A stretch of 64,000 bases of DNA, from positions 985-64,984 of the forward strand of contig JBAZCS010000001.1 in the NCBI GenBank assembly GCA_041654855.1, written 5' to 3'. Below, one piece after another: positions 1-64,000 of the stretch; within the stretch, counting starts at the first letter, position 1, and each line of letters starts with the position of its first letter. The DNA is from Bacilli bacterium. GTDB lineage: Bacteria > Bacillota_I > Bacilli_A > RFN20 > CAG-826. Made by a program: the position numbers and the translations under genes. Under the pieces are notes generated by a model that saw nothing but the letters and a program-made list of their open reading frames with translations, was not told where the DNA came from and searched no databases.

Positions 1-1023
1 ATGCCGCGCCGTAATGATATCACCCCGCTTATTGATATTATGAAAAAAATATACACACGGGTGGGCGCTTTTTTAGAAAAGAATGGTTATCATAATTTTT
101 CTATAGCGATTGGTATTGCCAGAGCCCGCCAATTTGATGATATGAAAATGCACTTTAAAACCGCGGAAGAATTAAGTATGTTTGCTCACCGCGAAATTGG
201 TGATATAAAAATGCTCATTTATGATCCAGCGCAAGAAGTAAAAGCATTAGACCTTAGTTTATATCGCAATGAGTTAATGAGCATCGTGCGGAAGAAAAGT
301 GTTGAACCATTATTTCAACCGCTTATCGATAGTCGGAGTGTTGAGATTCTTGGTTATTTAACTAGTTTCCAAATAAGTGGTTCGCTTTTCGCAAGTTACA
401 AAGATTTAACGACTTTTGCGCGAGAAAACAAACAAAATGAATTACTAATGAAGATGGTATTACGAAAAACAGCAGCGACTTATCATAATGTTAAACGTAA
501 TAACCGTCATTTATTATTTATTCCAATTTCCATTGACGATGTTGGTTTTTTAAGTGAAACATTTAGCACCCAACCGTTCGCTAGTGATTTAAAAATTGTC
601 TTTATGTTAGAAGAACAAGATTACGCCCATAGTTTTGATTTAGGCGAAGAAATGAGTGCCATTAATAAAAAGATTAAAAAGATGGGCTATGGTATTGCCC
701 TTATTATTAGTAACACCGAACTTACATTGCCCGATAAAATCTATGGTGAAGTTGATTACTTTATGGTCAATGAACAAATATTATCACGAACCGAAGGTAG
801 TGAGCGGGAAAGATTATATTTACTTTCGTCACTTGGTAAATTATTACGGCATAAACGACCAATCACTTTCATTGATTTACCAAAATGGAGTGAGATTGAA
901 TATTATATTCGCGCGGGCGCTGATTATGTCGCTAGTGACGAAATAAGCAAAAAAGACTTTACATTAGGAACAATTGATAAGAAGAAAGCACTAAGAATTA
1001 TTAGTTTTAGTAAGAGGAAATAA
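1..1023 (+). CDS. EAL-domain-like protein (c-di-GMP phosphodiesterase family; probably degenerate). May be 5'-truncated by the window edge.
   Basis: The stretch SVEPLFQPLIDSRSVEILGYLTSF matches the EAL/QP region of EAL domains. DDVGFLS sits where DDFGTGYSS is expected. The C-terminal FIDLPKWSEIEYYIRAGADYVASDEI resembles the EGVE...QG block. Catalytic motifs are altered (EPL for EAL). The ORF starts at base 1, so the N-terminus is uncertain. Confidence 0.5.
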   Translation: MPRRNDITPLIDIMKKIYTRVGAFLEKNGYHNFSIAIGIARARQFDDMKMHFKTAEELSMFAHREIGDIKMLIYDPAQEVKALDLSLYRNELMSIVRKKSVEPLFQPLIDSRSVEILGYLTSFQISGSLFASYKDLTTFARENKQNELLMKMVLRKTAATYHNVKRNNRHLLFIPISIDDVGFLSETFSTQPFASDLKIVFMLEEQDYAHSFDLGEEMSAINKKIKKMGYGIALIISNTELTLPDKIYGEVDYFMVNEQILSRTEGSERERLYLLSSLGKLLRHKRPITFIDLPKWSEIEYYIRAGADYVASDEISKKDFTLGTIDKKKALRIISFSKRK

Positions 1024-1025
1024 AG

Positions 1026-2459
1026 ATGAGTAAAATTAAAATCGATGCTATTACAACGCAAAAAGAAGACTTTGCCCAATGGTATACCGATGTTTGCCGT
1101 AAAGCCGAACTTATGGACTATAGTGACGTTAAAGGCTTTATTATTTATCGGCCTTATGGCTATGCGATTTGGGAAAATATTCAAAAATATTTAGATGGCC
1201 GCTTTAAAGAAAAAGGCCATGAAAACGTATATATGCCGCTTGTAATTCCGACAAGTTTATTCCAAAAAGAAAAAGATCATATTGAAGGCTTTGCCCCGGA
1301 AACTTTAGTCGCAACATTAGGCGGTAATCAAAAGATTGAAGATCCATTAATTATTCGCCCAACGAGTGAAGTATTATTTTGTGATCATTTTGCAAAGATT
1401 GTTAGCTCGCATCGTGACTTACCAAAACTATATAACCAATGGTGTTCGGTTGTTCGCTGGGAAAAAACAACCCGTCCTTTCTTACGCGGCAGTGAATTTT
1501 TATGGCAAGAAGGCCATACAATCCACGAAAGTGAAGTTGAAGCTCGTAACCACGCTTTAACAATGTTAAAAGTTTATGAAGACATGGGGAAAGACCTATT
1601 AGCGATTCCTTTTTTAACTGGTAATAAAACGGAAAAAGAAAAATTTGCCGGCGCCGAACAAACATTTACAATTGAAGCTTTAATGCCGGACGGTAAAGCT
1701 TTACAAAGTGGCACCACTCATTATTTTGGCCAAGGTTTTGCCAAAGTCTTTAATATTCAATTCCAAGATAAAAATAATACATTGAAATACGTCCATCAAA
1801 CAAGTTTTGGTGTTTCTACAAGACTTATTGGTGCGGTCATTATGGCCCATGGCGATGATAATGGTCTTAACTTACCACCCCGCGTTGCCCCAATTCAAGT
1901 TGTAATCGTCCCGATTCAACAAAATCAACCTGGCGTTTTAAATAAAGCGTATGAACTAGAAAAACGCCTAAAAGCAAAAGGCATTCGCGTTAAAGTCGAT
2001 AGTAGTGATAAATCCCCAGGCTGGAAGTTTGCCGAATACGAAATGAAAGGTGTACCATTACGTTTAGAAATTGGTCCGCGTGACTTAAAAGCGGGGCTTG
2101 TAAGTGGCGCGCTTCGTCACAATCATGAAAAGTTTAATTTCGCCGACGCTGAACTGGAAGCGAAAGTGGAAACTTTACTTGATGATATTCATGATGCAAT
2201 GTATCAAAAAGCCTTAACTTACTTACTAGACCACACCTTTGAAGTACATACAATGGAAGAACTAGAAGACGCCTTAAACAATAAATTAGGATACGCAAAA
2301 ATGATGTGGAGCGGGGACCAAGAACACCTTGATATTATTAAAGAACGGTTCCAAGCAACGGCAAGAGCGCTTCCTTTTAATCAAACGCCATTTAGTGAAA
2401 AGTGCCTTGTCAGTGGCAAGAAAGCTAAATATGTTGTCATCGTTGGTAAAGCTTACTAA
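1026..2459 (+). CDS. proS: Prolyl-tRNA synthetase, short archaeal/eukaryote-type class II.
   Basis: 477 aa. ATG is preceded by an AGGAAATAAAG RBS. The N-terminal FAQWYTDVCRKAELMDYSDVKGFIIYRPYGYAIWE and the class II core are typical of archaeal-type ProRS found in Mollicutes and relatives. Confidence 0.9.
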   Translation: MSKIKIDAITTQKEDFAQWYTDVCRKAELMDYSDVKGFIIYRPYGYAIWENIQKYLDGRFKEKGHENVYMPLVIPTSLFQKEKDHIEGFAPETLVATLGGNQKIEDPLIIRPTSEVLFCDHFAKIVSSHRDLPKLYNQWCSVVRWEKTTRPFLRGSEFLWQEGHTIHESEVEARNHALTMLKVYEDMGKDLLAIPFLTGNKTEKEKFAGAEQTFTIEALMPDGKALQSGTTHYFGQGFAKVFNIQFQDKNNTLKYVHQTSFGVSTRLIGAVIMAHGDDNGLNLPPRVAPIQVVIVPIQQNQPGVLNKAYELEKRLKAKGIRVKVDSSDKSPGWKFAEYEMKGVPLRLEIGPRDLKAGLVSGALRHNHEKFNFADAELEAKVETLLDDIHDAMYQKALTYLLDHTFEVHTMEELEDALNNKLGYAKMMWSGDQEHLDIIKERFQATARALPFNQTPFSEKCLVSGKKAKYVVIVGKAY

Positions 2460-2506
2460 TTTATTTATTTACAAATAATTTTGGTTATGCTATTATTTAC
2501 CAAGAC

Positions 2507-2597
2507 GGAGTAGTACCCAAGTTGGTGAAGGGGCTTCCCTGCTAAGGAAGTAGGTCGGGTAACTGGCGCGTGAGTTCGAGTCTCACCTACTCCGCCA
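2507..2597 (+). tRNA. tRNA-Ser (anticodon GCT), class II with long variable arm, CCA encoded.
   Basis: Acceptor GGAGTAG/CTACTCC. D-stem CCC/GGG. Anticodon stem CTTCC/GGAAG with loop CTGCTAA. Long variable arm. T-arm GTGAG-TTCGAGT-CTCAC. Discriminator G then CCA. Confidence 0.85.
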
Positions 2598-2608
2598 TTA
2601 ATAAAATA

Positions 2609-2636
2609 ACACTCATTAATTGGGTGTTTTTTATTT
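2609..2636 (+). terminator. Rho-independent terminator after tRNA-Ser.
   Basis: 7-bp stem ACACTCA/TGGGTGT (one G-U pair), loop TTAAT, followed by TTTTTTATTTT. Confidence 0.55.
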
Positions 2637-2723
2637 TATAGGCCTATAGGATTGCAAAAAAGCCTTCTTTTATAGAGTAAAAAGAAATTTAAGGCATTTA
2701 AGGGAAAAATTGCATATTTTACA

Positions 2724-2753
2724 TTGTAAAAATGGTGTTAATCATGTTAAAAT
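2724..2753 (+). promoter_or_regulatory. Putative sigma-A promoter for cdaA-glmM.
   Basis: -35 TTGTAA (2724-2729), 18-nt spacer, extended -10 TGTTAAAAT (2745-2753). About 30 nt upstream of the AAGGGAAA RBS and ATG at 2785. Confidence 0.4.
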
Positions 2754-2784
2754 GACAATACAAAAAGTAAGGGAAAAAGATATT

Positions 2785-3558
2785 ATGGTAAATATGTATT
2801 TGTCGATTATTACGGATGTAACAAAAATTATTCAAGTTGTTATTATTTTTCTAGCGATTCTCGCGCTTGACATTTTTTTGTTTTTCTTTTTAAAACGGCT
2901 ATTTCCTAAACTTATTCTTAGTTTTACTTCCCTTGCTTTAATTGCTTCTAGTCTCTTTGATTTAGAAATTCTTTCCATTTTCCTTGGCCTTTTTTACTTT
3001 GGTAGTGTCATGCTCTTTATCTTTGGTAACATGTCAGAATTTAGATGGTTATTTTCCAATAGTGTCGCGGCAAAAGACCGGCGACCCCGGCGTGAACAAC
3101 GGAAAATTTATGACCAAGAAGAGATCGCTAACCAACTTGTTAGTGCCGTCTTAAATCTTTCCAAAACAAAGATGGGGGCCCTTATTACAATCGAAAGATC
3201 AAATGAATTAACGGATCTTTTAAAAAATGGCACGATGATTAACGCCCCAGTTACCGCAGCTTTACTTACAACTATTTTCTATAAAGGAACGACACTTCAT
3301 GATGGCGCAGTAGTCATTCGTGAAGATACTATTTTAGCGGCAAGCGTTTACTTTACGCCATCCACCAAACCATTAACAGGTAAAGTTGGTTCAAGACACC
3401 GCGCTGCTCTTGGCATTAGTGAAGTAACTGATGCTGTTACTATTGTCGTTAGTGAAGAAACGGGACGGATTAGCTTTGCCTATAAAGGCAACTTACAACC
3501 AGTTAATCCTGATGACTTCCGTAAAGTTTTAATTGATTACTTATTTCCAAAATATTAG
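2785..3558 (+). CDS. cdaA: Diadenylate cyclase CdaA (membrane-anchored c-di-AMP synthase).
   Basis: N-terminal TM helices. DAC domain motifs DGAVVIR...RHRAALGISEVTDAVTIVVSEETGRISF. The ORF-track start at 2710 is upstream of the likely RBS/ATG at 2785. Confidence 0.85.
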   Translation: MVNMYLSIITDVTKIIQVVIIFLAILALDIFLFFFLKRLFPKLILSFTSLALIASSLFDLEILSIFLGLFYFGSVMLFIFGNMSEFRWLFSNSVAAKDRRPRREQRKIYDQEEIANQLVSAVLNLSKTKMGALITIERSNELTDLLKNGTMINAPVTAALLTTIFYKGTTLHDGAVVIREDTILAASVYFTPSTKPLTGKVGSRHRAALGISEVTDAVTIVVSEETGRISFAYKGNLQPVNPDDFRKVLIDYLFPKY

Positions 3559-3568
3559 AGGTATATAT

Positions 3569-4882
3569 ATGAAATTATTTGGTACAGATGGCATTCGCGG
3601 GAAAGGCAATGTTTTACTTACGCCCGCATTAAGTTTTAAAGTTGGGGCTTTTTTAGGACAATATTTAAAAAGTAATAATATCGTTTTAGCCCAAGATACA
3701 AGAAGAAGTGGTCCCGTTATTTTAAATAGTTTAGTGGCTGGTATTTTAAGTAGTGGCGGTAACGCAACGGTCCTTGGTGTTGCCCCGACCCCCGCTTTAG
3801 CTTATATTTGTAAAAAGCATAACTTTGATTACGGCATTATGATTAGTGCTTCGCACAATCCTTTCGCCGATAACGGTGTTAAGATTTTTGATACAAATGG
3901 CTTTAAGATAAGTGAGACTATTGAAGAAGCGATTGAAAAGTATATTGCAAGTAACGAAGAATTACCACTTAAGACTGGAAAAGAAATTGGTGTTTTAAAT
4001 GATAATAAAGCACTATTAAGCGAATATGTTACGTATGTCCGTGAGGCTTATCGTGATACTTTGGACCTTCATCTTTTAGTCGATGGGGCTAATGGTTCAG
4101 CTTCGAGTGTTATTAAAGATGTTCTTGCTGGTTTAAAACTTAAAGCCACGATTAAACATATTACTCCTGACGGTATTAACATTAATGAAAATTGTGGTTC
4201 AACCCACCTTGCAAACTTACAAAAAGAAATAAAAGATAATCCTGGGAAGTATGATTTAGGAGTCGCTTTTGATGGCGACGCTGATCGCGTCTTATTTGTA
4301 GGGGCGAATGGTGAAGAGTTTGATGGTGATTATGTTTTATATTTACTCGGTAAGCACTATAAGAAAATTGGTATTTTAAAAGATGATACCGTTGTTATTA
4401 CCGTAATGGCAAATTACGGCTTAAACGCTGCATTTAACGCCTTAAATATTAAAATGGCAGTTACGGGGGTCGGTGATAAATACGTGCAAAGAGAGATGGT
4501 GGCAAACGATTATTTAATCGGGGGCGAGCAATCAGGTCACACGATCTTTAATGGTTTTATTAAAACGGGTGACGGTATTTATACGCTAATGAAAGTACTT
4601 GATGTCCTAGCTGCCGAAAAGACAACCTTTAGTGAATACACGAAAGAATTTAAAAAGTATCCGCAATGTTTATTAAACATTAAGGTGAGTGATAAAAACA
4701 AAGCTATGAATGACCCACTTTTACTTGCCGAAGTTAAAAAAATCGAACAAGAACTTGGCGGTCATGGCCGTGTTTTAGTGCGGGCAAGCGGGACTGAACA
4801 ATTAGTGCGTGTCATGGTTGAAGCAATGACAAATGAAGAAGCTCTTAACGCCGCCCACCATTTAGCAACTTTCGTTAAATAA
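3569..4882 (+). CDS. glmM: Phosphoglucosamine mutase.
   Basis: MKLFGTDGIRGKGN N-terminus. Phosphoserine loop SASHNP. Four-domain phosphohexomutase length. AGAGG RBS before ATG 3569. Confidence 0.9.
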   Translation: MKLFGTDGIRGKGNVLLTPALSFKVGAFLGQYLKSNNIVLAQDTRRSGPVILNSLVAGILSSGGNATVLGVAPTPALAYICKKHNFDYGIMISASHNPFADNGVKIFDTNGFKISETIEEAIEKYIASNEELPLKTGKEIGVLNDNKALLSEYVTYVREAYRDTLDLHLLVDGANGSASSVIKDVLAGLKLKATIKHITPDGININENCGSTHLANLQKEIKDNPGKYDLGVAFDGDADRVLFVGANGEEFDGDYVLYLLGKHYKKIGILKDDTVVITVMANYGLNAAFNALNIKMAVTGVGDKYVQREMVANDYLIGGEQSGHTIFNGFIKTGDGIYTLMKVLDVLAAEKTTFSEYTKEFKKYPQCLLNIKVSDKNKAMNDPLLLAEVKKIEQELGGHGRVLVRASGTEQLVRVMVEAMTNEEALNAAHHLATFVK

Positions 4883-4906
4883 CGAAAATAATCAACGAAA
4901 TTATTT

Positions 4907-4933
4907 AAAAGGGGTATAGATTGCCCCTTTTTT
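4907..4933 (+). terminator. Rho-independent terminator after glmM.
   Basis: AAAAGGGG-TATAGATTG-CCCCTTTTTT hairpin plus U-tract. Confidence 0.5.
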
Positions 4934-4967
4934 GTATATAATAAAAAGGTAGGAAAGGATTGCATAA

Positions 4968-6281
4968 ATGGAATTTAAAGATAAATTATTATCCCATAAA
5001 ATGGGAAAAGAAGAAATTGCATATTTAAATGACATGCATCCTTTTGACTTAGTTGAATTATATGAAAGTCTAGATATCAGAACGCAAAATTATTTAATTA
5101 CCCTTCTAAGTGAAGATACTTTTGCGGCGGTCTTAAGTTTCTTAGACCCAGAACGCGCTGCTTTATTTATTGAACGAATGGAGCTATCGCGCCAACAATC
5201 ACTTTTAAACTTAATTGATCCTGACGATGCGGCCGATATTATTGCGGAATTACCAGATGACGTCAGTGCCGAACTTGTGAGTTCGCTTGGTGAAGAAAAT
5301 AAAGCCGTTGCCCTGCTTAAATATGACGAAGAACAAGCCGGGGCGATGATGAATAACTTATTTGTGACGGTGAGTCTTAATGATGACGTTAAAGAAGCAA
5401 CACGCAAAGTTATTAAAATGGCCGGAGATGTTAGTTCAATTCAAACGATCTTTGTGACGAACGAAAAAGATGAATATCTTGGACAATTTCCGCTTAAAAC
5501 ATTATTAAAGGCGAAACCCCCGCTACGGGTAAGTGATATTATTACCCATGAAACAACATTCTTAGATACGACCCCGCTTGATGATATCGTCTCCTTTATG
5601 AAAGAGTTTAGTGATCACGATATTGCAATTGTTAATTCCGAAAGTGTGTTAGTTGGGATCATTACGGCAAGTGACATTATTGAAGAGTACCACGCTGAAG
5701 CGATCGAAGACTTTTCAAAATTAAGTGCCTTACCGGAAATTGACTTTACGCAAGGCATCTTTAAAAGCGCAATTAAAAGGCTACCGTGGCTTTTAGGACT
5801 TTTAGCCCTATCAATTATCATTGCCCTAATTACCGCCCAATTTGAGGCTGTAATTCAAGCTACTGTTGCCCTAGCCTTTTTCCAACCACTTATTTTAGAC
5901 GTTGGAGGGGACGTAGCGAGTCAAACTTTAGCGGTTACGCTTATTGCGCTTAATAAAGAAGATAGTGATTTAAAGAAAACAGGCCGCAAAGAAGTAATTT
6001 CCGGCTTAATAACGGGAGTCGGTCTTTCAATCGTTTCCTTTATTATTACGTACCTTTTTGGAATGTGGACTAAATATAGTGCCCCCTTATTACTCGCGAC
6101 TGTCGTTAGTGTTTCGCTCATCATTACCGTTATTATTGGTTTTATGTTTGGCCTTTTAGTGCCAATCTTATTACATAAAATAAAAATTGACCCTGCTGTC
6201 GCTAGTGGACCGTTTATTACAACCTCAATTGATATTTTGAGCTTGCTCGTCTATTTCTCATTAGCGCTTTTAATCTTATAG
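4968..6281 (+). CDS. mgtE: Magnesium transporter MgtE (copy 1).
   Basis: MgtE N-domain, tandem CBS domains and C-terminal 5-TM MgtE domain (LILDVGGDVASQTLAVT...PFITTSIDILSLLVYF). Confidence 0.85.
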   Translation: MEFKDKLLSHKMGKEEIAYLNDMHPFDLVELYESLDIRTQNYLITLLSEDTFAAVLSFLDPERAALFIERMELSRQQSLLNLIDPDDAADIIAELPDDVSAELVSSLGEENKAVALLKYDEEQAGAMMNNLFVTVSLNDDVKEATRKVIKMAGDVSSIQTIFVTNEKDEYLGQFPLKTLLKAKPPLRVSDIITHETTFLDTTPLDDIVSFMKEFSDHDIAIVNSESVLVGIITASDIIEEYHAEAIEDFSKLSALPEIDFTQGIFKSAIKRLPWLLGLLALSIIIALITAQFEAVIQATVALAFFQPLILDVGGDVASQTLAVTLIALNKEDSDLKKTGRKEVISGLITGVGLSIVSFIITYLFGMWTKYSAPLLLATVVSVSLIITVIIGFMFGLLVPILLHKIKIDPAVASGPFITTSIDILSLLVYFSLALLIL

Positions 6282-6296
6282 AAAGGAGAATAACCG

Positions 6297-7616
6297 ATGG
6301 ACATTAATTTTGACACTACTGATCGTTATTTAAAACCAGTTTTACTTAGTGCCGCGACAAGTGATCTTGCCGAACTCTTTGAAGAAAATAAAAACCAACG
6401 TTATCGGATTTTCCTTTTAATTGGCAGCAAGAAATTTAGTGAAGTTTTCATCTTCTTAGAAGACGAAATGCAAGTTGAATTTTTTAACACTTTAAAACGC
6501 AGTGAAAAGCAAAACCTACTTAATAGTTTAAGTGTTAATGACTTAAAGACTTTCCTTGGTCTATATAAAGAAGGAAAGCGGATTGAACTCTTTAAACTAG
6601 TGGAACGAAAAAATGCCCTAGCCGTTGTTAAACTCTTTTCTTATGAAGAAGATAGCGCCGCGGCCGTTAGTTCCCCGCACTTTATTTCTTTCCCGATTAC
6701 AACAACAGTAAAAGAGGCGACATACAACACAATTGCTAATGCGGCGGAAAATGATGAAATTGATGTCATTTTCTTCCATGACGCTAATAATAAGTATGTT
6801 GGAGCGACGACGATTAAAGATTTAATTGCTGCTCGTTCGACAACACCAATTGAAGAAGTAATTGATGAACAATTCCCCTTTGTATATGAAGATGATAAAT
6901 TTACAAAAGCCTTACGTATAATTCGCGATTATGACTTATTAATGCTTCCGGTATTAACGCGTGATCATGAAATGATTGGTTTTGTATCCGAAACGGACGC
7001 TTTAAACTTAATGGCCGAAAACCATGAAAACACGTTACGGAAGATGGTGAAGGTTGCCGAAGATGACGATAATTTAAGTGCGACAAGTACTGCCTTTACC
7101 CGGTTACCGTGGCTTTTACTTTCCGTTGTTTTAAACTTAGTAATCGCGAGCGGGCTAACAACCTTTGAAGCCTTAATTAGTGCTTTCGTTGGTTTAGTGT
7201 TATTCCAGCCGATGATTTTAGGGATGGCCGGGAATATTGGTACGCAATCGATGGGGGTTACCATCTTAGGTCTTCATCAAGATAATATGAAAATGAAGCG
7301 CCACGTTGGCCGTGAGTTTTTAATTGGCCTTATTAATAGCGTCATCTCTGGTATTGTTGGTTTTGGCGTTGTCTATCTTTTCTTAATCGTTATTAAGCAA
7401 CCGCATGCCTTTGCTTACGGCATCGTTGTCGGCCTTGCTTTAATCTTTGCGATGCTTATTAGTGCGGTCGCTGGAGTTTTAACTCCGATTATTTTACGGG
7501 CGATGAAGTTTGATGAAAAAGCAGCGTCTGGTCCTTTAATCTCAACTATTAATGACTTCTTTGCCTTACAAGCATATTTCTTAATTGCGCTTTTACTAAT
7601 GAACTTTTTAAAGTAA
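6297..7616 (+). CDS. Magnesium transporter MgtE paralog (copy 2).
   Basis: Same architecture as the upstream gene (CBS pair, TM domain with MILGMAGNIGTQSMGVT...PLISTINDFFALQAYF). Starts 16 nt after copy 1. Confidence 0.8.
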   Translation: MDINFDTTDRYLKPVLLSAATSDLAELFEENKNQRYRIFLLIGSKKFSEVFIFLEDEMQVEFFNTLKRSEKQNLLNSLSVNDLKTFLGLYKEGKRIELFKLVERKNALAVVKLFSYEEDSAAAVSSPHFISFPITTTVKEATYNTIANAAENDEIDVIFFHDANNKYVGATTIKDLIAARSTTPIEEVIDEQFPFVYEDDKFTKALRIIRDYDLLMLPVLTRDHEMIGFVSETDALNLMAENHENTLRKMVKVAEDDDNLSATSTAFTRLPWLLLSVVLNLVIASGLTTFEALISAFVGLVLFQPMILGMAGNIGTQSMGVTILGLHQDNMKMKRHVGREFLIGLINSVISGIVGFGVVYLFLIVIKQPHAFAYGIVVGLALIFAMLISAVAGVLTPIILRAMKFDEKAASGPLISTINDFFALQAYFLIALLLMNFLK

Positions 7617-7632
7617 ATGATAATTAACAATA

Positions 7633-7658
7633 AAAAAAGACCCTTTCGGGTCAGTTTT
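7633..7658. terminator. Bidirectional rho-independent terminator between convergent genes.
   Basis: GACCC-TTTC-GGGTC stem flanked by an A-run on one side and a T-run on the other. Serves mgtE2 (+) and the 271-aa gene (-). Confidence 0.55.
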
Positions 7659-7677
7659 ATAAGTAATCAAGAACTAA

Positions 7678-8493
7678 TTAAGCAGTGTAATTAGGACCAA
7701 AGATTCCTTGATAATTCCAAGCGTTAGCAAGATATTGGGCTTTGCTAAGTTTTGTATCTTGTTGGGCATTAACCCCGATAAAGACGTTTGAAACACCGTT
7801 ATAACCATCGGTAAAGTCAACTTGGAAAATGGTTGGGGTTTGGAACTTTTCTTTACTGGCGGAATAAATATCATCGATTTGCGTTTCCGTAATACCACCA
7901 TTTAAGTAGAAGTGCGTTTCATAAGCTTCACCAGCGTATTCTTCAAAACTTGAGAAGTTACGATGTAAGAACGCTTCAAAGGCGCTACTTGCACTATCGT
8001 CACCAGCAAATCCACCTTCTTTTTTCCAATCTTCTTTTGCTTTACCAGTTAATTCTTGGTCAACGAAGATTGTTTTGATGGCAAGTTTTTCACCTTGGAT
8101 TAATGCTTTACCATCGCCTGCTAAATATTCAAAGCCTTCTTTAGCAGCGGTACACGCTGCACACGCTTTATCTTTTTGGACAAACACTAAGAAGAACTTT
8201 TGACCACTTAGCGAAGTACTTGTTCCTTCGCTATTGTTTTTGATTTCTTTAAAGAGTTTATCAGCAGCGCTATTTTCGGCACCGGCAAGCGATACTTGAT
8301 ATTTTTTATAATATGTTTCCGCGCTGTTATTACGATCTTCAATCGCCTTAATGCCGTCAACGACACTTGGGATTGCAAAAATAACACCGAAGATAATTCC
8401 AACAATTAATAGTGGTTGGACCCATGCGGTTTCTTTAATCCAACGCCAGATTCCAATAAAGAAACCTCCTATAACACTTAATACTTTTTTCAT
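7678..8493 (-). CDS. Hypothetical membrane-anchored protein with a single N-terminal TM helix and a C-x-x-C motif (KACAAC).
   Basis: 271-aa ORF. N-terminal hydrophobic segment WVQPLLIVGIIFGVIFAIP. I recognise no family. Confidence 0.55.
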   Translation of the reverse strand: MKKVLSVIGGFFIGIWRWIKETAWVQPLLIVGIIFGVIFAIPSVVDGIKAIEDRNNSAETYYKKYQVSLAGAENSAADKLFKEIKNNSEGTSTSLSGQKFFLVFVQKDKACAACTAAKEGFEYLAGDGKALIQGEKLAIKTIFVDQELTGKAKEDWKKEGGFAGDDSASSAFEAFLHRNFSSFEEYAGEAYETHFYLNGGITETQIDDIYSASKEKFQTPTIFQVDFTDGYNGVSNVFIGVNAQQDTKLSKAQYLANAWNYQGIFGPNYTA

Positions 8494-8662
8494 TAAATGT
8501 TTCCTCCTTCTATTTATAATAGAGCACGTATAATAATAACACTACGTTAATTAAATTTCAAACAAAAGATAATAGAAATATTGCAAATGCGTGCACATTT
8601 TTAATAATATCATAAATATATTAACTCTTTTAAATAAAAAGATAACTTTTAGTCAATTTGCG

Positions 8663-8691
8663 TTGATATTTTAACTTATTACTCATATAAT
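8663..8691 (+). promoter_or_regulatory. Putative sigma-A promoter for the YitT-family gene.
   Basis: -35 TTGATA (8663-8668), 17-nt spacer, -10 TATAAT (8686-8691). ATG at 8712 with a GAGTGAGGTAAAG RBS. Confidence 0.4.
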
Positions 8692-8711
8692 CTTTGTGAG
8701 TGAGGTAAAGT

Positions 8712-9752
8712 ATGGGCAATCGATTAAGTTTTATTCGTAATTTGAAAAAAGCGCTTGTCAAAAGACCGCGTTTAAAAATATTCTTAGAATGGCTTTATTT
8801 ATTAGGAATCGTTACCTTAAGTGCTTTTACTTACGCATTAGCGTTTCGCCTTTTTATTCACCCCTCATTTGAAACTTTAACAAGTGTTTCCGGCCGCCAA
8901 GTGCTTTTCGTTGCCGGTGGCGTTTCCGGGTTATCACAAAACTTTGTTAAATTAATATATGACATTTTTGGCATTCAAGCATTAGACCGTAATATTTTGC
9001 AATCAATTCTTTACTTTGTCTTAAACATTCCGGTCTTTATATTAGGATGGCTTAAAATTGGGAAACGATTTACTGTTTTCTCAATAATTAACGTCATGTT
9101 AGCGTCGCTTTTTATTTCCATTATTCCGGAAAGTTGGGAGACCGCTGTTTTATATGATTCACAATTAACTAGAACGTTATACGCTGGTATTTTAGCCGGT
9201 TTTAGTGCCGCCATTGCCTTTAAGGGCAATGTCAGTAGTGGCGGGATGGATATTATCGCCTATTACTTCGCAAACCGAAAAAGTGAAGGGGTCGGTAAAT
9301 ATAACGTTTCCTTTAATATTGCGGTCGTCTTATTCTACTTTATTCTTAACTTAATTAAACCAAGTACGACCCAAGATGTCATTGTTGATCCAAGTGTAAC
9401 ATCAATTAACGTTGCCATCACTAGCTTTATTTCCAGTGTGACGTATTTAGTGATGACGTCGTTTGTAATTGATCTTATTAATGTCCGCAATAAAAAAGCC
9501 CAAGTGCAAGTTATTACAAATCATGAAGAACTCGCGCAGATTCTTATTTCAAACTTCCCCCATGGCGCGACCACCGTTAAAGGAGTCGGTGTTTATAGTA
9601 ATAATGAAAAAACGATTATTTATATGACCGTTTCCAGTAACGAAGTAAGTGAAGTAGTGCGCCTTATTCAACAAGTCGACACAAGCGCTTTCGTAAACGT
9701 CAGTGTATTACGGCAAGTATTTGGGAAGTTTTATATAAGTCCGATTAAATAA
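8712..9752 (+). CDS. YitT-family membrane protein (DUF161 TM region plus C-terminal DUF2179 domain).
   Basis: Polytopic N-terminus. C-terminal VITNHEELAQILISNFPHGATTVKGVGVYSNNEKTIIYMTVS...VRLIQQVD is typical of DUF2179. Confidence 0.75.
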   Translation: MGNRLSFIRNLKKALVKRPRLKIFLEWLYLLGIVTLSAFTYALAFRLFIHPSFETLTSVSGRQVLFVAGGVSGLSQNFVKLIYDIFGIQALDRNILQSILYFVLNIPVFILGWLKIGKRFTVFSIINVMLASLFISIIPESWETAVLYDSQLTRTLYAGILAGFSAAIAFKGNVSSGGMDIIAYYFANRKSEGVGKYNVSFNIAVVLFYFILNLIKPSTTQDVIVDPSVTSINVAITSFISSVTYLVMTSFVIDLINVRNKKAQVQVITNHEELAQILISNFPHGATTVKGVGVYSNNEKTIIYMTVSSNEVSEVVRLIQQVDTSAFVNVSVLRQVFGKFYISPIK

Positions 9753-9757
9753 TGTAA

Positions 9758-9790
9758 CGAAAAAGGGCGGTTGAAGAACCGCCTTTTTTT
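9758..9790. terminator. Bidirectional rho-independent terminator.
   Basis: GGCGGTT-GAAG-AACCGCC stem flanked by A5 and T7. Sits between the YitT gene (+) and the ABC gene (-). Confidence 0.6.
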
Positions 9791-9797
9791 ATTATGT

Positions 9798-12761
9798 TTA
9801 CTGTCCGCGTATCGCGTCAATTGGTGTTTTACGACTGAGCCTTATTACCGGAATAAAGCTACTTAATGCTGCAATACCAAAGGCAATAATCAATAAGAGA
9901 ATGAATTGACGGACACCAAAGATTAAGATAACGATATCACTTCCTAGTTCGCGCGAGAAGCGTTGATTGATTAAGATTGTGGCAATAATAGTGCCCGCGA
10001 CCGCTAAGACGTAATTTATCGCCGCAATAATCCCGGCTTCGTTCATAAAGATACCTGCGACATCAAAGCCGCGCGCACCAATGGCTCGTAAGATGCCGAT
10101 TTCTTGCTTTTTAAAGGACACACTAAGCGTGATAAAGTTAATAAGGAGTAATGCGGCAAATACCGCAAATATCGCCCCGATAACGGTAAAGACACTACGC
10201 ATCATTTCTAAGACAAAGGACACACTAGCTACGGTATTTAATACTTCGTTATTGAAAATGAAATATTCACCGACAAACTTTTTATCAACTTTGTACTCTA
10301 AATTAAGTAACTTATTTAATGACGCTCGATCAAGACCGTGATAGACGATTGCCGATTCATAAACACCATCGACAATTAAATCTAAAGTAGCAGCGGCCTC
10401 GTCTGAAATATACATTATATTGTTGTAATAAATGAAACCAGGCATTTGTAAATATTCGTTATAATCAAAATCCATGCCAACGATTTTAAATTCTGGGTAA
10501 TTAATGATACCGTCCGAACTTCGTTTCGATAACTTTAAGGTTAAAGGATCAATCGAAGCCGGAATTTCTACTTTTAGCTTATCTACTAATAGTTTTTCAC
10601 CATATTTTGTCGGTTGATAAATATTATCTTTATAAAGGATTAACGGATTAAATAATGCATCAGCGTAATAAGTGCGATATTTATTCTTTTGGGCAGTTGT
10701 CCATGTGCTGTGCGCCGGGACATCACCTTTACTTTGGAATTCGGGGTAACGATAGTAGAAATCTTTTAAATATGCTTCAATCGCCAAATCATTAGCGTCA
10801 CTCGTAATGAATTCACTTTTAATCGCAGAGACTGAGTTTTCAATCACATCGGTAATCTCAGGCTTTAAAGAGCGTAAGTTATTCCCATCAAAAATAATTT
10901 CATTCTCACTTAAGGTTGTAATTGATTTACTTTCGTCAAATAAGAAGTATGTCTTCTCGTTATTTTCTAAAGCTTTTAGCGATAAGAAAGCACTAATTGT
11001 TTGTTGAAATTCACCTTCCTCGCTATTAATGATTTCATAATTAAATGGGTAAGAATAATCAGACATGAGATAGGCAGGGGTTACGTTGTCGTAAGTTGAG
11101 AAGAGCGCATTACTCACGAAGTAAGTATTATGGAAACCGCTTTGTAAGTAATTACGTAATTTGTTTTGTAAAGACCAAAGATCACGCGGTTCGTTATTAT
11201 CCCGTAATTCATTAAAGGGGGTTAGATCAAGATTCGTATCAACAATACCCGTTACCGTGTATTCTCCTAGTTTTTTACCAATAAGCTCATCATAAGAATT
11301 AATGGTTACCGCTTGTTGGGAAACGTCACTGCGATAGCCATGGTCTTTAAAATACATTGCGATAAATTCGGGAAGGGCAACTTCGGTTTCTAAAGAAGGT
11401 AACGTTCCACTTTGCATTTTAAGGCCAAAGGCGCTTAATTTTACAGGGGCAACACTAACGGTGCCAGCAAGCGGCGCTGCGGTAAATATTTTATTATTTT
11501 GCCATTCTTCAAGATTACCAAAATGTGGATTTAAGAAAATGCTAAACTGAAAAGTAAGCGGAGTCGCTTCAATATCACTCGCTAAATCATTAAGCGCGAC
11601 GATATCTTCCTTAGTGAGTCGTAATTCGCGGTCAACTTGATAAGTTTCATATTTATCGCGTCTTCTTTTTTGCACTACTGATGTTTCAATTTCAGCTTTT
11701 TGCATTGTCGAAATTGCTGTATTTTTTTGGTTAAAATTTGCAATCGTATCGGTAAGCCCAAACATGACAAAGGCAGTTGAAGCAAGGATAATTGATAACA
11801 CTAAACGAACGGTGCGATGCTTAAGGGCACTAGCCCCCATTTTTAAGGTTGATAAAAAGGGCATCTTAGATTTAATAAGCGGTAATTTATCAGTTTGCGG
11901 TATCGGTTTAATTTCTGGAGTATCTTTAAAATCATACACCTCGTTTAATACTTTGATAAAGGTTTTGTCGGTATTACTTTGCAAATAGCGGTTAATCTGT
12001 TCAAGATCTTCCGCGGTTAGTTGATAACCAGCTTTTAAAGTTATACCTTGTTCAGTAAACATTTTTGCGTGGTCGACTTTTTCGCTTTCCGTTCTTGAAA
12101 CATCACGAATAATTTTGCCATCACTAAATTCAATGATGCGATCACCGTATGTTTCGGCAAACTCTTGGTCGTGCGTAACGATGATTACAAGTTTTTCTTC
12201 GGATAGCTTTTTAAGCGTGTCAAATAATTGCCGCCCGGTAACACTATCAAGCGCGCCTGTTGGTTCGTCGGCCATAATAATTTCCGGGTTTTTAACTAAA
12301 GCACGGGCAATCGCCACTCTTTGTTTTTGACCCCCGGATAACGTATTTGGTTTCCGCTTAGCGTACCCTTGCATATCTAGTAAGTTTAAAATTTTATTAA
12401 TTGCTTCGTTCGTTGCTTTTTTACCTTGTAATTCAAGGGCGATACCAATGTTTTGTCCGACTGTAAATTCATCAAGGACATTATATTCTTGGAAGATGAA
12501 CCCGACCATCGTATTGCGATAACTGTCAAACTCACTTTGTGAGAAGGTTTTTGTTGATTTACCTTTAATTAATAAATCACCATCCGTATACTTATCAAGA
12601 CCACCGATGACGTTAAGTAAGGTTGATTTTCCCGAACCTGATTTACCAAGAACGAAAATCATTCCCCGTTCATTAAAAGTGAGATTAACTCCATCGAGTG
12701 CTTTAACTGTTGGTCCTTTTTTTTGCTTGTAATAACGACTAATATTGCGTAGTTCTAACAT
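9798..12761 (-). CDS. Fused ABC transporter: ATP-binding domain, large extracytoplasmic domain, FtsX-like permease (MacB-like).
   Basis: Walker A GKSGSGKST and signature LSGGQKQRVAIARAL at the N-terminus. C-terminal FtsX-type TM bundle. The likely start is the second ATG (MLELRN, 12761), which has a GAGGT RBS. The ORF-track start is 12779. Confidence 0.85.
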   Translation of the reverse strand: MLELRNISRYYKQKKGPTVKALDGVNLTFNERGMIFVLGKSGSGKSTLLNVIGGLDKYTDGDLLIKGKSTKTFSQSEFDSYRNTMVGFIFQEYNVLDEFTVGQNIGIALELQGKKATNEAINKILNLLDMQGYAKRKPNTLSGGQKQRVAIARALVKNPEIIMADEPTGALDSVTGRQLFDTLKKLSEEKLVIIVTHDQEFAETYGDRIIEFSDGKIIRDVSRTESEKVDHAKMFTEQGITLKAGYQLTAEDLEQINRYLQSNTDKTFIKVLNEVYDFKDTPEIKPIPQTDKLPLIKSKMPFLSTLKMGASALKHRTVRLVLSIILASTAFVMFGLTDTIANFNQKNTAISTMQKAEIETSVVQKRRRDKYETYQVDRELRLTKEDIVALNDLASDIEATPLTFQFSIFLNPHFGNLEEWQNNKIFTAAPLAGTVSVAPVKLSAFGLKMQSGTLPSLETEVALPEFIAMYFKDHGYRSDVSQQAVTINSYDELIGKKLGEYTVTGIVDTNLDLTPFNELRDNNEPRDLWSLQNKLRNYLQSGFHNTYFVSNALFSTYDNVTPAYLMSDYSYPFNYEIINSEEGEFQQTISAFLSLKALENNEKTYFLFDESKSITTLSENEIIFDGNNLRSLKPEITDVIENSVSAIKSEFITSDANDLAIEAYLKDFYYRYPEFQSKGDVPAHSTWTTAQKNKYRTYYADALFNPLILYKDNIYQPTKYGEKLLVDKLKVEIPASIDPLTLKLSKRSSDGIINYPEFKIVGMDFDYNEYLQMPGFIYYNNIMYISDEAAATLDLIVDGVYESAIVYHGLDRASLNKLLNLEYKVDKKFVGEYFIFNNEVLNTVASVSFVLEMMRSVFTVIGAIFAVFAALLLINFITLSVSFKKQEIGILRAIGARGFDVAGIFMNEAGIIAAINYVLAVAGTIIATILINQRFSRELGSDIVILIFGVRQFILLLIIAFGIAALSSFIPVIRLSRKTPIDAIRGQ

Positions 12762-12771
12762 AATATATACC

Positions 12772-13794
12772 TCATTCAATTATTTTCATTTCTACAACTT
12801 TTTTATTGTCTATTAATATTTCATGGCTTAAACGGGCGGAATTATAGATTGCTTGGCTAATGTCATCTGGAGTAACGCCAAGATAAAGGGCAGTGTCATT
12901 GTTAATAAACTGATTTGAGCAATGCATATCACTAAATTTACCGAGGTTTAAACCACCTTCAAATCCTCTCTTTAAGTCTTTTTTATAAATATGGTGCATC
13001 ACCCACTTATAAATAAACTTTGGAACGACGATAATTTTTCGTTTTGGTTCACCGATTGCTTTATGCATAATCGTAAGCATTTCTTTCCACGTTAAATTGT
13101 AATAGCTTATTGGATAGGTATTAGCCCCTTTATTAATAAGAAGCGCTCCTTTAATTGCTTCCGCGGCTTGGCGGGCAGTAATCATCGCGCTACCGCCTTT
13201 AGGGTAATACGTTGTTTTACCCATTTTATGAATCATTTCAATGAGAAAAGTCCATACTGGTTTTCGTCCTTCTTGCACACCAAAAATATAAGGCAGCTCC
13301 ACAATTGCTACATTAAAGTCATCACTTACAAAACTAAAAGCGACCTTTTTCTGGAGTTCACGACTTTTAATATAGGGATGATATTTTGCTAGTTTTAATT
13401 GCGGTCTTGTCTCATTAAAATATGTAAAATAAGAGCCAAGAATAACGGTATGCTTAACTCCGACATTTTTTGCCACCTTTAATATTTTTTGTAATGGATC
13501 AACATTATACTTATTAAAAGTTTCAAAAGCAGGGGGCTTAATTTTAACTCTTTCATCAAGACCGGAGGCAAAGATTAAAGCGTCATAACCATTAAAAAGT
13601 TTCGCTAATTCCCCTTCACTCATTTGTAAATAATTGCCAATATCAATTTTGATATTAGAATCAAGATTTAATCCGCTTGGTATTTCATCTAACGAAAGTC
13701 CACGTATTTCATGGCCATCAAGGTGTAAAAGCTTCGCGCTTTCGCTGCCAAGTAAACCGCTGATGCCAATGATATAAACTTTCATTTTATGCAT
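12772..13794 (-). CDS. NAD(P)-binding epimerase/dehydratase-family (atypical SDR) protein.
   Basis: N-terminal Rossmann motif KVYIIGISGLLGS. About 340 aa, typical of NAD-dependent epimerase-like proteins. Start could also be 13785. Confidence 0.6.
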   Translation of the reverse strand: MHKMKVYIIGISGLLGSESAKLLHLDGHEIRGLSLDEIPSGLNLDSNIKIDIGNYLQMSEGELAKLFNGYDALIFASGLDERVKIKPPAFETFNKYNVDPLQKILKVAKNVGVKHTVILGSYFTYFNETRPQLKLAKYHPYIKSRELQKKVAFSFVSDDFNVAIVELPYIFGVQEGRKPVWTFLIEMIHKMGKTTYYPKGGSAMITARQAAEAIKGALLINKGANTYPISYYNLTWKEMLTIMHKAIGEPKRKIIVVPKFIYKWVMHHIYKKDLKRGFEGGLNLGKFSDMHCSNQFINNDTALYLGVTPDDISQAIYNSARLSHEILIDNKKVVEMKIIE

Positions 13795-13844
13795 ATAATA
13801 ATTATAACATTATCCTATAAGATGTTCTTTTATAGTGCAGATTG

Positions 13845-14648
13845 TTAAATTTCATTAATATAACGAATAGAAGTAGGACTTTCAAAAATAATATTTTTGC
13901 CATTGTATTGGGGGCTTTCATCCTTTAGTAATGTTTTTATGAAATTGAGTAAATCCACTTTGTTTGTTTCTTTATACTCACTTTTTTGTAGCAGTTCAAT
14001 CGTTTGCCGACATGTGGTTACATCGTTGATTTTAGTTGTATCTTCAATAAAATCAGGAAAGATGTTGACGATTGAAGCTTCTTTCAACCCCCATTTCTGG
14101 CTTTCACTTTTGGCAAAACAAGCGCTTGCAAATTTTGACCATTCATACGCAAGGGCTGCATCCGTGGTATGGGGTAGAATTTCATCTAAAAATGATGAGC
14201 GAAGTGGGTCGTTTAAAAGGGCAAAAACGACCGCGGGAATGGGGGTTAAATATGCACGACTCGCACTTAAATTAATAACAATTCCTTGTTCATTAATGTG
14301 CGGATATAGTTTATTAAATAGTTTGATGGTACCAATAAGGTTAACTTTATAGATTAAACCTATGTCTTTTGTCTGTGGGCCCCGCTTAGCGAAATGGAGT
14401 AAATAATCAAAACCACCAAATTTTTGTAAGGTTTTGTTTAATTCGCTGCGACTGACGGTACTTGTAATATCGAAGGCTAGGATATTTGCATGCGGTGCAA
14501 ATTCACTTTTAATTTTTCGTAATGATTTAATTGAAGTGTCGAGTAAAAGTAAATTGTAATCATTCTTAAATTGCTTGATTGCTAAAACACCCGTGCTACT
14601 ACATGCACCAGTTATAATCATCAGTTTTTTATCTTTTATTAACGCCAT
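13845..14648 (-). CDS. Short-chain dehydrogenase/reductase (SDR) family oxidoreductase.
   Basis: TGACSSTG glycine-rich NAD(P) motif. Y-x-x-x-K catalytic pair (YEWSK). 267 aa. Confidence 0.75.
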   Translation of the reverse strand: MALIKDKKLMIITGACSSTGVLAIKQFKNDYNLLLLDTSIKSLRKIKSEFAPHANILAFDITSTVSRSELNKTLQKFGGFDYLLHFAKRGPQTKDIGLIYKVNLIGTIKLFNKLYPHINEQGIVINLSASRAYLTPIPAVVFALLNDPLRSSFLDEILPHTTDAALAYEWSKFASACFAKSESQKWGLKEASIVNIFPDFIEDTTKINDVTTCRQTIELLQKSEYKETNKVDLLNFIKTLLKDESPQYNGKNIIFESPTSIRYINEI

Positions 14649-14655
14649 GGTTTTA

Positions 14656-14961
14656 TTATATAACCATTCGGTAATAATATACCGAGAAATGATAAAAAAA
14701 TATTATTTTGTCTTTTATCACATTTTGATTCATATTTGTTAAACGATAACTAAAATCCAAGTCTAGTGTTGTTCTATTTTTAATTCCTACAATACTTTCT
14801 AACAAAAAACCACCTTTTAAGATGAAGTTCGAATTCTCACTACTTTTAGAAAGTCTAATTAAAAAATGGTAAAAGAAATATTTATCCCATGTTTCTTGAA
14901 TAGTTTGCTTCTTTGCATTAGCGGTAGCTTTAATTTTAGCTTTTAGTCTTTCTATACTCAT
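14656..14961 (-). pseudogene. Truncated AbiEii/AbiGii-family nucleotidyltransferase toxin (N-terminal ~100 aa only).
   Basis: ILKGGFLLESIVGIKNRTTLDLDFSY matches the KGG...R.S.DIDF N-terminal motif of AbiEii (DUF1814). Full-length toxins are about 250-300 aa. Here the ORF ends after 101 aa, directly abutting the SDR gene. Confidence 0.55.
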
Positions 14962-15602
14962 TATCTTATTTCCAAGAGGTATCTAACTTTTTCATATACA
15001 TTTAGTGCACGTGAGTATTCATAAAGTTTGTCATAATTAATACCTATTTCTTTAGCAGTCTTTACCGCAAAGTTTAATTCTTCATTATCTAAGTTGTAAT
15101 CTTTAAAAACATCACAAAGAACCCTTTCTTTATTATAAGTAGGAACGTAATTACCAAATTCGGTCTTAAGAAATGTTTTTCCTATATTGTAATTGTCATT
15201 ATTTACTCTTTTTACATCAATGGAATAAATCCTATGGGTATTATAATTCGAGGGTACATTAGCTTCAATTACCTTTAATGATTTTGTAGACATTTTATTT
15301 AAAACTAGAGCGGTATTGCCTGAGTAGATTATTTTTGAATATCTTAAAAAATTAATAAATGATTCATCTTCAAAAATATTAGGGAGTGCATATATTCCTC
15401 TTAAAACTCTTGCAATCCTTTTATCATTTACAAATCTAGGTAAATAAATAGTTGGAACGCCTAACTCTTTAGTTTTTTTGTTAGTAATATATCCATCGTG
15501 ATTATTCATGTACTCAATTATTATATCGTCATATTTCATAAAACACTCCTGTTGTTGTCTCTGTGCCAGTACTGTATTACATAATGGGCACACAAGCAAC
15601 AA
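14961..15602 (-). CDS. AbiEi-family type IV toxin-antitoxin antitoxin / transcriptional regulator.
   Basis: 213 aa. Its stop overlaps the ATG of the AbiEii fragment in a TAATG arrangement (antitoxin first, toxin second, same strand), the canonical abiEi-abiEii layout. The family call is my recognition of the N-terminal region. Confidence 0.5.
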   Translation of the reverse strand: MLLVCPLCNTVLAQRQQQECFMKYDDIIIEYMNNHDGYITNKKTKELGVPTIYLPRFVNDKRIARVLRGIYALPNIFEDESFINFLRYSKIIYSGNTALVLNKMSTKSLKVIEANVPSNYNTHRIYSIDVKRVNNDNYNIGKTFLKTEFGNYVPTYNKERVLCDVFKDYNLDNEELNFAVKTAKEIGINYDKLYEYSRALNVYEKVRYLLEIR

Positions 15603-15737
15603 AAATATGCAAGTAGTTGAAAGTGTTGTATCATCAAAAATATATGTAAAATGAGTAAAATAGTGAATAGATTATATAGGAATAAAAAAAGACTGATATT
15701 TGGTATAAAACGTTATATCAATCTCGTTATCCTTAAA

Positions 15738-15828
15738 TGGCGGAGAAAGAGGGATTTGAACCCTCGCACGCTGTTACACGTCTACTAGCTTTCCAAGCCA
15801 GCCCCTTCAGCCACTTGGGTATTTCTCC
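15738..15828 (-). tRNA. tRNA-Ser (anticodon GGA), class II, CCA encoded.
   Basis: Reverse complement: GGAGAAA acceptor. CCC/GGG D-stem. Anticodon stem CTGGC/GCTAG with loop TTGGAAA. Long variable arm. T-arm GAGGG-TTCAAAT-CCCTC. Discriminator G then CCA. Confidence 0.85.
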
Positions 15829-15851
15829 AACGCATTGGTAATTATAGCAAC

Positions 15852-16685
15852 TTAGCTTTCACTTGTCGATATTTCTTCACTTTTTTCGTTATTTTCATAT
15901 ATTTTAAAACGTCTTGATTGTTTTAAAAGTAAAAAGATGAAGTGCGTAAATACAAAGGGTAAGAAAAGTTGCCCTAGAAACATTAATATTTGAAATAGGA
16001 GGGGTGAAATATTATTTAATGCGGTAAAGATTGGCATAGCCAGTGGCTTTTCAAGAAACATTAAGTTCGTGCCAAGGGTTTTATTCATGATAAAAGCCGC
16101 AACCATAAACACTAAAGAAAAATAAGTAAACTTCACTAAATCTCTTCTTTGGGGTCTATAAAATGAAAACTTTAAAAGTAAATAGCCAGTAAGCACAAGT
16201 GCAGCGTGAAAGAAAATCGAGTGAATTGATAAGAAGTGGAAGGCCGGATATTCAAGAAGTGAACTAGAAGGGTAAATTAAAAAAGCAAGCCCGGCAATAA
16301 TGCCGCCATAAACAATCCATGACTTACTTGCTTCGGCAACATAACCTTTCGTCCATGAAAGTAATAAAAAAGCATAAATATATATAGAACAATAATAAAG
16401 CGGCATAAAGCGATTGAGCATTTCAATCGAAAAGCCATACATTGCAATATTCCAAGCAATTTTAAATATTTCAAGCAGCGCTAAAAAGATGGAAGAAACT
16501 TTAAAAAAGATCATCATTTGCGCTTGTGACCAGTTTTTTGTGAACCTTACAAAAAGATAAGCGGCGATTCCAAAAAAAAGTAGCAAGGCTAAATGCCCGA
16601 AGCTATACATACCACCTGGAGGATGAACACCAACTTTATCAAACATAATCTTACTTACCTTTATTAATCTTATCATAATAAGCAC
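15852..16685 (-). CDS. Polytopic integral membrane protein, function unknown (possibly a YwaF-like intramembrane family).
   Basis: Multiple predicted TM helices throughout. A likely true start is the internal M at 16646. Confidence 0.55.
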   Translation of the reverse strand: MLIMIRLIKVSKIMFDKVGVHPPGGMYSFGHLALLLFFGIAAYLFVRFTKNWSQAQMMIFFKVSSIFLALLEIFKIAWNIAMYGFSIEMLNRFMPLYYCSIYIYAFLLLSWTKGYVAEASKSWIVYGGIIAGLAFLIYPSSSLLEYPAFHFLSIHSIFFHAALVLTGYLLLKFSFYRPQRRDLVKFTYFSLVFMVAAFIMNKTLGTNLMFLEKPLAMPIFTALNNISPLLFQILMFLGQLFLPFVFTHFIFLLLKQSRRFKIYENNEKSEEISTSES

Positions 16686-16707
16686 TATTTTTTGTTAAAA
16701 TATAACC

Positions 16708-17628
16708 ATGGTAAAAATGACGTTTATAGTTACAGATAAAGATGCTTTTCAACGGGTTGACAAGTATTTAAAGAAAATAATGCCCAAAGCCCCCTCTAAT
16801 TTGATATATAAATTGTTACGGACAAAAGATGTACGTGTTAATAATAAAAAAGTAAGTGGTGATTATATCATTCAAGAAGATGATGTTGTTTTAATCTATG
16901 TCACTGAAGCCCAAGCGGAAGAATTTTTCGTTCCGTATACATTTAATGAAGTAGAACCAGACTTTAAATTAATATACGAAGATGAGAATATTTTAGTCGT
17001 ACATAAAAAAAGTGGGCTCCTTGTTCACCCTTCACCTTTAGAAAAGCATTACACCTTAACGAATATGGTTCTTACTTATTTAAAAAGGAAAGGGGAGTTT
17101 AAAGATCATGAACGGGGTTATATTCCTTCCCCGATCGCAAGAATTGACCAAGATACGAATGGAATTATTATTTTTGCAAAAAAGCAAAATGTTCACCAAA
17201 TACTTGCAACCGCTTTTTTAAATGAAAAGTCGACAAAAAGGGTTTATAAGGCGGTCGTATATGGTAAAATGAATAATGGTGAAGGGACAATAAATTTGTC
17301 ACTTTTAAAAACACAAGGTAGAGTTGTTGTACATAATGAAGGTAGTGAGGCAACAACTTTTTATCGGGTTATTAAAGAAACATCCACAAAGTCCTTACTT
17401 GAAGTACACCTTTTAACGGGGCGTCAGCACCAAATAAGGGTGCACATGCAAAGTATAGGTCATCCCATTGTCGGGGACAAGAAGTATGGCAAAGATGAAA
17501 ACATCTCGCTTGCCCTTAATGCTTACTCCCTTACTTTCTACGGATTAGTGGCCCCGCTTGAATATTTAAACGGGAAAACATTTATTGCTGACAATACCTT
17601 CGAATTATTAAAAACTTTAGGAGATTAA
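16708..17628 (+). CDS. RluA-family rRNA pseudouridine synthase (RluD-like, with an S4 domain).
   Basis: N-terminal S4-like segment. HRLD-type catalytic motif present as ARIDQDTNGIIIFAKK. About 300 aa. Confidence 0.85.
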   Translation: MVKMTFIVTDKDAFQRVDKYLKKIMPKAPSNLIYKLLRTKDVRVNNKKVSGDYIIQEDDVVLIYVTEAQAEEFFVPYTFNEVEPDFKLIYEDENILVVHKKSGLLVHPSPLEKHYTLTNMVLTYLKRKGEFKDHERGYIPSPIARIDQDTNGIIIFAKKQNVHQILATAFLNEKSTKRVYKAVVYGKMNNGEGTINLSLLKTQGRVVVHNEGSEATTFYRVIKETSTKSLLEVHLLTGRQHQIRVHMQSIGHPIVGDKKYGKDENISLALNAYSLTFYGLVAPLEYLNGKTFIADNTFELLKTLGD

Positions 17629-17629
17629 G

Positions 17630-19321
17630 ATGAGAAATATCAATGAACTTTATGCGGCTTGGCTAAATCATAAAGAAATGCCGAAAAAACTTTTACGTGA
17701 ATTAAAACATATGAGTGAAAAAGCGAAAACCGATGCTTTTTATCAAGATGTTGAATTTGGGACCGCGGGCATGCGTGGTATTTTAGGACCAGGTACGAAC
17801 CGCCTTAACATTTTCACCATTCGAAAAGCGGCCTTAGGCTTTGGTCATTATTTAATTAATAACTTTAGTGACGCGAAAAATCGCGGCGTCGTTATCGCTT
17901 ACGATAATCGGCATATGAATAAAGAATTCACGCAAGAAGCAAGTCATGCCTTACGTAGTATTGGTATTAAAACCTTTCTCTTTGATGAATTAAAGCCGAC
18001 TCCGCTTTTAAGTTATGCGGTTCGCCATCTTAACGCAATCGGTGGTATTATGATCACCGCTTCGCATAATCCTAAAAACTATAATGGATTTAAAGTATAT
18101 GACGAAACTGGTGCCCAATTAACACCCGAAAAAGTTGACTTAATATTAGCGGAAATTAAAAAACTTCCGGGCTTCCTCGATATTAAATTAGGAGAAGTTC
18201 AAAATAATTACGCCCTTCTTAGTGATGACGTTGAATTAACATATTTTGCTAAAGTAATGCGTATTCAATTACGGCGTGAACAACCAAAAAACGGCTTTAA
18301 AATTGTGTTTAGCCCACAACACGGTACCGGTAAAAAACTTGGAATGCGGGCCCTTAATGTTATTGGCTATAATGTCATTCCTGTCCAAGACCAAATGGAA
18401 CCAGATCCAAACTTTAAAAATACTAAAAACCCAAACCCCGAAGAAAAAGATGCCTATATTGAAGCAATTAAAAATGCGCGTGCAAATGGGGCGCAACTTA
18501 TTATTACCACCGACCCTGACGCTGACCGCTTAGGTATTGTCTCTCGCAATAAAGAAGGGGGCTTTGATTACTTAACCGGTAACGAAAGCGCAGCGCTTTT
18601 GCTTGATTACCTTTGCAAAAGCCACATCGAACAAGGGGAAAACATTGCGGGAAAATATTTATATACAACGATTGTTACCGGTGCTTTAGGGCCGAAAGTT
18701 GCCTTGAGTTACGGTTTAAAAGTCAAAGAATTTTTAACTGGATTTAAATTTATTGGCGCGCAAATTGCCGAAGATGAACGCAATAATCTTGATAACTTTT
18801 TCTTTGGTTATGAAGAAAGTTATGGTTTATTAGCCGCACCTTTCGTAAGAGATAAAGACGCTATTCAAGCCCTTGTCTTATATTCAGAAATGGCGTTATA
18901 TTACCATTTACAAGGTAAGACACTTGATGTCGTACTTGAAGAACTTTATCAAAAGCATGGCTACCACCTTGATGTGACCCATTCCCTTGCGTTCACGGGT
19001 GCTGCCGGACAAAAAGATATGCAAGAAAAGTTAACAGCGTTACGTGAAAACCCCTTAACTTCGGTCGGGGGACATAAAGTTTTAAAAAGAGATGACTATT
19101 TAGTCGGTAAACGTTATGAAAACGGTAAAGAAGAAACTTTAACCTTACCAAAAAGTGATGTCCTTCGTTACTATTTAGAAGGCGGCACTACGATTTCTGT
19201 TCGCCCAAGTGGCACTGAACCAAAATGTAAAATTTATTACGGTATCTTAGCGAACAATAAAAAAGAAGCGCAAGCGCTCCTTGAAGTTTTAGCGAAAGAT
19301 TTAGAAGCTAAGTTTATTTAA
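17630..19321 (+). CDS. Phosphoglucomutase/phosphomannomutase (alpha-D-phosphohexomutase).
   Basis: Active-site loop TASHNPKNYNGFK. 563 aa, as in PgcA-type phosphoglucomutases. Confidence 0.85.
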   Translation: MRNINELYAAWLNHKEMPKKLLRELKHMSEKAKTDAFYQDVEFGTAGMRGILGPGTNRLNIFTIRKAALGFGHYLINNFSDAKNRGVVIAYDNRHMNKEFTQEASHALRSIGIKTFLFDELKPTPLLSYAVRHLNAIGGIMITASHNPKNYNGFKVYDETGAQLTPEKVDLILAEIKKLPGFLDIKLGEVQNNYALLSDDVELTYFAKVMRIQLRREQPKNGFKIVFSPQHGTGKKLGMRALNVIGYNVIPVQDQMEPDPNFKNTKNPNPEEKDAYIEAIKNARANGAQLIITTDPDADRLGIVSRNKEGGFDYLTGNESAALLLDYLCKSHIEQGENIAGKYLYTTIVTGALGPKVALSYGLKVKEFLTGFKFIGAQIAEDERNNLDNFFFGYEESYGLLAAPFVRDKDAIQALVLYSEMALYYHLQGKTLDVVLEELYQKHGYHLDVTHSLAFTGAAGQKDMQEKLTALRENPLTSVGGHKVLKRDDYLVGKRYENGKEETLTLPKSDVLRYYLEGGTTISVRPSGTEPKCKIYYGILANNKKEAQALLEVLAKDLEAKFI

Positions 19322-20120
19322 TAACTCGTTCAATCGCACTTATTAGACCATCATTGTTGTTATCTTCAGTGGTGGTCATTTTTGCATATTGGGCAACACT
19401 AGGTACGCCATTTATCATCCAAATACTATTAGGCGCCCACGCTAACATTTGTTTATCGTTTTCGGCGTCACCAATTGTAATAACATGACTTAAAGGTACA
19501 TTTAATAACTTTGCGATATATTCAATGCCTTCTTTTTTCGTTGAATCATCTTGATAAAGTTCGGCATAGCCTGATAAATGCCAAAACCGAATGTAATAAC
19601 CGGGAAACTTTGCGACAACTTTTTGCACACAAGCTTTCATTTCATCATTTAAGTTATTAAATAAGAAGATGAGCGTTAATGGATCTTCTTTTAACTTCGT
19701 AAAAGGGTCACCATAGTGGATTGTTCCGCGGTCATTCCAGAAAAAGGTATTAAGCTCTTCATCATGGCGTAATAAATAAACGTGCTCTTCCGTTTCAAGC
19801 ATTAAGTTCCCTAATATTTCATAGCCGATTTCATCAACAATCGCCCGTAATACTTTACGGTCAAAAGTTTGCACTCTTTTGGGGAAGTTTGGATTACCAG
19901 GAAATGATGTTAAAGCGCCGTTATAGGAGACAATAGGAGCATTAACGCCTAATTCTTGTTGGAAAGAATAAGCGGCGCGTAGCGGTCTTCCTGTCGCAAT
20001 AACAATATGGTGGCCATCTTTGCCAAGACCATGTAAATAATCTCTAGTTTTGGGGGTTATTTTTTTATCGTCTGTTAAAAGGGTGCCATCTAAGTCGATC
20101 GCAATTAAATATTTTTGCAC
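19314..20120 (-). CDS. Cof-type HAD-IIB family hydrolase (sugar phosphatase).
   Basis: N-terminal IAIDLDGTLL motif (DxD). Size and cap are consistent with Cof/YidA-like HAD phosphatases. Confidence 0.8.
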   Translation of the reverse strand: MQKYLIAIDLDGTLLTDDKKITPKTRDYLHGLGKDGHHIVIATGRPLRAAYSFQQELGVNAPIVSYNGALTSFPGNPNFPKRVQTFDRKVLRAIVDEIGYEILGNLMLETEEHVYLLRHDEELNTFFWNDRGTIHYGDPFTKLKEDPLTLIFLFNNLNDEMKACVQKVVAKFPGYYIRFWHLSGYAELYQDDSTKKEGIEYIAKLLNVPLSHVITIGDAENDKQMLAWAPNSIWMINGVPSVAQYAKMTTTEDNNNDGLISAIERVIK

Positions 20121-20122
20121 TG

Positions 20123-21100
20123 TTACTTTAATCCTACTGCTTTCTTTACTTTTATTAAGGTAGCGTCTGCTACTAAACGAGCCTTCGTGGCGCCTTCTTT
20201 AAGCACTTTATCGACAAGGCCGCTATTAATTACTGCATATGCTTTTTCTTGGAACGGACCTAAAACGTTAATAACGCTATCGGCGACTGCTTTTTTAAAG
20301 TCCCCATAGCGGTAACCGACAAATGCTTTTTCTGCTTCTTCCAGACTTAAATCATTTAAAGCAGCGTAAATGGTTAATAAGTTCGTAATTCCCGGTTTAT
20401 TTACGGGGTCGACTTTAATTTCATTGCCACTATCCGTGACTGCACTCATAATCTTTTTACGAATAACTTTAAGATCATCGGTTAAGAAAATATCGCCTTT
20501 ATCACTTGCGCTTTTACTCATTTTCTTTGTTGGTTCACTAAGCGACATAATGCGTTTGCCAACTTTTGCAATTTCTGGCGCTGGCATCACTAAGATTTTG
20601 CCATAGCGATTATTAAAGCGGGTAACGAGGTCGCGAGTAATTTCAATATGTTGCACTTGATCTTCGCCAACTGGGACGATATTAGCTTCATAAAGTAAAA
20701 TGTCGCTTGCCATTAAGACGGGATAAGTAAAGAGGCCAAGACCAATAGCGCTATGGTCCATATTTTGACTTTTTTCTTTAAATTGCGTCATCCGACTTAA
20801 TTCACCCATATATAAATAGTTTTGTAAGATAACATTTAATTCTGAATGGGCACTTACATCACTTTGTTTAAAGATGACAACCCTTTCCGGGTCTAAACCA
20901 GCGGCTAAATAAAAAGCGGTTACGAGTTTAATATTATTCCGTAATTCTTCGGCGTCAATTGGTAAGGTTAAAGCATGCAAATCCGCAATAAAAATATAAA
21001 CTTCATTTTCGTCTTGGAACTTTGCAAAGTTTTTGAGGGCACCAATATAATTGCCTAACGTTAGTTTTCCCGTTGGTTTAATTCCACTTAATATACGCAT
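20123..21100 (-). CDS. trpS: Tryptophanyl-tRNA synthetase.
   Basis: GIKPTGKLTLGNYIG (HIGH-region variant of TrpRS) and KMSKS. About 325 aa. Confidence 0.9.
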   Translation of the reverse strand: MRILSGIKPTGKLTLGNYIGALKNFAKFQDENEVYIFIADLHALTLPIDAEELRNNIKLVTAFYLAAGLDPERVVIFKQSDVSAHSELNVILQNYLYMGELSRMTQFKEKSQNMDHSAIGLGLFTYPVLMASDILLYEANIVPVGEDQVQHIEITRDLVTRFNNRYGKILVMPAPEIAKVGKRIMSLSEPTKKMSKSASDKGDIFLTDDLKVIRKKIMSAVTDSGNEIKVDPVNKPGITNLLTIYAALNDLSLEEAEKAFVGYRYGDFKKAVADSVINVLGPFQEKAYAVINSGLVDKVLKEGATKARLVADATLIKVKKAVGLK

Positions 21101-21249
21101 AATATAATATCTCCTAAGAAATTATAATCTAAAACACTCCTAATAGCAACTTCAAGGAGTATTTAAAAATCTTTTTAAAATTGCCAGAAGGTATTGCATT
21201 AACTTGCAAAATACGATATATTATAAACGCGAAAACAAGGAGGTAGCAG

Positions 21250-21684
21250 ATGATCAAGATATATACATCACCAAGTTGTTCTTCGTGTCGAAAAGTTAAA
21301 CAATGGTTTGATGAACAACAAATTCCATACGAAGAGCACAATATTTTTTCCGCTTCTTTAAGTGAAGAAGAACTAAAGGAAATATTATATAAGTCTGAAA
21401 ACGGTACGGAAGATATCATTTCGACGCGGAGCAAAGTTATCAAAGAAAAAAATATTGATATTAACAGCCTAACGATGTCTGAAGTCGTTAAATTCATCAA
21501 AGAAAACCCATCAGTTTTAAAAAGACCGATTATGGTCGACACCAATCGGATTCAAGTTGGCTATAATAGCGAAGAAATTATGACTTTCATCCCGCGCGAA
21601 AGACGAGCGGAAATGGAAGAAGAACTAATGGTAAAACCAAGCGAGTTTGAAGCTTGCGAAGGTGATGATTGCGATATTGAGTAA
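21250..21684 (+). CDS. spx: Spx/ArsC-family transcriptional regulator (Spx-like) with an extended acidic C-terminus.
   Basis: N-terminal CSSC redox motif in the MIKIYTSPSCSSCRKVKQWF context. Spx family. The C-terminal tail is EACEGDDCDIE. Confidence 0.75.
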   Translation: MIKIYTSPSCSSCRKVKQWFDEQQIPYEEHNIFSASLSEEELKEILYKSENGTEDIISTRSKVIKEKNIDINSLTMSEVVKFIKENPSVLKRPIMVDTNRIQVGYNSEEIMTFIPRERRAEMEEELMVKPSEFEACEGDDCDIE

Positions 21685-21701
21685 CTTAATTTAAGTTTTA
21701 A

Positions 21702-22283
21702 TTACTTTGTACTAGAAAGAGCATTAATTGCTCTTTTTTGTTTACTATCAAGATTTTCATTATATGGAATGCCGACTTCATCACAGATTTTCTTTAAAAG
21801 TGCTTTTGCTTTTTGCATCGAAGTTGCTTCCATTTCGAGTTCATAATCTTGTTGTTCGCCATAACGATTTTCATCAATAGCGAGCGTTAAGTCTTCATAT
21901 TCTTTCTCAATTCGTAAAGTGGAAAGGCTAGCGATAATCTTTAAGTCACTCGGATTAATATATAAACTTTCGATAAAATCACTAATATCGCCTTCGGGGA
22001 ATACATGCTTTTTTTGGAATAAATCAAATTGATCCCGCACTAAGTTTTGGGATTTTTCTAATAATCCTTCGGCCATTGGTAGTTTAAACTGCATAATATA
22101 GCCATTTAATTTCCTAATTCTTAAACTTAAACCTAGTTTCCGTAAATCACGATTTTCAGTGTCAATATAATAGTTTTTTTGAATATAACCATCTGCCACA
22201 TCTAAATTAAAATGTTGGAGAACTTGATTATATTGCGCTCTTGTTAATAGTGCTTTTGCTTCAATTTCAATACTTGTTGCCAT
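21702..22283 (-). CDS. CYTH-domain protein (YjbK-like triphosphatase/adenylate cyclase family 2).
   Basis: N-terminal EIEAKAL (the ExExK motif of CYTH). About 190 aa. Adjacent to the NAD kinase, as in the Bacillus yjbK-yjbN region. Confidence 0.7.
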   Translation of the reverse strand: MATSIEIEAKALLTRAQYNQVLQHFNLDVADGYIQKNYYIDTENRDLRKLGLSLRIRKLNGYIMQFKLPMAEGLLEKSQNLVRDQFDLFQKKHVFPEGDISDFIESLYINPSDLKIIASLSTLRIEKEYEDLTLAIDENRYGEQQDYELEMEATSMQKAKALLKKICDEVGIPYNENLDSKQKRAINALSSTK

Positions 22284-22338
22284 TGTTATTACCTCAATCT
22301 ACCATTATGATACAATATATAGGAAGATTTATAAAGTT

Positions 22339-23133
22339 ATGGGAATAAAATATCGAGTAATTGTAAGAGAAGACGCCCAAAGCCGGGCTGTAAGTGAGGC
22401 GCTCCATCGTCTAGCGAGCCATTACGGTTTTACCTATGACGAAGAAAATCCTGACTATGTTTTTTCAATTGGGGGCGACGGTACTTTCTTAAAGGCGGTC
22501 CATCTTTACTTACGTAAACTAAGTAAAATTAATTTTGTTGGTATTCATACCGGGTCACTTGGCTTTTTTGCTGATTTTCGCCCTGATGACTTAAATATTG
22601 TGTTTACGAAGATAAAAATGCAAGAAGCGCGTTTTAATACGTATCGCTTAGTGAAAGCCGAAGTAATTCAAAATAACCGCAAGCGTAATTTTTACGCTGT
22701 TAATGAAGTCCGGATTGAAAATGTGCATCATACTTTAGTGCTTGATGTTACATTAAACGATGACTTTCTGGAAAAATATCGGGGTAACGGTGTGCTTGTG
22801 GCGACGCAACTTGGCAGTAGTGGCTATAATAAATCATTAGGAGGAGCGATTATAAATCGTGATTTACCGTTACTTGAATATACAAAGATTGCCCCTATCG
22901 CTAATAGTGTTTATCGCCCGCTAGTTAACCCCCTTATTATTGGCGATAAAGATGTATTAACTTTTAAAGGGGAAAATAACTTTACCTTTTTTGGGTATGA
23001 TAGTTTAACGAAGAAATTAAACGATGCCCCGTTTACGATTAAAATTTTCTTAAGTAATAAAAAAGTTAAAATTATGCATCGCGATGATCGCCCATACACA
23101 CAAATCTTAAATGAAACCTTTCTAGGAGGATAA
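22339..23133 (+). CDS. nadK: NAD+ kinase.
   Basis: GGDGTFL motif and NRDLPLLEY...PIANSVYRP. 264 aa. Confidence 0.85.
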   Translation: MGIKYRVIVREDAQSRAVSEALHRLASHYGFTYDEENPDYVFSIGGDGTFLKAVHLYLRKLSKINFVGIHTGSLGFFADFRPDDLNIVFTKIKMQEARFNTYRLVKAEVIQNNRKRNFYAVNEVRIENVHHTLVLDVTLNDDFLEKYRGNGVLVATQLGSSGYNKSLGGAIINRDLPLLEYTKIAPIANSVYRPLVNPLIIGDKDVLTFKGENNFTFFGYDSLTKKLNDAPFTIKIFLSNKKVKIMHRDDRPYTQILNETFLGG

Positions 23134-23136
23134 ACA

Positions 23137-23490
23137 ATGAATTTTAATGAATTCCTTGGCAAATATGCCCTCTTTATCGCGTTAACCATCTTTAGTGTTA
23201 TTACGGTATTAATAATTTTCTTTCTATTTATTCCCCGTTTAAAAAAAGAAACGCCGAGTGCTCAAGACACCATTGATAAGGAAGAGTTTTTAAATTTCTT
23301 GGGTGGTGTTGATAATATTTTAGATATATCATTACGTGGGTCGCGCTTAAGTGTCTCTTTAAAAGATCAAACTATTATCGACCTTGATGCTTTAAAAAAA
23401 TACGGGGTGGACCGTGTTATTGTTATGCAATCTAAACTTGTCTTACTTGTTAATAAAGAAGTAGCGAGACTATTTAATCACCTTACGTAA
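23137..23490 (+). CDS. Small membrane-anchored protein with a PTS EIIB(Glc)-like domain lacking the phosphorylatable cysteine.
   Basis: One N-terminal TM helix. FLNFLGGVDNILDISLRGSRLSVSLKDQTIIDLDALKKYGVDRVIV parallels the EIIB LLxALGGxxNIxxxxxC(I/A)TRLRxxVKD motif. Ser/Leu sits where the Cys is expected. Confidence 0.5.
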   Translation: MNFNEFLGKYALFIALTIFSVITVLIIFFLFIPRLKKETPSAQDTIDKEEFLNFLGGVDNILDISLRGSRLSVSLKDQTIIDLDALKKYGVDRVIVMQSKLVLLVNKEVARLFNHLT

Positions 23491-24009
23491 AGCTTCAACT
23501 GGTAAGCCCATGACATTGTAGTAGCTCCCCTTAATACTTCTCACAAGGGCAAAGGCTTCGTCTTGAATGCCGTAAGCGCCAGCTTTATCAAATGGGGAAC
23601 CGGTCTTAATATATTCATCAATTAATTCGTCACCTAAGTCATTAAAATATACTTCGGTGACGATGTTTTTATTTATTTCAATATTAGGTCCTAAAAGCGT
23701 AAAGCCACTTATAACATGATGCTTTCTGCCGCTTAGTTTTTTAAGCATTCGCTTCGCGTCACGAGCGTCTTTTGGTTTGCCTAAAAGTTCGCCATCAATG
23801 ACAACAATCGTGTCACACGCTAAAACGGTTGCCTCAGGATAACTTGCAAATATTTTATAAGCTTTAAACTTTGAAATAATTTTCGCGGTATCACTAGGAA
23901 TACTCACTAATATGTTTTCATCAATATCGGGAACGACAATTTTAAATTCGGGAACAATCTTTTTTAAAAGTTCCTGGCGGCGTGGAGATTTTGACGCTAA
24001 AATAAACAT
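23470..24009 (-). CDS. maf: Maf-like nucleoside triphosphate pyrophosphatase.
   Basis: N-terminal ILASKSPRRQELL. About 180 aa. Confidence 0.85.
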   Translation of the reverse strand: MFILASKSPRRQELLKKIVPEFKIVVPDIDENILVSIPSDTAKIISKFKAYKIFASYPEATVLACDTIVVIDGELLGKPKDARDAKRMLKKLSGRKHHVISGFTLLGPNIEINKNIVTEVYFNDLGDELIDEYIKTGSPFDKAGAYGIQDEAFALVRSIKGSYYNVMGLPVEALRKVIK

Positions 24010-24010
24010 A

Positions 24011-25693
24011 TTATAACCCCGAACTCATAATAACCGGAATAATCATCGGTTTACGACCGGTTTTTTCTAAGAAGTATGGTTCTAATTCATCACGCACCAC
24101 ATTTTTAACTTCACCAAAGGTTGTTGTTTTTTCAGCATACAACTTAGTTAATACTTGATTGATATGCTTTTCAGCCATTGGTAATAAGTTTGAAATGTTC
24201 CAATTTATAAAGCCGCGACTATAAAGTTCGGCCGGGACGAGTAATTTATTTTGTTTCGGATCAACGGCAATTAAAACAGCAACCATGCCATCTTGATTTA
24301 ATTGGCGGCGGTCATTTAAGACAGCGCGCGACATACCTTCAGTGGAATTGCCGTCTAAATAAATATCGGCAACTGGGAAAGAGCGCCCTCTTGTTACTTT
24401 CCCGTTACGAAGTTCTAATGTTTCCCCGTTTTTAAGGACAAAGGAATTTTCAAGTGGTACGCCGACCGTTGCCGCTAATTCAGCGTGAAGTTTAAGCATC
24501 CGATATTCACCGTGCATCGGCATAAAGTATTTTGGGCGCACAAGACGTAGCATTAGTTTTAATTCTTCTTGTGAAGGGTGTCCCGAACTATGAATATTAC
24601 GTAAAATTGAGTTAGTAAGAACGTTCGCCCCAAGTCTTGTTAATTGGTTAACAATGCGGTCAATACCGACACTATTACCTGGAATCGGTGAACTTGAGAA
24701 GACAACGGTATCGCCCGGAATAATGCTAATTTCTTTATGGGTGCCGTCGGCAATGCGTGATAAAGCAGCCATTGGCTCACCTTGCGAACCAGTACATAAA
24801 ACGACTGTTTCTTCGGGTTTAAGTTGACTTGATTTACTTACATCGACAATACTAGCGTCAGGAATTTTAATATAGCCTAATTCCCGCGAAGTCTTAACAA
24901 CTTTTTCCATTGACCGACCAATAATAATTATTTTCCGTTTATAGTTAACGGTTGCTTCAACAATTTGTTGAATCCGGCTTATGTTACTTGAAAATGTGGA
25001 AATAATAAGCCGCCCTTGGGCATTAGCGAAGATTTCATTAATTGCACTAATGACATTTCGTTCACTAGGAGTGTAACCAGGATGTTCACTATTCGTGGAG
25101 TCACTAAGTAATAAATCAACCCCTTCATTTCCTAAAGCAGCAATTTTACCTAAATCAATATCTTTACCGATAGGTGTTAAGTCCACCTTAAAGTCTCCAG
25201 TACTCACAATACGCCCGTGTTCGGTATCAACACAATACCCATAACAATCAGGAATCGAGTGCGTTACCGCAAAGAAACTAACCGTCATATCATCGATTTT
25301 AATGACTGTATCATCAGTGTATTCAACAATGTTGACTGGAGTTTTAATGCGCATCATTTGTAATTTATAACGAATTAAAGATGCGGCAAGCGGGGGCGCG
25401 TAAATAATGGGGATATGGACAACTTGAATTAAAAATGGAATCGAACCGATATGATCTTCGTGGCCATGCGTAATAAAAAGTGCCTTAATTTTCCGGGCAT
25501 TATCGCGTAAATATGTAAAATCAGGAATTACATAATCGATGCCAGGTAAATCTTGTTCAGGAAAAAGTACCCCGGCATCAAAGATAAGTAAGGTTTTGTC
25601 GTTTTCGACGACGTACATGTTTTTACCAACTTCTCCTAAACCACCCAAGGCATAAATAGAAACCGGCATTTGAAATTTTGAATTGGATGTCAT
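24011..25693 (-). CDS. rnj: Ribonuclease J (metallo-beta-lactamase/beta-CASP).
   Basis: HGHEDHIG motif, beta-CASP region, C-terminal domain. 560 aa. Confidence 0.9.
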   Translation of the reverse strand: MTSNSKFQMPVSIYALGGLGEVGKNMYVVENDKTLLIFDAGVLFPEQDLPGIDYVIPDFTYLRDNARKIKALFITHGHEDHIGSIPFLIQVVHIPIIYAPPLAASLIRYKLQMMRIKTPVNIVEYTDDTVIKIDDMTVSFFAVTHSIPDCYGYCVDTEHGRIVSTGDFKVDLTPIGKDIDLGKIAALGNEGVDLLLSDSTNSEHPGYTPSERNVISAINEIFANAQGRLIISTFSSNISRIQQIVEATVNYKRKIIIIGRSMEKVVKTSRELGYIKIPDASIVDVSKSSQLKPEETVVLCTGSQGEPMAALSRIADGTHKEISIIPGDTVVFSSSPIPGNSVGIDRIVNQLTRLGANVLTNSILRNIHSSGHPSQEELKLMLRLVRPKYFMPMHGEYRMLKLHAELAATVGVPLENSFVLKNGETLELRNGKVTRGRSFPVADIYLDGNSTEGMSRAVLNDRRQLNQDGMVAVLIAVDPKQNKLLVPAELYSRGFINWNISNLLPMAEKHINQVLTKLYAEKTTTFGEVKNVVRDELEPYFLEKTGRKPMIIPVIMSSGL

Positions 25694-25783
25694 AACTTTC
25701 TCCTAAATTATAAATTATTTACTTTAACTTTATTCCATTATGCCAAAACATAACGCTAAAGTAAATGTAAATCGCTAACAATA

Positions 25784-26329
25784 TTAGATAACAACGGCAT
25801 CGGGGAATTTAGAACGGTTTAAAGGATCAATGCGATCATAGAAGAGAATGCCATTTAAATGGTCAATCTCATGCTGTAATACAATTGCCTCATACCCAGT
25901 AGCAGTTATTTCAATTGGACTTTTATTTAATATATCATAAGCTTTAACTTTTATTTTGTGGTGACGGTAGACGTTACCCGGATATTTTTCATCGACTGAT
26001 AGACAAGCTTCGCCCCCGCGTAAATAGGCGCGGCGAACTGAAGAAGAAACAATTTGCGGATTTGCTAGCACAAATGTAAAATTATTTTCTTCATCTTTAT
26101 CATCAGGAATATGGACGATGATTATTTGCTTGCTCACCCCAACTTGGGGCGCTGCTAAGCCAACACCCGCCCTTAAGCCATATTTTTTACTAAGTACGGG
26201 GTCTTGACTTTCTTTAATATGTAAAAACATCGCGTGGGCTAAATCTTCATCTTCCTTAGAAAGGGGGACTACAACTTTCTTTGCCCGTTCACGTAATACT
26301 TTTTCACTATCTTTAAATATCTTCAACAT
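25784..26329 (-). CDS. def: Peptide deformylase.
   Basis: GVGLAAPQVG, EACLS (EGCLS-type) and HEIDHLNG motifs. Confidence 0.9.
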   Translation of the reverse strand: MLKIFKDSEKVLRERAKKVVVPLSKEDEDLAHAMFLHIKESQDPVLSKKYGLRAGVGLAAPQVGVSKQIIIVHIPDDKDEENNFTFVLANPQIVSSSVRRAYLRGGEACLSVDEKYPGNVYRHHKIKVKAYDILNKSPIEITATGYEAIVLQHEIDHLNGILFYDRIDPLNRSKFPDAVVI

Positions 26330-26404
26330 AATATTTTTGTCCGTCCTTATTCTATCATAACTTTTCTTATATTTCGCATTTTTACTATGTAAAGAGCGAA
26401 CTTT

Positions 26405-26782
26405 TTGTATAATAATTCTATGAGTAAAAAGATTTATGAGTTGGCCTTTGCTTTACATAGTGCACTGGAAGCACACGTTGATGTCGTTTTACTTAAGGAA
26501 TTAGAACTTAAAGTTACCGCTGATGAAGAAATAAGAGCACTCCACGCTGTGTGCAATAACCTACAAGATAAAATAAATAATTTATTAGAATACTATGATA
26601 TCGAACATTATGAAGTAAAATCTTTACGACAACAGTTATTTGCACAAAAATATTTATTAGATAGTAACCCCTTAGTAAGTGCCTACAACAAGCAGTATAA
26701 AAAAGTAAGTGAGCTTTATAATTATGTATCAAAAAGAATCTTTGATGATTTTTGTAAGCCAAGGGGGTGCTCATGCCAATAA
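26405..26782 (+). CDS. Small hypothetical protein, possibly YlbF/YmcA-like, upstream of rsmD-coaD.
   Basis: 125 aa, helical. Sits in the position occupied by ylbF/ylbG upstream of ylbH(rsmD)-coaD in Bacillus. Weak sequence support. Confidence 0.35.
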   Translation: MYNNSMSKKIYELAFALHSALEAHVDVVLLKELELKVTADEEIRALHAVCNNLQDKINNLLEYYDIEHYEVKSLRQQLFAQKYLLDSNPLVSAYNKQYKKVSELYNYVSKRIFDDFCKPRGCSCQ

Positions 26783-27315
26783 AAGGAAGAGTTATTGCCG
26801 GAAAATATAAGTCACGGCAACTTTTAACCCTTTTTGATAGTCATACTCGGGCTACTAAAGATCGGGTAAAAGAAGCAATGTTTTCGGCGCTAGGAAATGA
26901 CTTAAAAAATGCAACTGTGCTTGACCTTTTTGCTGGGACCGGTGCTTTAGGTATTGAAGCCTTATCCCGCGGGGCGACAAAAGCAATTTTTTGTGAAAAT
27001 AGTTTGAAAACCTTGCAAATCCTAACTAAAAACCTTGAAATTGTTGAAGAAGAGGTAATATTACTTAAGGGCGATTACGAAAACAAATTGGCGCAAATAG
27101 AGAAAAACTCGCTTGATATTGTCTTTATTGATCCCCCATATGATTACGATATTGAAGCGATTGTTTCAAAAGTTTTTGAAAGTAATATCCTAAAAAAAGA
27201 ATACATTATGGTTCTTGAAACTGATAAAGAAGCAAACCTTTCCTTAAATAATGTTAAAATTAGAAAGTATAAATACGGATTAACCCATTTAACAATCCTA
27301 AGAGGTGCATTATGA
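26767..27315 (+). CDS. rsmD: 16S rRNA (guanine966-N2)-methyltransferase RsmD.
   Basis: DLFAGTGALGIEALSRGA SAM-binding motif and DPPY motif (FIDPPYD). Ends on TGA in an ATGA overlap with coaD. Confidence 0.85.
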   Translation: MLMPIKGRVIAGKYKSRQLLTLFDSHTRATKDRVKEAMFSALGNDLKNATVLDLFAGTGALGIEALSRGATKAIFCENSLKTLQILTKNLEIVEEEVILLKGDYENKLAQIEKNSLDIVFIDPPYDYDIEAIVSKVFESNILKKEYIMVLETDKEANLSLNNVKIRKYKYGLTHLTILRGAL

Positions 27316-27788
27316 ATGTTTTAGCAATCTATCCCGGTAGTTTTGACCCGATTACGAATGGACATATTGATATTGTCAAAAGAGCATTATGCGTTTTTGA
27401 TCGTATTATTATTTTAGTGGCCGTTAACCCGGCGAAGAAATATTTCTTTACGACAGAAGAACGGGTGTCAATGATTAAAGAATCTTTAAAAGATTATCCC
27501 CAAGTTAGTGTCGAAGCGACAAGTGGTTTAACGATTCACTATGCACAAAAAGTAGGCGCTAAAGCGATGATTCGTGGTTTACGCGCCGCAACTGACTTTG
27601 AATATGAGTTTCAAATGAATAGTGCAAATGTATTCATTGATAAGCAAATAGAATCAATCTTTTTCATGGCTAAGCATGAGTTTATGTTTATTTCTAGTAG
27701 CACAATTAAAGAAATGGTCGCTGGGGGCATTGATGTTTCGCGGCTCGTTCCCGAACCCGTTAATAAAATGTTTGCTAAAAAGCGTTAA
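27312..27788 (+). CDS. coaD: Phosphopantetheine adenylyltransferase.
   Basis: AIYPGSFDPITNGHIDIV nucleotidyltransferase motif. 158 aa. Confidence 0.9.
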   Translation: MNVLAIYPGSFDPITNGHIDIVKRALCVFDRIIILVAVNPAKKYFFTTEERVSMIKESLKDYPQVSVEATSGLTIHYAQKVGAKAMIRGLRAATDFEYEFQMNSANVFIDKQIESIFFMAKHEFMFISSSTIKEMVAGGIDVSRLVPEPVNKMFAKKR

Positions 27789-28555
27789 TTATTTAAGCGA
27801 ATAAAGGAAATATTACGACCAGTATGTTTACCTTTTTCATAATGGTAGAACCGGTCCTTATTTTCATAAGTGCAAATATTAGAAAAAGTGATGTTTTCGA
27901 AAGGAACACCAACTTCACGTAGTTGTAAAATATTTAGAAGTGGTAAATCAAGGAAATACTGCGGTAAAGTAGCTTTTACCGCTTTTTGGATTGGATTTCC
28001 TAACGCTGCTAATTCTTCAGCGCGTTTCTTTGTAATTACGCGATGAGAAAAAGATAAGCTTGGACCAATATTTACATAAATTTCTTCCGGCTTAACTCCT
28101 TCATCTTTTATAAGTTTTTTTACAAAGAGTCCGGAAATATTAGCAACACTACCAAGTTCACCAGCGTGAATAATGCCGACGATGTCATGGTTTGGAACAT
28201 AAACGAAAAGTGGTACACAATTAGCGTGATATATTGCTAAGGCAATACCCTTTTCTTTTGTGTATAAAGCATCCGCGTTTAAACCATCTTCAAAAGCGTG
28301 ATAACCTCGTCCAACATCGTCTTTTGTGACCTTTAATGTTATTTTAGAATGGTTTTGCGCGACAAAAACAGTGTTTGTCTCTAATAAGTTAATATCCTCC
28401 CGCTGAAAGAAGTGGTCGCGATTTTTCTTAACTATCTTTTTATCATCACCGACATGAAACGCTAAGTTAAGTGAAGCAAAATCACCAGTTGAAAATCCCC
28501 CTTCACGTGAAGTCGTAACAGCTAAAATATTTTTAAATTGTTCCCATTTATACAT
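27785..28555 (-). CDS. pgeF: YfiH/PgeF (DUF152, LACC1) family purine nucleoside enzyme / peptidoglycan editing factor.
   Basis: N-terminal TTSREGGFSTGDFASLNLAFHVGDD and conserved His/Cys positions. About 256 aa. Confidence 0.75.
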   Translation of the reverse strand: MYKWEQFKNILAVTTSREGGFSTGDFASLNLAFHVGDDKKIVKKNRDHFFQREDINLLETNTVFVAQNHSKITLKVTKDDVGRGYHAFEDGLNADALYTKEKGIALAIYHANCVPLFVYVPNHDIVGIIHAGELGSVANISGLFVKKLIKDEGVKPEEIYVNIGPSLSFSHRVITKKRAEELAALGNPIQKAVKATLPQYFLDLPLLNILQLREVGVPFENITFSNICTYENKDRFYHYEKGKHTGRNISFIRLNN

Positions 28556-28650
28556 AATATTCTTCCCCCTTTACATTATACCTAAAAGTTTTAAAAAATT
28601 GCTTATGTACCTTAATAATTACTTTGTAATATGTTATACTTATTTTTGTT

Positions 28651-29256
28651 ATGGACAGAAAAAATCTTTACGATTATCTAATGAAAATTCAAGCGATTAC
28701 AAAGATTGGTTTACTATATTCAAATGATCCGTATGCTTTACGAAATTACGAAGAATTACAAACACTTACTTTAACGATGCTTGAAGAACTCGAAGATGTT
28801 TCCTTGGAACGGAATAATTACTTTGAACGTGATGTTTATCCAACCCCCAATATTAGTATTCGCACGATTGTTTTTAATGACAATAATGAATTTCTAATGG
28901 TTAAAGAAGTAGTCGATGATAAATATAGTTTTCCTGGTGGATGGGTTGATATTTACGATACCCCAAGTGAAGCGGCGTTACGTGAAGTAAAAGAAGAAGC
29001 AGGGGCTGATATTGAGTTAACGGGTCTTGTTGCCGTATTAAGTCGAAATCCTTATAAAGGTGTTGTAGGAACCCCAAATTTTGTCGTTGTATTTAAAGGG
29101 AATTTTATTCGTTTCACTAATAATCATGATCATGAAATAAGTGATGTACGGTGGTTTAGTAAAGAAAATATTCCCGCTCTTTCCCATACAACAAATATTG
29201 GGGAAGTAAATAGAATTATTAATGCGGCCTTAAGTGGTGAAGTAATTTTTGATTAA
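28651..29256 (+). CDS. NUDIX hydrolase with an N-terminal NUDIX_N-like extension.
   Basis: Nudix box GGWVDIYDTPSEAALREVKEEAG (GX5EX7REUXEEXGU). Confidence 0.8.
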   Translation: MDRKNLYDYLMKIQAITKIGLLYSNDPYALRNYEELQTLTLTMLEELEDVSLERNNYFERDVYPTPNISIRTIVFNDNNEFLMVKEVVDDKYSFPGGWVDIYDTPSEAALREVKEEAGADIELTGLVAVLSRNPYKGVVGTPNFVVVFKGNFIRFTNNHDHEISDVRWFSKENIPALSHTTNIGEVNRIINAALSGEVIFD

Positions 29257-29324
29257 AGAACCCCTAAACTTTAAGCTAACATTTTAAAATGTTATAATAA
29301 ATACAACTGAAAAAGGAGAAATAT

Positions 29325-30035
29325 ATGGGAACACCTCACATTAACGCAAAAGATGGCGCTTTTGCAAAGACTGTTTTAATGCCAGGCGATCCAAAAAGAG
29401 CGGAATGGATTGCTAACACCTTTCTAACTGATGTAGAAAAAGTAACCGATGTCCGCAATATATGGGGCTATACCGGTTATTACAAAGGAAAACGCATTTC
29501 CGTTATGGCAAGTGGAATGGGTCATCCTTCCATCGGTATTTATAGCCATGAACTCTACACTGGTTACGGAGTAGAAACGATAATTCGGATTGGTACTTGT
29601 GGTTCTTACCAACCACATATTAAACTTTTTGATGTTATCGTCGCGATTGGTAGTTCAACCGATTCAAACTGGGCTGCGCAATTTAATTTACTAGGCGGAA
29701 CTTATAGCGCAATCGGTGACTTTGATATTGCTGTTAAAGCCCGGGATGAAGCTCGGCGTAAAGGAATTAATGTCCACGTTGGAAACATTTTAAGTGCTGA
29801 CGTCTTTTATGATGACGATAAAAACTCATGGAAGAAGTGGGCTCGACTCGGTGTTTTAGGGGTCGAAATGGAATCATACGCCCTTTATAGCACGGCCGCT
29901 AAACTTGGAAAAAAAGCCGCCTGCTTATTAACCGTTAGTGATAGTTTCACCGATCATTCCCGCATTGCCACCGTTGAAGAACGGCAAGTGGGTTTAACCC
30001 AAATGGTGGAAATTGCCTTAGAAATCGCAGAATAA
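29325..30035 (+). CDS. deoD: Purine nucleoside phosphorylase, DeoD type.
   Basis: MGTPHINAKDGAFAKTVLMPGDPKRAEWIA N-terminus and overall PNP-I family architecture. 236 aa. Confidence 0.9.
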   Translation: MGTPHINAKDGAFAKTVLMPGDPKRAEWIANTFLTDVEKVTDVRNIWGYTGYYKGKRISVMASGMGHPSIGIYSHELYTGYGVETIIRIGTCGSYQPHIKLFDVIVAIGSSTDSNWAAQFNLLGGTYSAIGDFDIAVKARDEARRKGINVHVGNILSADVFYDDDKNSWKKWARLGVLGVEMESYALYSTAAKLGKKAACLLTVSDSFTDHSRIATVEERQVGLTQMVEIALEIAE

Positions 30036-30694
30036 TGAATGTATTAGCCTTTGGAGTAACCGAATATATATTACTAGCAATCTCGCTAGTTGTAATCATT
30101 GCTTTGATTATTGCAGTGTTTTTATCGTTGCGGAAAAAGTTACTCCAAAGGTTTGCATTATTACATTATTTTTATCCAATAATCCGTAAAACCGCGGTAT
30201 ATCATGATTATTACCTTATTAATAAATTAGAGATTAAACTTAATAATCGGGAAAGTTTATATATTGATCACATTCTTTTTGGTAATAAATATATTTATGT
30301 TATTAACGATTATATTTATAAAGGAGTGTTATCTGGTAATCCGCAAGATTCGAAGTGGATTTTAAAAAATAAACAAGGGGATGAAGAGATTATCGATAGT
30401 CCATTTCTTAAAACGAAACATCTTGTGCAAAAGTTAAGTTTAAGAACCGGCATTGATCACAATACTTTTGTTGGCATCACCCTTGTCAGTGTTGATACAA
30501 AAATTACTGATTTAAATGTTAATGATAGTCAAAACTTTATCATTGATACACGTGACTTTATGAAACTTGTGTTAAAAATTGAGGGACGCGATATTGCCCC
30601 ACTTAACGCTGAAGAATTAAAAAAACGGGTCCATGAAATTGATGATTTAAACTTAAGACGAGAGAAAGGAAGCAAATGGCCCAAGAAAAAGTAA
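30035..30694 (+). CDS. NERD (nuclease-related domain) protein with an N-terminal TM helix.
   Basis: SLYIDHILFGNKYIYVIND block resembles the NERD core (DH...I.VIE.K). N-terminal hydrophobic segment. Basic C-terminus. Confidence 0.6.
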   Translation: MNVLAFGVTEYILLAISLVVIIALIIAVFLSLRKKLLQRFALLHYFYPIIRKTAVYHDYYLINKLEIKLNNRESLYIDHILFGNKYIYVINDYIYKGVLSGNPQDSKWILKNKQGDEEIIDSPFLKTKHLVQKLSLRTGIDHNTFVGITLVSVDTKITDLNVNDSQNFIIDTRDFMKLVLKIEGRDIAPLNAEELKKRVHEIDDLNLRREKGSKWPKKK

Positions 30695-31779
30695 CATTTG
30701 GTAGTGTATTTAAAACTCTATGGTCACAAAAGGGTAGAGTAAAAAACTATATTTTATTTACGCTTATTTTATTGGCGATTACTTTTGTCATGACTTATTT
30801 AAACTACACCGACTTCAGTATCATCGGTATTTTTGTGTTTATTATGATTTTAATGCCGCTCGTTGTTACTTTTACTGAATATAGCGCCCTTATTGAATCA
30901 GGCAATGAGTCACCGCGTAATTTTAAAGTCTATTATAATTTATTTAAAAATACATACCGCAGTGGCCGCATTAGTGTCTTTTTCTCATGGCGCACATTAT
31001 TAATTTACTTACTCTATGTTATTATTGTGTCATTTGTTTTCCTTTTGGGACTATATATGTTCATTTATTTTTATGATCAACCGTTTTTATCAAGTTTAAT
31101 GGACATCTTTACCCGCTTTCAAGCCGCTACATCACCTGAAGCATACGCAACGCTTGGTGATGAATTACTTGTGTTATTTCAAAAATATAACGATGCTCTT
31201 AATATCTTTAACCAACTATTAGTGATTGCCGGTATTATCTTTATTTTTAATCGTGGTGTCTTTCATGTTTATTTATCAATCTTTATTGAACATCGACCTT
31301 CGTATCGTTTTAAAGATTTGAAAATGCAGTTTCTTGGTAACAAAAAAGATCGACGCAAAATCTTTTTAATGCAGTCATTAATGGCGTTATTTTCGTTCGT
31401 GCTCTATACCTTATTATATATAGGCAGTTATTTCTTAATTAAAACACTTGCCCCAAGTGTCATGCTTTTCTTACAAGTTGAGCTTATTGCTCTCTTAGCG
31501 TTTGCCGTAATTTTACCGTTTACAACCCGCTTTTATTATTACTATTACCACGCCTTCATGGAACCTAAACGGGTGGAAATTTTAAAGTTCACGATCGAAG
31601 AACTTAAAGAAATTATTAAAAACCCCACCTTGCCACCTGAAGCAAGTAACTATATTAGTCAAATTTTAATGATGCGCCAAGATGAACTTAAAGCACGTCA
31701 AGAAATCCTTGAACCAAAAGTCGAAGAAGCGGAAAAAACTGAAGTAAACGCGGAAGACACTTCTGAAAAGAGCGAATAA
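30676..31779 (+). CDS. Hypothetical polytopic membrane protein with a charged C-terminal tail.
   Basis: At least 6 hydrophobic segments. C-terminal EE/KE-rich tail. No recognisable family. Confidence 0.55.
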   Translation: MAQEKVTFGSVFKTLWSQKGRVKNYILFTLILLAITFVMTYLNYTDFSIIGIFVFIMILMPLVVTFTEYSALIESGNESPRNFKVYYNLFKNTYRSGRISVFFSWRTLLIYLLYVIIVSFVFLLGLYMFIYFYDQPFLSSLMDIFTRFQAATSPEAYATLGDELLVLFQKYNDALNIFNQLLVIAGIIFIFNRGVFHVYLSIFIEHRPSYRFKDLKMQFLGNKKDRRKIFLMQSLMALFSFVLYTLLYIGSYFLIKTLAPSVMLFLQVELIALLAFAVILPFTTRFYYYYYHAFMEPKRVEILKFTIEELKEIIKNPTLPPEASNYISQILMMRQDELKARQEILEPKVEEAEKTEVNAEDTSEKSE

Positions 31780-32042
31780 CATTATCGTTTTCTCTATATT
31801 GAAAGAGCCATAAGTCGCTAAATATGCGATTTTTTCTATTGCTGATGACCCAAAAAAAGGGTGGAAACGCTTTCATGTTATTCATTTCTTGCAATGGCTC
31901 CTGTATATCAATATACTATTAATATATTTGGGGTAGTGTACGTCGAAAGAACTACAACCTCAATTAAGATAACTACTTTAGGCAATATGCGCTATATTGT
32001 TATAAGTAGTTGCGAACAATAATTCGAAAGGAGAAAAAAACT

Positions 32043-34532
32043 ATGAGAAAATCAAAATTATTGTTAACGGTTTTTGCTGGTGCGACATTTGCAATCGTAT
32101 TAAGCGGTTGTAAACCAAAACCAAAACCAGATACCTTTACGTATCGTAGTTATTCGTCTGCCCTAGCCTCAAACTGGAACCCACACAGTTGGGAAACAAA
32201 CGCTGATGACAGTGTACTTAGTTACTTATCAGAAGGTTTTGTCTCATTGGCCCCCCTTGATACCGAAAAAGGACACTACCAATGGGTCTATGACTTAGCT
32301 GAATCAATTACTGACGTTACAAGAACAAGTGCTGCTGCATTAGGAAAATATGTTTTTGATGGTGAAGAAGAAGCTAATGCTTATCTTGACAGTCTTGATG
32401 AAGATAACCCCGGCCAATATGTTTACCAAATTAAACTTAGAGAAAATTTAAAATGGCACGATGGTACTGTCATTAATGCGGATTCATTCATTGAATCAGG
32501 CAAACGGCTCTTAGATCCAGATATGATCAACTACCGGGCAAACCTCTATTACGACGGCAATAGCGCAATTGCTGGAGCAAAGAACTATGTATTTCAAGGT
32601 AGTAGAGCTTTCTTTGATAACTTAGCAAGCGGTGACCATAAAATTAAGGGCGATGATGACTTAAAATTAGAAGATGGAGTCTTTGTGCAAAAAGAAAATG
32701 GTTTAGGTATTTTTATTGCATTAAACCACAGCTTACAATATTTAGGCGGCTACACGTTAAAAGATTATGTTGACGCCTACGGGGCAGAAGCATTCGACAT
32801 GCCATCATGGGAAGCAGTTGTTGCTAAAGTCGAAACTGAAGGTGATGACGCTTATAAACTTAAGTTAACGGAAGAAAACTTAAATTTATTTAAAGCACTC
32901 CTTGATAACTCCGAACCATGGGGTGAAAGTGGTGCTGACTGGATTCACTATGCATATGTCGAAGAAGAGTTCCCAGAAGCAAGCTTTGATGAAGTTGGTC
33001 TTTATAAAGTTGATGATCTTACCTTTAACTATGTAATGGCCACACCACTTGTCGAATCAGAAGCGCTTGTTAGCTTTACTTCAAGTTGGTTAGTTCATGA
33101 AGAACTTTATGACGCAAACATCGACAAAACCGGTGAACTCGTTGTTACCAAATACGGTACCAACTTAAATAATACCGCTTCATACGGTCCATATGTTCTT
33201 AAAACTTTAGAAGCCAATAAACAAATGGTCTTTGAAAGAAACGAACACTGGCACGGTTATGAAAAAGTCGATGGACGCTTAACCTCCACTACACTCTTTG
33301 AAGTTAATGGACAAAAAGTGCCACAATATGCCCCTGACAAAATTGTTATCGACGTCTTAAGTGACGCCGCTGCAAAAGCACAATTCTTAGCGGGTAACCT
33401 TACCTCTTACTCACCAACTGCTTCAGAATTAAGTGATTACACCCTCTCTGATGCTTTATATCAAGTTGATGAAACATACACAATGTCCTTCTTCTTTAAC
33501 GCTAAGTTAGAAAATCTCCAACAAATGGACCAAAATGAAGGAAATATAAACAGTGTCGTCTTAAGCCATAAGAGCTTTAGAAAAGGTATGTCCTTAGGTA
33601 TTGACCGCGCTGAATTTGTTACAAAAACAGCCGCTTACAAACCAGCATACTCACTCTTTAATAGTCTTTACTACTATGATGTTTGGAACAACCCAGATTC
33701 AAGATACCGTGACTCAGAACCAGCAATGCAAGCTATTGTTGATCTCTATGGTGTTGAATACGGTGAAGGAAAACCATACGCGACCCTTAAGGAAGCTTAT
33801 GATTCCATCAATGGTTACAACTTAAGTGAAGCCAAGAGATTAATGAAAGAAGCGCACGACGCTTTAGTAGCCGACGGTATTTACACGAGCGGTGAAGAAA
33901 TTAAAATCCGTATCGCCTACGCCAAAGGCCCAATCCAAAGTGACGAACTCGCCCAAGTTGCCTTATTAAATAAATATATTAACGCGGCAATTGAAGGCAG
34001 TGGCTTTGGTAAAGTAACCTTTGAAGCAATCGGTAACTTAGAAGACCGCTATGGCGACGTACCAGCTGGCAAATTCGCTATTGGTTACGGTGCATGGGGT
34101 GGAGCGGCATTTTACCCATTCTCAAACATGGAAGTTTACGCCGACCCAGATAAATATGGCGTTAACGAAATTGGAATGTGGGATCCAAGAACGGAAACCT
34201 TAACTGTCGAATTCGATGACTTTGAAGATACAATGACATGGCAACAATGGTCAGGTGCTTTATCTGGTAGTGGAAAATATGTCAACGCACCAAACGAATT
34301 AAAACTCAAGATCTTGGCTTTCTTAGAAAGAGAATACCTTGATAAATTCTTCCGTATCCCATTAGCAACAGCAACTGCTTCATTCTTACTTGGTTTCCAA
34401 GTTAGCTATATCACAAACGAATACAACATTATGTATGGCTTCGGCGGATTACGCTTATTAAAATTCAATTATAGCGACGCTGCTTGGGCTGCCTTTGTTA
34501 AGCAAAACGGCGGACAAATCGACTACAAATAG
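32043..34532 (+). CDS. oppA: Oligopeptide ABC transporter substrate-binding lipoprotein (large Mollicute-type OppA, SBP family 5).
   Basis: GAAAGGAGAAAAAAACT RBS before ATG 32043. Signal peptide ending in the lipobox LSGC followed by KPKPKP. About 829 aa. Immediately upstream of oppBCDF. Confidence 0.75.
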   Translation: MRKSKLLLTVFAGATFAIVLSGCKPKPKPDTFTYRSYSSALASNWNPHSWETNADDSVLSYLSEGFVSLAPLDTEKGHYQWVYDLAESITDVTRTSAAALGKYVFDGEEEANAYLDSLDEDNPGQYVYQIKLRENLKWHDGTVINADSFIESGKRLLDPDMINYRANLYYDGNSAIAGAKNYVFQGSRAFFDNLASGDHKIKGDDDLKLEDGVFVQKENGLGIFIALNHSLQYLGGYTLKDYVDAYGAEAFDMPSWEAVVAKVETEGDDAYKLKLTEENLNLFKALLDNSEPWGESGADWIHYAYVEEEFPEASFDEVGLYKVDDLTFNYVMATPLVESEALVSFTSSWLVHEELYDANIDKTGELVVTKYGTNLNNTASYGPYVLKTLEANKQMVFERNEHWHGYEKVDGRLTSTTLFEVNGQKVPQYAPDKIVIDVLSDAAAKAQFLAGNLTSYSPTASELSDYTLSDALYQVDETYTMSFFFNAKLENLQQMDQNEGNINSVVLSHKSFRKGMSLGIDRAEFVTKTAAYKPAYSLFNSLYYYDVWNNPDSRYRDSEPAMQAIVDLYGVEYGEGKPYATLKEAYDSINGYNLSEAKRLMKEAHDALVADGIYTSGEEIKIRIAYAKGPIQSDELAQVALLNKYINAAIEGSGFGKVTFEAIGNLEDRYGDVPAGKFAIGYGAWGGAAFYPFSNMEVYADPDKYGVNEIGMWDPRTETLTVEFDDFEDTMTWQQWSGALSGSGKYVNAPNELKLKILAFLEREYLDKFFRIPLATATASFLLGFQVSYITNEYNIMYGFGGLRLLKFNYSDAAWAAFVKQNGGQIDYK

Positions 34533-34627
34533 TAGTTAGTTAAAAATAAAAACTTATTGACCATCAAACGCAACGTGAGCAATCGCGTTGCGTTTGCATG
34601 CAGTTATAGAAAAGAAGGAATTATGTA

Positions 34628-35590
34628 ATGGGAAAATATATTTTAAAGCGTTTGGGGTTATTGGTATTTACCTTTTTTGTCATTATAACGATAAGTTTTT
34701 TTCTTATCCGGCTCCTCCCCCAAGAGATGCCACTCGAACCAAACTTACAAGCGTTAATCAAAGCTCGGTGGGAAGCATTAGGTTACAATAAGCCAATTAT
34801 CGTGCAATATGGTATTTATTTAAGGAACATCTTTACCAAATTTGATTTTGGGACTTCATGGAAAATCGCGCTGACGACGCCAGCCGTTGAAGTTATGGGT
34901 TCGAGAATTTTACCAACTGTTATTGTTAACTTATACTCACTTATTTTATCAATCCCGGTTGGGATTTCACTAGGTATTTATGCCGCCATTAAGAAGAACA
35001 AGTGGCAAGATCACCTTATCTCAACCGTCGTTATTATCTTTGTTAGTGTACCGTCTTACGTTTACGCTTTCTTAGTGCAATACTTCTTTTACTTTAAATT
35101 ACGGTGGGTGCCGACAAACGTCATGTATTCACTTGCCGATGCCGGGGGAAGTTATTTCACTGCTAAAATGTTCTCGAGTTTAATTCTTCCGGTGCTAGCG
35201 TTATCCTTTGGTGAAATTGCTGGACTTACCCGTTTTACAAGAGCGGAGTTATCGGAAACATTAACATCAGAATATATGTTACTTGCCCGTACAAAAGGCT
35301 TAACAAGAGGGCAAGCAACGACCCGCCACGCTTTAAAAAATGCCATGGTACCAATCTTCCCGATGCTTATTGCGTCATTTATTGGTATTTTAGGCGGCTC
35401 AATGATTATTGAACAAATCTTCTCGATTCCGGGGGTTGGTTCACTTTATCTAATGTCAATAAATCAGCTTGACTACGATATCTTTATGTTAGAAACGGTA
35501 TTTTATACTTTTATTGGTCTAACGGCGGGCATTGTGGTTGATATTTCATACGGATTTATTGATCCACGTATTAAGATGGGGAAAAAGTAA
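34628..35590 (+). CDS. oppB: Oligopeptide ABC transporter permease OppB.
   Basis: Six-TM BPD_transp_1 permease with the EAA-like loop (FTRAELSETL...ARTKGL). Confidence 0.85.
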   Translation: MGKYILKRLGLLVFTFFVIITISFFLIRLLPQEMPLEPNLQALIKARWEALGYNKPIIVQYGIYLRNIFTKFDFGTSWKIALTTPAVEVMGSRILPTVIVNLYSLILSIPVGISLGIYAAIKKNKWQDHLISTVVIIFVSVPSYVYAFLVQYFFYFKLRWVPTNVMYSLADAGGSYFTAKMFSSLILPVLALSFGEIAGLTRFTRAELSETLTSEYMLLARTKGLTRGQATTRHALKNAMVPIFPMLIASFIGILGGSMIIEQIFSIPGVGSLYLMSINQLDYDIFMLETVFYTFIGLTAGIVVDISYGFIDPRIKMGKK

Positions 35591-35591
35591 T

Positions 35592-37172
35592 ATGAATAGT
35601 AATAAATTAACAAATAAGAATGTAAAGGATGAACGTTTCACCTTTGCTCATGAAAATATTAAATTACATGACCACAAACTAAAAACAAAAGCTCGTGGTT
35701 ATTTTGCGGATGCCTTTTTCCGTTTCACCCGTAATAAAGCAAGCGTTACTGCTTCAATTATTATTGGTTTGATCTTACTATTCGCTCTTTTTGTGCCGAT
35801 TTTAACTCCGACTTCGGTGCAAACGATTATGGACCCATATTATGCTAAAAAAGGACCACGCAACACTATTTTATATAATATTGGTGTCAATGGCTCGCAA
35901 TCCAAAGTTTTAACAAATCGTGTCCTTTATTATGAATTAGGAAAAGGGGTGGCCGCTGAATTTAGTGAAGAAAATCCGGTGGTGACAATTGAAGAATCAC
36001 GAAAATCAAAATATCAACCAGTTGTTAAATATGGCAAGGCCACTGAAGCAAATTATGGCGACTCTTCAGCGCGTTATAAAGCAGCGGTTGACCAATATTT
36101 AGCAGTTGGCTTTAAATACATTTCGATTGAACAAAGTCGCTATCTTGAAATGCGGGCTTGGGAAGAAGAAAAAAATCTTAAACTCTTTTATCCTTTAATC
36201 GCAAGTAATGAATGGACCTTTGGTGAAGGTTCGCCTGACGCTGCTAACTATTGGTATAAAGCAACAAACCGCAATGACCCCGTAAAAATTGTCGGTGGTC
36301 AAGCAGTGCCGATTCCTTACGCTCCCGATATGGTATTTGAAGATAATTATATGCGTGATGCATCTAATAACTTTGTCTATTATGTCCACACTGGTGGCGG
36401 TTCTTTTGAAACTGCACAATATAAAGTTCGGGTGCTCTATTATAATTACTATCAATACATTTATGGACGGGAACCAAATTATATCTTTGGTACTGATTCG
36501 CAAGGTTATTCAATGATTTACCGCCTATCAACCGGGGTGCGACTCTCACTCATTATTGCGGTGCTCGTTAGTACGATTAACTTCGTAATTGGTGCACTTT
36601 ATGGGGCCGTAGAAGGATATTACGGCGGAGCCACGGACTTAGTCATGGAACGGATTAGCGATATTTTAGCCGGTGTTCCCTTTGTTGTTACCGTTACGCT
36701 CTTCCAGCTGCACTTTGCGGCGAAGGTGGGATCTTTTGTCGGGCTGCTCTTTGCTTATGTTGCAACAGGGTGGCTAGGAACGGCCGCCTCAGTTAGAACG
36801 CAGTTTTACCGGTATAAAAACCAAGAATATGTCCTGGCGGCGCGAACGCTTGGGGCTTCCGATAACCGTATTATGTGGAAACATATTTTCCCTAATACAT
36901 TAGGAACGCTTATTACATCATCCGTACTCGTTATTCCTGGTGTTATATTCTCCGAAAGTATGCTTTCTTACTTAGGTATTATTAAAGTTGGCGGTGCGAC
37001 TACGACGTCTTTAGGGACATTACTTTCTGACGCGTCAGCGATTTGGACATCTTACCCATCGCTTATGATTTTCCCCGCCCTTATTATTTCGCTATTAATG
37101 ATTTCGTTTAACCTCTTTGGTAACGGTCTACGCGATGCATTTAATCCACAATTGAGAGGAAGTGACAGTTAA
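35592..37172 (+). CDS. oppC: Oligopeptide ABC transporter permease OppC with a long extracytoplasmic N-terminal extension.
   Basis: ATG 35592 lies 2 nt after the oppB stop. C-terminal permease domain with the ARTLGAS EAA motif. About 526 aa. Confidence 0.85.
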   Translation: MNSNKLTNKNVKDERFTFAHENIKLHDHKLKTKARGYFADAFFRFTRNKASVTASIIIGLILLFALFVPILTPTSVQTIMDPYYAKKGPRNTILYNIGVNGSQSKVLTNRVLYYELGKGVAAEFSEENPVVTIEESRKSKYQPVVKYGKATEANYGDSSARYKAAVDQYLAVGFKYISIEQSRYLEMRAWEEEKNLKLFYPLIASNEWTFGEGSPDAANYWYKATNRNDPVKIVGGQAVPIPYAPDMVFEDNYMRDASNNFVYYVHTGGGSFETAQYKVRVLYYNYYQYIYGREPNYIFGTDSQGYSMIYRLSTGVRLSLIIAVLVSTINFVIGALYGAVEGYYGGATDLVMERISDILAGVPFVVTVTLFQLHFAAKVGSFVGLLFAYVATGWLGTAASVRTQFYRYKNQEYVLAARTLGASDNRIMWKHIFPNTLGTLITSSVLVIPGVIFSESMLSYLGIIKVGGATTTSLGTLLSDASAIWTSYPSLMIFPALIISLLMISFNLFGNGLRDAFNPQLRGSDS

Positions 37173-37174
37173 TT

Positions 37175-39394
37175 ATGGCAATTTTAGAAGTAAAACGTTT
37201 AAAGATTTCCTTCCGGACAAATAACGGTGCCGTTAAAGCTGTCCGCGACATCTCTTTTAAACTTGATAAAGGCAAAACCTTAGCAATTGTTGGTGAATCA
37301 GGTTCTGGTAAATCTGTCACCTCAAAAGCAATTCTAGGTATTTCCGCCGGAAACGTCATTATTGAAAGTGGCGAAATTATTTATGACGGTAAAGATTTAT
37401 TACGCTCGAGCGAACAAGACATGTATCATGTCCGGGGCGATAAAATTGGCATGATTTTCCAAGATCCTTTATCTTCTTTAAACCCGATTGTACGTATTGG
37501 TTACCAAATTACGGAAGCGATGCTTCTTAAAAACAAAGCAATTCGCAAAGAAGCGAAAAAAGACTTAAAAGCAATGCTTAACAATCTAAAGATTGCGATG
37601 TATGAAGCAAAAGCTGAAAGTTCACATGATAAAGCAGTTATTGACCAATTACTTGCTGATTTCAACGGCGCAAACTTAAAAGCGAGCATGCTTGAAAATT
37701 CCTTTAATGAATCTTTAGGTTTTGCCGGTGATATATCCTCGGCCATTAAAGACTTACTTATTAAGCTTAAACACCGTTATCTTGGTGATCCGTCTTCGCA
37801 AATTAAGATGATGCTTCGTAAACAAAAACGCATTAAAGATAGTTATTTTGTCTACGGAATTGAGCAAGAACTTAAAACAGTTGAAGAAACGTTAAGAGAA
37901 ATTCTTGCTACCTATAAGGGATGGAAAGCTTTAAAAACGGAAGAAAAACAAAGTCGTATTCCGGCAATTATTGAAAACTTTACGAAAGTTGAAACGATTG
38001 TCGATACGATTATCGACCGGGAAGAAATTGATTTTTTCCACTTAGGATTCTATGTTAATAAAAATGATAAAGCAGATTTAAGTTCCCTTCCGTTTAAGGA
38101 AATCAACACAAAAACAAAGCAATTTATCGATGAAACATTTATTCCAACCTTTACCACCTATAACCGCGCAGCGCTTGAGCATAGTGTTTATAAAACATTA
38201 GAATTTAAACGTGAAGTCGTCACCTTAGTCGAGGCCTTTAAAAAGGCACTTCAAGAAGAAGAACTTGACAAAAAAGTATTTAAAGCGCGTATAAAGGCAC
38301 TAAAACCAGTTGTTGAAGCATCGATTGATCCTTTAAAAACGCAAAAAGATAACGCGGCTTATATTTTAATTAATTCGCTCATGGGCGATTTAAATAAATA
38401 CTTCCAAGCAAAGAAAAGTAACGTTAAGGAAGAAAGACGTTTTGCCCGCCAAAGCGCACGTTACGCACGCCTTGAAAGTCGCGGCAAAAAACTTGATTAT
38501 CAAGTTATTCCAAAAAAACTTATTGCCTTAGAAGATATTATTGGTGATATGATTTCTTCGTGTGACGCTGTTATTGAAAAATATAACTCTTCCATCCGGA
38601 AGTTTGGCGATCACAACTACCAAAAATGGGAAAAAGTTGCGTTCTTGCTCGTTGATTATTTAAAAGAAAAAGCAAAAGATTCCGTCTTTAAATTATCAAA
38701 AACAGCAGCGAAAGAAAAAGCAATTAAGCTCATGGAAGAAGTTTCCATCCCTAACGCTCGGGAACGGTTTAGACAATACCCCTTTGAATTTTCCGGTGGT
38801 ATGAGGCAACGGATAGTTATTGCCATTGCCTTAAGCGCTGAACCGGAAATATTAATTTGTGACGAACCAACGACCGCGTTAGACGTTACAATTCAAGCGC
38901 AAATCTTAGGTCTTATTAACGACCTTAAAAAACGTCGTAACCTTTCCATTATCTTTATTACTCACGACTTAGGTGTCGTTGCTAATATGGCGGATGAAAT
39001 CGCGGTTATGTATGCGGGTAAGATTGTTGAATACGGATCAACTAATGATATATTCTACTCGCCAGCTCACCCGTATACTTGGGCTTTACTCTCTTCGATG
39101 CCCGACTTACAAACGAAAGAAAAACTGGAAACAATTCCGGGTACCCCTCCGAATATGATTTACCCACCGAAAGGTGATGCGTTTGCCGCGCGTAATAAAT
39201 ACGCTTTAAAAATCGACTTCGAGGAAGAACCACCAATGTTTAAAATCTCTGATACGCATTATGCGGCAACTTGGCTTTTAGACCCGCGGGCGCCCAAAGT
39301 TGATATGCCGACCGTTATCCAAGAACGGATTAAACGGATGAAAGCGGCGAAATACCCAAAGAAAGGACCGGACACAAATGAAAAATCAAAATAA
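37175..39394 (+). CDS. oppD: Oligopeptide ABC transporter ATP-binding protein OppD with a ~400-aa insertion in the NBD.
   Basis: Walker A GESGSGKS. Q-loop MIFQDP near aa 93. Signature FSGGMRQR only near aa 540. Walker B ILICDEPTTALD. C-terminal oligopeptide-ABC extension. Confidence 0.85.
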   Translation: MAILEVKRLKISFRTNNGAVKAVRDISFKLDKGKTLAIVGESGSGKSVTSKAILGISAGNVIIESGEIIYDGKDLLRSSEQDMYHVRGDKIGMIFQDPLSSLNPIVRIGYQITEAMLLKNKAIRKEAKKDLKAMLNNLKIAMYEAKAESSHDKAVIDQLLADFNGANLKASMLENSFNESLGFAGDISSAIKDLLIKLKHRYLGDPSSQIKMMLRKQKRIKDSYFVYGIEQELKTVEETLREILATYKGWKALKTEEKQSRIPAIIENFTKVETIVDTIIDREEIDFFHLGFYVNKNDKADLSSLPFKEINTKTKQFIDETFIPTFTTYNRAALEHSVYKTLEFKREVVTLVEAFKKALQEEELDKKVFKARIKALKPVVEASIDPLKTQKDNAAYILINSLMGDLNKYFQAKKSNVKEERRFARQSARYARLESRGKKLDYQVIPKKLIALEDIIGDMISSCDAVIEKYNSSIRKFGDHNYQKWEKVAFLLVDYLKEKAKDSVFKLSKTAAKEKAIKLMEEVSIPNARERFRQYPFEFSGGMRQRIVIAIALSAEPEILICDEPTTALDVTIQAQILGLINDLKKRRNLSIIFITHDLGVVANMADEIAVMYAGKIVEYGSTNDIFYSPAHPYTWALLSSMPDLQTKEKLETIPGTPPNMIYPPKGDAFAARNKYALKIDFEEEPPMFKISDTHYAATWLLDPRAPKVDMPTVIQERIKRMKAAKYPKKGPDTNEKSK

Positions 39395-40625
39395 AGAAGT
39401 ACTTTTATCGGTTCAAAATCTTTGCCAATACTTTAAAATGAATCGGCGCGACTTTAAGGCTGTTGACGGTATATCCTTTGATATTTATAAAGGTGAAGTC
39501 TTTGGCTTAGTCGGGGAATCAGGATGTGGTAAAACAACGACCGGTCGCTCGATTATTAAAATTTATGATATTACGTCAGGTGATATTTATTTTAAAGGCG
39601 TACGCATTGCCGCTGGTATTCGTTCCTATCAAGATGAAATAAAAAAGATTAGAAGTGAATTGCGTAAAAAAGCGCGACTCGCTTTAAAAGGGAGTGAAGA
39701 CGAAAAAGCGGCCTTTGCTGAATTTAAAAAAGAAAGTCAAGCACGGATTGATGAATTAAAACTTGAAATCGTTAAAGCGCGGCATGACCAAAAAAATTGC
39801 GATAAAGATTACGCTAAATTAGCAGTTAAAGAAACGCAAGAAAAATATGAAAAGCTTCTAGCTGAAGAACAAGATCTTGCGAAAAAAGAAGCACTTCAAA
39901 AAGACTATAAACGAGATCTTGCCATTGCCAAAAAGGCCCGTATTGTCACTTCCATTCAAATGATTTTCCAAGATCCAATTGGTTCTTTAAACCCAAGGAT
40001 GACTGTTAAAGAAATTATTCAAGAAGGACTTATTATTAAAGGTATTAAAGATAAAGCCTATTTAAAAGCCAAAGTTGAAGAAACACTTGAACTTGTTGGT
40101 TTAGTTAAAGAGCACGCGACTCGTTACCCCCACGAATTTAGTGGTGGCCAACGGCAAAGAATTGGTATTGCGCGAAGCATTATCATGGAACCAGAAATGA
40201 TCATTGCTGACGAGCCAGTAAGTGCGCTTGACGTTTCTATTCAAGCTCAAGTTATTAACTTACTTAACTCCCTTCGTAAAAAACTTGGTTTAACCATTAT
40301 GTTTGTCGCTCATGACTTATCGGTCGTAAAATATTTCTCCGACCGTATCGGTGTCATGTATAGCGGCAAACTCGTTGAATTAACAACAAGTGAAGAATTA
40401 TTCGCTAATCCTTTACACCCATATACAAAATCACTTTTAAGTGCAATTCCTCTTCCTGACCCAGAGTATGAAAAACATCGGGTAATCATTAACTATAATC
40501 CGTTCATTGATCACGATTACTCAACCGATTTACCATCAATGCGGGAAATCCGTCCTGGTCACTTTGTCTATTGTAACGACCAAGAAGAAGCGGAATATAA
40601 GAAGCAATTTAGTAAAAATGAATAA
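39378..40625 (+). CDS. oppF: Oligopeptide ABC transporter ATP-binding protein OppF with a ~100-aa coiled-coil insertion.
   Basis: Walker A GESGCGKTT, then a K/E/A-rich insertion before the Q-loop IQMIFQDP. Signature FSGGQRQR. Walker B MIIADEPVSALD. Confidence 0.85.
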   Translation: MKNQNKEVLLSVQNLCQYFKMNRRDFKAVDGISFDIYKGEVFGLVGESGCGKTTTGRSIIKIYDITSGDIYFKGVRIAAGIRSYQDEIKKIRSELRKKARLALKGSEDEKAAFAEFKKESQARIDELKLEIVKARHDQKNCDKDYAKLAVKETQEKYEKLLAEEQDLAKKEALQKDYKRDLAIAKKARIVTSIQMIFQDPIGSLNPRMTVKEIIQEGLIIKGIKDKAYLKAKVEETLELVGLVKEHATRYPHEFSGGQRQRIGIARSIIMEPEMIIADEPVSALDVSIQAQVINLLNSLRKKLGLTIMFVAHDLSVVKYFSDRIGVMYSGKLVELTTSEELFANPLHPYTKSLLSAIPLPDPEYEKHRVIINYNPFIDHDYSTDLPSMREIRPGHFVYCNDQEEAEYKKQFSKNE

Positions 40626-41013
40626 AACAGTAGCGGCGATTTTAAAGTATGTCGTAGGTTTTCTTATTGCAGCCGGCATCTTTTTCCTTGCTATTGGCAT
40701 GCGCAATATTTATACGGAAACTGACATCCGGCAAATTTATCGCTTTTTAGCGGATGGATTTTCAATTCCTGGAATGCTATATTTAGGTTTAGGCTTTCTT
40801 ATTTGGTTTGCTAACTTAGGCACTTTCCACGGTATTGGTTATAGTTTACGCCATCTTTTTATGATGTTACTCCCTTTTGTGCGGAAAAAACATCAAACAT
40901 ACGCTGATTATGTTGAAGCGCAAAAAACAGTCAGTGGATACGCCTTTTTATTTATTATCGGCGGTGTATTCTTCGCTACTGGTATTGTATTTACAATTTT
41001 ATTCTTTGTTTAA
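40618..41013 (+). CDS. Small membrane protein (DUF3899-like), 131 aa.
   Basis: ATG overlaps the oppF stop (AATGAATAA). Two or three TM segments. Family assignment is tentative. Confidence 0.45.
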   Translation: MNKTVAAILKYVVGFLIAAGIFFLAIGMRNIYTETDIRQIYRFLADGFSIPGMLYLGLGFLIWFANLGTFHGIGYSLRHLFMMLLPFVRKKHQTYADYVEAQKTVSGYAFLFIIGGVFFATGIVFTILFFV

Positions 41014-41023
41014 AATATAAAAA

Positions 41024-41064
41024 AAGCACTTCCTACTTTTTGTAGTATAAGAAGTGCTTTTTAA
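41024..41064. terminator. Bidirectional rho-independent terminator.
   Basis: AAGCACTTC...GAAGTGCTT long hairpin with A-run and T-run flanks. Sits between the DUF3899-like gene (+) and the PgpA-like gene (-). Confidence 0.55.
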
Positions 41065-41078
41065 TATGTAAAAATTAA

Positions 41079-41615
41079 TTAAAAGTTTTCTGGTTTGCTA
41101 TCAACGTCGGCGTATTTATGAGCGATTGAACTTGCCGCGGCGGCGGCAATTGCGCCAACGATATCATCTAAGAACGTATTGCAAGTTAATTTACCTTCGA
41201 CCTTTTTATCTAGTTCACCAATGATACCTGGTTTTGTTTTATCGACAAAGCCAAAGTTGGTCGAGCCAATTGAGCCATATACATTAACGATCGATAAGGC
41301 TAAGATTTCATCAATGCCGTAGAGGCCATAGTCACTTAAAATAATCGTTGATAACGGTTCGCTAAGTTTTCCTTGTTCGGCTAAAATATCGAGTTCTAAA
41401 CCTGTTAAAATAGCGTTTTGCACTTCCCTTTTCATGAGTACTCTTTTAACGTGATCTAAACATATATCAAGTTTTAAAAATGGTAAATATTTTGTTTGTA
41501 AGCCTAAAGTGATTTCAGCGATGTCTTTTTCGGTTACGCCCCGAGCAGCGAGTCTTTCAACTATAACTACGTATTTCTTTTCGTCATTAAGACGGTTTTT
41601 GTCTGCATTATGCAT
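41079..41615 (-). CDS. Phosphatidylglycerophosphatase A-family protein (YutG-like).
   Basis: 178 aa. GLYGIDEILALSIVNVYGSIG...FLDDIVGAIAAAAASS resembles Bacillus YutG/PgpA-family proteins, recalled from memory. Confidence 0.45.
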   Translation of the reverse strand: MHNADKNRLNDEKKYVVIVERLAARGVTEKDIAEITLGLQTKYLPFLKLDICLDHVKRVLMKREVQNAILTGLELDILAEQGKLSEPLSTIILSDYGLYGIDEILALSIVNVYGSIGSTNFGFVDKTKPGIIGELDKKVEGKLTCNTFLDDIVGAIAAAAASSIAHKYADVDSKPENF

Positions 41616-41749
41616 AAATAAATTCCTCTCTTTCTTTTATTATAAGGTGAATTAAGATTTTAATAAAATATATAAGGTACTTAATTAGAGTTAAGAATAT
41701 CATAAATTTACAAATAGGTAAATGAAAATGATATAAATATCCCTATTTT

Positions 41750-43480
41750 TTAACTTGTTTGTCGCGATGGGAAATTATTTAAGTTTGTCGCCCTTACCCC
41801 CACCGAATTTCCTAGGGTGTTATCAATATAAAAAGTTGAAGGATCAGTGAAGTAATAAACATAACCATTATTATTTGGATAGTCGAGCATATTGTAATAT
41901 GCGCTGCCAGCATACGTACCATCAAACTTTAAAATCGTCCGTTTGGGAACGTAGGTTTCATCCATTAAGTCTTCAAAATTACCGTTAGACATGCGGTAAG
42001 TGTAGTCGACGGCATCAATAAGACCGGCGTCTTCACCACCACTTTCATTAGTGCCGGAAAGCGTTAAATAGAAGAAGCTCGCACTCGTCGCCGCATATTG
42101 ACTTGAGGCGGCCACTAAAAATTCATAACCCGCACTAACCATTGTTTGTGGAATACGGAAGTCAAAATAAACACCAGTCCGGTTACCGACCGCAGCTTTA
42201 CTAATAGAAAAGCGCACTTCATTAAGATTCGTAATTGTTGTCCCATTACGTTTGAATTGATAAACAGAGATTGATTCATTATCGGCACCTTGGTTAAAAC
42301 GGAAGAAGGAAAGGCCACTCGTACCACCTTTTTTCGGCTTAAACCAAATTGAGTTACGGGGAGCGGTCATATTTGTGCCCGCTTCACTTGGGAGCGTTAC
42401 ACTATTACTCCATGTATTATTCGTGTTTCTTGTCGGCGGGTAAGTTGAAGCTAAAAGCACAGTCCTTGCAGTCCCGAGACTTCGCACTTGTTGATAACGC
42501 GCCCAAAACTCTTCATGGACTAAGGAAGCGTGATTAGCGTCAGTAATCGTTGTAATATTACTAGTCGTCGTTGTAATAACTTGGTTTTGGTTTTCCGCGA
42601 CTTCGACTAATGGATTATATTTAACAAAACTTGAGTTACTTGCATTAACAGAAGAAGTTTGGGTCGTTAAGCTACCCACGTAATAAGCACTGCCAATAAT
42701 GGAATTAGGGACGGCGACGGTGCTTGGGTAGTTGACGTTCGTAAATAAGTGACCGGGATAGTTTGGGTCGACAAGTAAATTACCGGCTACTCCTTGGTCA
42801 GGATTATCGGACCATGTAATATAAGGACCTAGCTTACCAATTAATGAATAATCGCTCGTTACTCGAATGGCACTTGGGCCTAAGGAAATCTTTGCATTTT
42901 TAACCCCAATTCCCTTTAATGTTCCGTTAGCGTATCCCGCAACAAGCCCGACATAGCTATTGTTAACTTTGTTTGAAACTTCAAGGTTTTCAAGATAAAA
43001 GTTTTGCGCCAAGCCGATAATTGGTGGTTCATCTTCAGTTGAACCTAAATTACCAAAAAAGCCGATTGAATTACCAACATCTACAATTTCAAAGTGGCTT
43101 GGTTTTTCTTTCCAATCAAGGGGATCACTCGATACCCATAAGTTTTTAAGCGTATAGCCATTACCGTCAAAACTACCAAGAAATGGGGCTTCGTCAGTGC
43201 CAATTGGGGGAATAGCACCGCTATGAATGTCTAGAAAGCCCGTTAATGAGCCTTTCATATCAATATCATTGCCAAGTTCAAAATATGTTTTTTCTGGACA
43301 GGCGCCGCTATTTTGCAGCCAGGAGAAGTTATATAGATGTTTTGGGGTGCGAATAATGTAGGGATCAGCTTCTGTTCCGGTTCCGCTTGCGTAATAGTTA
43401 CTAATTGAACTACCGGTCATTTTTGTGTTAAATTGCAAAACAGTCGTAAACCATGCCATTGTTGTCGTTACTAATGACAA
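41750..43480 (-). CDS. Large secreted/surface protein with a TasA/TapA-like SipW-cognate N-terminal motif (TTMAWFTT). The 5' end is out of frame with its coupled ATG.
   Basis: 576-aa ORF rich in N/T/S/G. MAWFTT parallels TWAAFND of TasA and SAAFHD of TapA. The ORF-track start is a TTG with no RBS. An AGGAG-coupled ATG at 43536-43534 is in another frame (see findings). Confidence 0.55.
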   Translation of the reverse strand: MSLVTTTMAWFTTVLQFNTKMTGSSISNYYASGTGTEADPYIIRTPKHLYNFSWLQNSGACPEKTYFELGNDIDMKGSLTGFLDIHSGAIPPIGTDEAPFLGSFDGNGYTLKNLWVSSDPLDWKEKPSHFEIVDVGNSIGFFGNLGSTEDEPPIIGLAQNFYLENLEVSNKVNNSYVGLVAGYANGTLKGIGVKNAKISLGPSAIRVTSDYSLIGKLGPYITWSDNPDQGVAGNLLVDPNYPGHLFTNVNYPSTVAVPNSIIGSAYYVGSLTTQTSSVNASNSSFVKYNPLVEVAENQNQVITTTTSNITTITDANHASLVHEEFWARYQQVRSLGTARTVLLASTYPPTRNTNNTWSNSVTLPSEAGTNMTAPRNSIWFKPKKGGTSGLSFFRFNQGADNESISVYQFKRNGTTITNLNEVRFSISKAAVGNRTGVYFDFRIPQTMVSAGYEFLVAASSQYAATSASFFYLTLSGTNESGGEDAGLIDAVDYTYRMSNGNFEDLMDETYVPKRTILKFDGTYAGSAYYNMLDYPNNNGYVYYFTDPSTFYIDNTLGNSVGVRATNLNNFPSRQTS

Positions 43481-43537
43481 AAAGGCAAGGGATGTTAGAA
43501 AGCCAAAATATACATTTGTCGTTTTCTTTTTTGCATT

Positions 43538-44257
43538 TTACACTCCTACGTAATACGTAATGTGATCAGCGTACATTACTTCCTTAATTGAATCAGCGCG
43601 AATATCATTTATATAATTCATGACGGGAACGTTATATTCAATAACAAACCACAATTCATTATCACTGTTTGATAAAGTAGTAAGCGGGATTCGTGTTTGT
43701 TTTACAGGATTAGGATTTAAACTAACAAACGAAGTAGTGTTCGCTTTGTTATAAGTTAAAGTGGCGGTTGACCAACCATTTGGTAACGATACAGGGTTAG
43801 CGCTTGTTAATTGAAAAACATTAGATGTAACATTTTCATCATACTCGCCGGCGCCGCTATGTCCGGTATGAAAAGCACCAGCGTTTGTTTTTGCATATAA
43901 GTAAACAGTACTCGTTTCGGTATATGTGAAGGTAATATGCACAACTAAGGCGCGCCGATATTGCGTATATTCAATATCTTGGGGATCAAAACGCGGCATA
44001 CGGACCGCCGGACTATTTTCAAAAGTATAACTATTTGTTGTTGACCCTTCATTAACGACCGTAACGGGGTAAACATTATAGGAATGAATTTGAAAGCCAG
44101 GAGCGGCAATTTCAATTTGGCGGGCAATAATTTGTGCGCGATTATTATTCGTAAACCACGCAAAAGTGGTAATTGTAAAAGAAGAGATCAAACCGATGAG
44201 AATAACGAAATTCAAAATAATAAGCGAAATTTTACGATTAAGAATTTTGTTTTTCAA
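43538..44257 (-). CDS. Secreted protein with a SipW-cognate-like signal peptide (TTFAWFTNNN), TasA/camelysin-like size.
   Basis: 239 aa. TTG start with an AGGAAAGGAAG RBS. N-region KNKILNRK, h-region ISLIILNFVILIGLISSF, then the T-x-A-W-F-T motif. Confidence 0.55.
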   Translation of the reverse strand: MKNKILNRKISLIILNFVILIGLISSFTITTFAWFTNNNRAQIIARQIEIAAPGFQIHSYNVYPVTVVNEGSTTNSYTFENSPAVRMPRFDPQDIEYTQYRRALVVHITFTYTETSTVYLYAKTNAGAFHTGHSGAGEYDENVTSNVFQLTSANPVSLPNGWSTATLTYNKANTTSFVSLNPNPVKQTRIPLTTLSNSDNELWFVIEYNVPVMNYINDIRADSIKEVMYADHITYYVGV

Positions 44258-44477
44258 TGTATTTACTTCCTTTCCTAGAGTGACACTTAGCGGCTAAAAA
44301 AAGAGCCACCACCATTATTTTGGCAGCTGGCTATCTTATCTTTTATAAGACCCTATAGTTTTGCGTCGCTAGATTACTCTAGGTTTGCCTTTACCTTATT
44401 TTTATAAATAATAAATAATTTTTGTCAATATTGAATGCTTTTTTAATGAATTTAGTTAGAAATCAGCGAAAAAGATA

Positions 44478-44510
44478 TAAAAAAAGGCTCCTACTTTCGT
44501 AAGAGACCGA
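44478..44510 (-). terminator. Rho-independent terminator downstream of tRNA-Gly (minus strand).
   Basis: Minus-strand hairpin CTCTTAC-GAAA-GTAGGAG (one G-U pair), then CC and TTTTTTT. Confidence 0.45.
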
Positions 44511-44520
44511 TAAATGCCAA

Positions 44521-44594
44521 TGGAGCAGGTGACGGGAATCGAACCCGCGTATCTACCTTGGCAAGGTAGTGTTCTACCATTGAACTACACCTGC
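44521..44594 (-). tRNA. tRNA-Gly (anticodon GCC), CCA encoded.
   Basis: Reverse complement: GCAGGTG acceptor. GTTC/GAAC D-stem. Anticodon stem CTACC/GGTAG with loop TTGCCAA. T-arm GCGGG-TTCGATT-CCCGT. Discriminator T then CCA. Confidence 0.85.
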
Positions 44595-44717
44595 GTGCTG
44601 CCAATTATAATAACACTACTTTTATATAATTGCAATAAATGTTCTTTTATTTTCTATTTTTTCTGTTTAAAACGTAGTTTTATGGTATATTTAATATTGA
44701 TTAGTGAGGTATTTATC

Positions 44718-46385
44718 ATGCGTGAAAAACTTGCAAACTTAATCTTCCCGGAGATTAATAAAACAATTAAAGATTTAGAAAAAGAATATCCAAAAAGAAA
44801 ATTAATAGAAGGTGCGGAAGTAACGCGCTTTGCCCCGTCCCCTACGGGTTTTTTACACACCGGTAGTTTATTTACCGCCCTTGTGGCAAAGACTGTCGCT
44901 AACCAAAGTAAAGGAATTTTTTTTGTTCGCCTTGAAGATACTGATACGAAACGGGAAATTGCAGGAGCAGGGGAAACCTTACTAAAAGAGATGAACCTTT
45001 TTGATGTATTTCCTGACGAAGGTTATATGGGAGAAAAGGAAGAAGGGGTATATGGTCCTTATAAACAAAGTGAACGAGCGGCTATTTATAAAACAGTCAT
45101 TAAAGAAATGATTAAAGATGACTTAGCCTATCCTTGCTTTTGTACGAATCACGATTTAAGTGCCTTACGGGCGACCCAAGAAGCAAATAAAGTAGTGCCG
45201 GGATATTACGGTGCTTACGCGCGATGTAGTTTTTTAAGTGCGGAAGAAGCAATTAATAGAATTAATAATGGTGAAAATTATGTTTTACGTTTTCGTAGTA
45301 AAGGTAATCATGAGAATAAAATTAGTTTTAATGACGTTATTAAAGGCACGATTGAAATTGCCGAAAATGATCAACATATCGTTATTTTAAAAAGTGATGG
45401 CTTACCAACTTATCACTTCGCTCACCTTTGTGACGATCATTTCATGCATACGACACTTGTTACGCGTGGTGAAGAATGGATCAGCAGCGTTCCACTTCAT
45501 TTAGAACTCTTTAAAGCGCTTAAATTTAACACCCCGCGTTATGCGCATTTGCCCGTAATTAATAAACTTGATAACGGTAATAAACGCAAACTTAGTAAAA
45601 GAAAAGACCCCGAAGCCGCGGTTACTTATTTCCTAAACCTTGGTTATCCTATTAAAGCAATCCTTACTTATTTAATGAGTATCGCGAATAGTAATTTTGA
45701 AGAATGGTGGGCGGAAAATAAAAAAGCCCCACTTTCAGATTTTAACTTTAACTTATCACGGATGAGTGTTGATGGCGCGCTTTTTGATTTAGAGAAAGTA
45801 AATTTCTTTGCCCGTGAATATATTGCTTCCCTTACCGCCCTTGAAGTAAGTAAAGAATACATTGACTATTTAAAGTTTACCGGTGATAAAGCATTACTTA
45901 AACGTATTGAAAATGACTATGAACGGTTTACAAAAATTATGAATATTGAGCGGGAAAGCATTAAACCACGTAAAGACTACAGTCATTATGCGATGGTTTA
46001 TGACACCATTAAGTTTTTCTATAATGATGAATTTGAAAAGATAATTAATGAAGATAAAATTGAACCATTTAATGAAACATTAAATAAGGAAACAATCATT
46101 GCGTTATTAATCGCTTTACAAACTGATCTTAAATATGGCGAAGGTAATGAAGTGTGGTTTAATTCGCTTAAAGAAATAGCGACTAAAAATGGTTTCGCCC
46201 TGAATAATAAGCAATTTAAGAGTGATCCCGCGTCTTTTAAAGGGGTAGTCGCTGATGTTGCCGAAGTATTACGTATTAGTGTAGTCGGTGCGAAAAAAAG
46301 CCCAAATCTTTATGAAGTATTAACAATTTTAGGAAAAGAAGAAGTAAATCGGCGCCTAAATATAATAATGTTAAAGATAAAATAA
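44718..46385 (+). CDS. gltX: Glutamyl-tRNA synthetase (class I), atypical: HTGS in place of HIGH, ~35-aa N-terminal extension, 555 aa.
   Basis: RFAPSPTGFLHTGSL...FFVRLEDTDTKRE. KMSKS present as KLSKRK. C-terminal anticodon-binding block VVGAKKSPNLYEVLTILGKEEVNRRL. AGTGAGGT RBS before ATG 44718. The ORF-track start overlapping the tRNA is an artefact. Confidence 0.75.
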   Translation: MREKLANLIFPEINKTIKDLEKEYPKRKLIEGAEVTRFAPSPTGFLHTGSLFTALVAKTVANQSKGIFFVRLEDTDTKREIAGAGETLLKEMNLFDVFPDEGYMGEKEEGVYGPYKQSERAAIYKTVIKEMIKDDLAYPCFCTNHDLSALRATQEANKVVPGYYGAYARCSFLSAEEAINRINNGENYVLRFRSKGNHENKISFNDVIKGTIEIAENDQHIVILKSDGLPTYHFAHLCDDHFMHTTLVTRGEEWISSVPLHLELFKALKFNTPRYAHLPVINKLDNGNKRKLSKRKDPEAAVTYFLNLGYPIKAILTYLMSIANSNFEEWWAENKKAPLSDFNFNLSRMSVDGALFDLEKVNFFAREYIASLTALEVSKEYIDYLKFTGDKALLKRIENDYERFTKIMNIERESIKPRKDYSHYAMVYDTIKFFYNDEFEKIINEDKIEPFNETLNKETIIALLIALQTDLKYGEGNEVWFNSLKEIATKNGFALNNKQFKSDPASFKGVVADVAEVLRISVVGAKKSPNLYEVLTILGKEEVNRRLNIIMLKIK

Positions 46386-46490
46386 GCCCTTAATACTATA
46401 AAATATATCGGTTTTGCAATTTTATAGTTGCATTTTGCTACTCTTTTTATTACTATTATTATATAGTTTATTAGAAAGGATTATATAATT

Positions 46491-47672
46491 ATGAAACAAA
46501 AAAGAACTAGCGCATTGCTAACGCTCATTCTTGGAATCCTTATTTTAGGATTTGTCGCCTTTACGCATGTTGTTGGTACGCTTGTCGTACTTCCCGGAGC
46601 CCCTGCTGGGTTTTCTGGGTTTGTGCAAGCCTTATTAAACAACGTCGTAAAAGTATTTGTTATTGACTTTGCAGTACGTGAACAACTCATTGGCTTTATC
46701 TTTGGGGTTGTTGGCGTTGGCTTAGCCATTATTTTTGCCGTTGTGTGGGCCATTCGCCTTCTCGTTTATCGCCGGCGGCCTTGTAATCTTCTTTCCCCAC
46801 TATTTTTCTTAATTGCCGTATTCGTGGGGGTCGTACTTATTAGTTCGCACTACATTATTGAAGTCGCCTTCGATCAAAATGTTGCGATGGTACCAACCGC
46901 TTATTGGTTTGTCCTTGGTGTCTTAATCGTCGCCTTAGGCTTACACTTATTAGTCGTTGGTCTTGTTACTTCAGGTAGCCGTAAAGAAAAATCATTACTT
47001 GAAGAAGAAGTCGCCGAGGAAGAAGAAAAAGCCGAAGAAGAAGTTTTAGAAGAAGAAAAAGAAGAAGAAAAAGCAAAAGTTGATCTTGAAGATCCCGAAC
47101 TTGAAGCCCTTATTCGCAAACTCGCCAACGAAGAAATCGATAAACGCGAACCAGTCGTTGTTGAAAAAGTTGTTGAGAAAAAAGCTGAACCGGCACCAAA
47201 AGCGGAACCAGCTAAAGTGGTAGCCGCCCCTGCACCAGCTAAACCAGCGAAGAAACCAACACCAGAACGTATTGCGTTCCCTGACCGGATGCAAATGGTT
47301 GATGAATCAGTGAAGGCTGACTATAACGTCCTTAAAAACTACTTATTAAGTTACGGATTAAATAGTCGGGTTAGTAATGTTGGTGATTCATTCCGTAGTG
47401 GTCGCGTCTTATATGCGCGCTTAACAAATAGCGGAAACAGCGGACTTAAACTTTACTTACCAATTAATCTTGATGATTATAAAGATAGTAAAATTCCGCT
47501 TAAATCAGCCGAAGGCGTTAAGCAATATGAAGACGTCCCAGTATTCATCTATGTCCGCAGTGACCTCTCGATGAAACGAGCGTTACAATTAATTGATGAT
47601 GTGATGGAGAAAAATGGTATCGTGAAAAAGTTCGAACCAGAAACTACTGACCACGTCAAAGAATTAAAGTAA
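46491..47672 (+). CDS. Hypothetical membrane protein: 4-TM N-domain, acidic and Ala/Pro/Lys-rich low-complexity linker, conserved C-terminal globular domain.
   Basis: By eye, noticeably higher GC than the flanks. GAA-repeat stretch encodes EEEVAEEEEKAEEEVLEEEKEEEK. Then AEPAPKAEPAKVVAAPAPAKPAKKPTPE. C-terminal domain of about 130 aa. Confidence 0.55.
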   Translation: MKQKRTSALLTLILGILILGFVAFTHVVGTLVVLPGAPAGFSGFVQALLNNVVKVFVIDFAVREQLIGFIFGVVGVGLAIIFAVVWAIRLLVYRRRPCNLLSPLFFLIAVFVGVVLISSHYIIEVAFDQNVAMVPTAYWFVLGVLIVALGLHLLVVGLVTSGSRKEKSLLEEEVAEEEEKAEEEVLEEEKEEEKAKVDLEDPELEALIRKLANEEIDKREPVVVEKVVEKKAEPAPKAEPAKVVAAPAPAKPAKKPTPERIAFPDRMQMVDESVKADYNVLKNYLLSYGLNSRVSNVGDSFRSGRVLYARLTNSGNSGLKLYLPINLDDYKDSKIPLKSAEGVKQYEDVPVFIYVRSDLSMKRALQLIDDVMEKNGIVKKFEPETTDHVKELK

Positions 47673-47692
47673 GTTAAAAATTACTAAAAATT

Positions 47693-47718
47693 AGCCTATG
47701 CCCGCATAGGCTTTTTTT
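47693..47718 (+). terminator. Rho-independent terminator.
   Basis: Perfect palindrome AGCCTATGCCCGCATAGGCT followed by TTTTTTT. Confidence 0.65.
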
Positions 47719-47806
47719 ATTACCCTTTATAAATAAATTGAAGTCTTTTATTGTTTATGATATTATCTTATCGTGCAACTAGCAGCAAAAGGAGTGTGGT
47801 TATTAA

Positions 47807-48826
47807 ATGCCTGATGAGCCTCTGACGTGGCTTTTATTAATACTTTATTTACTTGGTAGTGCTTATTGTAGTGCGACTGAGACGGCATTTATGACTGCGA
47901 ACCGTTTCAAAATAAAGGCGAAGGCAGAAGAAGGTAGCATTAGTGCACGCCTTGCTTCATGGGTGCTCGTCCGCCTTGAAAATAGTATAGTATCGGTCGT
48001 TTTATTTAACAATTTAGTTAATATGCTTTTTACTGCGCTTTTAACGGTCACTTTATTAAACTTAAACTTCGCTGATCAGGCGGAACTTTATGCGACGCTT
48101 ATAGGGGTACCGGTTATTTTCATCTTTGGCGAAACGGTGCCAAAAATTTTAGCAAAAAAATATAATGAAGGCTTTGTCCAAGTTAGCGCCTTTCTCTTAG
48201 TGCCGCTTATTATTATAAGTTACCCCGTTGCCTTAATCTTTAGAGCAATTATATGGCTTTTTAAAAAGGTTTTTAAGTTTCAAGAAGATAACATTTTTAC
48301 CGCGGACGACTTTGAAAATGTCATTGAAGCGATTGAAGAACAAGGGATTATTAACGAAGATGCTAGTGAATTAATCTTATCAAGTTTAGAATTTAGCGAA
48401 ACTGTTGTAAAAGACGTTTTAACGCCAAAACAAAATATTAAAGCTTACGACATTAAAAAGTTTTCAACTAAAACCTTTAATGATTATATTTTGGCTTCAC
48501 CGTTTTCGAGAATTCCGCTTTATGAAGGAACAATTGATAAAATTGTTGGCGTTATTGTGGTCCGCGAATACATTAAACACTATCAAAAAAAGCCAAGCAT
48601 TAATCCAAAAACGATCATGAATAAGCCCTATTTTGTTAACTATAAAATCACAATGACGAAAATGATTGAAGGCTTTAAACGCAAAAACACTCACATCGCT
48701 TTTGTCCTTGATGATCAAAAGAAGTTACTGGGGATGGTGACAATGGAAGACGTATTAGAAGAACTTGTCGGGCAAATCGCCGAAGTCACGTCATCCTTAA
48801 AAGGGGAGGAAAAGTTCGATGTATGA
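47807..48826 (+). CDS. CNNM/CorC-family transporter (DUF21 plus CBS pair) lacking the C-terminal CorC_HlyC domain.
   Basis: DUF21 TM region. CBS pair ending with the EDVLEELVGQI motif. The ORF stops about 10 aa later. 339 aa. Confidence 0.75.
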   Translation: MPDEPLTWLLLILYLLGSAYCSATETAFMTANRFKIKAKAEEGSISARLASWVLVRLENSIVSVVLFNNLVNMLFTALLTVTLLNLNFADQAELYATLIGVPVIFIFGETVPKILAKKYNEGFVQVSAFLLVPLIIISYPVALIFRAIIWLFKKVFKFQEDNIFTADDFENVIEAIEEQGIINEDASELILSSLEFSETVVKDVLTPKQNIKAYDIKKFSTKTFNDYILASPFSRIPLYEGTIDKIVGVIVVREYIKHYQKKPSINPKTIMNKPYFVNYKITMTKMIEGFKRKNTHIAFVLDDQKKLLGMVTMEDVLEELVGQIAEVTSSLKGEEKFDV

Positions 48827-50084
48827 TATGATTCGCATTATCTTAATCGCCCTTTTAGTCTTTTTATCGTTTTTCTTTTCGAGTGCGGAAAGTGCATATT
48901 CGACGACGAATCGTTTACGGCTCGAACGCGATGTTGAAAGTGGGAAAAAGCATAGCGCCCAAGTTAAAAAGATCGTCGATAATTATGATCAAACGGTTTT
49001 AACAATCTTACTTGGCAATAACTTTGTAAATATTGCCCTTACTGCCCTTGTTACCGGGATGGCTTTAAGCTATGATAAGGCGCATGGTTCGACTGGACAA
49101 TATGTCGTTATTTTTACCGGGCTTTTATTCGTCGTTGTCGTCATATTTGGCGAAATTGTCCCAAAAACGATCGGTGTTAAATTTAATTATCGCCTTGCTT
49201 ACTATTATTATTATTTCTTTAAGTTTTTTGAATATTTATTTTTACCAGTCTTATTTTTCTTCCGTTTTCTTACCAATAAGCGGAAAGAAAAAGTAGATAA
49301 CACTAATAATCATGACGGTATATATACTGAAGACGAACTACAACTAATTGTTGATGAAATTGAAGAACAAGGCTTAATTGACGAAGAAACAAGTGACTTA
49401 GTGCGTTCAGCCATTGAGTTTACGGAAACCGAAGCCTATGAAATTATGACGCCGCGAGTCGATGTTTTTAGCTATGACATTGAAGACGACATAAAAAAGA
49501 TTATGAAAGAACAAGAAATTTTTAAATTTAGTCGTATTCCTGTCTATGAAGATACAATTGATAACATTATTGGTATTTTATCAACAAAAGACTTAATTAA
49601 GTTAACGCTTTCGAAAAAGAAGATTAATATTCGCTCACTCATCAAAAAGCCGCTTTTTGTCCACCATACGAAAAATATTAGCCAAATTTTAACTGAATTC
49701 AAAAAGACGAAAAACCATATTGCAATCGTTATTGATGAATATGGGGGTACGGAAGGAATTATTACTCTTGAAGATATTTTAGAAGAAATCATCGGTGAAA
49801 TATGGGATGAAAGTGATGTTGTTGATGAACCAATTGTTAAAAAAAGTGACACTCATTATATTATTGATGGCGGCTTAAACATTGAAGATTTTTTTGAACT
49901 ATTCGCGCTTGAAGAAGATGAAGATAATGATTACGATACGGTTGCCGGTTGGTGTTTAGAAATGCTTGACCGCTTTGCGAAAGTCGGTGATACGTTTAGT
50001 TATGAAAATATAAGAGTTAAGATTATTAAAATTGACGGTTTTGTCGTTGAAAAGGTTGAAGTATTCGTTGAGGAAGAAAAATGA
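48819..50084 (+). CDS. CNNM/CorC/HlyC-family transporter (DUF21, CBS pair, CorC_HlyC), full length.
   Basis: DUF21, CBS (EDILEEIIGEIWDE) and a C-terminal transporter-associated domain (YIIDGGLNIEDF...VKIIKIDGFVVEKVEV). Overlaps the upstream paralog by 8 nt. Confidence 0.8.
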   Translation: MYDMIRIILIALLVFLSFFFSSAESAYSTTNRLRLERDVESGKKHSAQVKKIVDNYDQTVLTILLGNNFVNIALTALVTGMALSYDKAHGSTGQYVVIFTGLLFVVVVIFGEIVPKTIGVKFNYRLAYYYYYFFKFFEYLFLPVLFFFRFLTNKRKEKVDNTNNHDGIYTEDELQLIVDEIEEQGLIDEETSDLVRSAIEFTETEAYEIMTPRVDVFSYDIEDDIKKIMKEQEIFKFSRIPVYEDTIDNIIGILSTKDLIKLTLSKKKINIRSLIKKPLFVHHTKNISQILTEFKKTKNHIAIVIDEYGGTEGIITLEDILEEIIGEIWDESDVVDEPIVKKSDTHYIIDGGLNIEDFFELFALEEDEDNDYDTVAGWCLEMLDRFAKVGDTFSYENIRVKIIKIDGFVVEKVEVFVEEEK

Positions 50085-50998
50085 TTTTACGAACGGCAAG
50101 ATATTTAAAAAAGATTCCTAGTCTTAAAGGAAAGACCTATATAATTACGGGCGCAAATAGCGGACTTGGCTATGCGCTAGCCGAAATTCTTTTAGAAAAA
50201 GAAGCGCATATTATTACTGCAAACCGTAATCCTAAGCGCAGTGCGAACGCCAAAGACAAACTCTTAGAAAAATTTCCGCACGCTAAAATAAGTGAATATT
50301 TTTTTGATCAAAGTGACGAAGCATCAATTATTCACTTTGTTAATGAACTAGCAAAAGATAAAGTCGTGTTTGATGGCTTTGTTTTTAACGCTGGGATTTA
50401 TCTACCAGCGCGGGGTTTAAAAACGAGTAATAGTATGGGCCGTACTTTTGGCATTAATTATTATGGTAACTATTTATTACTTAAAGCCCTTTTAGCGGCA
50501 AACTTAATCCAAAGTGACACTCGCCTTATTTTTACAACGTCGGCGGCTGCTTATAAAAAGCTTAATGAAACCCAATTAAAACGCATTATAAGTGGTACTA
50601 AAGTTTCACGTCACCGTCAATATAAAGGCTCAAAAGCCGCGCTTAATATATTAATCTATGGGCTGATGACTCAAAGTGAAGATTCACCCTTAAAAGTAGA
50701 CGCTAAACTTGCTTTATATCATCCTGGCGTTAGTAATACGAATATTACGCGCTTTAAGTTTAAACCGTTTAATTTTATTGTCCATTTATTTATGCGTATC
50801 GTCTTCCACACACCCCGTAAAGCCGTTTTAGGAGCAGTCTATGCTTTAACGAGTGATGAAGATTTTAATGGGCTCATGATTGTGCCAAACGGTCCTCTAG
50901 AAACAAGCGGCGTGCCGAAAACAAAAAAAATAGACGCTAAGCTTAGTAAGCATCTACCATTATTAATAAATAGTGTTAACGATTTTCTTCAAGACTAA
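50081..50998 (+). CDS. SDR-family oxidoreductase.
   Basis: ITGANSGLGYALA cofactor motif. Y-x-x-x-K (YKGSK). Confidence 0.75.
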   Translation: MILRTARYLKKIPSLKGKTYIITGANSGLGYALAEILLEKEAHIITANRNPKRSANAKDKLLEKFPHAKISEYFFDQSDEASIIHFVNELAKDKVVFDGFVFNAGIYLPARGLKTSNSMGRTFGINYYGNYLLLKALLAANLIQSDTRLIFTTSAAAYKKLNETQLKRIISGTKVSRHRQYKGSKAALNILIYGLMTQSEDSPLKVDAKLALYHPGVSNTNITRFKFKPFNFIVHLFMRIVFHTPRKAVLGAVYALTSDEDFNGLMIVPNGPLETSGVPKTKKIDAKLSKHLPLLINSVNDFLQD

Positions 50999-51572
50999 TA
51001 ATGCGCTTAGCGTATTTTTCATATACTTCTAGTGTTATATCACGAATACTTTGATGTTCGCTATCAATCGTATAATCAATGCCTTCAATGTTCCGTGGAT
51101 TAAATTTCGCGTCATCAATAATAATCCGTTCTAAGGCTACACTTGGATTATCACCACGCGCAATCATCCGTTTTTGGCGAATACTGCGACTTGCCTGCAT
51201 AAAGAAGACAACGATTTCATTATCTTTAAGTGCCTTAATTGGTTTTAAGCCATTTGGTTCAATAATAAGTACTTTATTCGTATCAATCTCAGCTTTTGAA
51301 GTTCCGTAAAAGTTTTCATTATATTCGACAGTTTCCACGAAATGACCATTTTGCTCAAGTTTTAAAAATTCTTCTTTGCTCACAAAATGATAATCAACGC
51401 CATTTTGTTCGCCAGGGCGCATATTTCTTGTCGTATGGGTAACGACTTTTTTCATCGCAAAAATTTTACCAAGCATTTTGGCGACTTCAGTTTTACCACT
51501 GGCACTTGCCCCCATTAATACAATCATATATAAATGATAGACTAAAACCGTTTTAATTGCACGACACAACAT
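50976..51572 (-). CDS. Guanylate kinase-family protein.
   Basis: P-loop GASASGKT. TTR.MRPGEQNGVDYHFVSKEEF...NFYGTS guanylate-kinase motifs. The true start is probably the internal M (MIVLMGAS, 51527). Confidence 0.65.
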   Translation of the reverse strand: MLCRAIKTVLVYHLYMIVLMGASASGKTEVAKMLGKIFAMKKVVTHTTRNMRPGEQNGVDYHFVSKEEFLKLEQNGHFVETVEYNENFYGTSKAEIDTNKVLIIEPNGLKPIKALKDNEIVVFFMQASRSIRQKRMIARGDNPSVALERIIIDDAKFNPRNIEGIDYTIDSEHQSIRDITLEVYEKYAKRIISLEENR

Positions 51573-51613
51573 TTTTTTGTGAGAAAAATTTAAGGTTGTT
51601 GGTATTTATAATT

Positions 51614-52600
51614 ATGAAACTCTTAAAAACGATGTTATTCATGCTTTTTTTAACGCAAATTATTCCGCCCCAGGAATACGCTGCCCCAATCAGTGGCATT
51701 TTACCTTATACGCAGTATCCCAAAGACGTTACTAAGCCGGTAATGGTCTCTTTTGTCTATCATACAACAACTGAGATGACGCTTGAATATGAGTTTTACG
51801 TAAAAAACCCAGAGGGTAAGGTTGTTTTTAATCGGCCGAAACGGCAAATATATTTAGGAAATAATACCGAACTACCGATTTATTATTATTCTTATTCTGG
51901 AGCGACGGGGGTGGGCCGTAATTCTTTAGTGTTTTTACATCGTCCGCTTGGAGAAACAACGTATAAAATCCATACCATATATTTTTATGGCTTTCGCCCC
52001 GGTGTCGAAGTTGATTTAAATGATAAGGTTGATCGTGACACTAAGTTTAGTGAAGAAACAGTTTACGAATATTTTGGCTACACTGCCGGGACCGCCCGTT
52101 TTATTAAAACATCAATGTATAGTAGTGGGCTTATTGAAGAATTAGAGTTGAATCACGATTTATTTCTTAATTTAGATAATCTTTTTCTAAGAACTAACGC
52201 GAAGTATGAAAACGGTGATCAATTGTTTGATGACGCCCGTCTTTATATTAGTGATAAAACATTATACCCGTATCATCTGCATAGTTATGATGGGGAAGCG
52301 GTGCTCCATATTAAACTTATTAAAAATGATTATATTATTTCTTTACATCCCAAAACAATTGTTTATTACGACCCAATTACTCATTTAACGTGTATGGCTT
52401 ATAAAAAAGGGTTTTTACAATCAACAAAATATTTATTTCCAAAAGGACGGAAAGATGATGTTGAAGCAGCGAGTTTTCGTTTGGAAATAAAAGGGCTCGG
52501 TTTTAATAAGTTTAACGCAACCTTTCGCTTTAACGTTAAAATCGCTGATGTCTTTGTTGGCGAAGATGGGTATCACGAAGTAAGGATTGAACGTAATTAA
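51614..52600 (+). CDS. Hypothetical secreted protein (signal peptide), first gene of the Tad-like cluster.
   Basis: MKLLKTMLFMLFLTQIIPPQEYAAP signal-like N-terminus. Y/F-rich, beta-rich composition. 328 aa. Confidence 0.5.
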   Translation: MKLLKTMLFMLFLTQIIPPQEYAAPISGILPYTQYPKDVTKPVMVSFVYHTTTEMTLEYEFYVKNPEGKVVFNRPKRQIYLGNNTELPIYYYSYSGATGVGRNSLVFLHRPLGETTYKIHTIYFYGFRPGVEVDLNDKVDRDTKFSEETVYEYFGYTAGTARFIKTSMYSSGLIEELELNHDLFLNLDNLFLRTNAKYENGDQLFDDARLYISDKTLYPYHLHSYDGEAVLHIKLIKNDYIISLHPKTIVYYDPITHLTCMAYKKGFLQSTKYLFPKGRKDDVEAASFRLEIKGLGFNKFNATFRFNVKIADVFVGEDGYHEVRIERN

Positions 52601-52601
52601 T

Positions 52602-52973
52602 ATGTGGTGGAAATTAGCGTTTGTTTTTCTTTTTCTTTTTAGCGCTCAGTTTACAACTAGTGTACGTTTTAGTCATGTTAATGAAGTGTTTAATAGTATT
52701 ACGCATGATTATGTTTATCACGCCATCACCTTTAGTGAACAAAGCGAAGAAGCATATTTTAATGAAACAACGGTAAACACGATTATTGATGAACATTTCA
52801 CTAATAACTTAAAAGTCAAAAATTACGAGCATAAGATTACTTTTTACCGTAATGGACGGATTAAAAAAATTGGTGAAAGGAGTAATGAGTTTCATATAAA
52901 CCTAAAGGCTAATCTCGGCTTTAATGTGTTTTATGAGAAAACATTTAAATACTATGTCACACGCAATCGATAA
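52602..52973 (+). CDS. Small hypothetical protein with an N-terminal signal/TM segment.
   Basis: MWWKLAFVFLFLFSAQF hydrophobic N-terminus. 123 aa. Overlaps the start of the downstream ATPase gene. Confidence 0.4.
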   Translation: MWWKLAFVFLFLFSAQFTTSVRFSHVNEVFNSITHDYVYHAITFSEQSEEAYFNETTVNTIIDEHFTNNLKVKNYEHKITFYRNGRIKKIGERSNEFHINLKANLGFNVFYEKTFKYYVTRNR

Positions 52974-53892
52974 TGTTATTAGTATTATTGAAACTAGTTT
53001 CCTAAAAGATTTATTAAGTGATGAATCAATTACGGATATTAGTTATAACGGGCAAAATCTTTACTTTTTCTCAAGTAAAAGCGGGCGCGCCTTTTATAAA
53101 AGCATTGATAATAGCCAAGTTTTAACGTTTCTGCGCAATATCGCCAATTACGCGAATGTCCGTTTTTCTTATAGTGATACTTTCTTAGATATCTCTGTTG
53201 GTAAATATCGCTTAAGCGCAATGCATTATGCGCTTAGTCGCTTTGGTTATAAAGAAAGCTTAAGCTTTGCCTTACGCATTAATCATAACTTTTTAGCGCG
53301 TAATCCGCATTATCTTGGCGAAAAGTTAGGCGCCATTTTACAAGATATTATGAGTAAAAAAAGATCGATTATTATAAGTGGAACGACGGGTGTTGGAAAA
53401 ACAACATTACAAAAGTATTTATTAATGTTATTACCACCGAATACGCGTGTATTAGTCATTGATAATGTATTAGAGTTAGGTGAAGTTCACACTTTAAATG
53501 AAACGTTAGATATAACACTTTGGCAAACGAAAGATAATAAAGAAGAAGCGATTCGTGAATATGTGCAAAGGGCGCTACGCTTTCATCCTGATTATTTAAT
53601 TATTGCCGAAAGTCGCGGTCACGAGATGAAAGAAATATTACAAGGAGCGATAAGTGGTCATCCTAACATTGTTACCTTACACGCTGATAGTGCCGAAATC
53701 GCTTATGACCGTGTGTTGTATTTAAGTGGCTCGCCCAATAAAGATGCCTTATACCATGCTTATCCTTATGTTATTCATCTTGCGAAGAAGGAAGACAATA
53801 AAGGACAAGTAAAAAGATATATTGAAAGAATAACGGCCTATGACGTTAAAACGAAAAAGATTAAAGTAATCTACTGTGAGGATAAAGAATGA
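52954..53892 (+). CDS. Secretion/pilus-assembly ATPase of the VirB11/CpaF(TadA)/archaeal FlaI clade, minimal length (312 aa).
   Basis: Walker A ISGTTGVGKTT. Asp-box-like PDYLIIAESRG. His-box TLHADSA. No large N-terminal domain. Confidence 0.7.
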   Translation: MSHAIDNVISIIETSFLKDLLSDESITDISYNGQNLYFFSSKSGRAFYKSIDNSQVLTFLRNIANYANVRFSYSDTFLDISVGKYRLSAMHYALSRFGYKESLSFALRINHNFLARNPHYLGEKLGAILQDIMSKKRSIIISGTTGVGKTTLQKYLLMLLPPNTRVLVIDNVLELGEVHTLNETLDITLWQTKDNKEEAIREYVQRALRFHPDYLIIAESRGHEMKEILQGAISGHPNIVTLHADSAEIAYDRVLYLSGSPNKDALYHAYPYVIHLAKKEDNKGQVKRYIERITAYDVKTKKIKVIYCEDKE

Positions 53893-54581
53893 CCCTAGTT
53901 ATCATCTTCCCCCTCTTACTTGTTATATTAATTGGCACATATTCTTATCTTGTTCTTGGTAGTGTTTTCTATTTAATGATAAATAGTGCAATCACCTTAC
54001 TATTTGCGATATATTTAGCGATTCGTCTATATTATTATCAAAATCTTATTGCCCGTAAACGCTTTATGTTTTCGTTCATTGAACTTTTTATTTTAAATTT
54101 TGATGTGCAAAAAAGTATTGAAGCAACGATGGCCATTATTTTCCCCTTATTTAGCGCAACCGAGCAAAAAACATTGAATCGCTTGCAAAAAGGCGATGGA
54201 TTGAGTCTTGTTGAGCAGTTAAAGTTATATTTTAATGATTATTATTATGAATCATTTTTTGATATGTTAATGGTGGTCGTTGATCGTGGGGGCTCTTTTA
54301 TTAAGGTGAGTGAAGTGCTTTTATACACCATATCGGATAGTGAAGCGCAGCTTATTAAATTAAACCGCATTGACAATACTTATTTAATTAAGTTTGTCTT
54401 TAACTGGCTTTTTATTATGGCCGTTGCTGTTATCTTTCGTTTTGCCTTAAACGATACGATAAACCTTAATAATTTAGACTTAACGTATTTAGTAGGTAAT
54501 GAAATATTTATGGGTACCTTTTTACTAAGTTTAACGTTACTTATTGAAAATAGATTACGGAGGAGTAAAAATGTCACTTAA
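53889..54581 (+). CDS. Polytopic membrane protein, TadB/TadC-like (single T2SS-F-like domain).
   Basis: Directly follows the ATPase with an ATGA overlap. N- and C-terminal TM helices flank a soluble helical region. 230 aa. Confidence 0.45.
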   Translation: MTLVIIFPLLLVILIGTYSYLVLGSVFYLMINSAITLLFAIYLAIRLYYYQNLIARKRFMFSFIELFILNFDVQKSIEATMAIIFPLFSATEQKTLNRLQKGDGLSLVEQLKLYFNDYYYESFFDMLMVVVDRGGSFIKVSEVLLYTISDSEAQLIKLNRIDNTYLIKFVFNWLFIMAVAVIFRFALNDTINLNNLDLTYLVGNEIFMGTFLLSLTLLIENRLRRSKNVT

Positions 54582-55170
54582 GAAATTATTAAAAGCGTTA
54601 GCACTACTTTGTATTATAAGTGGATTAGCGCTTATTTTTTGGCTCCGAAATTATTTAATATATGGAATGTTAATTGTTGTGGGCATAGGCTTATATTATT
54701 TTTCGACAAAAAAAGATGAAACAAAAGATAACTTAAATATCGCTAATTTTATTAATGTTTTTACGCATTTTCGGGTCGCTCTTGATAGTGATGCGAATGT
54801 CTTTAATGCTTTAAGCGCTAGTTTAGAGTTAACAAGCGGACGGATGCATGAAGAATTAGAGCGGCTTATTAGCGCCATTAATAAAGATCATAGTGTCACC
54901 CCCTTTATTACTTTTGCAAAAAAATATAATCACCGCTTTGTTACCCACATCATGATTAATATTTATATGCTTATTAATCACGGTCTTGATCCGAAAAGAC
55001 TTTGGCAATTTAACTATTTATTTGAAACATTACTGAAAGAATATAACGACGCTGAAATAAGCAAGCATCAAAATAGTTATGACCGCTTTGATTTAAGCCT
55101 CTTTCTCGGTAGTGGCATTATGATGTTTACGATTATGGGCAGCATTCTTTCGCTTTTAGGAGGAGCGTAA
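54571..55170 (+). CDS. Polytopic membrane protein, TadC-like (single T2SS-F-like domain).
   Basis: FTHFRVALDSDANVFNALSASLELTSG resembles the GspF-family conserved helix. TM helices at both ends. 199 aa. Confidence 0.45.
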   Translation: MSLKKLLKALALLCIISGLALIFWLRNYLIYGMLIVVGIGLYYFSTKKDETKDNLNIANFINVFTHFRVALDSDANVFNALSASLELTSGRMHEELERLISAINKDHSVTPFITFAKKYNHRFVTHIMINIYMLINHGLDPKRLWQFNYLFETLLKEYNDAEISKHQNSYDRFDLSLFLGSGIMMFTIMGSILSLLGGA

Positions 55171-55508
55171 TGAGTAATATATTTGGGTTAATGTATTCTT
55201 TTATCTTAATATTACCGACTATTCTTTTCGGTGTTGATGTAACGCGCATCAGCACTATTCGCACATACTTAGAAGCTCGAGCAACGGTTGTAAGTTACCA
55301 AATAAGTAAAGAAGGGGGCATCAAACAAAGCTTAATCAATAGCTTAGAAGAAGAAGGGATTACGATTGAATGCAGCGGTGAATGCACTTATATAAGTATG
55401 GGGGAAACAATAAGTTTTCGTTTAGTCCGTACGTATACACCGATGATTTTACAAAAGGAAGAAATGGAAGTAAAAGTTACAAGAGTTGTAATCGTCGGTT
55501 ATTTATAA
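55170..55508 (+). CDS. Small N-terminally anchored protein, TadE/pseudopilin-like.
   Basis: 112 aa. N-terminal TM helix followed by a beta-rich domain. Coupled start (ATG overlaps the upstream TAA). Confidence 0.35.
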   Translation: MSNIFGLMYSFILILPTILFGVDVTRISTIRTYLEARATVVSYQISKEGGIKQSLINSLEEEGITIECSGECTYISMGETISFRLVRTYTPMILQKEEMEVKVTRVVIVGYL

Positions 55509-55523
55509 AAGAAAGGAGGAGCT

Positions 55524-55673
55524 ATGTCAGAATTAAAAGGACAACTATTTGGCATTATCTTAGTTATCTTAATGTCAGTCGCCATTGGTGGCGCGATTAA
55601 AGCCGTCGTCAACAATAATGTGCAATCCATTAATAGCCAAGAATCAGCCGCTAATAGTGCGATGGGTTTTTAA
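55524..55673 (+). CDS. 49-aa pilin-like peptide (Flp/archaeal-type class III signal candidate). Not in the supplied ORF track.
   Basis: Strong GAAAGGAGGAG RBS 3 nt before the ATG. MSELKG-QLFGIILVILMSVAIGGAIKAVVNNNVQSINSQESAANSAMGF. Charged leader, KGQ, hydrophobic helix, then an N/S/Q-rich tail, as in Flp pilins. Confidence 0.4.
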   Translation: MSELKGQLFGIILVILMSVAIGGAIKAVVNNNVQSINSQESAANSAMGF

Positions 55674-55762
55674 TACCCTTTTTAAACGGGTTAAGGCGCT
55701 TAATCACTTTTTATTGAAATATCGTTTGTTATTTGCTAAAATCTCTTTCTAGAGGTACATTT

Positions 55763-55990
55763 ATGACAAATTTAGCACGTATTGAACAAATATTCACCGA
55801 AATCTTAAAGGTTGAAAAGATTGAACCAAGCATGGAATTAAAATCACTTGGCCTTGATAGCCTTGATTTAGTCGAAGTAATGATGAAACTTGAAGAAGAG
55901 TTCTCAATCGAATTTACGAACGATGAAATGCTTAGTTTTACGACTGTTGGTGACGTTCTTGCCGATATTGAGAAAAAACTTAACAAATAA
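55763..55990 (+). CDS. acpP: Acyl carrier protein.
   Basis: LGLDSLDLVE phosphopantetheine-attachment motif. About 75 aa. AGAGG RBS. Confidence 0.75.
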   Translation: MTNLARIEQIFTEILKVEKIEPSMELKSLGLDSLDLVEVMMKLEEEFSIEFTNDEMLSFTTVGDVLADIEKKLNK

Positions 55991-56053
55991 CAATGATTGT
56001 TATTGCCTTCGATTAGGAAATATGGTATTCTACTACTTGCCTAATCGTTACAG

Positions 56054-56128
56054 GCCTAGTTAGCTCAGCGGCAGAGCAATCGGCTGTTAACCGATCGGTC
56101 GTAGGTTCAAATCCTACACTAGGCGCCA
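56054..56128 (+). tRNA. tRNA-Asn (anticodon GTT), CCA encoded.
   Basis: Acceptor GCCTAGT/ACTAGGC. D-arm GCTC/GAGC. Anticodon stem ATCGG/CCGAT with loop CTGTTAA. T-arm GTAGG-TTCAAAT-CCTAC. Discriminator G then CCA. Confidence 0.85.
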
Positions 56129-56129
56129 T

Positions 56130-56206
56130 GGCCCGTTGGAGAAGCGGTTTAACTCACATGCCTTTCACGCATGCATTCATGGGTTCGAATCCCGTACGGG
56201 TCACCA
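56130..56206 (+). tRNA. tRNA-Glu (anticodon TTC), CCA encoded.
   Basis: Acceptor GGCCCGT/ACGGGTC (one G-U pair). Anticodon stem CATGC/GCATG with loop CTTTCAC. T-arm ATGGG-TTCGAAT-CCCGT. Closely resembles Bacillus tRNA-Glu. Confidence 0.8.
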
Positions 56207-56217
56207 GCTAAAAAAAT

Positions 56218-56248
56218 ACGCCTTGATTATATAGTCAGGGCGTTTTTC
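56218..56248 (+). terminator. Rho-independent terminator after the tRNA-Asn/tRNA-Glu pair.
   Basis: 9-bp stem ACGCCTTGA/TCAGGGCGT (one G-U pair), loop TTATATAG, then TTTTTCTTT. Confidence 0.55.
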
Positions 56249-56334
56249 TTTATAAAATGGCAAAAAAAGTAATTTTTGATGTAATATGTGTAAATAGATA
56301 AATTAAAATTAACTGATTTGAAGGAGGGGATAAA

Positions 56335-56865
56335 ATGAATGTAAGATTAATAAAATTAACAAAAGAATATTATTTCCAATTAGCTGAAATGATTGATGAA
56401 TGGCAGTTAGATCAAGAAGTTAATAATACCAATCGCTCTCCTTGGGCTATATTTAAAAATGATTATCATGATTTTGATAATTATTTAGAAAACTTAGAGT
56501 TAAAGGAACCAAAAGAAGGATTGGTTCCTGATTCGGTGTTTTTCTTGCTTGATGTGGATAGAAACATCTTGCTAGGAGCTGTAAATATTAGGCATTATTT
56601 AAATGATTATCTCTTACAGTATGCTGGACACATTGGAGATGGAATTAGACCTTCGGAACGCAGAAAAGGATACGCTACTGAGATGATTCGTTTATCATTA
56701 ATTGAATGTAGAAAATTAGGGATTTCTAGAGTATTAATGGTATGTGATAAATCTAATATTGCATCTGCTAAATCAATAATCAAAAATGGTGGAATATTAG
56801 AAAATGAATTTTTTGATGCAAATGGAAAAATACAACAAAGATTCTGGATTAACTTAGAGAACTAA
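56335..56865 (+). CDS. GNAT-family N-acetyltransferase.
   Basis: Acetyl-CoA-binding-like motif around RRKGYATEMIRLSL...GISRVLMVCD. 176 aa. By eye, a very AT-rich gene. Confidence 0.7.
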   Translation: MNVRLIKLTKEYYFQLAEMIDEWQLDQEVNNTNRSPWAIFKNDYHDFDNYLENLELKEPKEGLVPDSVFFLLDVDRNILLGAVNIRHYLNDYLLQYAGHIGDGIRPSERRKGYATEMIRLSLIECRKLGISRVLMVCDKSNIASAKSIIKNGGILENEFFDANGKIQQRFWINLEN

Positions 56866-57244
56866 ATTTCAAATTTACGAGTAGTGTAGGGCGCTGCAAA
56901 ACGACTTCTAGGGTATGCCCTTTCACTCTCAGGGTATGAAAAAGTTAACGATTTATCTAAAAGACCTTTGTTTAAATCAAAAATCCTTGTTGATAAATAT
57001 AGGCGCCGATACTATAAACGATTCAATTAGAACAAAGTTTTTACCATAATAAATCCAATAAGTAAGAAAAGACGGCAAACAATAGCAGTTTTTTGTTTGA
57101 TTAAGTTATTAATATCTTTCAATTAAAAGATTTTTCCCTCTTTCTGGAAAGCGATGAACAATGTTCTATTAGATAGGAAAACCACAAATAGTGATGACTT
57201 AATTGATATAATAAACAAAAGATTGAGAGGAAGGAAGCTTTATC

Positions 57245-57748
57245 ATGCCTTTAAAATTTAAGATTGGTGATATCACTAAATTAGAAGTAGACGCAATTGT
57301 TAACGCTGCTAATGAAAGTTTACTTGGTGGTGGCGGTGTTGATGGGGCAATCCACCGCGCTGCAGGTCCGAAGTTACGTGAATATAATAAAACCCTTGGT
57401 GGGTGTAAAGTAAGCGAAGCTAAGCTATCGCCGGGCTTTGATCTACCGGCTAAATATGTCATTTCGGTTGTCGGCCCAGTATATTACGGTGGCGGTCATA
57501 ATGAAGAAGAACTACTCTATAACACTTACCAAAACGCCCTTAAGTTAGCTGTAGAAAATGAGATTAAAAGCGTCGCATTCCCGCTTATTTCTGCAGGTGT
57601 ATATGGCTATCCGATTAAAGAAGCAATCCGGGTAGCGATTACCGCCATTAATGATTTCTTAAAAGAGCACGAACTAGAGGTAACCCTTGTGTTTTTCGAT
57701 CAAGCGGCAATTAATCATTTAAAAGACCTTTCTATTACCATTGAATGA
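57245..57748 (+). CDS. Macro-domain protein (O-acetyl-ADP-ribose deacetylase / ADP-ribose-binding, YmdB/MacroD-like).
   Basis: IGDITKLEVDAIVNAANESLLGGGGVDGAIHRAAG is the canonical macro-domain N-terminal motif. 167 aa. Visibly GC-richer than its neighbours. Confidence 0.85.
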   Translation: MPLKFKIGDITKLEVDAIVNAANESLLGGGGVDGAIHRAAGPKLREYNKTLGGCKVSEAKLSPGFDLPAKYVISVVGPVYYGGGHNEEELLYNTYQNALKLAVENEIKSVAFPLISAGVYGYPIKEAIRVAITAINDFLKEHELEVTLVFFDQAAINHLKDLSITIE

Positions 57749-57911
57749 GTGCAACATAGCAAAATACTGTTGCTAAACGATAATTATTCTTCAAGATTAC
57801 TAAGATAATTTTTAAATTCGCTATTATTCCGCTAATCGATAAACGTTATTCCGTTATTTCTTATATTATTCCGATAAAATGTTATAATCTAGGAGAAAGG
57901 AGAACCTTTTT

Positions 57912-58802
57912 ATGTATATCACAGTTAAAGAAGCTGCCGTAAAATGGCGTATATCCGAGCGTAGAGTAAGGATCTTATGCGCACAAGGGAAAATACTAGG
58001 TGCTCACCAGGAAGGAAGAGCTTGGAAAATCCCATATGATGCAATAAAACCTGCTGATGGTCGATACAAAAAGACCAAATCACTTCTTCCTATAATAGAA
58101 GAAAAAGTGGCTTCTTTAAAACTAAGAAGACCTTTAACAGAAAGTGAATTAGAACGATTAAATGAACAATTTTTAACCGACTTTACATATAACTCGAATG
58201 GTATTGAAGGAAATACAATGTCCTTACGGGAAACGGACATGGTTCTTCGGGGCCTTACAATTGCTCATAAGTCATTAAAAGAACACTTGGAAGTAATTGG
58301 GCATAAGGAAGCATTTGATTATATAAAAGAACTTGCAAAAAAAGATGCTGTTCTTTCTGAAAAGATAATTAAGGATATTCACTATTTAGTTTTAGCGGAC
58401 AAAAAAGAAGATCGCGGAATATATCGAAGAATTCCCGTTCTTATTGCTGGAACAATGCACGAGCCGACTAAACCTTATTTAATAGATGGCAAAATAAAAG
58501 AACTATTAACGAAATATAATAAGAGTAATGAAGACACTATTTCTAAAATAGCGCGTTTTCATCTTGAATTTGAATCGATTCACCCATTTATTGATGGAAA
58601 TGGAAGAACTGGTAGATTAATAATGAATTTAGAACTCATGAAAAAAGGCTATCCACCAATAGGAATTAATATCACTGACAAATTAAGATACTACAAGGCC
58701 TTTGATGAATTTCATTTAAAAGGTGATATTTCTGTAATGACCGACATCATCGCAACATATTTAAATCAAAGACTTGATTTTTATTTATCTATTTTGGATT
58801 AG
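57912..58802 (+). CDS. Fic-family protein (AMPylase/adenylyltransferase) with an N-terminal excisionase-type HTH.
   Basis: Fic motif HPFIDGNGRTGR. Upstream inhibitory-helix-like SNGIEGN (S-x-x-x-E-G). N-terminal MYITVKEAAVKWRISERRVRIL HTH. Confidence 0.85.
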   Translation: MYITVKEAAVKWRISERRVRILCAQGKILGAHQEGRAWKIPYDAIKPADGRYKKTKSLLPIIEEKVASLKLRRPLTESELERLNEQFLTDFTYNSNGIEGNTMSLRETDMVLRGLTIAHKSLKEHLEVIGHKEAFDYIKELAKKDAVLSEKIIKDIHYLVLADKKEDRGIYRRIPVLIAGTMHEPTKPYLIDGKIKELLTKYNKSNEDTISKIARFHLEFESIHPFIDGNGRTGRLIMNLELMKKGYPPIGINITDKLRYYKAFDEFHLKGDISVMTDIIATYLNQRLDFYLSILD

Positions 58803-58978
58803 TATTAACTTACAAGAGGTTGCCAGCAAGAAACATCATTTTTCGTTTTCTATATGTCAAATTCAAATAACGTCTAAAATATATGCTGTTTTATATTTAT
58901 AAATGGAAAAAAAGTAATAAATATGTAATTATATTAATACTTGTTTTTTATTGCACTTAATGAGAGGGGGGACTTATT

Positions 58979-59956
58979 ATGGAGCGAGTAAAGGCGTTAC
59001 AGAAAAAATATAAAATCGATCTTTTATATGACGTTTTCTTAAGGGAGAGTGATTCACTTTTCTTTATCATTGAAGGCGTTAAAGATACGACAACGAAACC
59101 TTTAATACCCCTTTTTGGTGACTGCTCACTTTTTAACATTAGTTGCGATGCGACGACTTTAGAAGATATTATTAGTAAAATCGACCAAAAAAGTGAAATA
59201 TGTGATATTTTAGGCTTTAAAGAATATGTTACGGAATTAAAACGCGAATTAGACGCTGATCAAACAAAAACGGTGTTATATTTTCCGCTTGTTATTGATG
59301 GCGTTAAACATTATTTAGAATTGAAAGCCTTTAAATTCTTTGAACAAGGAGTAACGATTATTTTATTTAACCCCGTTGACCTTAAAAAAGTCAATTTAGA
59401 AATGCTTTATTTTGAATCATATAAAGATAGCTTAACTGGTTTATTTAATTACAACACCCTATTATTACATTTAAGTAAAGCATATGGTGATCATTTCTTT
59501 GGCTTTATTGATTTAGACCATTTTAAATTAATTAACGATACGTATGGTCATAATCGGGGCGATGAAGTTTTAGCACTGGTCGGTAAAAAACTTATAGAAA
59601 TCGCTGATGAACACGTTATTATGTATCGTAAAAGTGGCGATGAATTTATTTTCATGACTATTGATTTAGATAAAGAAAAAACGATGGCACTAGTTAAAAA
59701 GATTCAAGAAGTTATCCGCTCCATCCATTTACCAGCGTTAAAGACTGATTGTTCGATTGGGGTTGTCGAATATAAAGATAATAATGGCCTTTATGATGTT
59801 TATGACGCCATCGCCCTTGCCGATATTGCCATGTATATGTCAAAGAAAAATGGTCGCGGCCAAGTAACACATATTGATGAAGACGAGGTACGAAGTATTG
59901 TCGCTTTTGGTCCGCTAGAAGAAACTTCAGATTCACTCAAGTCTAAAGGTTGCTAA
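58979..59956 (+). CDS. GGDEF-domain protein (diguanylate cyclase family) with SGDEF active-site variant and an uncharacterised N-terminal domain.
   Basis: LTGLFNYNTLL...FIDLDHFKLINDTYGHNRGDEVL...YRKSGDEF. No RxxD I-site upstream of the SGDEF motif. Confidence 0.8.
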   Translation: MERVKALQKKYKIDLLYDVFLRESDSLFFIIEGVKDTTTKPLIPLFGDCSLFNISCDATTLEDIISKIDQKSEICDILGFKEYVTELKRELDADQTKTVLYFPLVIDGVKHYLELKAFKFFEQGVTIILFNPVDLKKVNLEMLYFESYKDSLTGLFNYNTLLLHLSKAYGDHFFGFIDLDHFKLINDTYGHNRGDEVLALVGKKLIEIADEHVIMYRKSGDEFIFMTIDLDKEKTMALVKKIQEVIRSIHLPALKTDCSIGVVEYKDNNGLYDVYDAIALADIAMYMSKKNGRGQVTHIDEDEVRSIVAFGPLEETSDSLKSKGC

Positions 59957-59957
59957 T

Positions 59958-60770
59958 ATGGAAATCATTAAATATATTATATTAGGTATCGTGCAAGGAG
60001 TAACGGAAATCTTTCCCGTTAGCTCAAGTGGCCATTTAGTCATCTTTCAAGCACTTTTTGGGCTTGAACAACCAGGTTTAGTGTTCGAAATGTTTACAAA
60101 CATGGCGTCTTTTCTCGCTTTATTTGTTCTTTTCGCCGAGGATATCATAAAGTTAATCAAAGGCTTTTTCCTATACATTTTCACGAAAAACAAAGAAGAG
60201 CATAAAGACACTTTTCTTTATGTCATTAAGCTTTTAGTCGCGGTCATCCCGCTTGGGATTGTCGGCTTTATTTTTAAAGATCATATGGGACAAATTAAAA
60301 ACCTTTTAACAGTAGGGATTGCTCTTTTTATTACGGGTGCTCTTTTACTTACAATCTTTTTTACCCGTAATAAGATAGAAGATCATGATGATATTACCTT
60401 TAAAGACGCATTAGCAATTGGCTTTACGCAAGCGTTTGCTGTTTTCCCCGGTATTTCCCGAAGTGGGTCAACGATTATTGGCGGTAGAGCAAGTCGCGTC
60501 TCACTTAAAAGTATTTTAAAGTTTTCCTTTTTAGCCTATATCATTATTAGTGTCCCGACAAGTATTCTCGGTATTTTCGATTTAGCGACGACGAGTGAAA
60601 CGATAAACTGGTGGGGTTATAGTCTTGCCTTTATCTTTACTTTTGGAGCGACATTATTAACCGGCTTTTTAGTGATGCGCAAACTAAAGGTTGAACATTT
60701 AATTTATTTTGGCATTTATTGCCTTGTTGTTGGCGTAATCGCCTTTAGTGCATTTTTTATTATTTCATAA
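59958..60770 (+). CDS. uppP: Undecaprenyl-diphosphatase (BacA/UppP).
   Basis: N-terminal GIVQGVTEIFPVSSSGHL motif. Eight TM segments. PGISRSGSTIIGG motif. Confidence 0.9.
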   Translation: MEIIKYIILGIVQGVTEIFPVSSSGHLVIFQALFGLEQPGLVFEMFTNMASFLALFVLFAEDIIKLIKGFFLYIFTKNKEEHKDTFLYVIKLLVAVIPLGIVGFIFKDHMGQIKNLLTVGIALFITGALLLTIFFTRNKIEDHDDITFKDALAIGFTQAFAVFPGISRSGSTIIGGRASRVSLKSILKFSFLAYIIISVPTSILGIFDLATTSETINWWGYSLAFIFTFGATLLTGFLVMRKLKVEHLIYFGIYCLVVGVIAFSAFFIIS

Positions 60771-61169
60771 TTATTAAATAATTATTTTTTAAAAAAATGA
60801 TAATTACTATATAAAAGCAATTCTCGTCAGTGTTAAACATAATGTCTTTGGGTCCCCGTTTGCAATCTCTTATCTTAGCTTTAACGAGGAGCAAGATACT
60901 TATTTATGGCAAGAACATTATGCCTACTTAGTGTATGCGATTAACTTCGCTAGTGAAACACCAATTAGTAAACTATTAGAAGTAAGACACCCAGCGACAG
61001 TTACGACAAGAAACAGTGTAAAACGGGCAATCATTATTGAAGGGTACACATACTTTTTCAGTGATAACTACGTCAGTCTTTATAACTTAGCGACCAAAGA
61101 GTTAAGTGCACCGCTTAGTTTCTAAAGGGTAAAGTACCTTAATTTCTTATTAAAAAACGTTATGCACAT

Positions 61170-61194
61170 AAAGGGGGTTCAACCCCCTTTTTTG
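61170..61194 (+). terminator. Rho-independent terminator upstream of the bcp promoter region.
   Basis: GGGGGTT-CAA-CCCCC hairpin followed by TTTTTT. Confidence 0.6.
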
Positions 61195-61221
61195 CTACAA
61201 TAAAAGAGAAGGAGAAACATT

Positions 61222-61680
61222 ATGTTAAAAGTAAAAGATTTAGCACCACTTTTTAGTCTTAAAAGTCAAAAAGGCGAAGTCGTTAATTTAAAAGACTATC
61301 GCGGACAAAAAGTTATTATATATTTCTATCCTCAAGACTTCACTGGAGGATGTACTCTACAAGCGAAGGACTTTGCAAAGAATTATGACGAATTTGCAAA
61401 GCTTGGGTATAAAGTATTTGGTATTTCTAAAGATAGCGTCGAATCGCATTTATCATTTTGCACGGCCTATGATTTACCGTTTACCTTACTTAGTGACCCA
61501 ACGCGTGAAGTTATTAAAGCCTATGGTGTTTTCCAAGAAACGGTATGGTATGGTGATATAGGGGTCGACACTCGTCGTTCCACCTTTGTCATAGATGAAG
61601 AAGGCTATATTAGTCATGTTTTCCTCGATGTTGATCCGAAAACAAGTACCTTAGCCTTACTCGAACTTTTGAAAAAATAA
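61222..61680 (+). CDS. bcp: Thiol peroxidase Bcp (peroxiredoxin Q type).
   Basis: FYPQDFTGGCTLQAKDF peroxidatic-Cys motif. 152 aa. AGGAGAAACATT RBS. Confidence 0.85.
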   Translation: MLKVKDLAPLFSLKSQKGEVVNLKDYRGQKVIIYFYPQDFTGGCTLQAKDFAKNYDEFAKLGYKVFGISKDSVESHLSFCTAYDLPFTLLSDPTREVIKAYGVFQETVWYGDIGVDTRRSTFVIDEEGYISHVFLDVDPKTSTLALLELLKK

Positions 61681-61697
61681 ACGGAAACGAGGTTCTT

Positions 61698-62891
61698 ATG
61701 CGCAAACTATTTGATCGAACCTATCAAGGTATTTTCTATTTGGTCCGACCGTTTTTGCCGTGGCGCGAACCTAAATTACTGACGTCTTACGCTCAATTGG
61801 CGATCCTTTTAAAAGAAAAAGAGCTAAAGAACCCACTTATTGTCATTGATGAAAATATTATGAAATTAGGGCTTCACACTCCGCTTGAAGAAGCTCTAAA
61901 AGAGGCAAACCTAAATTACGTCTTTTTCTTTGACGTTACGCCAAACCCCACAGTAGCCCAAGTTGAAAAAGCGCGAGCAATGTATATTGAAGAAGGATGT
62001 GACACCTTGATTGGCTTTGGCGGCGGTAGTCCGCTTGATGTTGCAAAAGCAGTTGGCGCTTTAATTGTTCGTCCGAAAAAGAGTCTTGATAAACTAGGGG
62101 GCATTTTAAAAGTAAGAAGAAAACTACCCTTATTAATAGCGATTCCGACAACCGCTGGTACGGGCAGTGAAGCAACGCTAGCTGCCGTTATCACTAATAG
62201 TGAAACAAAACGAAAATATGCGATTAATGATCACGCTTTAATCCCGCATTTTGCTTTACTTGAACCTAGTTTGACATATGGTTTACCGCCCCTTTTAACG
62301 GCGACGACCGGCATGGACGCTTTAACGCACGCAGTTGAAGCTTATACGAATAATGGTGGCACAAAGTTTACGAATAAAAAGGCGGTTAATGCGGTAAAAC
62401 TTGTGTTTGCAAATATTGAAAAAGCCTACTTTGAACCGCGCAATGAAAAGGCACGCTATAACATGCAAATTGCTGCTTATGATGCAGGTGTCGCTTTTAC
62501 ACGTAATTATGTTGGTTACGTTCACGCCTTAAGTCATCCTTTAAGTGCATTCTACGGTCTTCCGCATGGCTACGTAAATGCGCTTATTTTACCGTACATG
62601 CTTAAAAAGTATGATAAAAAAGTTCATAAAAAACTAGCGAGACTTGCTCGTTTAAGTGAAGTCGCTAATGGGGAAAGTGATAGTGAAATTGCTAATAATT
62701 TCATCCTCGAAATCGAAAGATTAAATAAGGTCTTTAATATTAGAAGAAGGATTCCCGAAATTAAAGATGAAGACATTCCGCTTTTAGCAAAATACGCCAA
62801 TAAAGAGGCGCGGCCTTTATATCCGACGCCTTTAATATATAGTAATAAAGAACTCGAAGGTTTCTATAAAGAATTACAAGGAGGCTATTAA
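61698..62891 (+). CDS. Iron-containing (group III) alcohol dehydrogenase.
   Basis: GGGSPLDVAKAV NAD-binding motif and the His-rich metal site (HALSHP...HG). 397 aa. Confidence 0.85.
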   Translation: MRKLFDRTYQGIFYLVRPFLPWREPKLLTSYAQLAILLKEKELKNPLIVIDENIMKLGLHTPLEEALKEANLNYVFFFDVTPNPTVAQVEKARAMYIEEGCDTLIGFGGGSPLDVAKAVGALIVRPKKSLDKLGGILKVRRKLPLLIAIPTTAGTGSEATLAAVITNSETKRKYAINDHALIPHFALLEPSLTYGLPPLLTATTGMDALTHAVEAYTNNGGTKFTNKKAVNAVKLVFANIEKAYFEPRNEKARYNMQIAAYDAGVAFTRNYVGYVHALSHPLSAFYGLPHGYVNALILPYMLKKYDKKVHKKLARLARLSEVANGESDSEIANNFILEIERLNKVFNIRRRIPEIKDEDIPLLAKYANKEARPLYPTPLIYSNKELEGFYKELQGGY

Positions 62892-64000
62892 ATGTTAAAA
62901 GCAATTGCCCTGCAAAAAGAAGCAAACAAAAAGAATGTTATTGTAACGTACCAAATGCGCAAAAACCGGCTCATTGCCCTACAAAAGGCCGTTAAAAAGT
63001 ATGAAAAGGAAATTTATGAAGCACTCTTTTTCGACTTGCGGAAAGATGAATGGGAAGTGTTTGTCACCGAACTTAGCATCGTTTACGAAGAAATTCATAT
63101 TGCCTTAAAACACTTAAAGCGATGGATGAAGCCAAAGCGTATTAAAAGTGCGCTTGTGCAATTTCCGGCGAAAAACTATATTATGCATGACCCATACGGT
63201 CAAGTATTAATTATGAGTCCGTGGAATTATCCGTTACAACTTACTTTAGTGCCCCTTGTCGGCGCAATTGCCGCGGGTAATGTTGCCGTTATTAAACCAA
63301 GTGCCTACGCCCCTAAAATTGCGGAAGTTATGAAAAAGCTTATTGAAGAAGCCTTTCCAAATGGCGAAGTATTATTATTTTTAGGGGGCAGAGCGGTAAA
63401 CGAAGAAGTTTTAAAGGCAATATACGATATGATCTTTTTTACCGGTAGTCCTGAAGTTGGCAAAATTGTCATGCGCCGGGCGAGTGAAACTTTAACGCCG
63501 GTAGTCTTAGAATTAGGAGGCAAATCACCCTTTATAATTACCGAAGACGCGGATATTCCTTTAACCGTGCGTCGTCTTAAGTTTGCAAAACTCATTAACA
63601 ATGGCCAAACATGTGTCGCTCCAGACTATGTTTTAATGGACGCAAAAGTTTTACCACGCCTTGCTGAATTCCAAGAAGTGTTTGATCTTTTTCCTGATGA
63701 AGAAGAAAGATTACCAAAAATCATTAATCAAAAACATTACTTACGCCTTAAAGAATATTTAGTGGAGCTAGGCATTCCTCATTTTGTCGATAATACAGAA
63801 ACGATTAAACCGACATTAGTGGTAAATCCACCTCTTGATTCAAAAGTGATGCAAGAAGAAATCTTTGGCCCAATCTTACCAATAATAGTGTATGAAAATC
63901 TTGATGAGGCGATTAGCTTTATTAATGAAAGACCAAAGCCTTTAGCCTTATATTTATTTACGAAATCAAAAAAGACGATTAATAAAGTATTACAAAGCAC
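62892..64000 (+). CDS. NAD-dependent aldehyde dehydrogenase (class-3-like), 3'-partial at the window end.
   Basis: ATG at 62892, one nt after the ADH stop. ELGGKSP and catalytic-Cys region NNGQTCVAPDY. The reading frame is open to the window end. Confidence 0.8.
   Translation, partial: MLKAIALQKEANKKNVIVTYQMRKNRLIALQKAVKKYEKEIYEALFFDLRKDEWEVFVTELSIVYEEIHIALKHLKRWMKPKRIKSALVQFPAKNYIMHDPYGQVLIMSPWNYPLQLTLVPLVGAIAAGNVAVIKPSAYAPKIAEVMKKLIEEAFPNGEVLLFLGGRAVNEEVLKAIYDMIFFTGSPEVGKIVMRRASETLTPVVLELGGKSPFIITEDADIPLTVRRLKFAKLINNGQTCVAPDYVLMDAKVLPRLAEFQEVFDLFPDEEERLPKIINQKHYLRLKEYLVELGIPHFVDNTETIKPTLVVNPPLDSKVMQEEIFGPILPIIVYENLDEAISFINERPKPLALYLFTKSKKTINKVLQS

Follow-up and report, generated by a model that had tools for sequence, protein, structure and literature searches.

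Among the closest described systems are short adenine tracts at the 5' end of surface-protein genes. In vaa of M. hominis an A8 tract gives the ON state and A7 or A9 the OFF state, with switching at 1e-3 to 1e-4 (PMC524362), and in inlA of L. monocytogenes it is ON at A7 and OFF at A6, with polymorphism of the tract seen among strains and an A6-to-A7 reversion that was measured at about 5.5e-7 (PMC2831843). We analysed a stretch of 64,000 nucleotides (the window) in which a run of six adenines (A6) lies close behind the start codon of a gene, here called gene 2, whose long reading frame is out of frame with that start. A sequence-only reading of this DNA had placed the break in the A6 run and had proposed a slipped-strand phase-variation switch, with a recent inactivating frameshift or a sequencing error as alternatives. 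Our analysis indicates that the locus very probably represents an ordinary, recent and lineage-specific loss-of-function frameshift of gene 2, i.e., a fresh pseudogene, and that the lesion lies outside A6. The organism is apparently an uncultured, Mollicutes-like member of the Bacilli from anaerobic digesters (its relatives stem from biogas-fermenter samples and include an ADurb MAG).

Start junction and reading frames of gene 2

Gene 2 lies on the minus strand behind a smaller gene (gene 1), and the features that concern its start are the following:

43538..44257, minus strand: gene 1, 239 aa, TTG start, N-terminal anchor or signal (...SSFTITTFAWFT...), intact in the window
43543..43547, minus strand: putative Shine-Dalgarno sequence AGGAG of gene 2 within the 3' end of gene 1, kept in L001-L013, L102 and L014
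43534..43540, minus strand: coupling junction TAA-A-ATG, gene 1 stop plus native start of gene 2
43527..43532, minus strand: A6 run in the codons CAA AAA A (Gln2-Lys3-Arg4), T6 on the plus strand; native in-frame length, not the lesion
43504..43505, minus strand: the lesion according to the alignments, one A lost between two bases; common to L003/L101
43495..43536, minus strand: 13-codon remnant frame MQKRKRQMYILAF, closed by the stop at 43497-43495; residues 1-11 correspond to the true N-terminus of the gene 2 protein
43495..43503, minus strand: GCT TTC TAA, a possible -1 leak site as read from the sequence
43478..43480, minus strand: TTG, first canonical start in the frame of the long ORF, without Shine-Dalgarno sequence
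41750..43494, minus strand: remainder of gene 2 (residues ~13-595), out of frame with the start; NCBI MFA5485503.1
41079..41615, minus strand: downstream PgpA-like gene (Pfam PF04608, E 1.5e-18)

The minus strand of the window reads ...GTAGGAGTG TAA A ATG CAA AAA AGA AAA CGA CAA ATG TAT ATT TTG GCT TTC TAA CAT CCC..., with the TAA of gene 1 at 43540-43538, a lone A at 43537, the ATG at 43536-43534 and a spacing of 6 nt between AGGAG and ATG (AGGAG-N6-ATG). The long ORF, which extends down to 41750, is open back to the TAA upstream and shares its frame with the upstream gene. Every literal statement that the sequence-only reading had made on this region proved correct, i.e., the AGGAG, the TAA-A-ATG, the 13-codon dead end, the A6 and the long ORF in the adjacent frame. 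Its remark that the TTG chosen as track start is not preceded by a Shine-Dalgarno sequence was likewise borne out, as no purine-rich motif of this kind occurs in the 20 nt before TTG 43480, and none was found before the internal ATG at 43459 either. A product initiated at TTG 43480 would miss the basic n-region and most of the hydrophobic helix. In the NCBI annotation the broken gene appears as an ordinary hypothetical protein of 569 aa that starts at ATG 43459 (41750-43459), and not as a pseudogene.

A single-base deletion downstream of the homopolymer

The closest homologue of the gene 2 product, P0001 (97% identical, 596 aa), begins MQKRIRQMYILGFLTS (in a longer stretch MQKRIRQMYILGFLTSLAFLSLV), which is the ATG frame of the window: it follows this frame through the A6 run and joins the long ORF after Leu11. 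The intact relatives share the N-terminus MQKR(I/K)RQMYILGFLTS, and this matches the "dead-end" peptide of the window. The two contigs that encode P0001, L001 and L002, originate from different SRA runs and both contain the TAAAATGCAAAAAAGAA of the window. They differ from it further downstream, having TATATTTTAGGCTTTC, with one extra base, where the window has TATATTTT-GGCTTTC. In the DNA alignment to L001, L002 and all loci of a second lineage of the species (lineage B), the ancestral TATATTTTAGGC with TTA for Leu11 stands against TATATTTT-GGC in the window. Position and nature of the lesion can thus be read directly from the alignment: one A is missing between 43505 and 43504, 22 nt downstream of the A6 run and in the non-repetitive context T4-A-GG. 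The claim that A6 puts the gene out of frame does not hold, as A6 is the in-frame length in 16 intact alleles and the break is found between 43505 and 43504. The intact ancestral state is documented by the 596-aa alleles P0001, P0067, P0068, P0070 and P0071 and by the 596-aa gene 2 of the sister lineage (L102), and the intact 596-aa alleles begin at the same ATG as found at the junction in the window; relative to this continuous ORF, the deletion of 1 nt leads to a stop after codon 13.

Over 8.8 kb of alignment with L001 (99.2% identity), the lesion is the sole indel that disrupts a reading frame. The other indels comprise an in-frame change of 3 nt at about 43213-43215, a pair in oppC in which one compensates the other, and an intergenic one at 41018. 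The first of these corresponds to a one-codon difference (43213-43215, minus strand), with SGAIPPIG in the window and L102 and SGATIPPIG in lineage B, and the intergenic indel, of 1 nt, is present in some contigs and absent from others.

Exactly the same A is missing in L003 (GCA_041676725.1), a MAG binned from JGI 3300015214, the source contig of which at JGI is L101. Over 3.5 kb, 10 substitutions separate L003 from the window (99.69% identity), and the two form lineage A. The two samples may belong to the same study or pipeline and could then share a systematic error. Since the deletion occurs in a second, non-identical assembly and no other indel breaks a frame within 8.8 kb, it is probably real rather than a sequencing error, as far as can be judged from assembled sequences. 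Ratios of pN/pS between the window and L001, albeit based on small counts, were 0.26 for gene 2, 0.24 for oppD and 0.05 for oppF, and the value of gene 2 close to that of oppD suggests that the inactivation is recent. The sequence-only reading had listed a recent inactivating frameshift among its alternatives, and this part stands, albeit with the site moved from 43527-43532 to the position between 43505 and 43504.

The scenario that we favour is as follows. Gene 2 would normally start at the coupled ATG at 43536 and be read straight across A6, and in the lineage of the window one A would have been lost from the TTA codon of Leu11. Translation from the native ATG would then end after 13 codons, leaving the other 583 codons without a usable start or export signal. 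The A6 itself would be an incidental outcome of Lys and Arg codons in the n-region of a signal peptide, encoded in an AT-rich genome. We infer that the cells do carry the mutation and that the shortened product has no function; the lack of a Shine-Dalgarno sequence before the TTG and the internal ATG and the loss of the anchor helix are both consistent with a loss of function.

The A6 run in related sequences

The run has a length of A6 in 29 of 29 species-level sequences, a survey that includes the window and many independent samples and compares consensus contigs. Within the species, the comparison of the tract that the sequence-only reading had recommended thus gave no length variation, an invariance observed directly in all 29. 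The exact context TAAAATGCAAAAAAGAA was found in all 13 loci first collected, and 16 contigs encode gene 2 intact at 596 aa, with the A6 run in frame. In the sister lineage A6 is absent: L102 has AAGAAAAGAAAA (also given as ATGAAGAAAAGAAAA) and reads ATG AAG AAA AGA AAA CGA CAA ATG TAT ATT TTA GGC TTT CTA, i.e., MKKRKRQMYILGFLTS, with the start MKKRKRQMYILGF. Among more distant orthologues, L014 carries an A7 elsewhere, L015 an A5 and L018 two runs of four (A4+A4). As the run is absent or different in orthologues, we regard it as a by-product of Lys/Arg codons of the n-region and not as a maintained element. Runs of this length are also common in the window (36% GC), which contains 127 A6/T6, 47 A7/T7 and 4 A8/T8 runs, and 8 of its 54 long ORFs have a run of at least six A within the first 45 nt.

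That one A inserted into A6 yields MQKKKTTNVYFGFLTS... is correct as frame arithmetic. The notion that this A7 form represents the true N-terminus is contradicted by the relatives, none of which matches MQKKKTTNVYFGF..., their proteins starting with MQKR(I/K)RQMYILGF or MKKRKRQMYILGF. A programmed -1 frameshift of the dnaX or IS type at A_AAA_AAG was considered as well and rejected: the ATG frame reads CAA AAA AGA, which puts the heptamer out of phase, it is phased only with the target frame (GCA AAA AAG), and the intact relatives have one single ORF.

A conserved pair of genes

With the A7-repaired gene 2 protein as query, 58 homologues were found, most of them 589-604 aa long and covering the whole query. 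Gene 1 orthologues of 239-250 aa are located directly upstream of gene 2 in L014, L015, L017, L018 and L102, and the pair is kept in relatives at 76%, 50% and 48% identity in differing neighbourhoods, with a gene 2 of 589-598 aa. Stop and start codons overlap as ATGA or TGATG (by 4 or 1 nt) in L014, L015, L017 and L018 and are separated by a gap of 1 nt in L102. The pair of ~240 and ~595 aa is therefore conserved and, judging from these junctions, predicted to be translationally coupled. The PgpA-like gene downstream is syntenic in close relatives and not in distant ones, which places it outside the conserved pair. A scan for promoters and terminators returned nothing above chance at the operon boundaries.

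Upstream of gene 1, two observations concern the annotation and the assemblies. The 623-aa gltX ORF has a spurious 5' extension (44514-44720, plus strand) over a tRNA-Gly(GCC) gene on the opposite strand (44521-44594, minus strand), and since gltX of the relatives encodes 555-556 aa, its real start should be near 44718 (MREKLANLIF). Many independent Logan contigs (L001, L002, L013, L103-L116) reach no further upstream of gene 2 than about 1,013 nt, to around 44550, at or near this tRNA gene, which suggests a repeat or a strain-variable junction at about 44550.

Both proteins begin with a basic n-region and a hydrophobic helix followed by the invariant motif [ST][ST]xAWF[ST]. Gene 1 had been called a paralog of gene 2, and paralogy was indeed considered; what the two share is this N-terminal motif of about 29 residues (E 0.04), and the rest does not align, so that there is no detectable paralogy. 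The motif resembles TxAxF[ST]D, which we take to be of the SipW type. A SipW-cognate signal peptide of the TasA/camelysin type was not recognized by any NCBIfam model in either N-terminus (E<=10). Neither protein matched a Pfam or NCBIfam family, with no Pfam match on the gene 2 protein at E<=0.1.

The AlphaFold (AF2) model of P0001 (pLDDT 82.7, from an alignment of 33 sequences) places a helix at residues 2-33 and, behind a flexible linker, beta-rich domains, and this predicted helix indicates that the N-terminus lost in the window is the anchor or signal. The N-terminal domain is similar to PDB 3n6z from Bacteroides ovatus (Foldseek E 1.9e-5; profile E 3.4e-7 over residues 43-136), and the C-terminal half gave weak CBM-like matches only. 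Distant homologues of gene 2 carry GLUG (Pfam PF07581) or GH16 domains, and its N-terminal module is widespread, being present in Anaeroplasma, Coproplasma, "Tenericutes bacterium ADurb.Bin087" and MAGs of other Firmicutes. A scan of GTDB gave a best match of 58% identity and did not return the representative of this species itself. The model of the 239-aa protein was poor (pLDDT 55, 5 sequences), and a PDB profile search with it gave no match. The description that best fits these predictions is that of a beta-helix surface protein that is secreted or anchored by its N-terminus (gene 2), with a small partner (gene 1).

Recurrent knock-outs across the species

A further position in gene 1 is of importance for the fate of the pair:

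44159..44161, minus strand: TGG codon for Trp33 in gene 1; this W belongs to the AWF motif and is invariant in the alignment

In lineage B this codon is TGA in 24 of the 24 contigs that cover it (L001, L002, L004-L013, L103-L116), and gene callers report a fragment of 153 aa for gene 1. Genetic code 4 (TGA for Trp) was rejected: the window contains 114 in-frame TGG codons, and TGA is found in frame solely at the edges of ORFs or within antisense frames that do not code for protein. With the standard code 11 in use in the window, TGA at Trp33 is a nonsense mutation. Gene 2 has also been hit in lineage B, in which 10 contigs (L004-L013) have lost a C at 42148 (minus strand, CCA[C]AAAC), and this independent deletion splits gene 2 into pieces of 474 and 130 aa. 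With 51 indexed blocks in the collection, this allele is widespread and occurs in NCBI (GCA_050952685.1), JGI, ENA and Logan samples. L003, which has the lesion of the window, contains a private second deletion of 1 nt in gene 2 (TATA[A]TCC, at 42616 of the window, ~2420 in L003), and this suggests decay after the first hit, with the gene already dispensable.

Taken together, lineage A has an intact gene 1 and a frameshifted gene 2, lineage B has a broken gene 1 even where the 596-aa gene 2 is intact, and none of the 29 sequences of this species has both genes intact. Both are intact in the sister lineage (L102, gene 1 88% identical). Within about 1% divergence there are at least four independent knock-outs, namely Trp33 to TGA in gene 1 and the deletions of A at 43505, A at 42616 and C at 42148 in gene 2. 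A fifth, of the nonsense type, affects gene 1 in a different species, whose gene 2 has about 50% identity and in which L016 (GCA_028694035.1, ~1460) has GAAGAA>AAATAA and L015 (3518-3521) and L017, of the same species, have an intact gene 1. This pattern fits relaxed constraint on the whole module or selection against it, and if the two proteins act together, either would become dispensable once the other is lost. It is tempting to speculate, although we consider it rather unlikely, that in populations of anaerobic digesters selection has repeatedly favoured the loss of the module, e.g., as a phage receptor or a costly surface structure, and that the allele of the window might leak through U_UUC_UAA.

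The surroundings of the locus vary as well in three contigs of JGI sample 3300053716 (L006, L009, L010), where it is found beside genes for 406-aa HTH_38 (IS30-like) transposases or an inserted gene of 309 aa, and this suggests IS activity around the module.

Alternative explanations

Three other explanations have to be weighed against a recent loss-of-function frameshift. The A missing between 43505 and 43504 could be an error of sequencing or assembly, in which case the gene would be intact in the organism. The window is part of a MAG contig (MFA5485503.1, "Bacilli bacterium", 66,654 bp) of which only the consensus sequence was compared, the deletion allele occurs in just two MAG records, one of which (L003) bears an additional private 1-nt deletion, and exact-pattern scans of metagenomes, one for both alleles and one for the deletion allele, gave no further copies of it, although the pattern does match the loci collected here; the collection scanned evidently lacks these contigs. 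However, two assemblies with 10 further differences in 3.5 kb would have to carry the same error in a context that is not homopolymeric, there is no second frame-breaking indel against L001 in 8.8 kb, and other 1-nt deletions in gene 2 are clearly real, such as that of C at 42148 with its occurrence in JGI, ENA, Logan and NCBI data. The possibility of a sequencing error, which the sequence-only reading had raised, is thus weakened by the second MAG with its 10 differences, and we retain it as improbable. Less probable still, and in our view very unlikely, is that the frameshifted gene is nevertheless usefully expressed, be it by a -1 slip, by internal re-initiation or by reversion or transcriptional slippage from A6 to A7. 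A P-site tRNA-Phe could re-pair from TTC to TTT at U_UUC_UAA (43500-43495) and enter the frame of the long ORF (MQKRKRQMYILAFLTS...), and the product, ...ILAFLTSLAF..., would differ from the native protein by G12A only. TTG 43480 and ATG 43459 are candidates for re-initiation, second-site reversion from A6 to A7 is arithmetically possible (for inlA the rate is about 5.5e-7; PMC2831843), and gene 2 has so far not accumulated an excess of nonsynonymous changes. On the other hand, every orthologue is a single continuous ORF and none has a two-frame layout, A_AAA_AAG is phased with the target frame and not with the ATG frame, the internal starts lack a Shine-Dalgarno sequence and their products the anchor helix, and the second frameshift that L003 gained in gene 2 would be expected of a gene that was already dead.

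The switch proposed by the sequence-only reading, slipped-strand phase variation with A6 as OFF and A7 as ON state, is the least probable of all and appears extremely unlikely. Poly(A) switches at the 5' end are indeed known from comparable genes (vaa, PMC524362; inlA, PMC2831843), and an extra A would restore the frame arithmetically, but A6 is present in 29/29 sequences and A7 in none, 16 intact alleles have A6 in frame, which makes this length the ON state, orthologues do not conserve the run and its A7 product is unlike the N-terminus of any relative, A6 runs are commonplace in the window, and the OFF state is caused elsewhere. We therefore consider a recent frameshift between 43505 and 43504 as by far the best explanation.

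Significance

The chief value of this analysis is that of a correction: the eye-catching homopolymer is not the lesion, and a plausible "repair" of it yielded the wrong protein. With the lesion outside A6 and the repaired protein being wrong, there is no new phase-variation system to record. The database entry MFA5485503.1 (569 aa) describes a frameshifted gene with its 5' part cut off; natively, this gene begins at the coupled ATG (43536). A modest lead for the population genomics of surface-protein loss comes from the knock-outs of the module, which are both recurrent and reciprocal.

Comparison with known systems

The coupling of the two genes, as judged from the sequence, corresponds to that of other coupled two-gene operons, with a putative Shine-Dalgarno sequence in the upstream gene and stop and start that overlap or lie within 1-4 nt, and there is nothing unusual in this respect. 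The gene 2 protein matches the GLUG/beta-helix N-terminal domain of a "putative IgA1 protease" (PDB 3n6z, BACOVA_03286) by profile over residues ~43-136 and, as a model, by fold, and differs from it in that it has no Pfam GLUG match itself. Like the switches of vaa and inlA, the locus has a short A-run within codons 2-4 of a gene for a surface protein, and an A6/A7 toggle is arithmetically allowed. Unlike in these switches, the tract shows neither polymorphism in length nor conservation, the gene is ON with A6 and the OFF state results from a deletion outside any repeat. The premature-stop alleles of inlA differ from the window allele in that the lesion lies outside a homopolymer in the latter, and its organism is an uncultured one represented by a MAG. 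They resemble it in their other features: a 1-nt indel near the 5' end leaves no more than a few residues of a secreted or surface protein, the species has intact alleles beside broken ones, and the same locus has been knocked out several times independently. Both are examples of surface-protein genes that are inactivated in some strains by frameshift or nonsense alleles.

Follow-up and report, generated by a model that had tools for sequence, protein, structure and literature searches.

In this study, we propose that seven genes of the 64,000-nucleotide window, the whole stretch of DNA analysed here, probably encode a pared-down machine for type IV filaments (TFF), akin to Tad and archaeal Epd systems and suited to a single-membrane cell. 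The genes are co-directional open reading frames on the + strand that overlap or nearly abut and fill positions 51614-55673 (Table 1); all of them are present as the initial annotation had described. As a unit they are conserved, translationally coupled and vertically inherited. The locus has a fixed place in the chromosome of its carriers, an uncultured group of Bacilli related to Mollicutes, and its sequences have diverged so far that standard domain searches miss it as a pilus machine.

Table 1. The seven genes of the locus, with positions counted from the first letter of the window.
Gene	Position	Strand	Product
g1	51614-52600	+	328 aa, short N-terminal signal-like hydrophobic segment
g2	52587-52973	+	128 aa, hydrophobic segment at the N-terminus, without leader; always between g1 and the ATPase
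g3	52954-53892	+	312 aa, ATPase
g4	53889-54581	+	230-aa membrane protein, four hydrophobic spans around a helical cytoplasmic region
g5	54571-55170	+	199-aa membrane protein, GspF/PilC-type cytoplasmic helical domain
g6	55170-55508	+	112 aa, single N-terminal span; candidate minor pilin
g7	55524-55673	+	49 aa, candidate major pilin

The successive gene junctions from g1 to g7 measure -14, -20, -4, -11, -1 and +15 nt. A GGAGG-type Shine-Dalgarno sequence precedes g5, g6 and g7, and the ribosome-binding site of g7 is strong (AGGAGG, 5 nt upstream). Alternative starts exist for g2 (ATG at 52602) and g5, which could also begin at a TTG further upstream (54544) and then have 208 aa, compared to the 199-202 aa of its homologues. 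Since TGA terminates 4 of the 46 long ORFs of the window, g3 among them, the genetic code is standard, as previously supposed. This set of seven genes recurs, with order and neighbours unchanged, in 96 related loci in which ATPase identity falls to ~36%. The flanking genes encode guanylate kinase (gmk) and acyl carrier protein (acpP), and 38 of these loci preserve the full series gmk(-) g1 g2 g3 g4 g5 g6 g7 acpP. In the others the order is unchanged, but contig ends cut the locus or one weakly detected gene is missing; none of the 96 is rearranged. Because the order recurs across related loci, the genes are real and not chance ORFs. The locus is not mobile: it is chromosomal and syntenic across the whole clade, and all carriers are uncultured MAGs.

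The motor is g3, a secretion ATPase of the T2SSE superfamily (67.3 bits against Pfam T2SSE, cut-off 24.9) in which the motifs quoted earlier are all found: Walker A GTTGVGKTT, the Asp box/Walker B DYLIIAESRG and the His box TLHADSA. The protein is 100% identical to an NCBI MAG protein and is named VirB11 in one MAG annotation. Its nearest NCBIfam models are VirB11, TadA-family, TrbB and FlaI, with ComGA, PilT and GspE well behind. The window's ATPase reaches 92.4 bits with VirB11 (TIGR02788, cut-off 250) and 91.9 bits with the TadA-family model (TIGR03819, cut-off 373), and its 350-aa relatives follow the same pattern; taken together, the VirB11/TadA models give 92-122 bits and ComGA 52.9-70 bits (cut-off 300). 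The ATPase lies far below the cut-off of every named (curated) family, its VirB11 scores are level with TadA, and its FlaI score is lower than either. In the PDB, A. fulgidus GspE, CpaF and VirB11 match best (E ~1e-12), and FlaI is also among the relatives. NCBIfam scores and PDB matches thus agree with the initial placement of the ATPase in the VirB11/TadA/FlaI part of the superfamily. Residues 136-393 of CpaF align to residues 3-254 of g3 in a nearly full-length alignment, and g3 consists of a core N-terminal domain and the ATPase domain only. The initial statement that the N-terminal domain is absent was imprecise in this respect: the core domain is kept and only the ~130-residue N-terminal extension of CpaF is missing.

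Directly after g3, with overlapping stop and start codons, follow g4 and g5, which most likely represent the two halves of the membrane platform. The predicted model of g5 finds its best structural matches in the cytoplasmic domains of PilC, EpsF/GspF and TcpE, showing that g5 has the GspF/PilC platform fold. The window's own g4 and g5 have no Pfam match, and 30 of the 120 members of the family have weak Pfam T2SSF matches, the strongest at E = 1.3e-5. The model of g4 is poor and fold searches with it gave no clear answer, but the g4 and g5 families align with each other (hhalign, 94.9% probability, E = 4.5e-8), which makes g4 a distant paralogue of g5. In other lineages the same locus carries g4-g5 fusion proteins of 387-404 aa, with a mutual identity of only 35%, and g4 corresponds to their N-terminal half (99.4%, E = 3e-21). 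The proposed TadB/TadC-like pair of GspF-like proteins is therefore backed for g5 by structure and by the weak T2SSF matches of relatives, and for g4 by paralogy and fusion, the fold of g4 not being confirmed directly. That these membrane components are short holds true, at 200-230 aa compared to about 310-340 aa in Tad systems. A split platform of two adjacent single-T2SSF genes beside the ATPase, together with very short pilins, is a hallmark of Tad and archaeal Epd systems (PMC6668835). The generic TFF definition comprises an ATPase, an inner-membrane platform and a major pilin, and allows the peptidase to lie elsewhere (PMC6668835). The first two of these elements are present here: g3 is the hexameric type of secretion ATPase, and g4-g5 stand for the polytopic platform with GspF/PilC (T2SSF) domain(s), arranged like TadB and TadC as two single-domain genes next to the ATPase.

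The most plausible fibre subunit is g7, a candidate major pilin by its architecture and conservation rather than by detectable homology. Its sequence reads MSELKG, followed by QLFGIILVILMSVAIGGAI... and a polar tail, and all 63 loci that reach that far have a homologue immediately behind g6. The 54 distinct peptides, 45-70 aa long, share the N-terminal pattern M-S-E-[ILV]-K-G-[Q/T/S] and a subsequent hydrophobic helix of ~22 residues; M1, E3, K5 and G6 are invariant and Q7 is found in 46. None carries an acidic residue at positions 8-28, position +5 being I/V/M/L and position +6 I/L/V. For comparison, the class III signal peptide of TFF major pilins has a short basic leader, Gly/Ala at -1 and a hydrophobic helix. 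In a canonical tad locus of Lachnospiraceae, the Flp pilins have the same size and shape and likewise a G-Q junction at the cleavage site. The description of g7 as pilin-like is thus sustained by its Flp-like dimensions and its constant position, but not by homology: g7 has no Pfam match, including Flp_Fap, no profile similarity to Flp, and no G/XXXXEY motif, Glu5 and Tyr6 being missing.

On the same grounds of architecture and conservation, and again not of detectable homology, g6 is a candidate minor pilin. It begins with six residues usually ending in G/S/A, as compared across the N-termini of 44 distinct homologues; ~17 hydrophobic residues and the invariant Asp23 come next, and the C-terminus is a small domain. 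The label TadE-like in the initial annotation was borne out by no sequence test: g6 showed no significant similarity to TadE/TadF, a TadF match appeared in only one of seven g6 members (E = 0.086), and hhalign against a TadE-like protein was negative. The six-residue leader ending in Gly in g7 and g6 (Ser/Ala in some g6) suggests cleavage by a prepilin peptidase.

The two upstream genes have no Pfam or NCBIfam family. Profile searches place g1 upstream of g2 in 78 related loci, and at 13-27% identity among relatives it is poorly conserved; it may sit at the surface, associate with the tip or serve as a substrate. For g2, detected in 90 related loci, any accessory or minor-pilin-like role would be conjecture.

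As stated before, no TadZ, secretin or prepilin peptidase was found in the window, and CpaB was not found there either. The A24 peptidase was also not found in the ~8 kb around the ATPase gene in the 96 loci, as far as the contigs reach, and TadZ, CpaB and secretin were not found within 8 kb of the related loci. TadV, TadZ and RcpC of the canonical Lachnospiraceae locus, used as phmmer queries and hence at single-sequence sensitivity, matched nothing in the window or the 96 loci. TadG is absent from the locus as well.

In the mechanism we propose, a g3 hexamer would dock onto a heterodimeric g4-g5 platform in the membrane. ATP-driven movement of the platform would lift g7, a Flp-like subunit consisting of one hydrophobic helix and a short polar tail, from the bilayer and stack the subunits into a thin helical fibre. 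Low-abundance g6, and perhaps g2, may act as priming or minor pilins, whereas the variable, secreted g1 would be displayed on the fibre or released by it. Cleavage of g7 and g6 would depend on a prepilin (A24) peptidase whose gene would lie in another part of the genome, and a secretin would be unnecessary because an outer membrane is absent. By rough estimate, a surface adhesion filament has about an even chance of being the function; DNA uptake is possible but clearly less probable, and a pseudopilus exporting g1 is fairly unlikely.

A more far-reaching version, which we put forward as tentative and on balance unlikely, is a deep, vertically inherited and previously unrecognised Tad/Epd branch native to Mollicute-related Bacilli. 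Its fibre would be built from an archaeal-style mini-pilin (K-G before Q, no E5) by the ATPase and split platform only, without dedicated prepilin peptidase, TadZ or CpaB, possibly relying on a recruited housekeeping peptidase or unprocessed subunits instead. If true, no known self-contained gene set for a type IV filament would be smaller, and the origin of Tad systems from archaeal pili in single-membrane cells would gain a further data point.

Among the competing explanations, a competence pseudopilus survives best, although we consider it doubtful. The same machine would then bind and pull in DNA, replacing ComG in reduced genomes or working beside it. The short Lys-Gly leader may resemble ComGC-type leaders, yet g7 lacks the F+1/E+5 signature of ComGC. 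Vertical inheritance at a fixed housekeeping site is more reminiscent of com operons than of often-transferred tad islands, but neither the locus nor its immediate flanks contain comE, comF or dprA. The ComG (ComM) arrangement of ComGA, a single two-domain ComGB and an F+1/E+5 ComGC differs from the split platform of the window, and ComGA scores of 53-70 bits stay below the 92-122 bits of VirB11/TadA. Micrococcus luteus relies on Tad-like pili for transformation (PMC4322843), while related Erysipelotrichales are reported with a separate comG operon (PMC12786226), which speak for and against DNA uptake, respectively.

Non-filament export is improbable. Here the ATPase and the GspF-like proteins would form a translocation or "feeding-tube" complex in the manner of SpoIIIAA/SpoIIIAB, exporting or inserting g1/g2, with g6/g7 as small membrane subunits. 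PilC, EpsF and TcpE together are more numerous and higher-scoring than SpoIIIAB among the structural matches to g5, even though the layout (transmembrane helix, cytoplasmic helical domain, transmembrane helix) is the same and SpoIIIAA is about the size of the locus ATPase. There is no NCBIfam match to SpoIIIAA or SpoIIIAB, and of the further components of that sporulation channel no SpoIIIAE-, AG- or AH-like genes are present. The lack of a detected peptidase and of Glu5 in g7 would fit such a complex; the invariant leader-like N-terminus and Flp-like size of g7 suit a pilin better.

It is scarcely credible that the locus holds the VirB11-type ATPase module of a type IV secretion system, conjugative or other. 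Such systems are usually carried by a mobile element. VirB11 is nominally the top NCBIfam match (92-122 bits) and the name in one MAG annotation, but the scores are far under the cut-off of 250 bits, no VirB4, VirD4 coupling protein, VirB6/8 channel subunits or relaxase occurs among the seven proteins or the flanking called genes, and the refuting case named at the outset, a conjugative ATPase with partners devoid of a T2SSF-like fold, turned out the reverse: the partners have a GspF fold, missing from type IV secretion systems, and the locus keeps its syntenic place in the core chromosome throughout a clade.

In our best reading, the locus is a vertically inherited type IV filament machine, a new and minimal variant within the Tad/Epd branch, and the comparison with known systems delimits it from each of them. 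The locus resembles Tad/Flp systems in its CpaF/VirB11-type ATPase followed by two separate platform genes with one GspF-like domain each, in a ~45-70-aa pilin-like product whose putative cleavage site has the G-Q junction of Firmicutes Flp, and in small N-anchored proteins within the operon and the lack of a retraction ATPase. It departs from them in that TadV, TadZ, CpaB/RcpC, TadG and secretin are missing from the locus, g7 has no Glu5/Tyr6 Flp motif, the shorter platform proteins fall below Pfam T2SSF detection and the ATPase has no CpaF N-terminal extension. Two unique genes, g1 and g2, are added upstream, and inheritance is vertical at a fixed site instead of through a mobile 'colonization island'.

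Archaeal pilins have a class III-like signal, a basic residue and Gly followed by Gln at +1, and do not require Glu5, which is a likeness to g7. Archaeal Epd pili (EppA-dependent, Methanococcus) and related type IV pili also share the two single-T2SSF platform genes and the short pilins (PMC6668835). The present host, however, is bacterial, its locus contains no EppA/PibD-type peptidase or KaiC/FlaH-like second ATPase, g7 has no detectable similarity to archaeal pilin families, and the ATPase scores lower with FlaI than with VirB11 or TadA. In common with the ComG pseudopilus of Bacilli (ComGA, ComGB, ComGC-GG, ComC), the locus has about seven genes for a single-membrane type IV filament machine, no secretin, vertical inheritance and, as proposed here, a peptidase encoded elsewhere; it differs in its ATPase, its split platform, its pilin of half the size, and a gene order that places two additional genes before the ATPase. 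TANB77, an uncultured gut order within Clostridia, has a lineage-specific Tad-like cluster (PMC11680825) that keeps CpaB, TadZ and CpaE, a 640-aa ATPase and several pilin-like proteins of 140-620 aa, whereas the present locus lies in Bacilli, is much smaller and has no CpaB, TadZ or CpaE. Both are nevertheless divergent and confined to one uncultured, reduced-genome Firmicutes clade, with platform and pilin-like proteins recognisable only by structure or context and with platform halves that are sometimes fused.

The seven co-directional genes g1 to g7 lie on the forward strand where the initial annotation had placed them, with refined coordinates, and are best explained as a minimal type IV filament machine. 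Along g1 to g6, successive genes overlap by 14, 20, 4, 11 and 1 nt; the 15-nt gap between g6 and g7 is the sole non-overlapping junction, and an AGGAGG ribosome-binding site stands 5 nt upstream of the g7 ATG. TGA serves as stop in four of the 46 long open reading frames (ORFs) of the window, g3 among them, and the genome thus uses the standard code, as annotated. The G+C content is 32–40% across the window, and the locus does not stand out as an island in composition. When the seven proteins were scanned against Pfam and NCBIfam, only the ATPase g3 gave matches, and five of the seven have no family in these databases.

Every related locus that was fetched has a common layout of two CNNM/CBS genes, an SDR or HflX gene, the guanylate kinase gene (gmk) on the opposite strand, g1 to g7 and the acyl carrier protein gene (acpP), and the window carries the same flanks. 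Profiles were used to survey 96 loci, comprising the window, genome contigs, loci reached through protein look-ups and 80 loci from metagenomes. The complete order from gmk through g1–g7 to acpP was found in 38; in the other 58 the order is unchanged, but contig ends interrupt it or a weakly detected gene is missing, and none is rearranged. Given this constancy of order and flanks, g1–g7 is a vertically inherited chromosomal operon of one clade, and neither a mobile element nor a chance run of ORFs. The g3 protein is 100% identical to that of an NCBI metagenome-assembled genome (MAG) labelled 'Bacilli bacterium', and its relatives at 36–95% identity occur only in MAGs and metagenomes labelled Bacilli, Tenericutes (ADurb.Bin087) and Erysipelotrichaceae. 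The taxonomic labels of the clade are inconsistent: the records holding ATPase copies with 95% (L001, CAYTKX010000028.1) and 76% identity (L002) are titled 'uncultured Staphylococcaceae' and 'uncultured Bacillales', whereas other relatives are assigned to Tenericutes or Erysipelotrichaceae. Loci of the Erysipelotrichaceae type have an extra gene 5′ of g1, overlapping its start and absent from the window. It encodes a cytoplasmic protein of 105–123 aa with a conserved INNEFF(Y/F)Q...W/Y-rich C-terminal part; this gene of ~110 codons is without a family match and may encode a regulator.

Several further features surround the locus. Two tRNA genes follow immediately 3′ of acpP, and 1.7 kb beyond them lies a gene of the Fic/DOC family whose product includes an HTH domain; the related locus L010 likewise has a Fic gene downstream of acpP. 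A diguanylate cyclase gene of the GGDEF type (91.7 bits against Pfam) is located 3.3 kb 3′ of g1–g7, and the related locus L014 has a GGDEF gene just downstream of acpP. On the reverse strand, a c-di-GMP-I riboswitch (Rfam RF01051, 63.5 bits) stands directly upstream of two ORFs, whose products have a hydrophobic start followed by a common T-[TM]-[FM]-A-W-F-T motif. They belong to no Pfam or NCBIfam family and may be c-di-GMP-controlled surface proteins; an assignment to the TasA/SipW type was rejected, as NCBIfam gave no match. The window also encodes a peptide ABC transporter of the Opp type whose components are unusually large: the substrate-binding protein has 840 aa, the OppC-like permease 546 aa, and the ATPase, in which a long insert splits the ABC domain, 739 aa.

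Coordinates of the g1–g7 operon, neighbouring features and variants in related loci
Feature	Sequence	Position	Strand	Product
g1	window	51614-52600	+	328 aa
g2	window	52587-52973	+	128 aa
g3 (ATPase)	window	52954-53892	+	312 aa
g4	window	53889-54581	+	230 aa
g5	window	54571-55170	+	199 aa
g6	window	55170-55508	+	112 aa
g7	window	55524-55673	+	49 aa
Opp-type transporter	window	32010-40625	+	
ORF downstream of riboswitch	window	41750-43480	-	576 aa
ORF downstream of riboswitch	window	43538-44257	-	239 aa
c-di-GMP-I riboswitch	window	44319-44399	-	
Two tRNA genes	window	56054-56203	+	
Fic/DOC-family gene	window	57912-58802	+	
GGDEF gene	window	58979-59956	+	
Extra gene before g1	L006	5171-5506		
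Extra gene before g1	L011	5281-5598		
Extra gene before g1	L012	5215-5580		
Extra gene before g1	L016	4526-4897		
g4-g5 fusion	L014	8001-9215		
GGDEF gene	L014	11286-12293		

The ATPase motifs quoted in the initial annotation are present in g3, which scores 67.3 bits against Pfam T2SSE (cut-off 24.9). Among NCBIfam models it scores best with VirB11 (92.4 bits) and with TIGR03819 of the TadA family (91.9 bits, aligned nearly end to end), followed by TrbB, FlaI, BasE and ComGA, with PilT and GspE much lower. All these NCBIfam scores are far under the curated cut-offs, TadA-like and VirB11-like are not separable by score, and the same ranking is obtained from two ATPase relatives of 340–350 aa. 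The best PDB sequences are the A. fulgidus GspE-like ATPase, CpaF and VirB11 (E about 1e-12). Judged from these comparisons, g3 represents an orphan subfamily in the VirB11/TadA/FlaI part of the superfamily. The proposal that it has no N-terminal domain applies only to the N-terminal extension of CpaF: residues 136–393 of CpaF align to residues 3–254 of g3, and the core N-terminal domain is therefore retained together with the ATPase domain. Many homologues have a precomputed match to a recent Pfam entry, PF27713 ('UCP018868'), which may already delimit this subfamily; a literature search on PF27713 found no paper.

Individually, g4 and g5 matched no Pfam or NCBIfam model, their profiles retrieved nothing meaningful among PDB sequences, and hhalign against single Lachnospiraceae TadB and TadC sequences aligned the right region without significance (E 0.0015–0.25). 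Four of the top five structural matches of the predicted g5 model are the N-terminal domain of PilC (score 10.3; 100/103 residues, 2.4 Å), SpoIIIAB (9.0), EpsF/GspF (8.6) and TcpE (8.0), of which PilC, EpsF/GspF and TcpE are platform proteins with known GspF-type cytoplasmic domains. When 1.84 billion representative proteins were searched with the g5 profile, no more than 215 relatives came up at E ≤ 1e-3, nearly all about 220 aa, and weak Pfam T2SSF matches appeared in 30 of the 120 scanned singly (best E = 1.3e-5). Since the platform proteins fall below T2SSF detection, Pfam-based profile searches of the type used by TXSScan/MacSyFinder would be likely to overlook the system. In the case of g4, the model is weak in the cytoplasmic region and both fold searches were uninformative, so that its GspF-like nature rests on paralogy and fusion. 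The g4 and g5 families align with 94.9% probability (E = 4.5e-8, 144 columns). Moreover, three representative relatives from one sublineage (P0175, P0176, P0184; 387–404 aa), only 35% identical to each other, are fusions in the order g4 then g5, with a g4-like N-terminal half (99.4%, E = 3e-21) and a g5-like C-terminal half. One fusion fills the g4 plus g5 slot of an otherwise identical locus (L014) and restores a PilC/GspF-like two-domain platform there. By predicted fold for g5, and by paralogy and fusion for g4, the two proteins together make up a split platform of the PilC/GspF type, one half each. Denise et al. describe such a pair of neighbouring platform genes, each with a single domain and beside an ATPase gene, for the Tad (TadB/TadC) and archaeal Epd systems (PMC6668835).

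A g7 homologue is present directly 3′ of g6 in all 63 loci reaching that far. All of the 54 distinct peptides (45–70 aa) have M1, E3, K5 and G6, with S2 in 50, F18 in 52 and Q7 in 46 (T or S in the others); the hydrophobic segment of ~22 residues contains no acidic residue, and the polar tail is variable. Archaeal class III signals typically show a basic residue, Gly and Gln at +1, without Glu5. In size and shape, g7 corresponds to the Flp pilins encoded by a canonical tad locus of Lachnospiraceae (...ESG/QGMVEY..., hydrophobic helix, short S/T/N-rich tail), including Gln at +1, but the Flp Glu5/Tyr6 motif is missing; Flp-like pilins lacking Tyr6 have been noted in Gram-positives (PMC3244431). 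Single-sequence and family scans of g7 (Pfam, and NCBIfam for the window peptide) gave no family match, and hhalign detected no profile similarity to bona fide Flp. We regard g7 as the putative pilin, presumably cleaved after Gly6. Most of the 44 distinct g6 homologues start with a six-residue stretch ending in G (or S/A), followed by ~17 hydrophobic residues and an invariant Asp23; the common layout of g6 and g7, a leader-like stretch of six residues plus a helix, would fit a single processing enzyme for both. The previous label of g6 as TadE-like is supported by no score, both hhalign against a TadE-like protein and Pfam on the g6 family being negative. The g2 protein has an N-terminal hydrophobic segment and no leader. 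The g1 protein starts with a signal-like segment, and its gene evolves faster than any other of the locus (13–27% identity); neither protein has a match in Pfam or NCBIfam.

In line with the initial annotation, neither a prepilin peptidase nor TadZ was found in the window: the A24 peptidase search gave no polytopic ORF with a GxGD motif, and phmmer with the whole set of Lachnospiraceae queries (TadV, TadZ, RcpC, TadB, TadC, TadE, Flp and TadG) detected only the ATPase. TadV, TadZ and RcpC were likewise not found in the 96 loci, with flanks of up to ~8 kb on each side of the ATPase gene. All of these phmmer searches used single sequences, which very divergent versions could escape. Because the genes for prepilin peptidases often lie elsewhere in the genome, with one enzyme serving more than one system (PMC6668835), the absence of a peptidase from the locus is, by itself, no argument against a pilus.

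In the proposed machine, a g3 hexamer would be seated on the g4–g5 platform and polymerize g7 into a thin fibre or pseudopilus, with g6 and perhaps g2 as minor subunits and g1 as a displayed or exported protein. The same machine might serve as a competence pseudopilus, which would agree with the vertical inheritance of the locus, yet is favoured neither by the ATPase signature of g3 nor by the pilin signature of g7. A non-filament export complex of the SpoIIIAA/AB type draws on SpoIIIAB as the second structural match of g5, but the locus shows no further feature of SpoIIIA. A conjugative VirB11 module or type IV secretion system is effectively excluded by the synteny of the chromosomal context and by the GspF-like partner proteins, and this reading was dropped.

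The host of such a type IV filament-like locus is unexpected: a whole clade of uncultured Bacilli keeps the seven genes at one fixed chromosomal site, through divergence down to ~36% ATPase identity in MAGs labelled Tenericutes, Erysipelotrichaceae or Bacilli. Classical Mollicutes were the type-IV-pilus-negative control set in an earlier survey of Gram-positives (PMC3244431). Three things make the locus notable: its Mollicute-related host group, how extremely reduced and divergent it is, and its fixed place in the core genome. If a filament is built, the locus suggests how few parts the machine needs in a single-membrane cell. The operon is also a conserved candidate for a surface structure with which uncultured but abundant bacteria of anaerobic digesters, sludge and other sources of metagenomes may adhere or take up DNA.

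A literature search found no description of the g1–g7 locus. It has its nearest precedents in a divergent, clade-specific Tad-like cluster of TANB77 Clostridia (PMC11680825), which was recognized by structure, and in a tad locus known from Bulleidia (PMC12786226); the latter is not the same thing, being a different locus of 13 genes that includes tadV and is reported as horizontally acquired. The g1–g7 locus still belongs to the type IV filament superfamily, which is very widespread. It would work like a Tad/Epd system, but several Tad features are missing from it, namely the Flp motif, TadZ, TadV and CpaB. To the debate on whether Tad pili arose from archaeal ones (PMC6668835), it contributes a system from a cell with one membrane and with a putative mini-pilin that lacks E5.

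Follow-up and report, generated by a model that had tools for sequence, protein, structure and literature searches.

A conserved 49-residue protein encoded between gmk and acpP in uncultured Bacilli is probably an Flp-sized pilin of a minimal Tad-like machine

The window, i.e., the whole stretch of 64,000 nucleotides of Bacilli DNA that was analysed, contains an operon of small genes for membrane proteins grouped around a secretion ATPase gene. The gene order is gmk (minus strand), A328, B123, the ATPase gene, C230, D199, E112, a small open reading frame of 49 codons and acpP. The positions of the individual features are as follows.

51614–52600, plus strand: A328, first gene of the operon, 328 aa, called in public assemblies
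52602–52973, plus strand: B123, bitopic protein of 123 aa with one N-terminal transmembrane helix and an outside domain of about 100 aa
52954–53892, plus strand: secretion/pilus ATPase of 312 aa (PF00437, T2SSE); an alternative start at 52933 would give 319 aa
53889–54581, plus strand: C230, polytopic membrane protein of 230 aa, TadB-like platform half with one GspF-type cytoplasmic domain
54571–55170, plus strand: D199, polytopic membrane protein of 199 aa, TadC-like platform half
55170–55508, plus strand: E112, 112 aa, N-terminal helix and small outside domain, TadF/TadE-like candidate minor pilin
55511–55521, plus strand: Shine–Dalgarno site of the 49-aa ORF, GAAAGGAGGAG
55524–55541, plus strand: codons 1–6 of the 49-aa ORF, MSELKG, putative class-III-type leader
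55542–55673, plus strand: putative mature pilin, 43 aa and stop codon, with Q7, hydrophobic helix and polar tail
55763–55990, after the small ORF: acpP, acyl-carrier-protein gene, with a promoter-like site of its own at 55714–55742

The operon is chromosomal and is flanked by gmk and acpP, in a neighbourhood of housekeeping genes, in the window as well as in at least 60 species, and it is among the most syntenic blocks of these genomes. In many species an extra gene of about 110 aa, which the window lacks, is situated between gmk and A328.

The small ORF on the plus strand starts with the ATG at 55524, ends with the stop codon at 55671–55673 and is translated as MSELKGQLFGIILVILMSVAIGGAIKAVVNNNVQSINSQESAANSAMGF. 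It begins 15 nt downstream of the stop codon of E112, and 4 nt separate the GGAGG of its Shine–Dalgarno site from the ATG. Start, stop, translation and Shine–Dalgarno site thus agree with a preliminary description of this DNA. That description had called the ORF unannotated, which is true of a track restricted to ORFs of at least 60 aa but not of the public record, where it is called on 16 contigs. The ribosome-binding site had been ranked as the strongest of the cluster; it is indeed the longest Shine–Dalgarno match of the operon, but the margin is slight, the GGAGGAG being found upstream of D199 and E112 as well. The additional argument that the last position in the cluster is the one taken by flp in Tad loci could not be upheld as a general rule, as the order differs among Tad loci. 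In the classical ones of Aggregatibacter and Caulobacter flp/pilA stands first, and in the actinobacterial order flp comes after tadC.

Hydropathy analysis of the 49-aa protein revealed a single hydrophobic segment of about 18–22 residues, located approximately at residues 8–25. The tail (residues 26–49) is polar (N/S/Q) and variable. A scan of the interval between the 49-aa ORF and acpP did not reveal a convincing terminator.

The conservation of the small ORF was assessed in a sample of 80 loci from different species genomes, each encoding a relative of the window's ATPase; altogether such relatives are encoded in 296 species genomes. In 75 of the 80 loci a small ORF on the same strand was found which encodes M-[SGA]-E-[ILVF]-K-G followed by a hydrophobic helix and which always lies directly after E112 and before acpP. 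The other five loci are on contigs that end too early. This constant operon position bears out the check on conservation and synteny which the preliminary description had proposed, and it extends to distant loci whose ATPases are only about 36–45% identical to that of the window. Tandem duplicate copies of the small ORF are present in three loci.

E3, K5, and G6 do not vary among 79 distinct copies, the leader is always six residues long, and S2, L9, L13, and F18 are near-invariant. ATG serves as start codon in 76 copies, the other three having GTG or TTG; a Shine–Dalgarno-like site lies at most 20 nt upstream in 78. In the family as a whole about 18 residues at the N-terminus hardly vary, and the tail is hypervariable. 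A word-indexed homology search with the 49-aa protein returned only six close relatives, and the whole family became visible through a profile search. For the latter, a profile made of the window's protein and these six relatives was searched against 1.84 billion representative proteins. It matched 122 clusters at 50% identity, all of 41–96 aa and all matched from residue 1, and each of the 32 members fetched starts with M-[SA]-E-[ILV]-K-G-Q.

The conserved residues are written with varied codons, namely Ser2 with TCA, TCT, TCG, TCC, or AGT, Gly6 with all four codons, and Leu9 with six, which demonstrates purifying selection at the protein level. The 49-aa ORF is therefore a real gene under purifying selection and is strictly co-inherited with the genes of the machine. 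We consider it very improbable that the ORF is non-coding or a chance ORF, or that its product is a bacteriocin-, signal- or holin-like peptide exported through the ATPase system. The small size, the position at the end of the operon and a weak overlap with the Rfam family Trp_leader (20.7 bits versus a gathering score of 41, E 0.31) would fit such an explanation, but a chance ORF and an RNA element are ruled out by the protein-level selection over the 79 copies, and the Rfam scan of the ORF region found no RNA family above chance. A bacteriocin-type peptide was likewise rejected: a hydrophobic helix of 18–22 residues from residue 8 is a membrane anchor and not the body of a bacteriocin, and a double-glycine leader, an immunity gene and a lysis context are all missing.

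The ATPase matches Pfam T2SSE at 1.3e-18. In NCBIfam the VirB11 and TadA-family models score about 92 bits each, both below the cut-off. When the ATPase profile was compared to the PDB, it matched A. fulgidus GspE2 (3e-29), HP0525/VirB11 (5e-25), CpaF (1e-22), and FlaI (1e-21). Judged by these scores, the ATPase belongs to the archaeal-GspE/VirB11/CpaF side of the superfamily and not to the PilB/GspE side.

The two polytopic proteins C230 and D199 are paralogous (hhalign 95.9%, E 5.9e-9). Pfam T2SSF is the most frequent match of both, although a weak one (C230: 3 of 25 members, best E 0.02; D199: 5 of 24 members, best E 0.012). Against the PDB the C230 profile gave no match and the D199 profile chance matches only. 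An AF2 model of D199 (pLDDT 77) was compared to the PDB with Foldseek, and the top coherent matches were the cytoplasmic domains of OutF, EpsF, PilC, TcpE, and SpoIIIAB (probability 0.54–0.95, target-normalised TM-score about 0.6, E 0.3–2.4, i.e., non-significant). C230 and D199 are an adjacent TadB/TadC-like platform pair with a GspF/PilC-like fold. A pair of neighbouring platform genes, each encoding a single T2SSF domain, is characteristic of Tad as well as of archaeal Epd-like systems (Denise et al. 2019, PMC6668835).

E112 starts with M-[SG]-x-K-[ILV]-[GAS] (MSNIFG in the window) followed by a hydrophobic helix, and Asp23 is invariant in the family alignment. TadF (PF16964) is the sole Pfam family matched by several E112 members (5 of 24, best E 2.5e-4, sub-threshold). 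The single-sequence AF2 model of E112 has a pLDDT of 41, too low to be used. When the small-protein family was aligned to the E112 family with hhalign, the N-termini were in register, but at a probability of only 10.9%, and we do not count this as homology. B123, whose gene lies immediately upstream of the ATPase gene in 78 of the 80 loci, matches no Pfam family, has no class-III-like Gly motif at its N-terminus and shows no similarity to E112. A328 begins with a signal or lipoprotein-like peptide, followed by an extracytoplasmic body that is variable; its family occupies the same operon position in 61 of the 80 loci, and a Pfam search with 20 members gave no match. A328 is possibly an adhesin or anchor. 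There is one P-loop protein in the operon, and a TadZ/FlaH-like second ATPase was not found among the conserved operon families.

The small-protein family was then compared to known pilin models. With the single 49-aa protein, Pfam and NCBIfam returned nothing, and the family profile gave only chance transmembrane matches in the PDB. None of 56 family members matches Flp_Fap (PF04964) at E≤10, and the archaeal Pilin_N (PF07790) is matched by only two of them (best E 0.0026). Six of the 56 match DUF6112, probably as transmembrane-helix noise. By these profile comparisons the small protein is not a member of Pfam Flp_Fap. The absence of Glu5 reported in the preliminary description for the window's protein, which has Ile at position +5 after G6, holds for the whole family: in all 79 copies position +5 is I, V, L, or M and position +6 is I, L, V, M, or in one case F, so that the Glu5-Tyr6 motif of Flp does not occur. 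The KG-Q junction had been noted as well. Its K-G is indeed invariant, but Q follows in 62 of the 79 copies only, the remaining 17 having T, S, N, or A instead. The archaeal affinity read from this junction, which was to be examined by alignment to Flp_Fap and archaeal pilin profiles, is tentative at best, given two of 56 matches to Pilin_N at E of about 0.003 and a two-platform layout that is common to Tad and Epd systems.

What could be the function of the small protein? A T2SSE ATPase together with a GspF-type platform is the engine of type IV filaments and polymerises proteins with an N-terminal hydrophobic helix. Among the three candidates for a filament subunit in the operon, the 49-aa protein is the one with the size of an Flp pilin. 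It shares with the Flp pilins a length of 43 aa after G6, a single helix without a globular domain and a Gly at position −1; moreover, the residues K-G-[Q/T/S] ahead of the helix form a junction shaped like that of class III signal peptides. The conservation of the family, high in the N-terminal half and low in the tail, is also of the kind seen in pilins. TadV is known to cut Flp, TadE and TadF. The six-residue N-terminus of E112 ending in G, A, or S parallels this and therefore counts in favor of the small protein being a pilin. We conclude that the 49-aa product is probably the major, Flp-sized pilin, cut after G6, of a minimal Tad-like (type IVc-like) filament machine. The likeness to Flp pilins in overall shape, suggested in the preliminary description, is thereby confirmed with respect to size and single helix, and a T2SSE ATPase, TadB/TadC-like paralogues and a TadF-like protein adjoin. 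Of the two possibilities put forward there, a divergent major pilin or a small membrane peptide recruited to the locus, the former is the best reading, whereas the latter is disfavored by the co-inheritance and by the N-terminus of E112.

The missing glutamate is less of an obstacle than the preliminary description implied. Tad pilins comprise 40–60 residues and have no globular domain, and in the Caulobacter Tad pilus Glu5 is turned to the outside and forms no salt bridge between subunits; nor is it conserved among archaeal type IV pili (PMC10710030). Loss of Glu5 is therefore structurally tolerable.

In the proposed mechanism the six-residue N-terminus of the prepilin, MSELKG, would stay on the cytoplasmic side when the protein inserts into the membrane. 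An aspartic (A24-type) prepilin peptidase encoded elsewhere would cut after the invariant Gly6, leaving a mature helix of 43 aa whose first residue, Gln, could form pyroglutamate by cyclisation. Through the C230/D199 pair the hexameric T2SSE ATPase would extract the mature helix from the membrane and polymerise it, and E112 with its similar six-residue N-terminus may act as minor or priming pilin. The conserved hydrophobic N-terminal half would pack the core of the filament, with the hypervariable polar tail exposed on the surface. By analogy with Tad pili, adhesion is the most likely function of the machine.

Some observations speak against the pilin reading. T2SSF and TadF were assigned from matches below the threshold and from Foldseek E values that are non-significant (0.3–2.4). 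Further, there is no Flp_Fap match, no Glu5-Tyr6, no A24 peptidase in the regions searched (see below) and no TadZ/FlaH-like ATPase.

Relatives of the operon were found on conjugative plasmids. When the ATPase was compared to plasmids with tblastn, the best full-length matches were ATPases of the 'CpaF/VirB11 family' (27–30% identity over 93–96%) on Listeria pLIS40, an E. faecium plasmid, pXO2 and the pLS20-like pBS64. There the module consists of a bitopic protein of about 125 aa, the ATPase, two polytopic proteins of about 268 and 245 aa, a DUF4320-like protein of about 120 aa and a single-TM protein of 47–50 aa, in this order. The operon of the window is collinear with this module (pLS20 genes 36–41), and the small ORF sits at the position of gene 41. 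Homology was detected with hhalign between C230 and gene 38 (90%, E 1.5e-6), D199 and gene 39 (93%, E 3e-7) and E112 and the DUF4320-like gene 40 (92%, E 5e-7). At the position of gene 36, the similarity of B123 is undetectable with hhalign, and the small protein gave an hhalign probability below 1% with both sets of plasmid small proteins. The latter have no Gly in front of the helix, a further point against the pilin reading, but position 3 is acidic in them too, with a basic residue right in front of the helix. In the pLS20 family gene 37 is listed as 'putative VirB11' and genes 36 and 38–41 as 'Unknown', the counterparts of the small protein being described as 'unknown, 1 central TM' (PMC8557374).

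The two modules differ in their surroundings: the plasmid module is located inside a VirB4/VirD4 conjugation operon, whereas the operon of the window lies among housekeeping genes. In addition, the plasmid ATPases are about 90 residues longer than that of the window. Because of its location between gmk and acpP in at least 60 species, the operon of the window is not part of a conjugation system.

As the proposed processing demands a peptidase, A24 prepilin peptidases were searched for in the operon, among the membrane ORFs of the window and among the hydrophobic ORFs in the flanks of the 80 loci, and none was found; the same applies to the parts examined of the contig of about 79 kb that carries the window's genes. 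For this reason we infer cleavage after G6 and do not regard it as shown. The genes for prepilin peptidases frequently lie at a distance from those of the pilus; tadV is accepted as a 'loner', and MSH loci contain no peptidase gene at all (PMC6668835).

We considered an alternative in which the small protein is a filament subunit that is not processed by a prepilin peptidase and keeps its six-residue N-terminus, perhaps without Met1. The invariant Glu3 and Lys5 would then take over the role in charge pairing and registration that classical Glu5 and the N-terminal amine have. This alternative stays alive since residues 1–6 are more conserved than positions +1 to +4, which is unusual for prepilins and could mean retention of the leader, and since the plasmid counterparts lack Gly−1 and yet have the acidic position 3 and the basic residue before the helix. 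It is also in line with the missing A24 peptidase and with a leader which is very short (six residues) and has no net side-chain charge. On the other hand, K-G-[QST] followed by a hydrophobic helix is the textbook shape of a class III signal, and the remote location of many peptidase genes removes some force from the negative search. Furthermore, E112 shares the length of six residues and the small residue 6 with the small protein but not Glu3, which is easier to reconcile with a common cleavage site than with a common structural role. On balance we regard an unprocessed subunit as rather unlikely.

A broader form of this idea would include the plasmids. The operon and plasmid genes 36–41 would both build an unrecognised class of type IV-like filaments with subunits of about 45 residues, independent of A24 peptidases and with the N-terminus retained. 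We put this forward as a speculation that is unlikely to be correct. If A24-independence were true, wall-poor gut Bacilli would carry a peptidase-independent pilus, and the 'VirB11' module of Gram-positive plasmids would be a conjugative pilus machine, against the view that conjugative elements of Gram-positive bacteria do without conjugative pili (PMC8557374).

The last alternative concerns the role of the small protein within the machine. It could be a single-pass structural or regulatory accessory of the ATPase and platform, with any filament being formed by E112 or B123. The small protein matches no pilin HMM, its plasmid counterparts are described merely as having one central TM (PMC8557374), and Imam et al. 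pointed to tad loci of Gram-positive bacteria whose structural subunits might be TadE-like proteins (PMC3244431). Yet the hypervariable tail, the tandem duplications and the strongest Shine–Dalgarno site of the operon typify an abundant, surface-exposed subunit, and size and shape equal those of Flp pilins, so that an accessory role has a low probability.

Returning to the small protein as a pilin, the system can be compared to three known ones. It resembles Tad (type IVc) systems: Flp pilins such as Aggregatibacter Flp-1 and Caulobacter PilA are like the small protein in having a mature length of about 40–60 residues, a single helix and Gly at −1, and Tad loci encode a TadA-type ATPase, two half-size platform paralogues, TadE/F-like proteins and a pilin with a variable tail, to which the T2SSE ATPase, C230/D199, the candidate TadF-like E112 and the small protein may correspond here. 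In contrast to Tad, there is no Flp motif and no match to Flp_Fap, the leader has a constant length of six residues, of which M, E, K, and G never vary, and neither tadV nor tadZ is found in or near the locus.

With the EppA-dependent (Epd) pilins of Methanococcus maripaludis the small protein shares Lys-Gly at −2/−1, mostly Gln at +1, the short length and no requirement for Glu5. Two platform genes are also a feature of archaeal Epd systems (PMC6668835), and the best PDB match of the ATPase is an archaeal GspE, although VirB11 and CpaF score nearly as high. Unlike the Epd pilins, the small protein occurs in a bacterial host, has Gln+1 replaced in 17 of 79 copies and matches Pilin_N in two of 56 members only; no EppA or FlaH homologue was seen.

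ComGC of Bacilli is likewise from a monoderm host, and its N-terminus consists of a short basic leader with K-G at the end and a hydrophobic helix. It differs, however, in having Phe+1, Glu+5 and a folded C-terminal part, and it is assembled by ComGA and a two-domain ComGB. The ATPase scores only 52.9 bits against the ComGA model (cut-off 300). A ComGC-type competence pilin was rejected. The best reading of the system is that of a Tad-like machine reduced to a minimum and strongly diverged, whose pilins form a class without the canonical motifs. No description of it was found in the literature on Tad pili, Mollicutes/Tenericutes, RF39 or pLS20.

Since the family matches no Pfam pilin model and lacks the Glu/Asp at +5 on which motif finders rely, censuses of type IV filaments probably under-count it, and with it what would be a surface organelle of abundant uncultured Bacilli from gut, rumen and digesters. 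With neither Glu5 nor Tyr6 and with a leader of six residues, the family may serve as a natural experiment in pilin design. The homology to pLS20 genes 37–40 further suggests that the 'unknown' conjugation genes form a Tad-like filament module, which would make it accessible in tractable Bacillus plasmids. The MAGs with the locus are labelled, for example, Bacilli, Mollicutes, Tenericutes, or Erysipelotrichaceae; an earlier pilus census used Mollicutes as the pilus-free negative set (PMC3244431).

The operon around the small pilin-like gene (the 49-aa ORF at 55524-55673) has a collinear and partly homologous counterpart on Gram-positive conjugative plasmids. The module was located in the following plasmid regions:

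L097:5389-9447, plasmid module of pBS64, a pLS20-like plasmid
L096:5419-9632, plasmid module of Listeria pLIS40
L098:3499-7737, plasmid module of an E. faecium plasmid
L099:3676-7797, plasmid module of pXO2

On pLS20 the equivalent is formed by genes 36-41, which are annotated as a 'putative VirB11' and unknowns. The single-TM proteins of the plasmid module are 47-50 aa long and start with MLDQN[TA]DR or M[QL]ENNV[SF]R; in pBS64 the small protein is present as two identical copies. About 3 kb downstream of the module, Listeria pLIS40 carries a gene for a type II CAAX (CPBP) intramembrane endopeptidase (L096:11790-12440), which is conceivable as a candidate processing enzyme outside the A24 prepilin peptidase class; no CPBP endopeptidase gene was found in the fetched parts of the pBS64, E. 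faecium plasmid and pXO2 regions.

The operon ATPase and its close relatives (L001, 5431-6369, and relatives) are assigned to the new family PF27713, 'UCP018868', by precomputed public Pfam matches; the Pfam copy searched in this analysis did not contain this family.

In three species the small pilin-like gene is duplicated in tandem and the two copies have diverged; the first copy starts with GTG in two of the three loci and with TTG in the remaining one:

L058:9795-10156, tandem pilin-like copies
L077:9675-10067, tandem pilin-like copies
L084:9684-10063, tandem pilin-like copies

Many longer members of the family end in an aromatic motif such as LLTF, LLHY, LLSY, LLNY or YHY/YHF, preceded by a low-complexity spacer rich in S, T, A and P (family members P0156, P0196, P0214, P0224, P0225, P0232, P0240 and P0243; loci L028, L033 and L068).

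Upstream of A328, 43 of the 80 loci carried a conserved gene whose product is about 110 aa long (for example L022:5209-5571 and L042:5238-5558); this gene was absent from the window and its close relatives. Its product, which may be a regulator, bears the motif ...INN[DE]FF..YP.WW...[ST]xYYR.K..A...FL and gave no match in the Pfam search.

The window contains these further features:

41750-43480 (-), secreted protein
43538-44257 (-), secreted protein
56054-56125 (+), tRNA gene
56130-56203 (+), tRNA gene

The two tRNA genes lie shortly downstream of acpP. In the ORF clustering of the related loci, translated tRNA genes formed a spurious 'protein family'. Neither of the adjacent secreted proteins had a match in the Pfam search. 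Both display an 'AWFT' motif after the hydrophobic stretch of their N-termini, an arrangement that resembles SipW-dependent signal peptides of the TasA/camelysin type.
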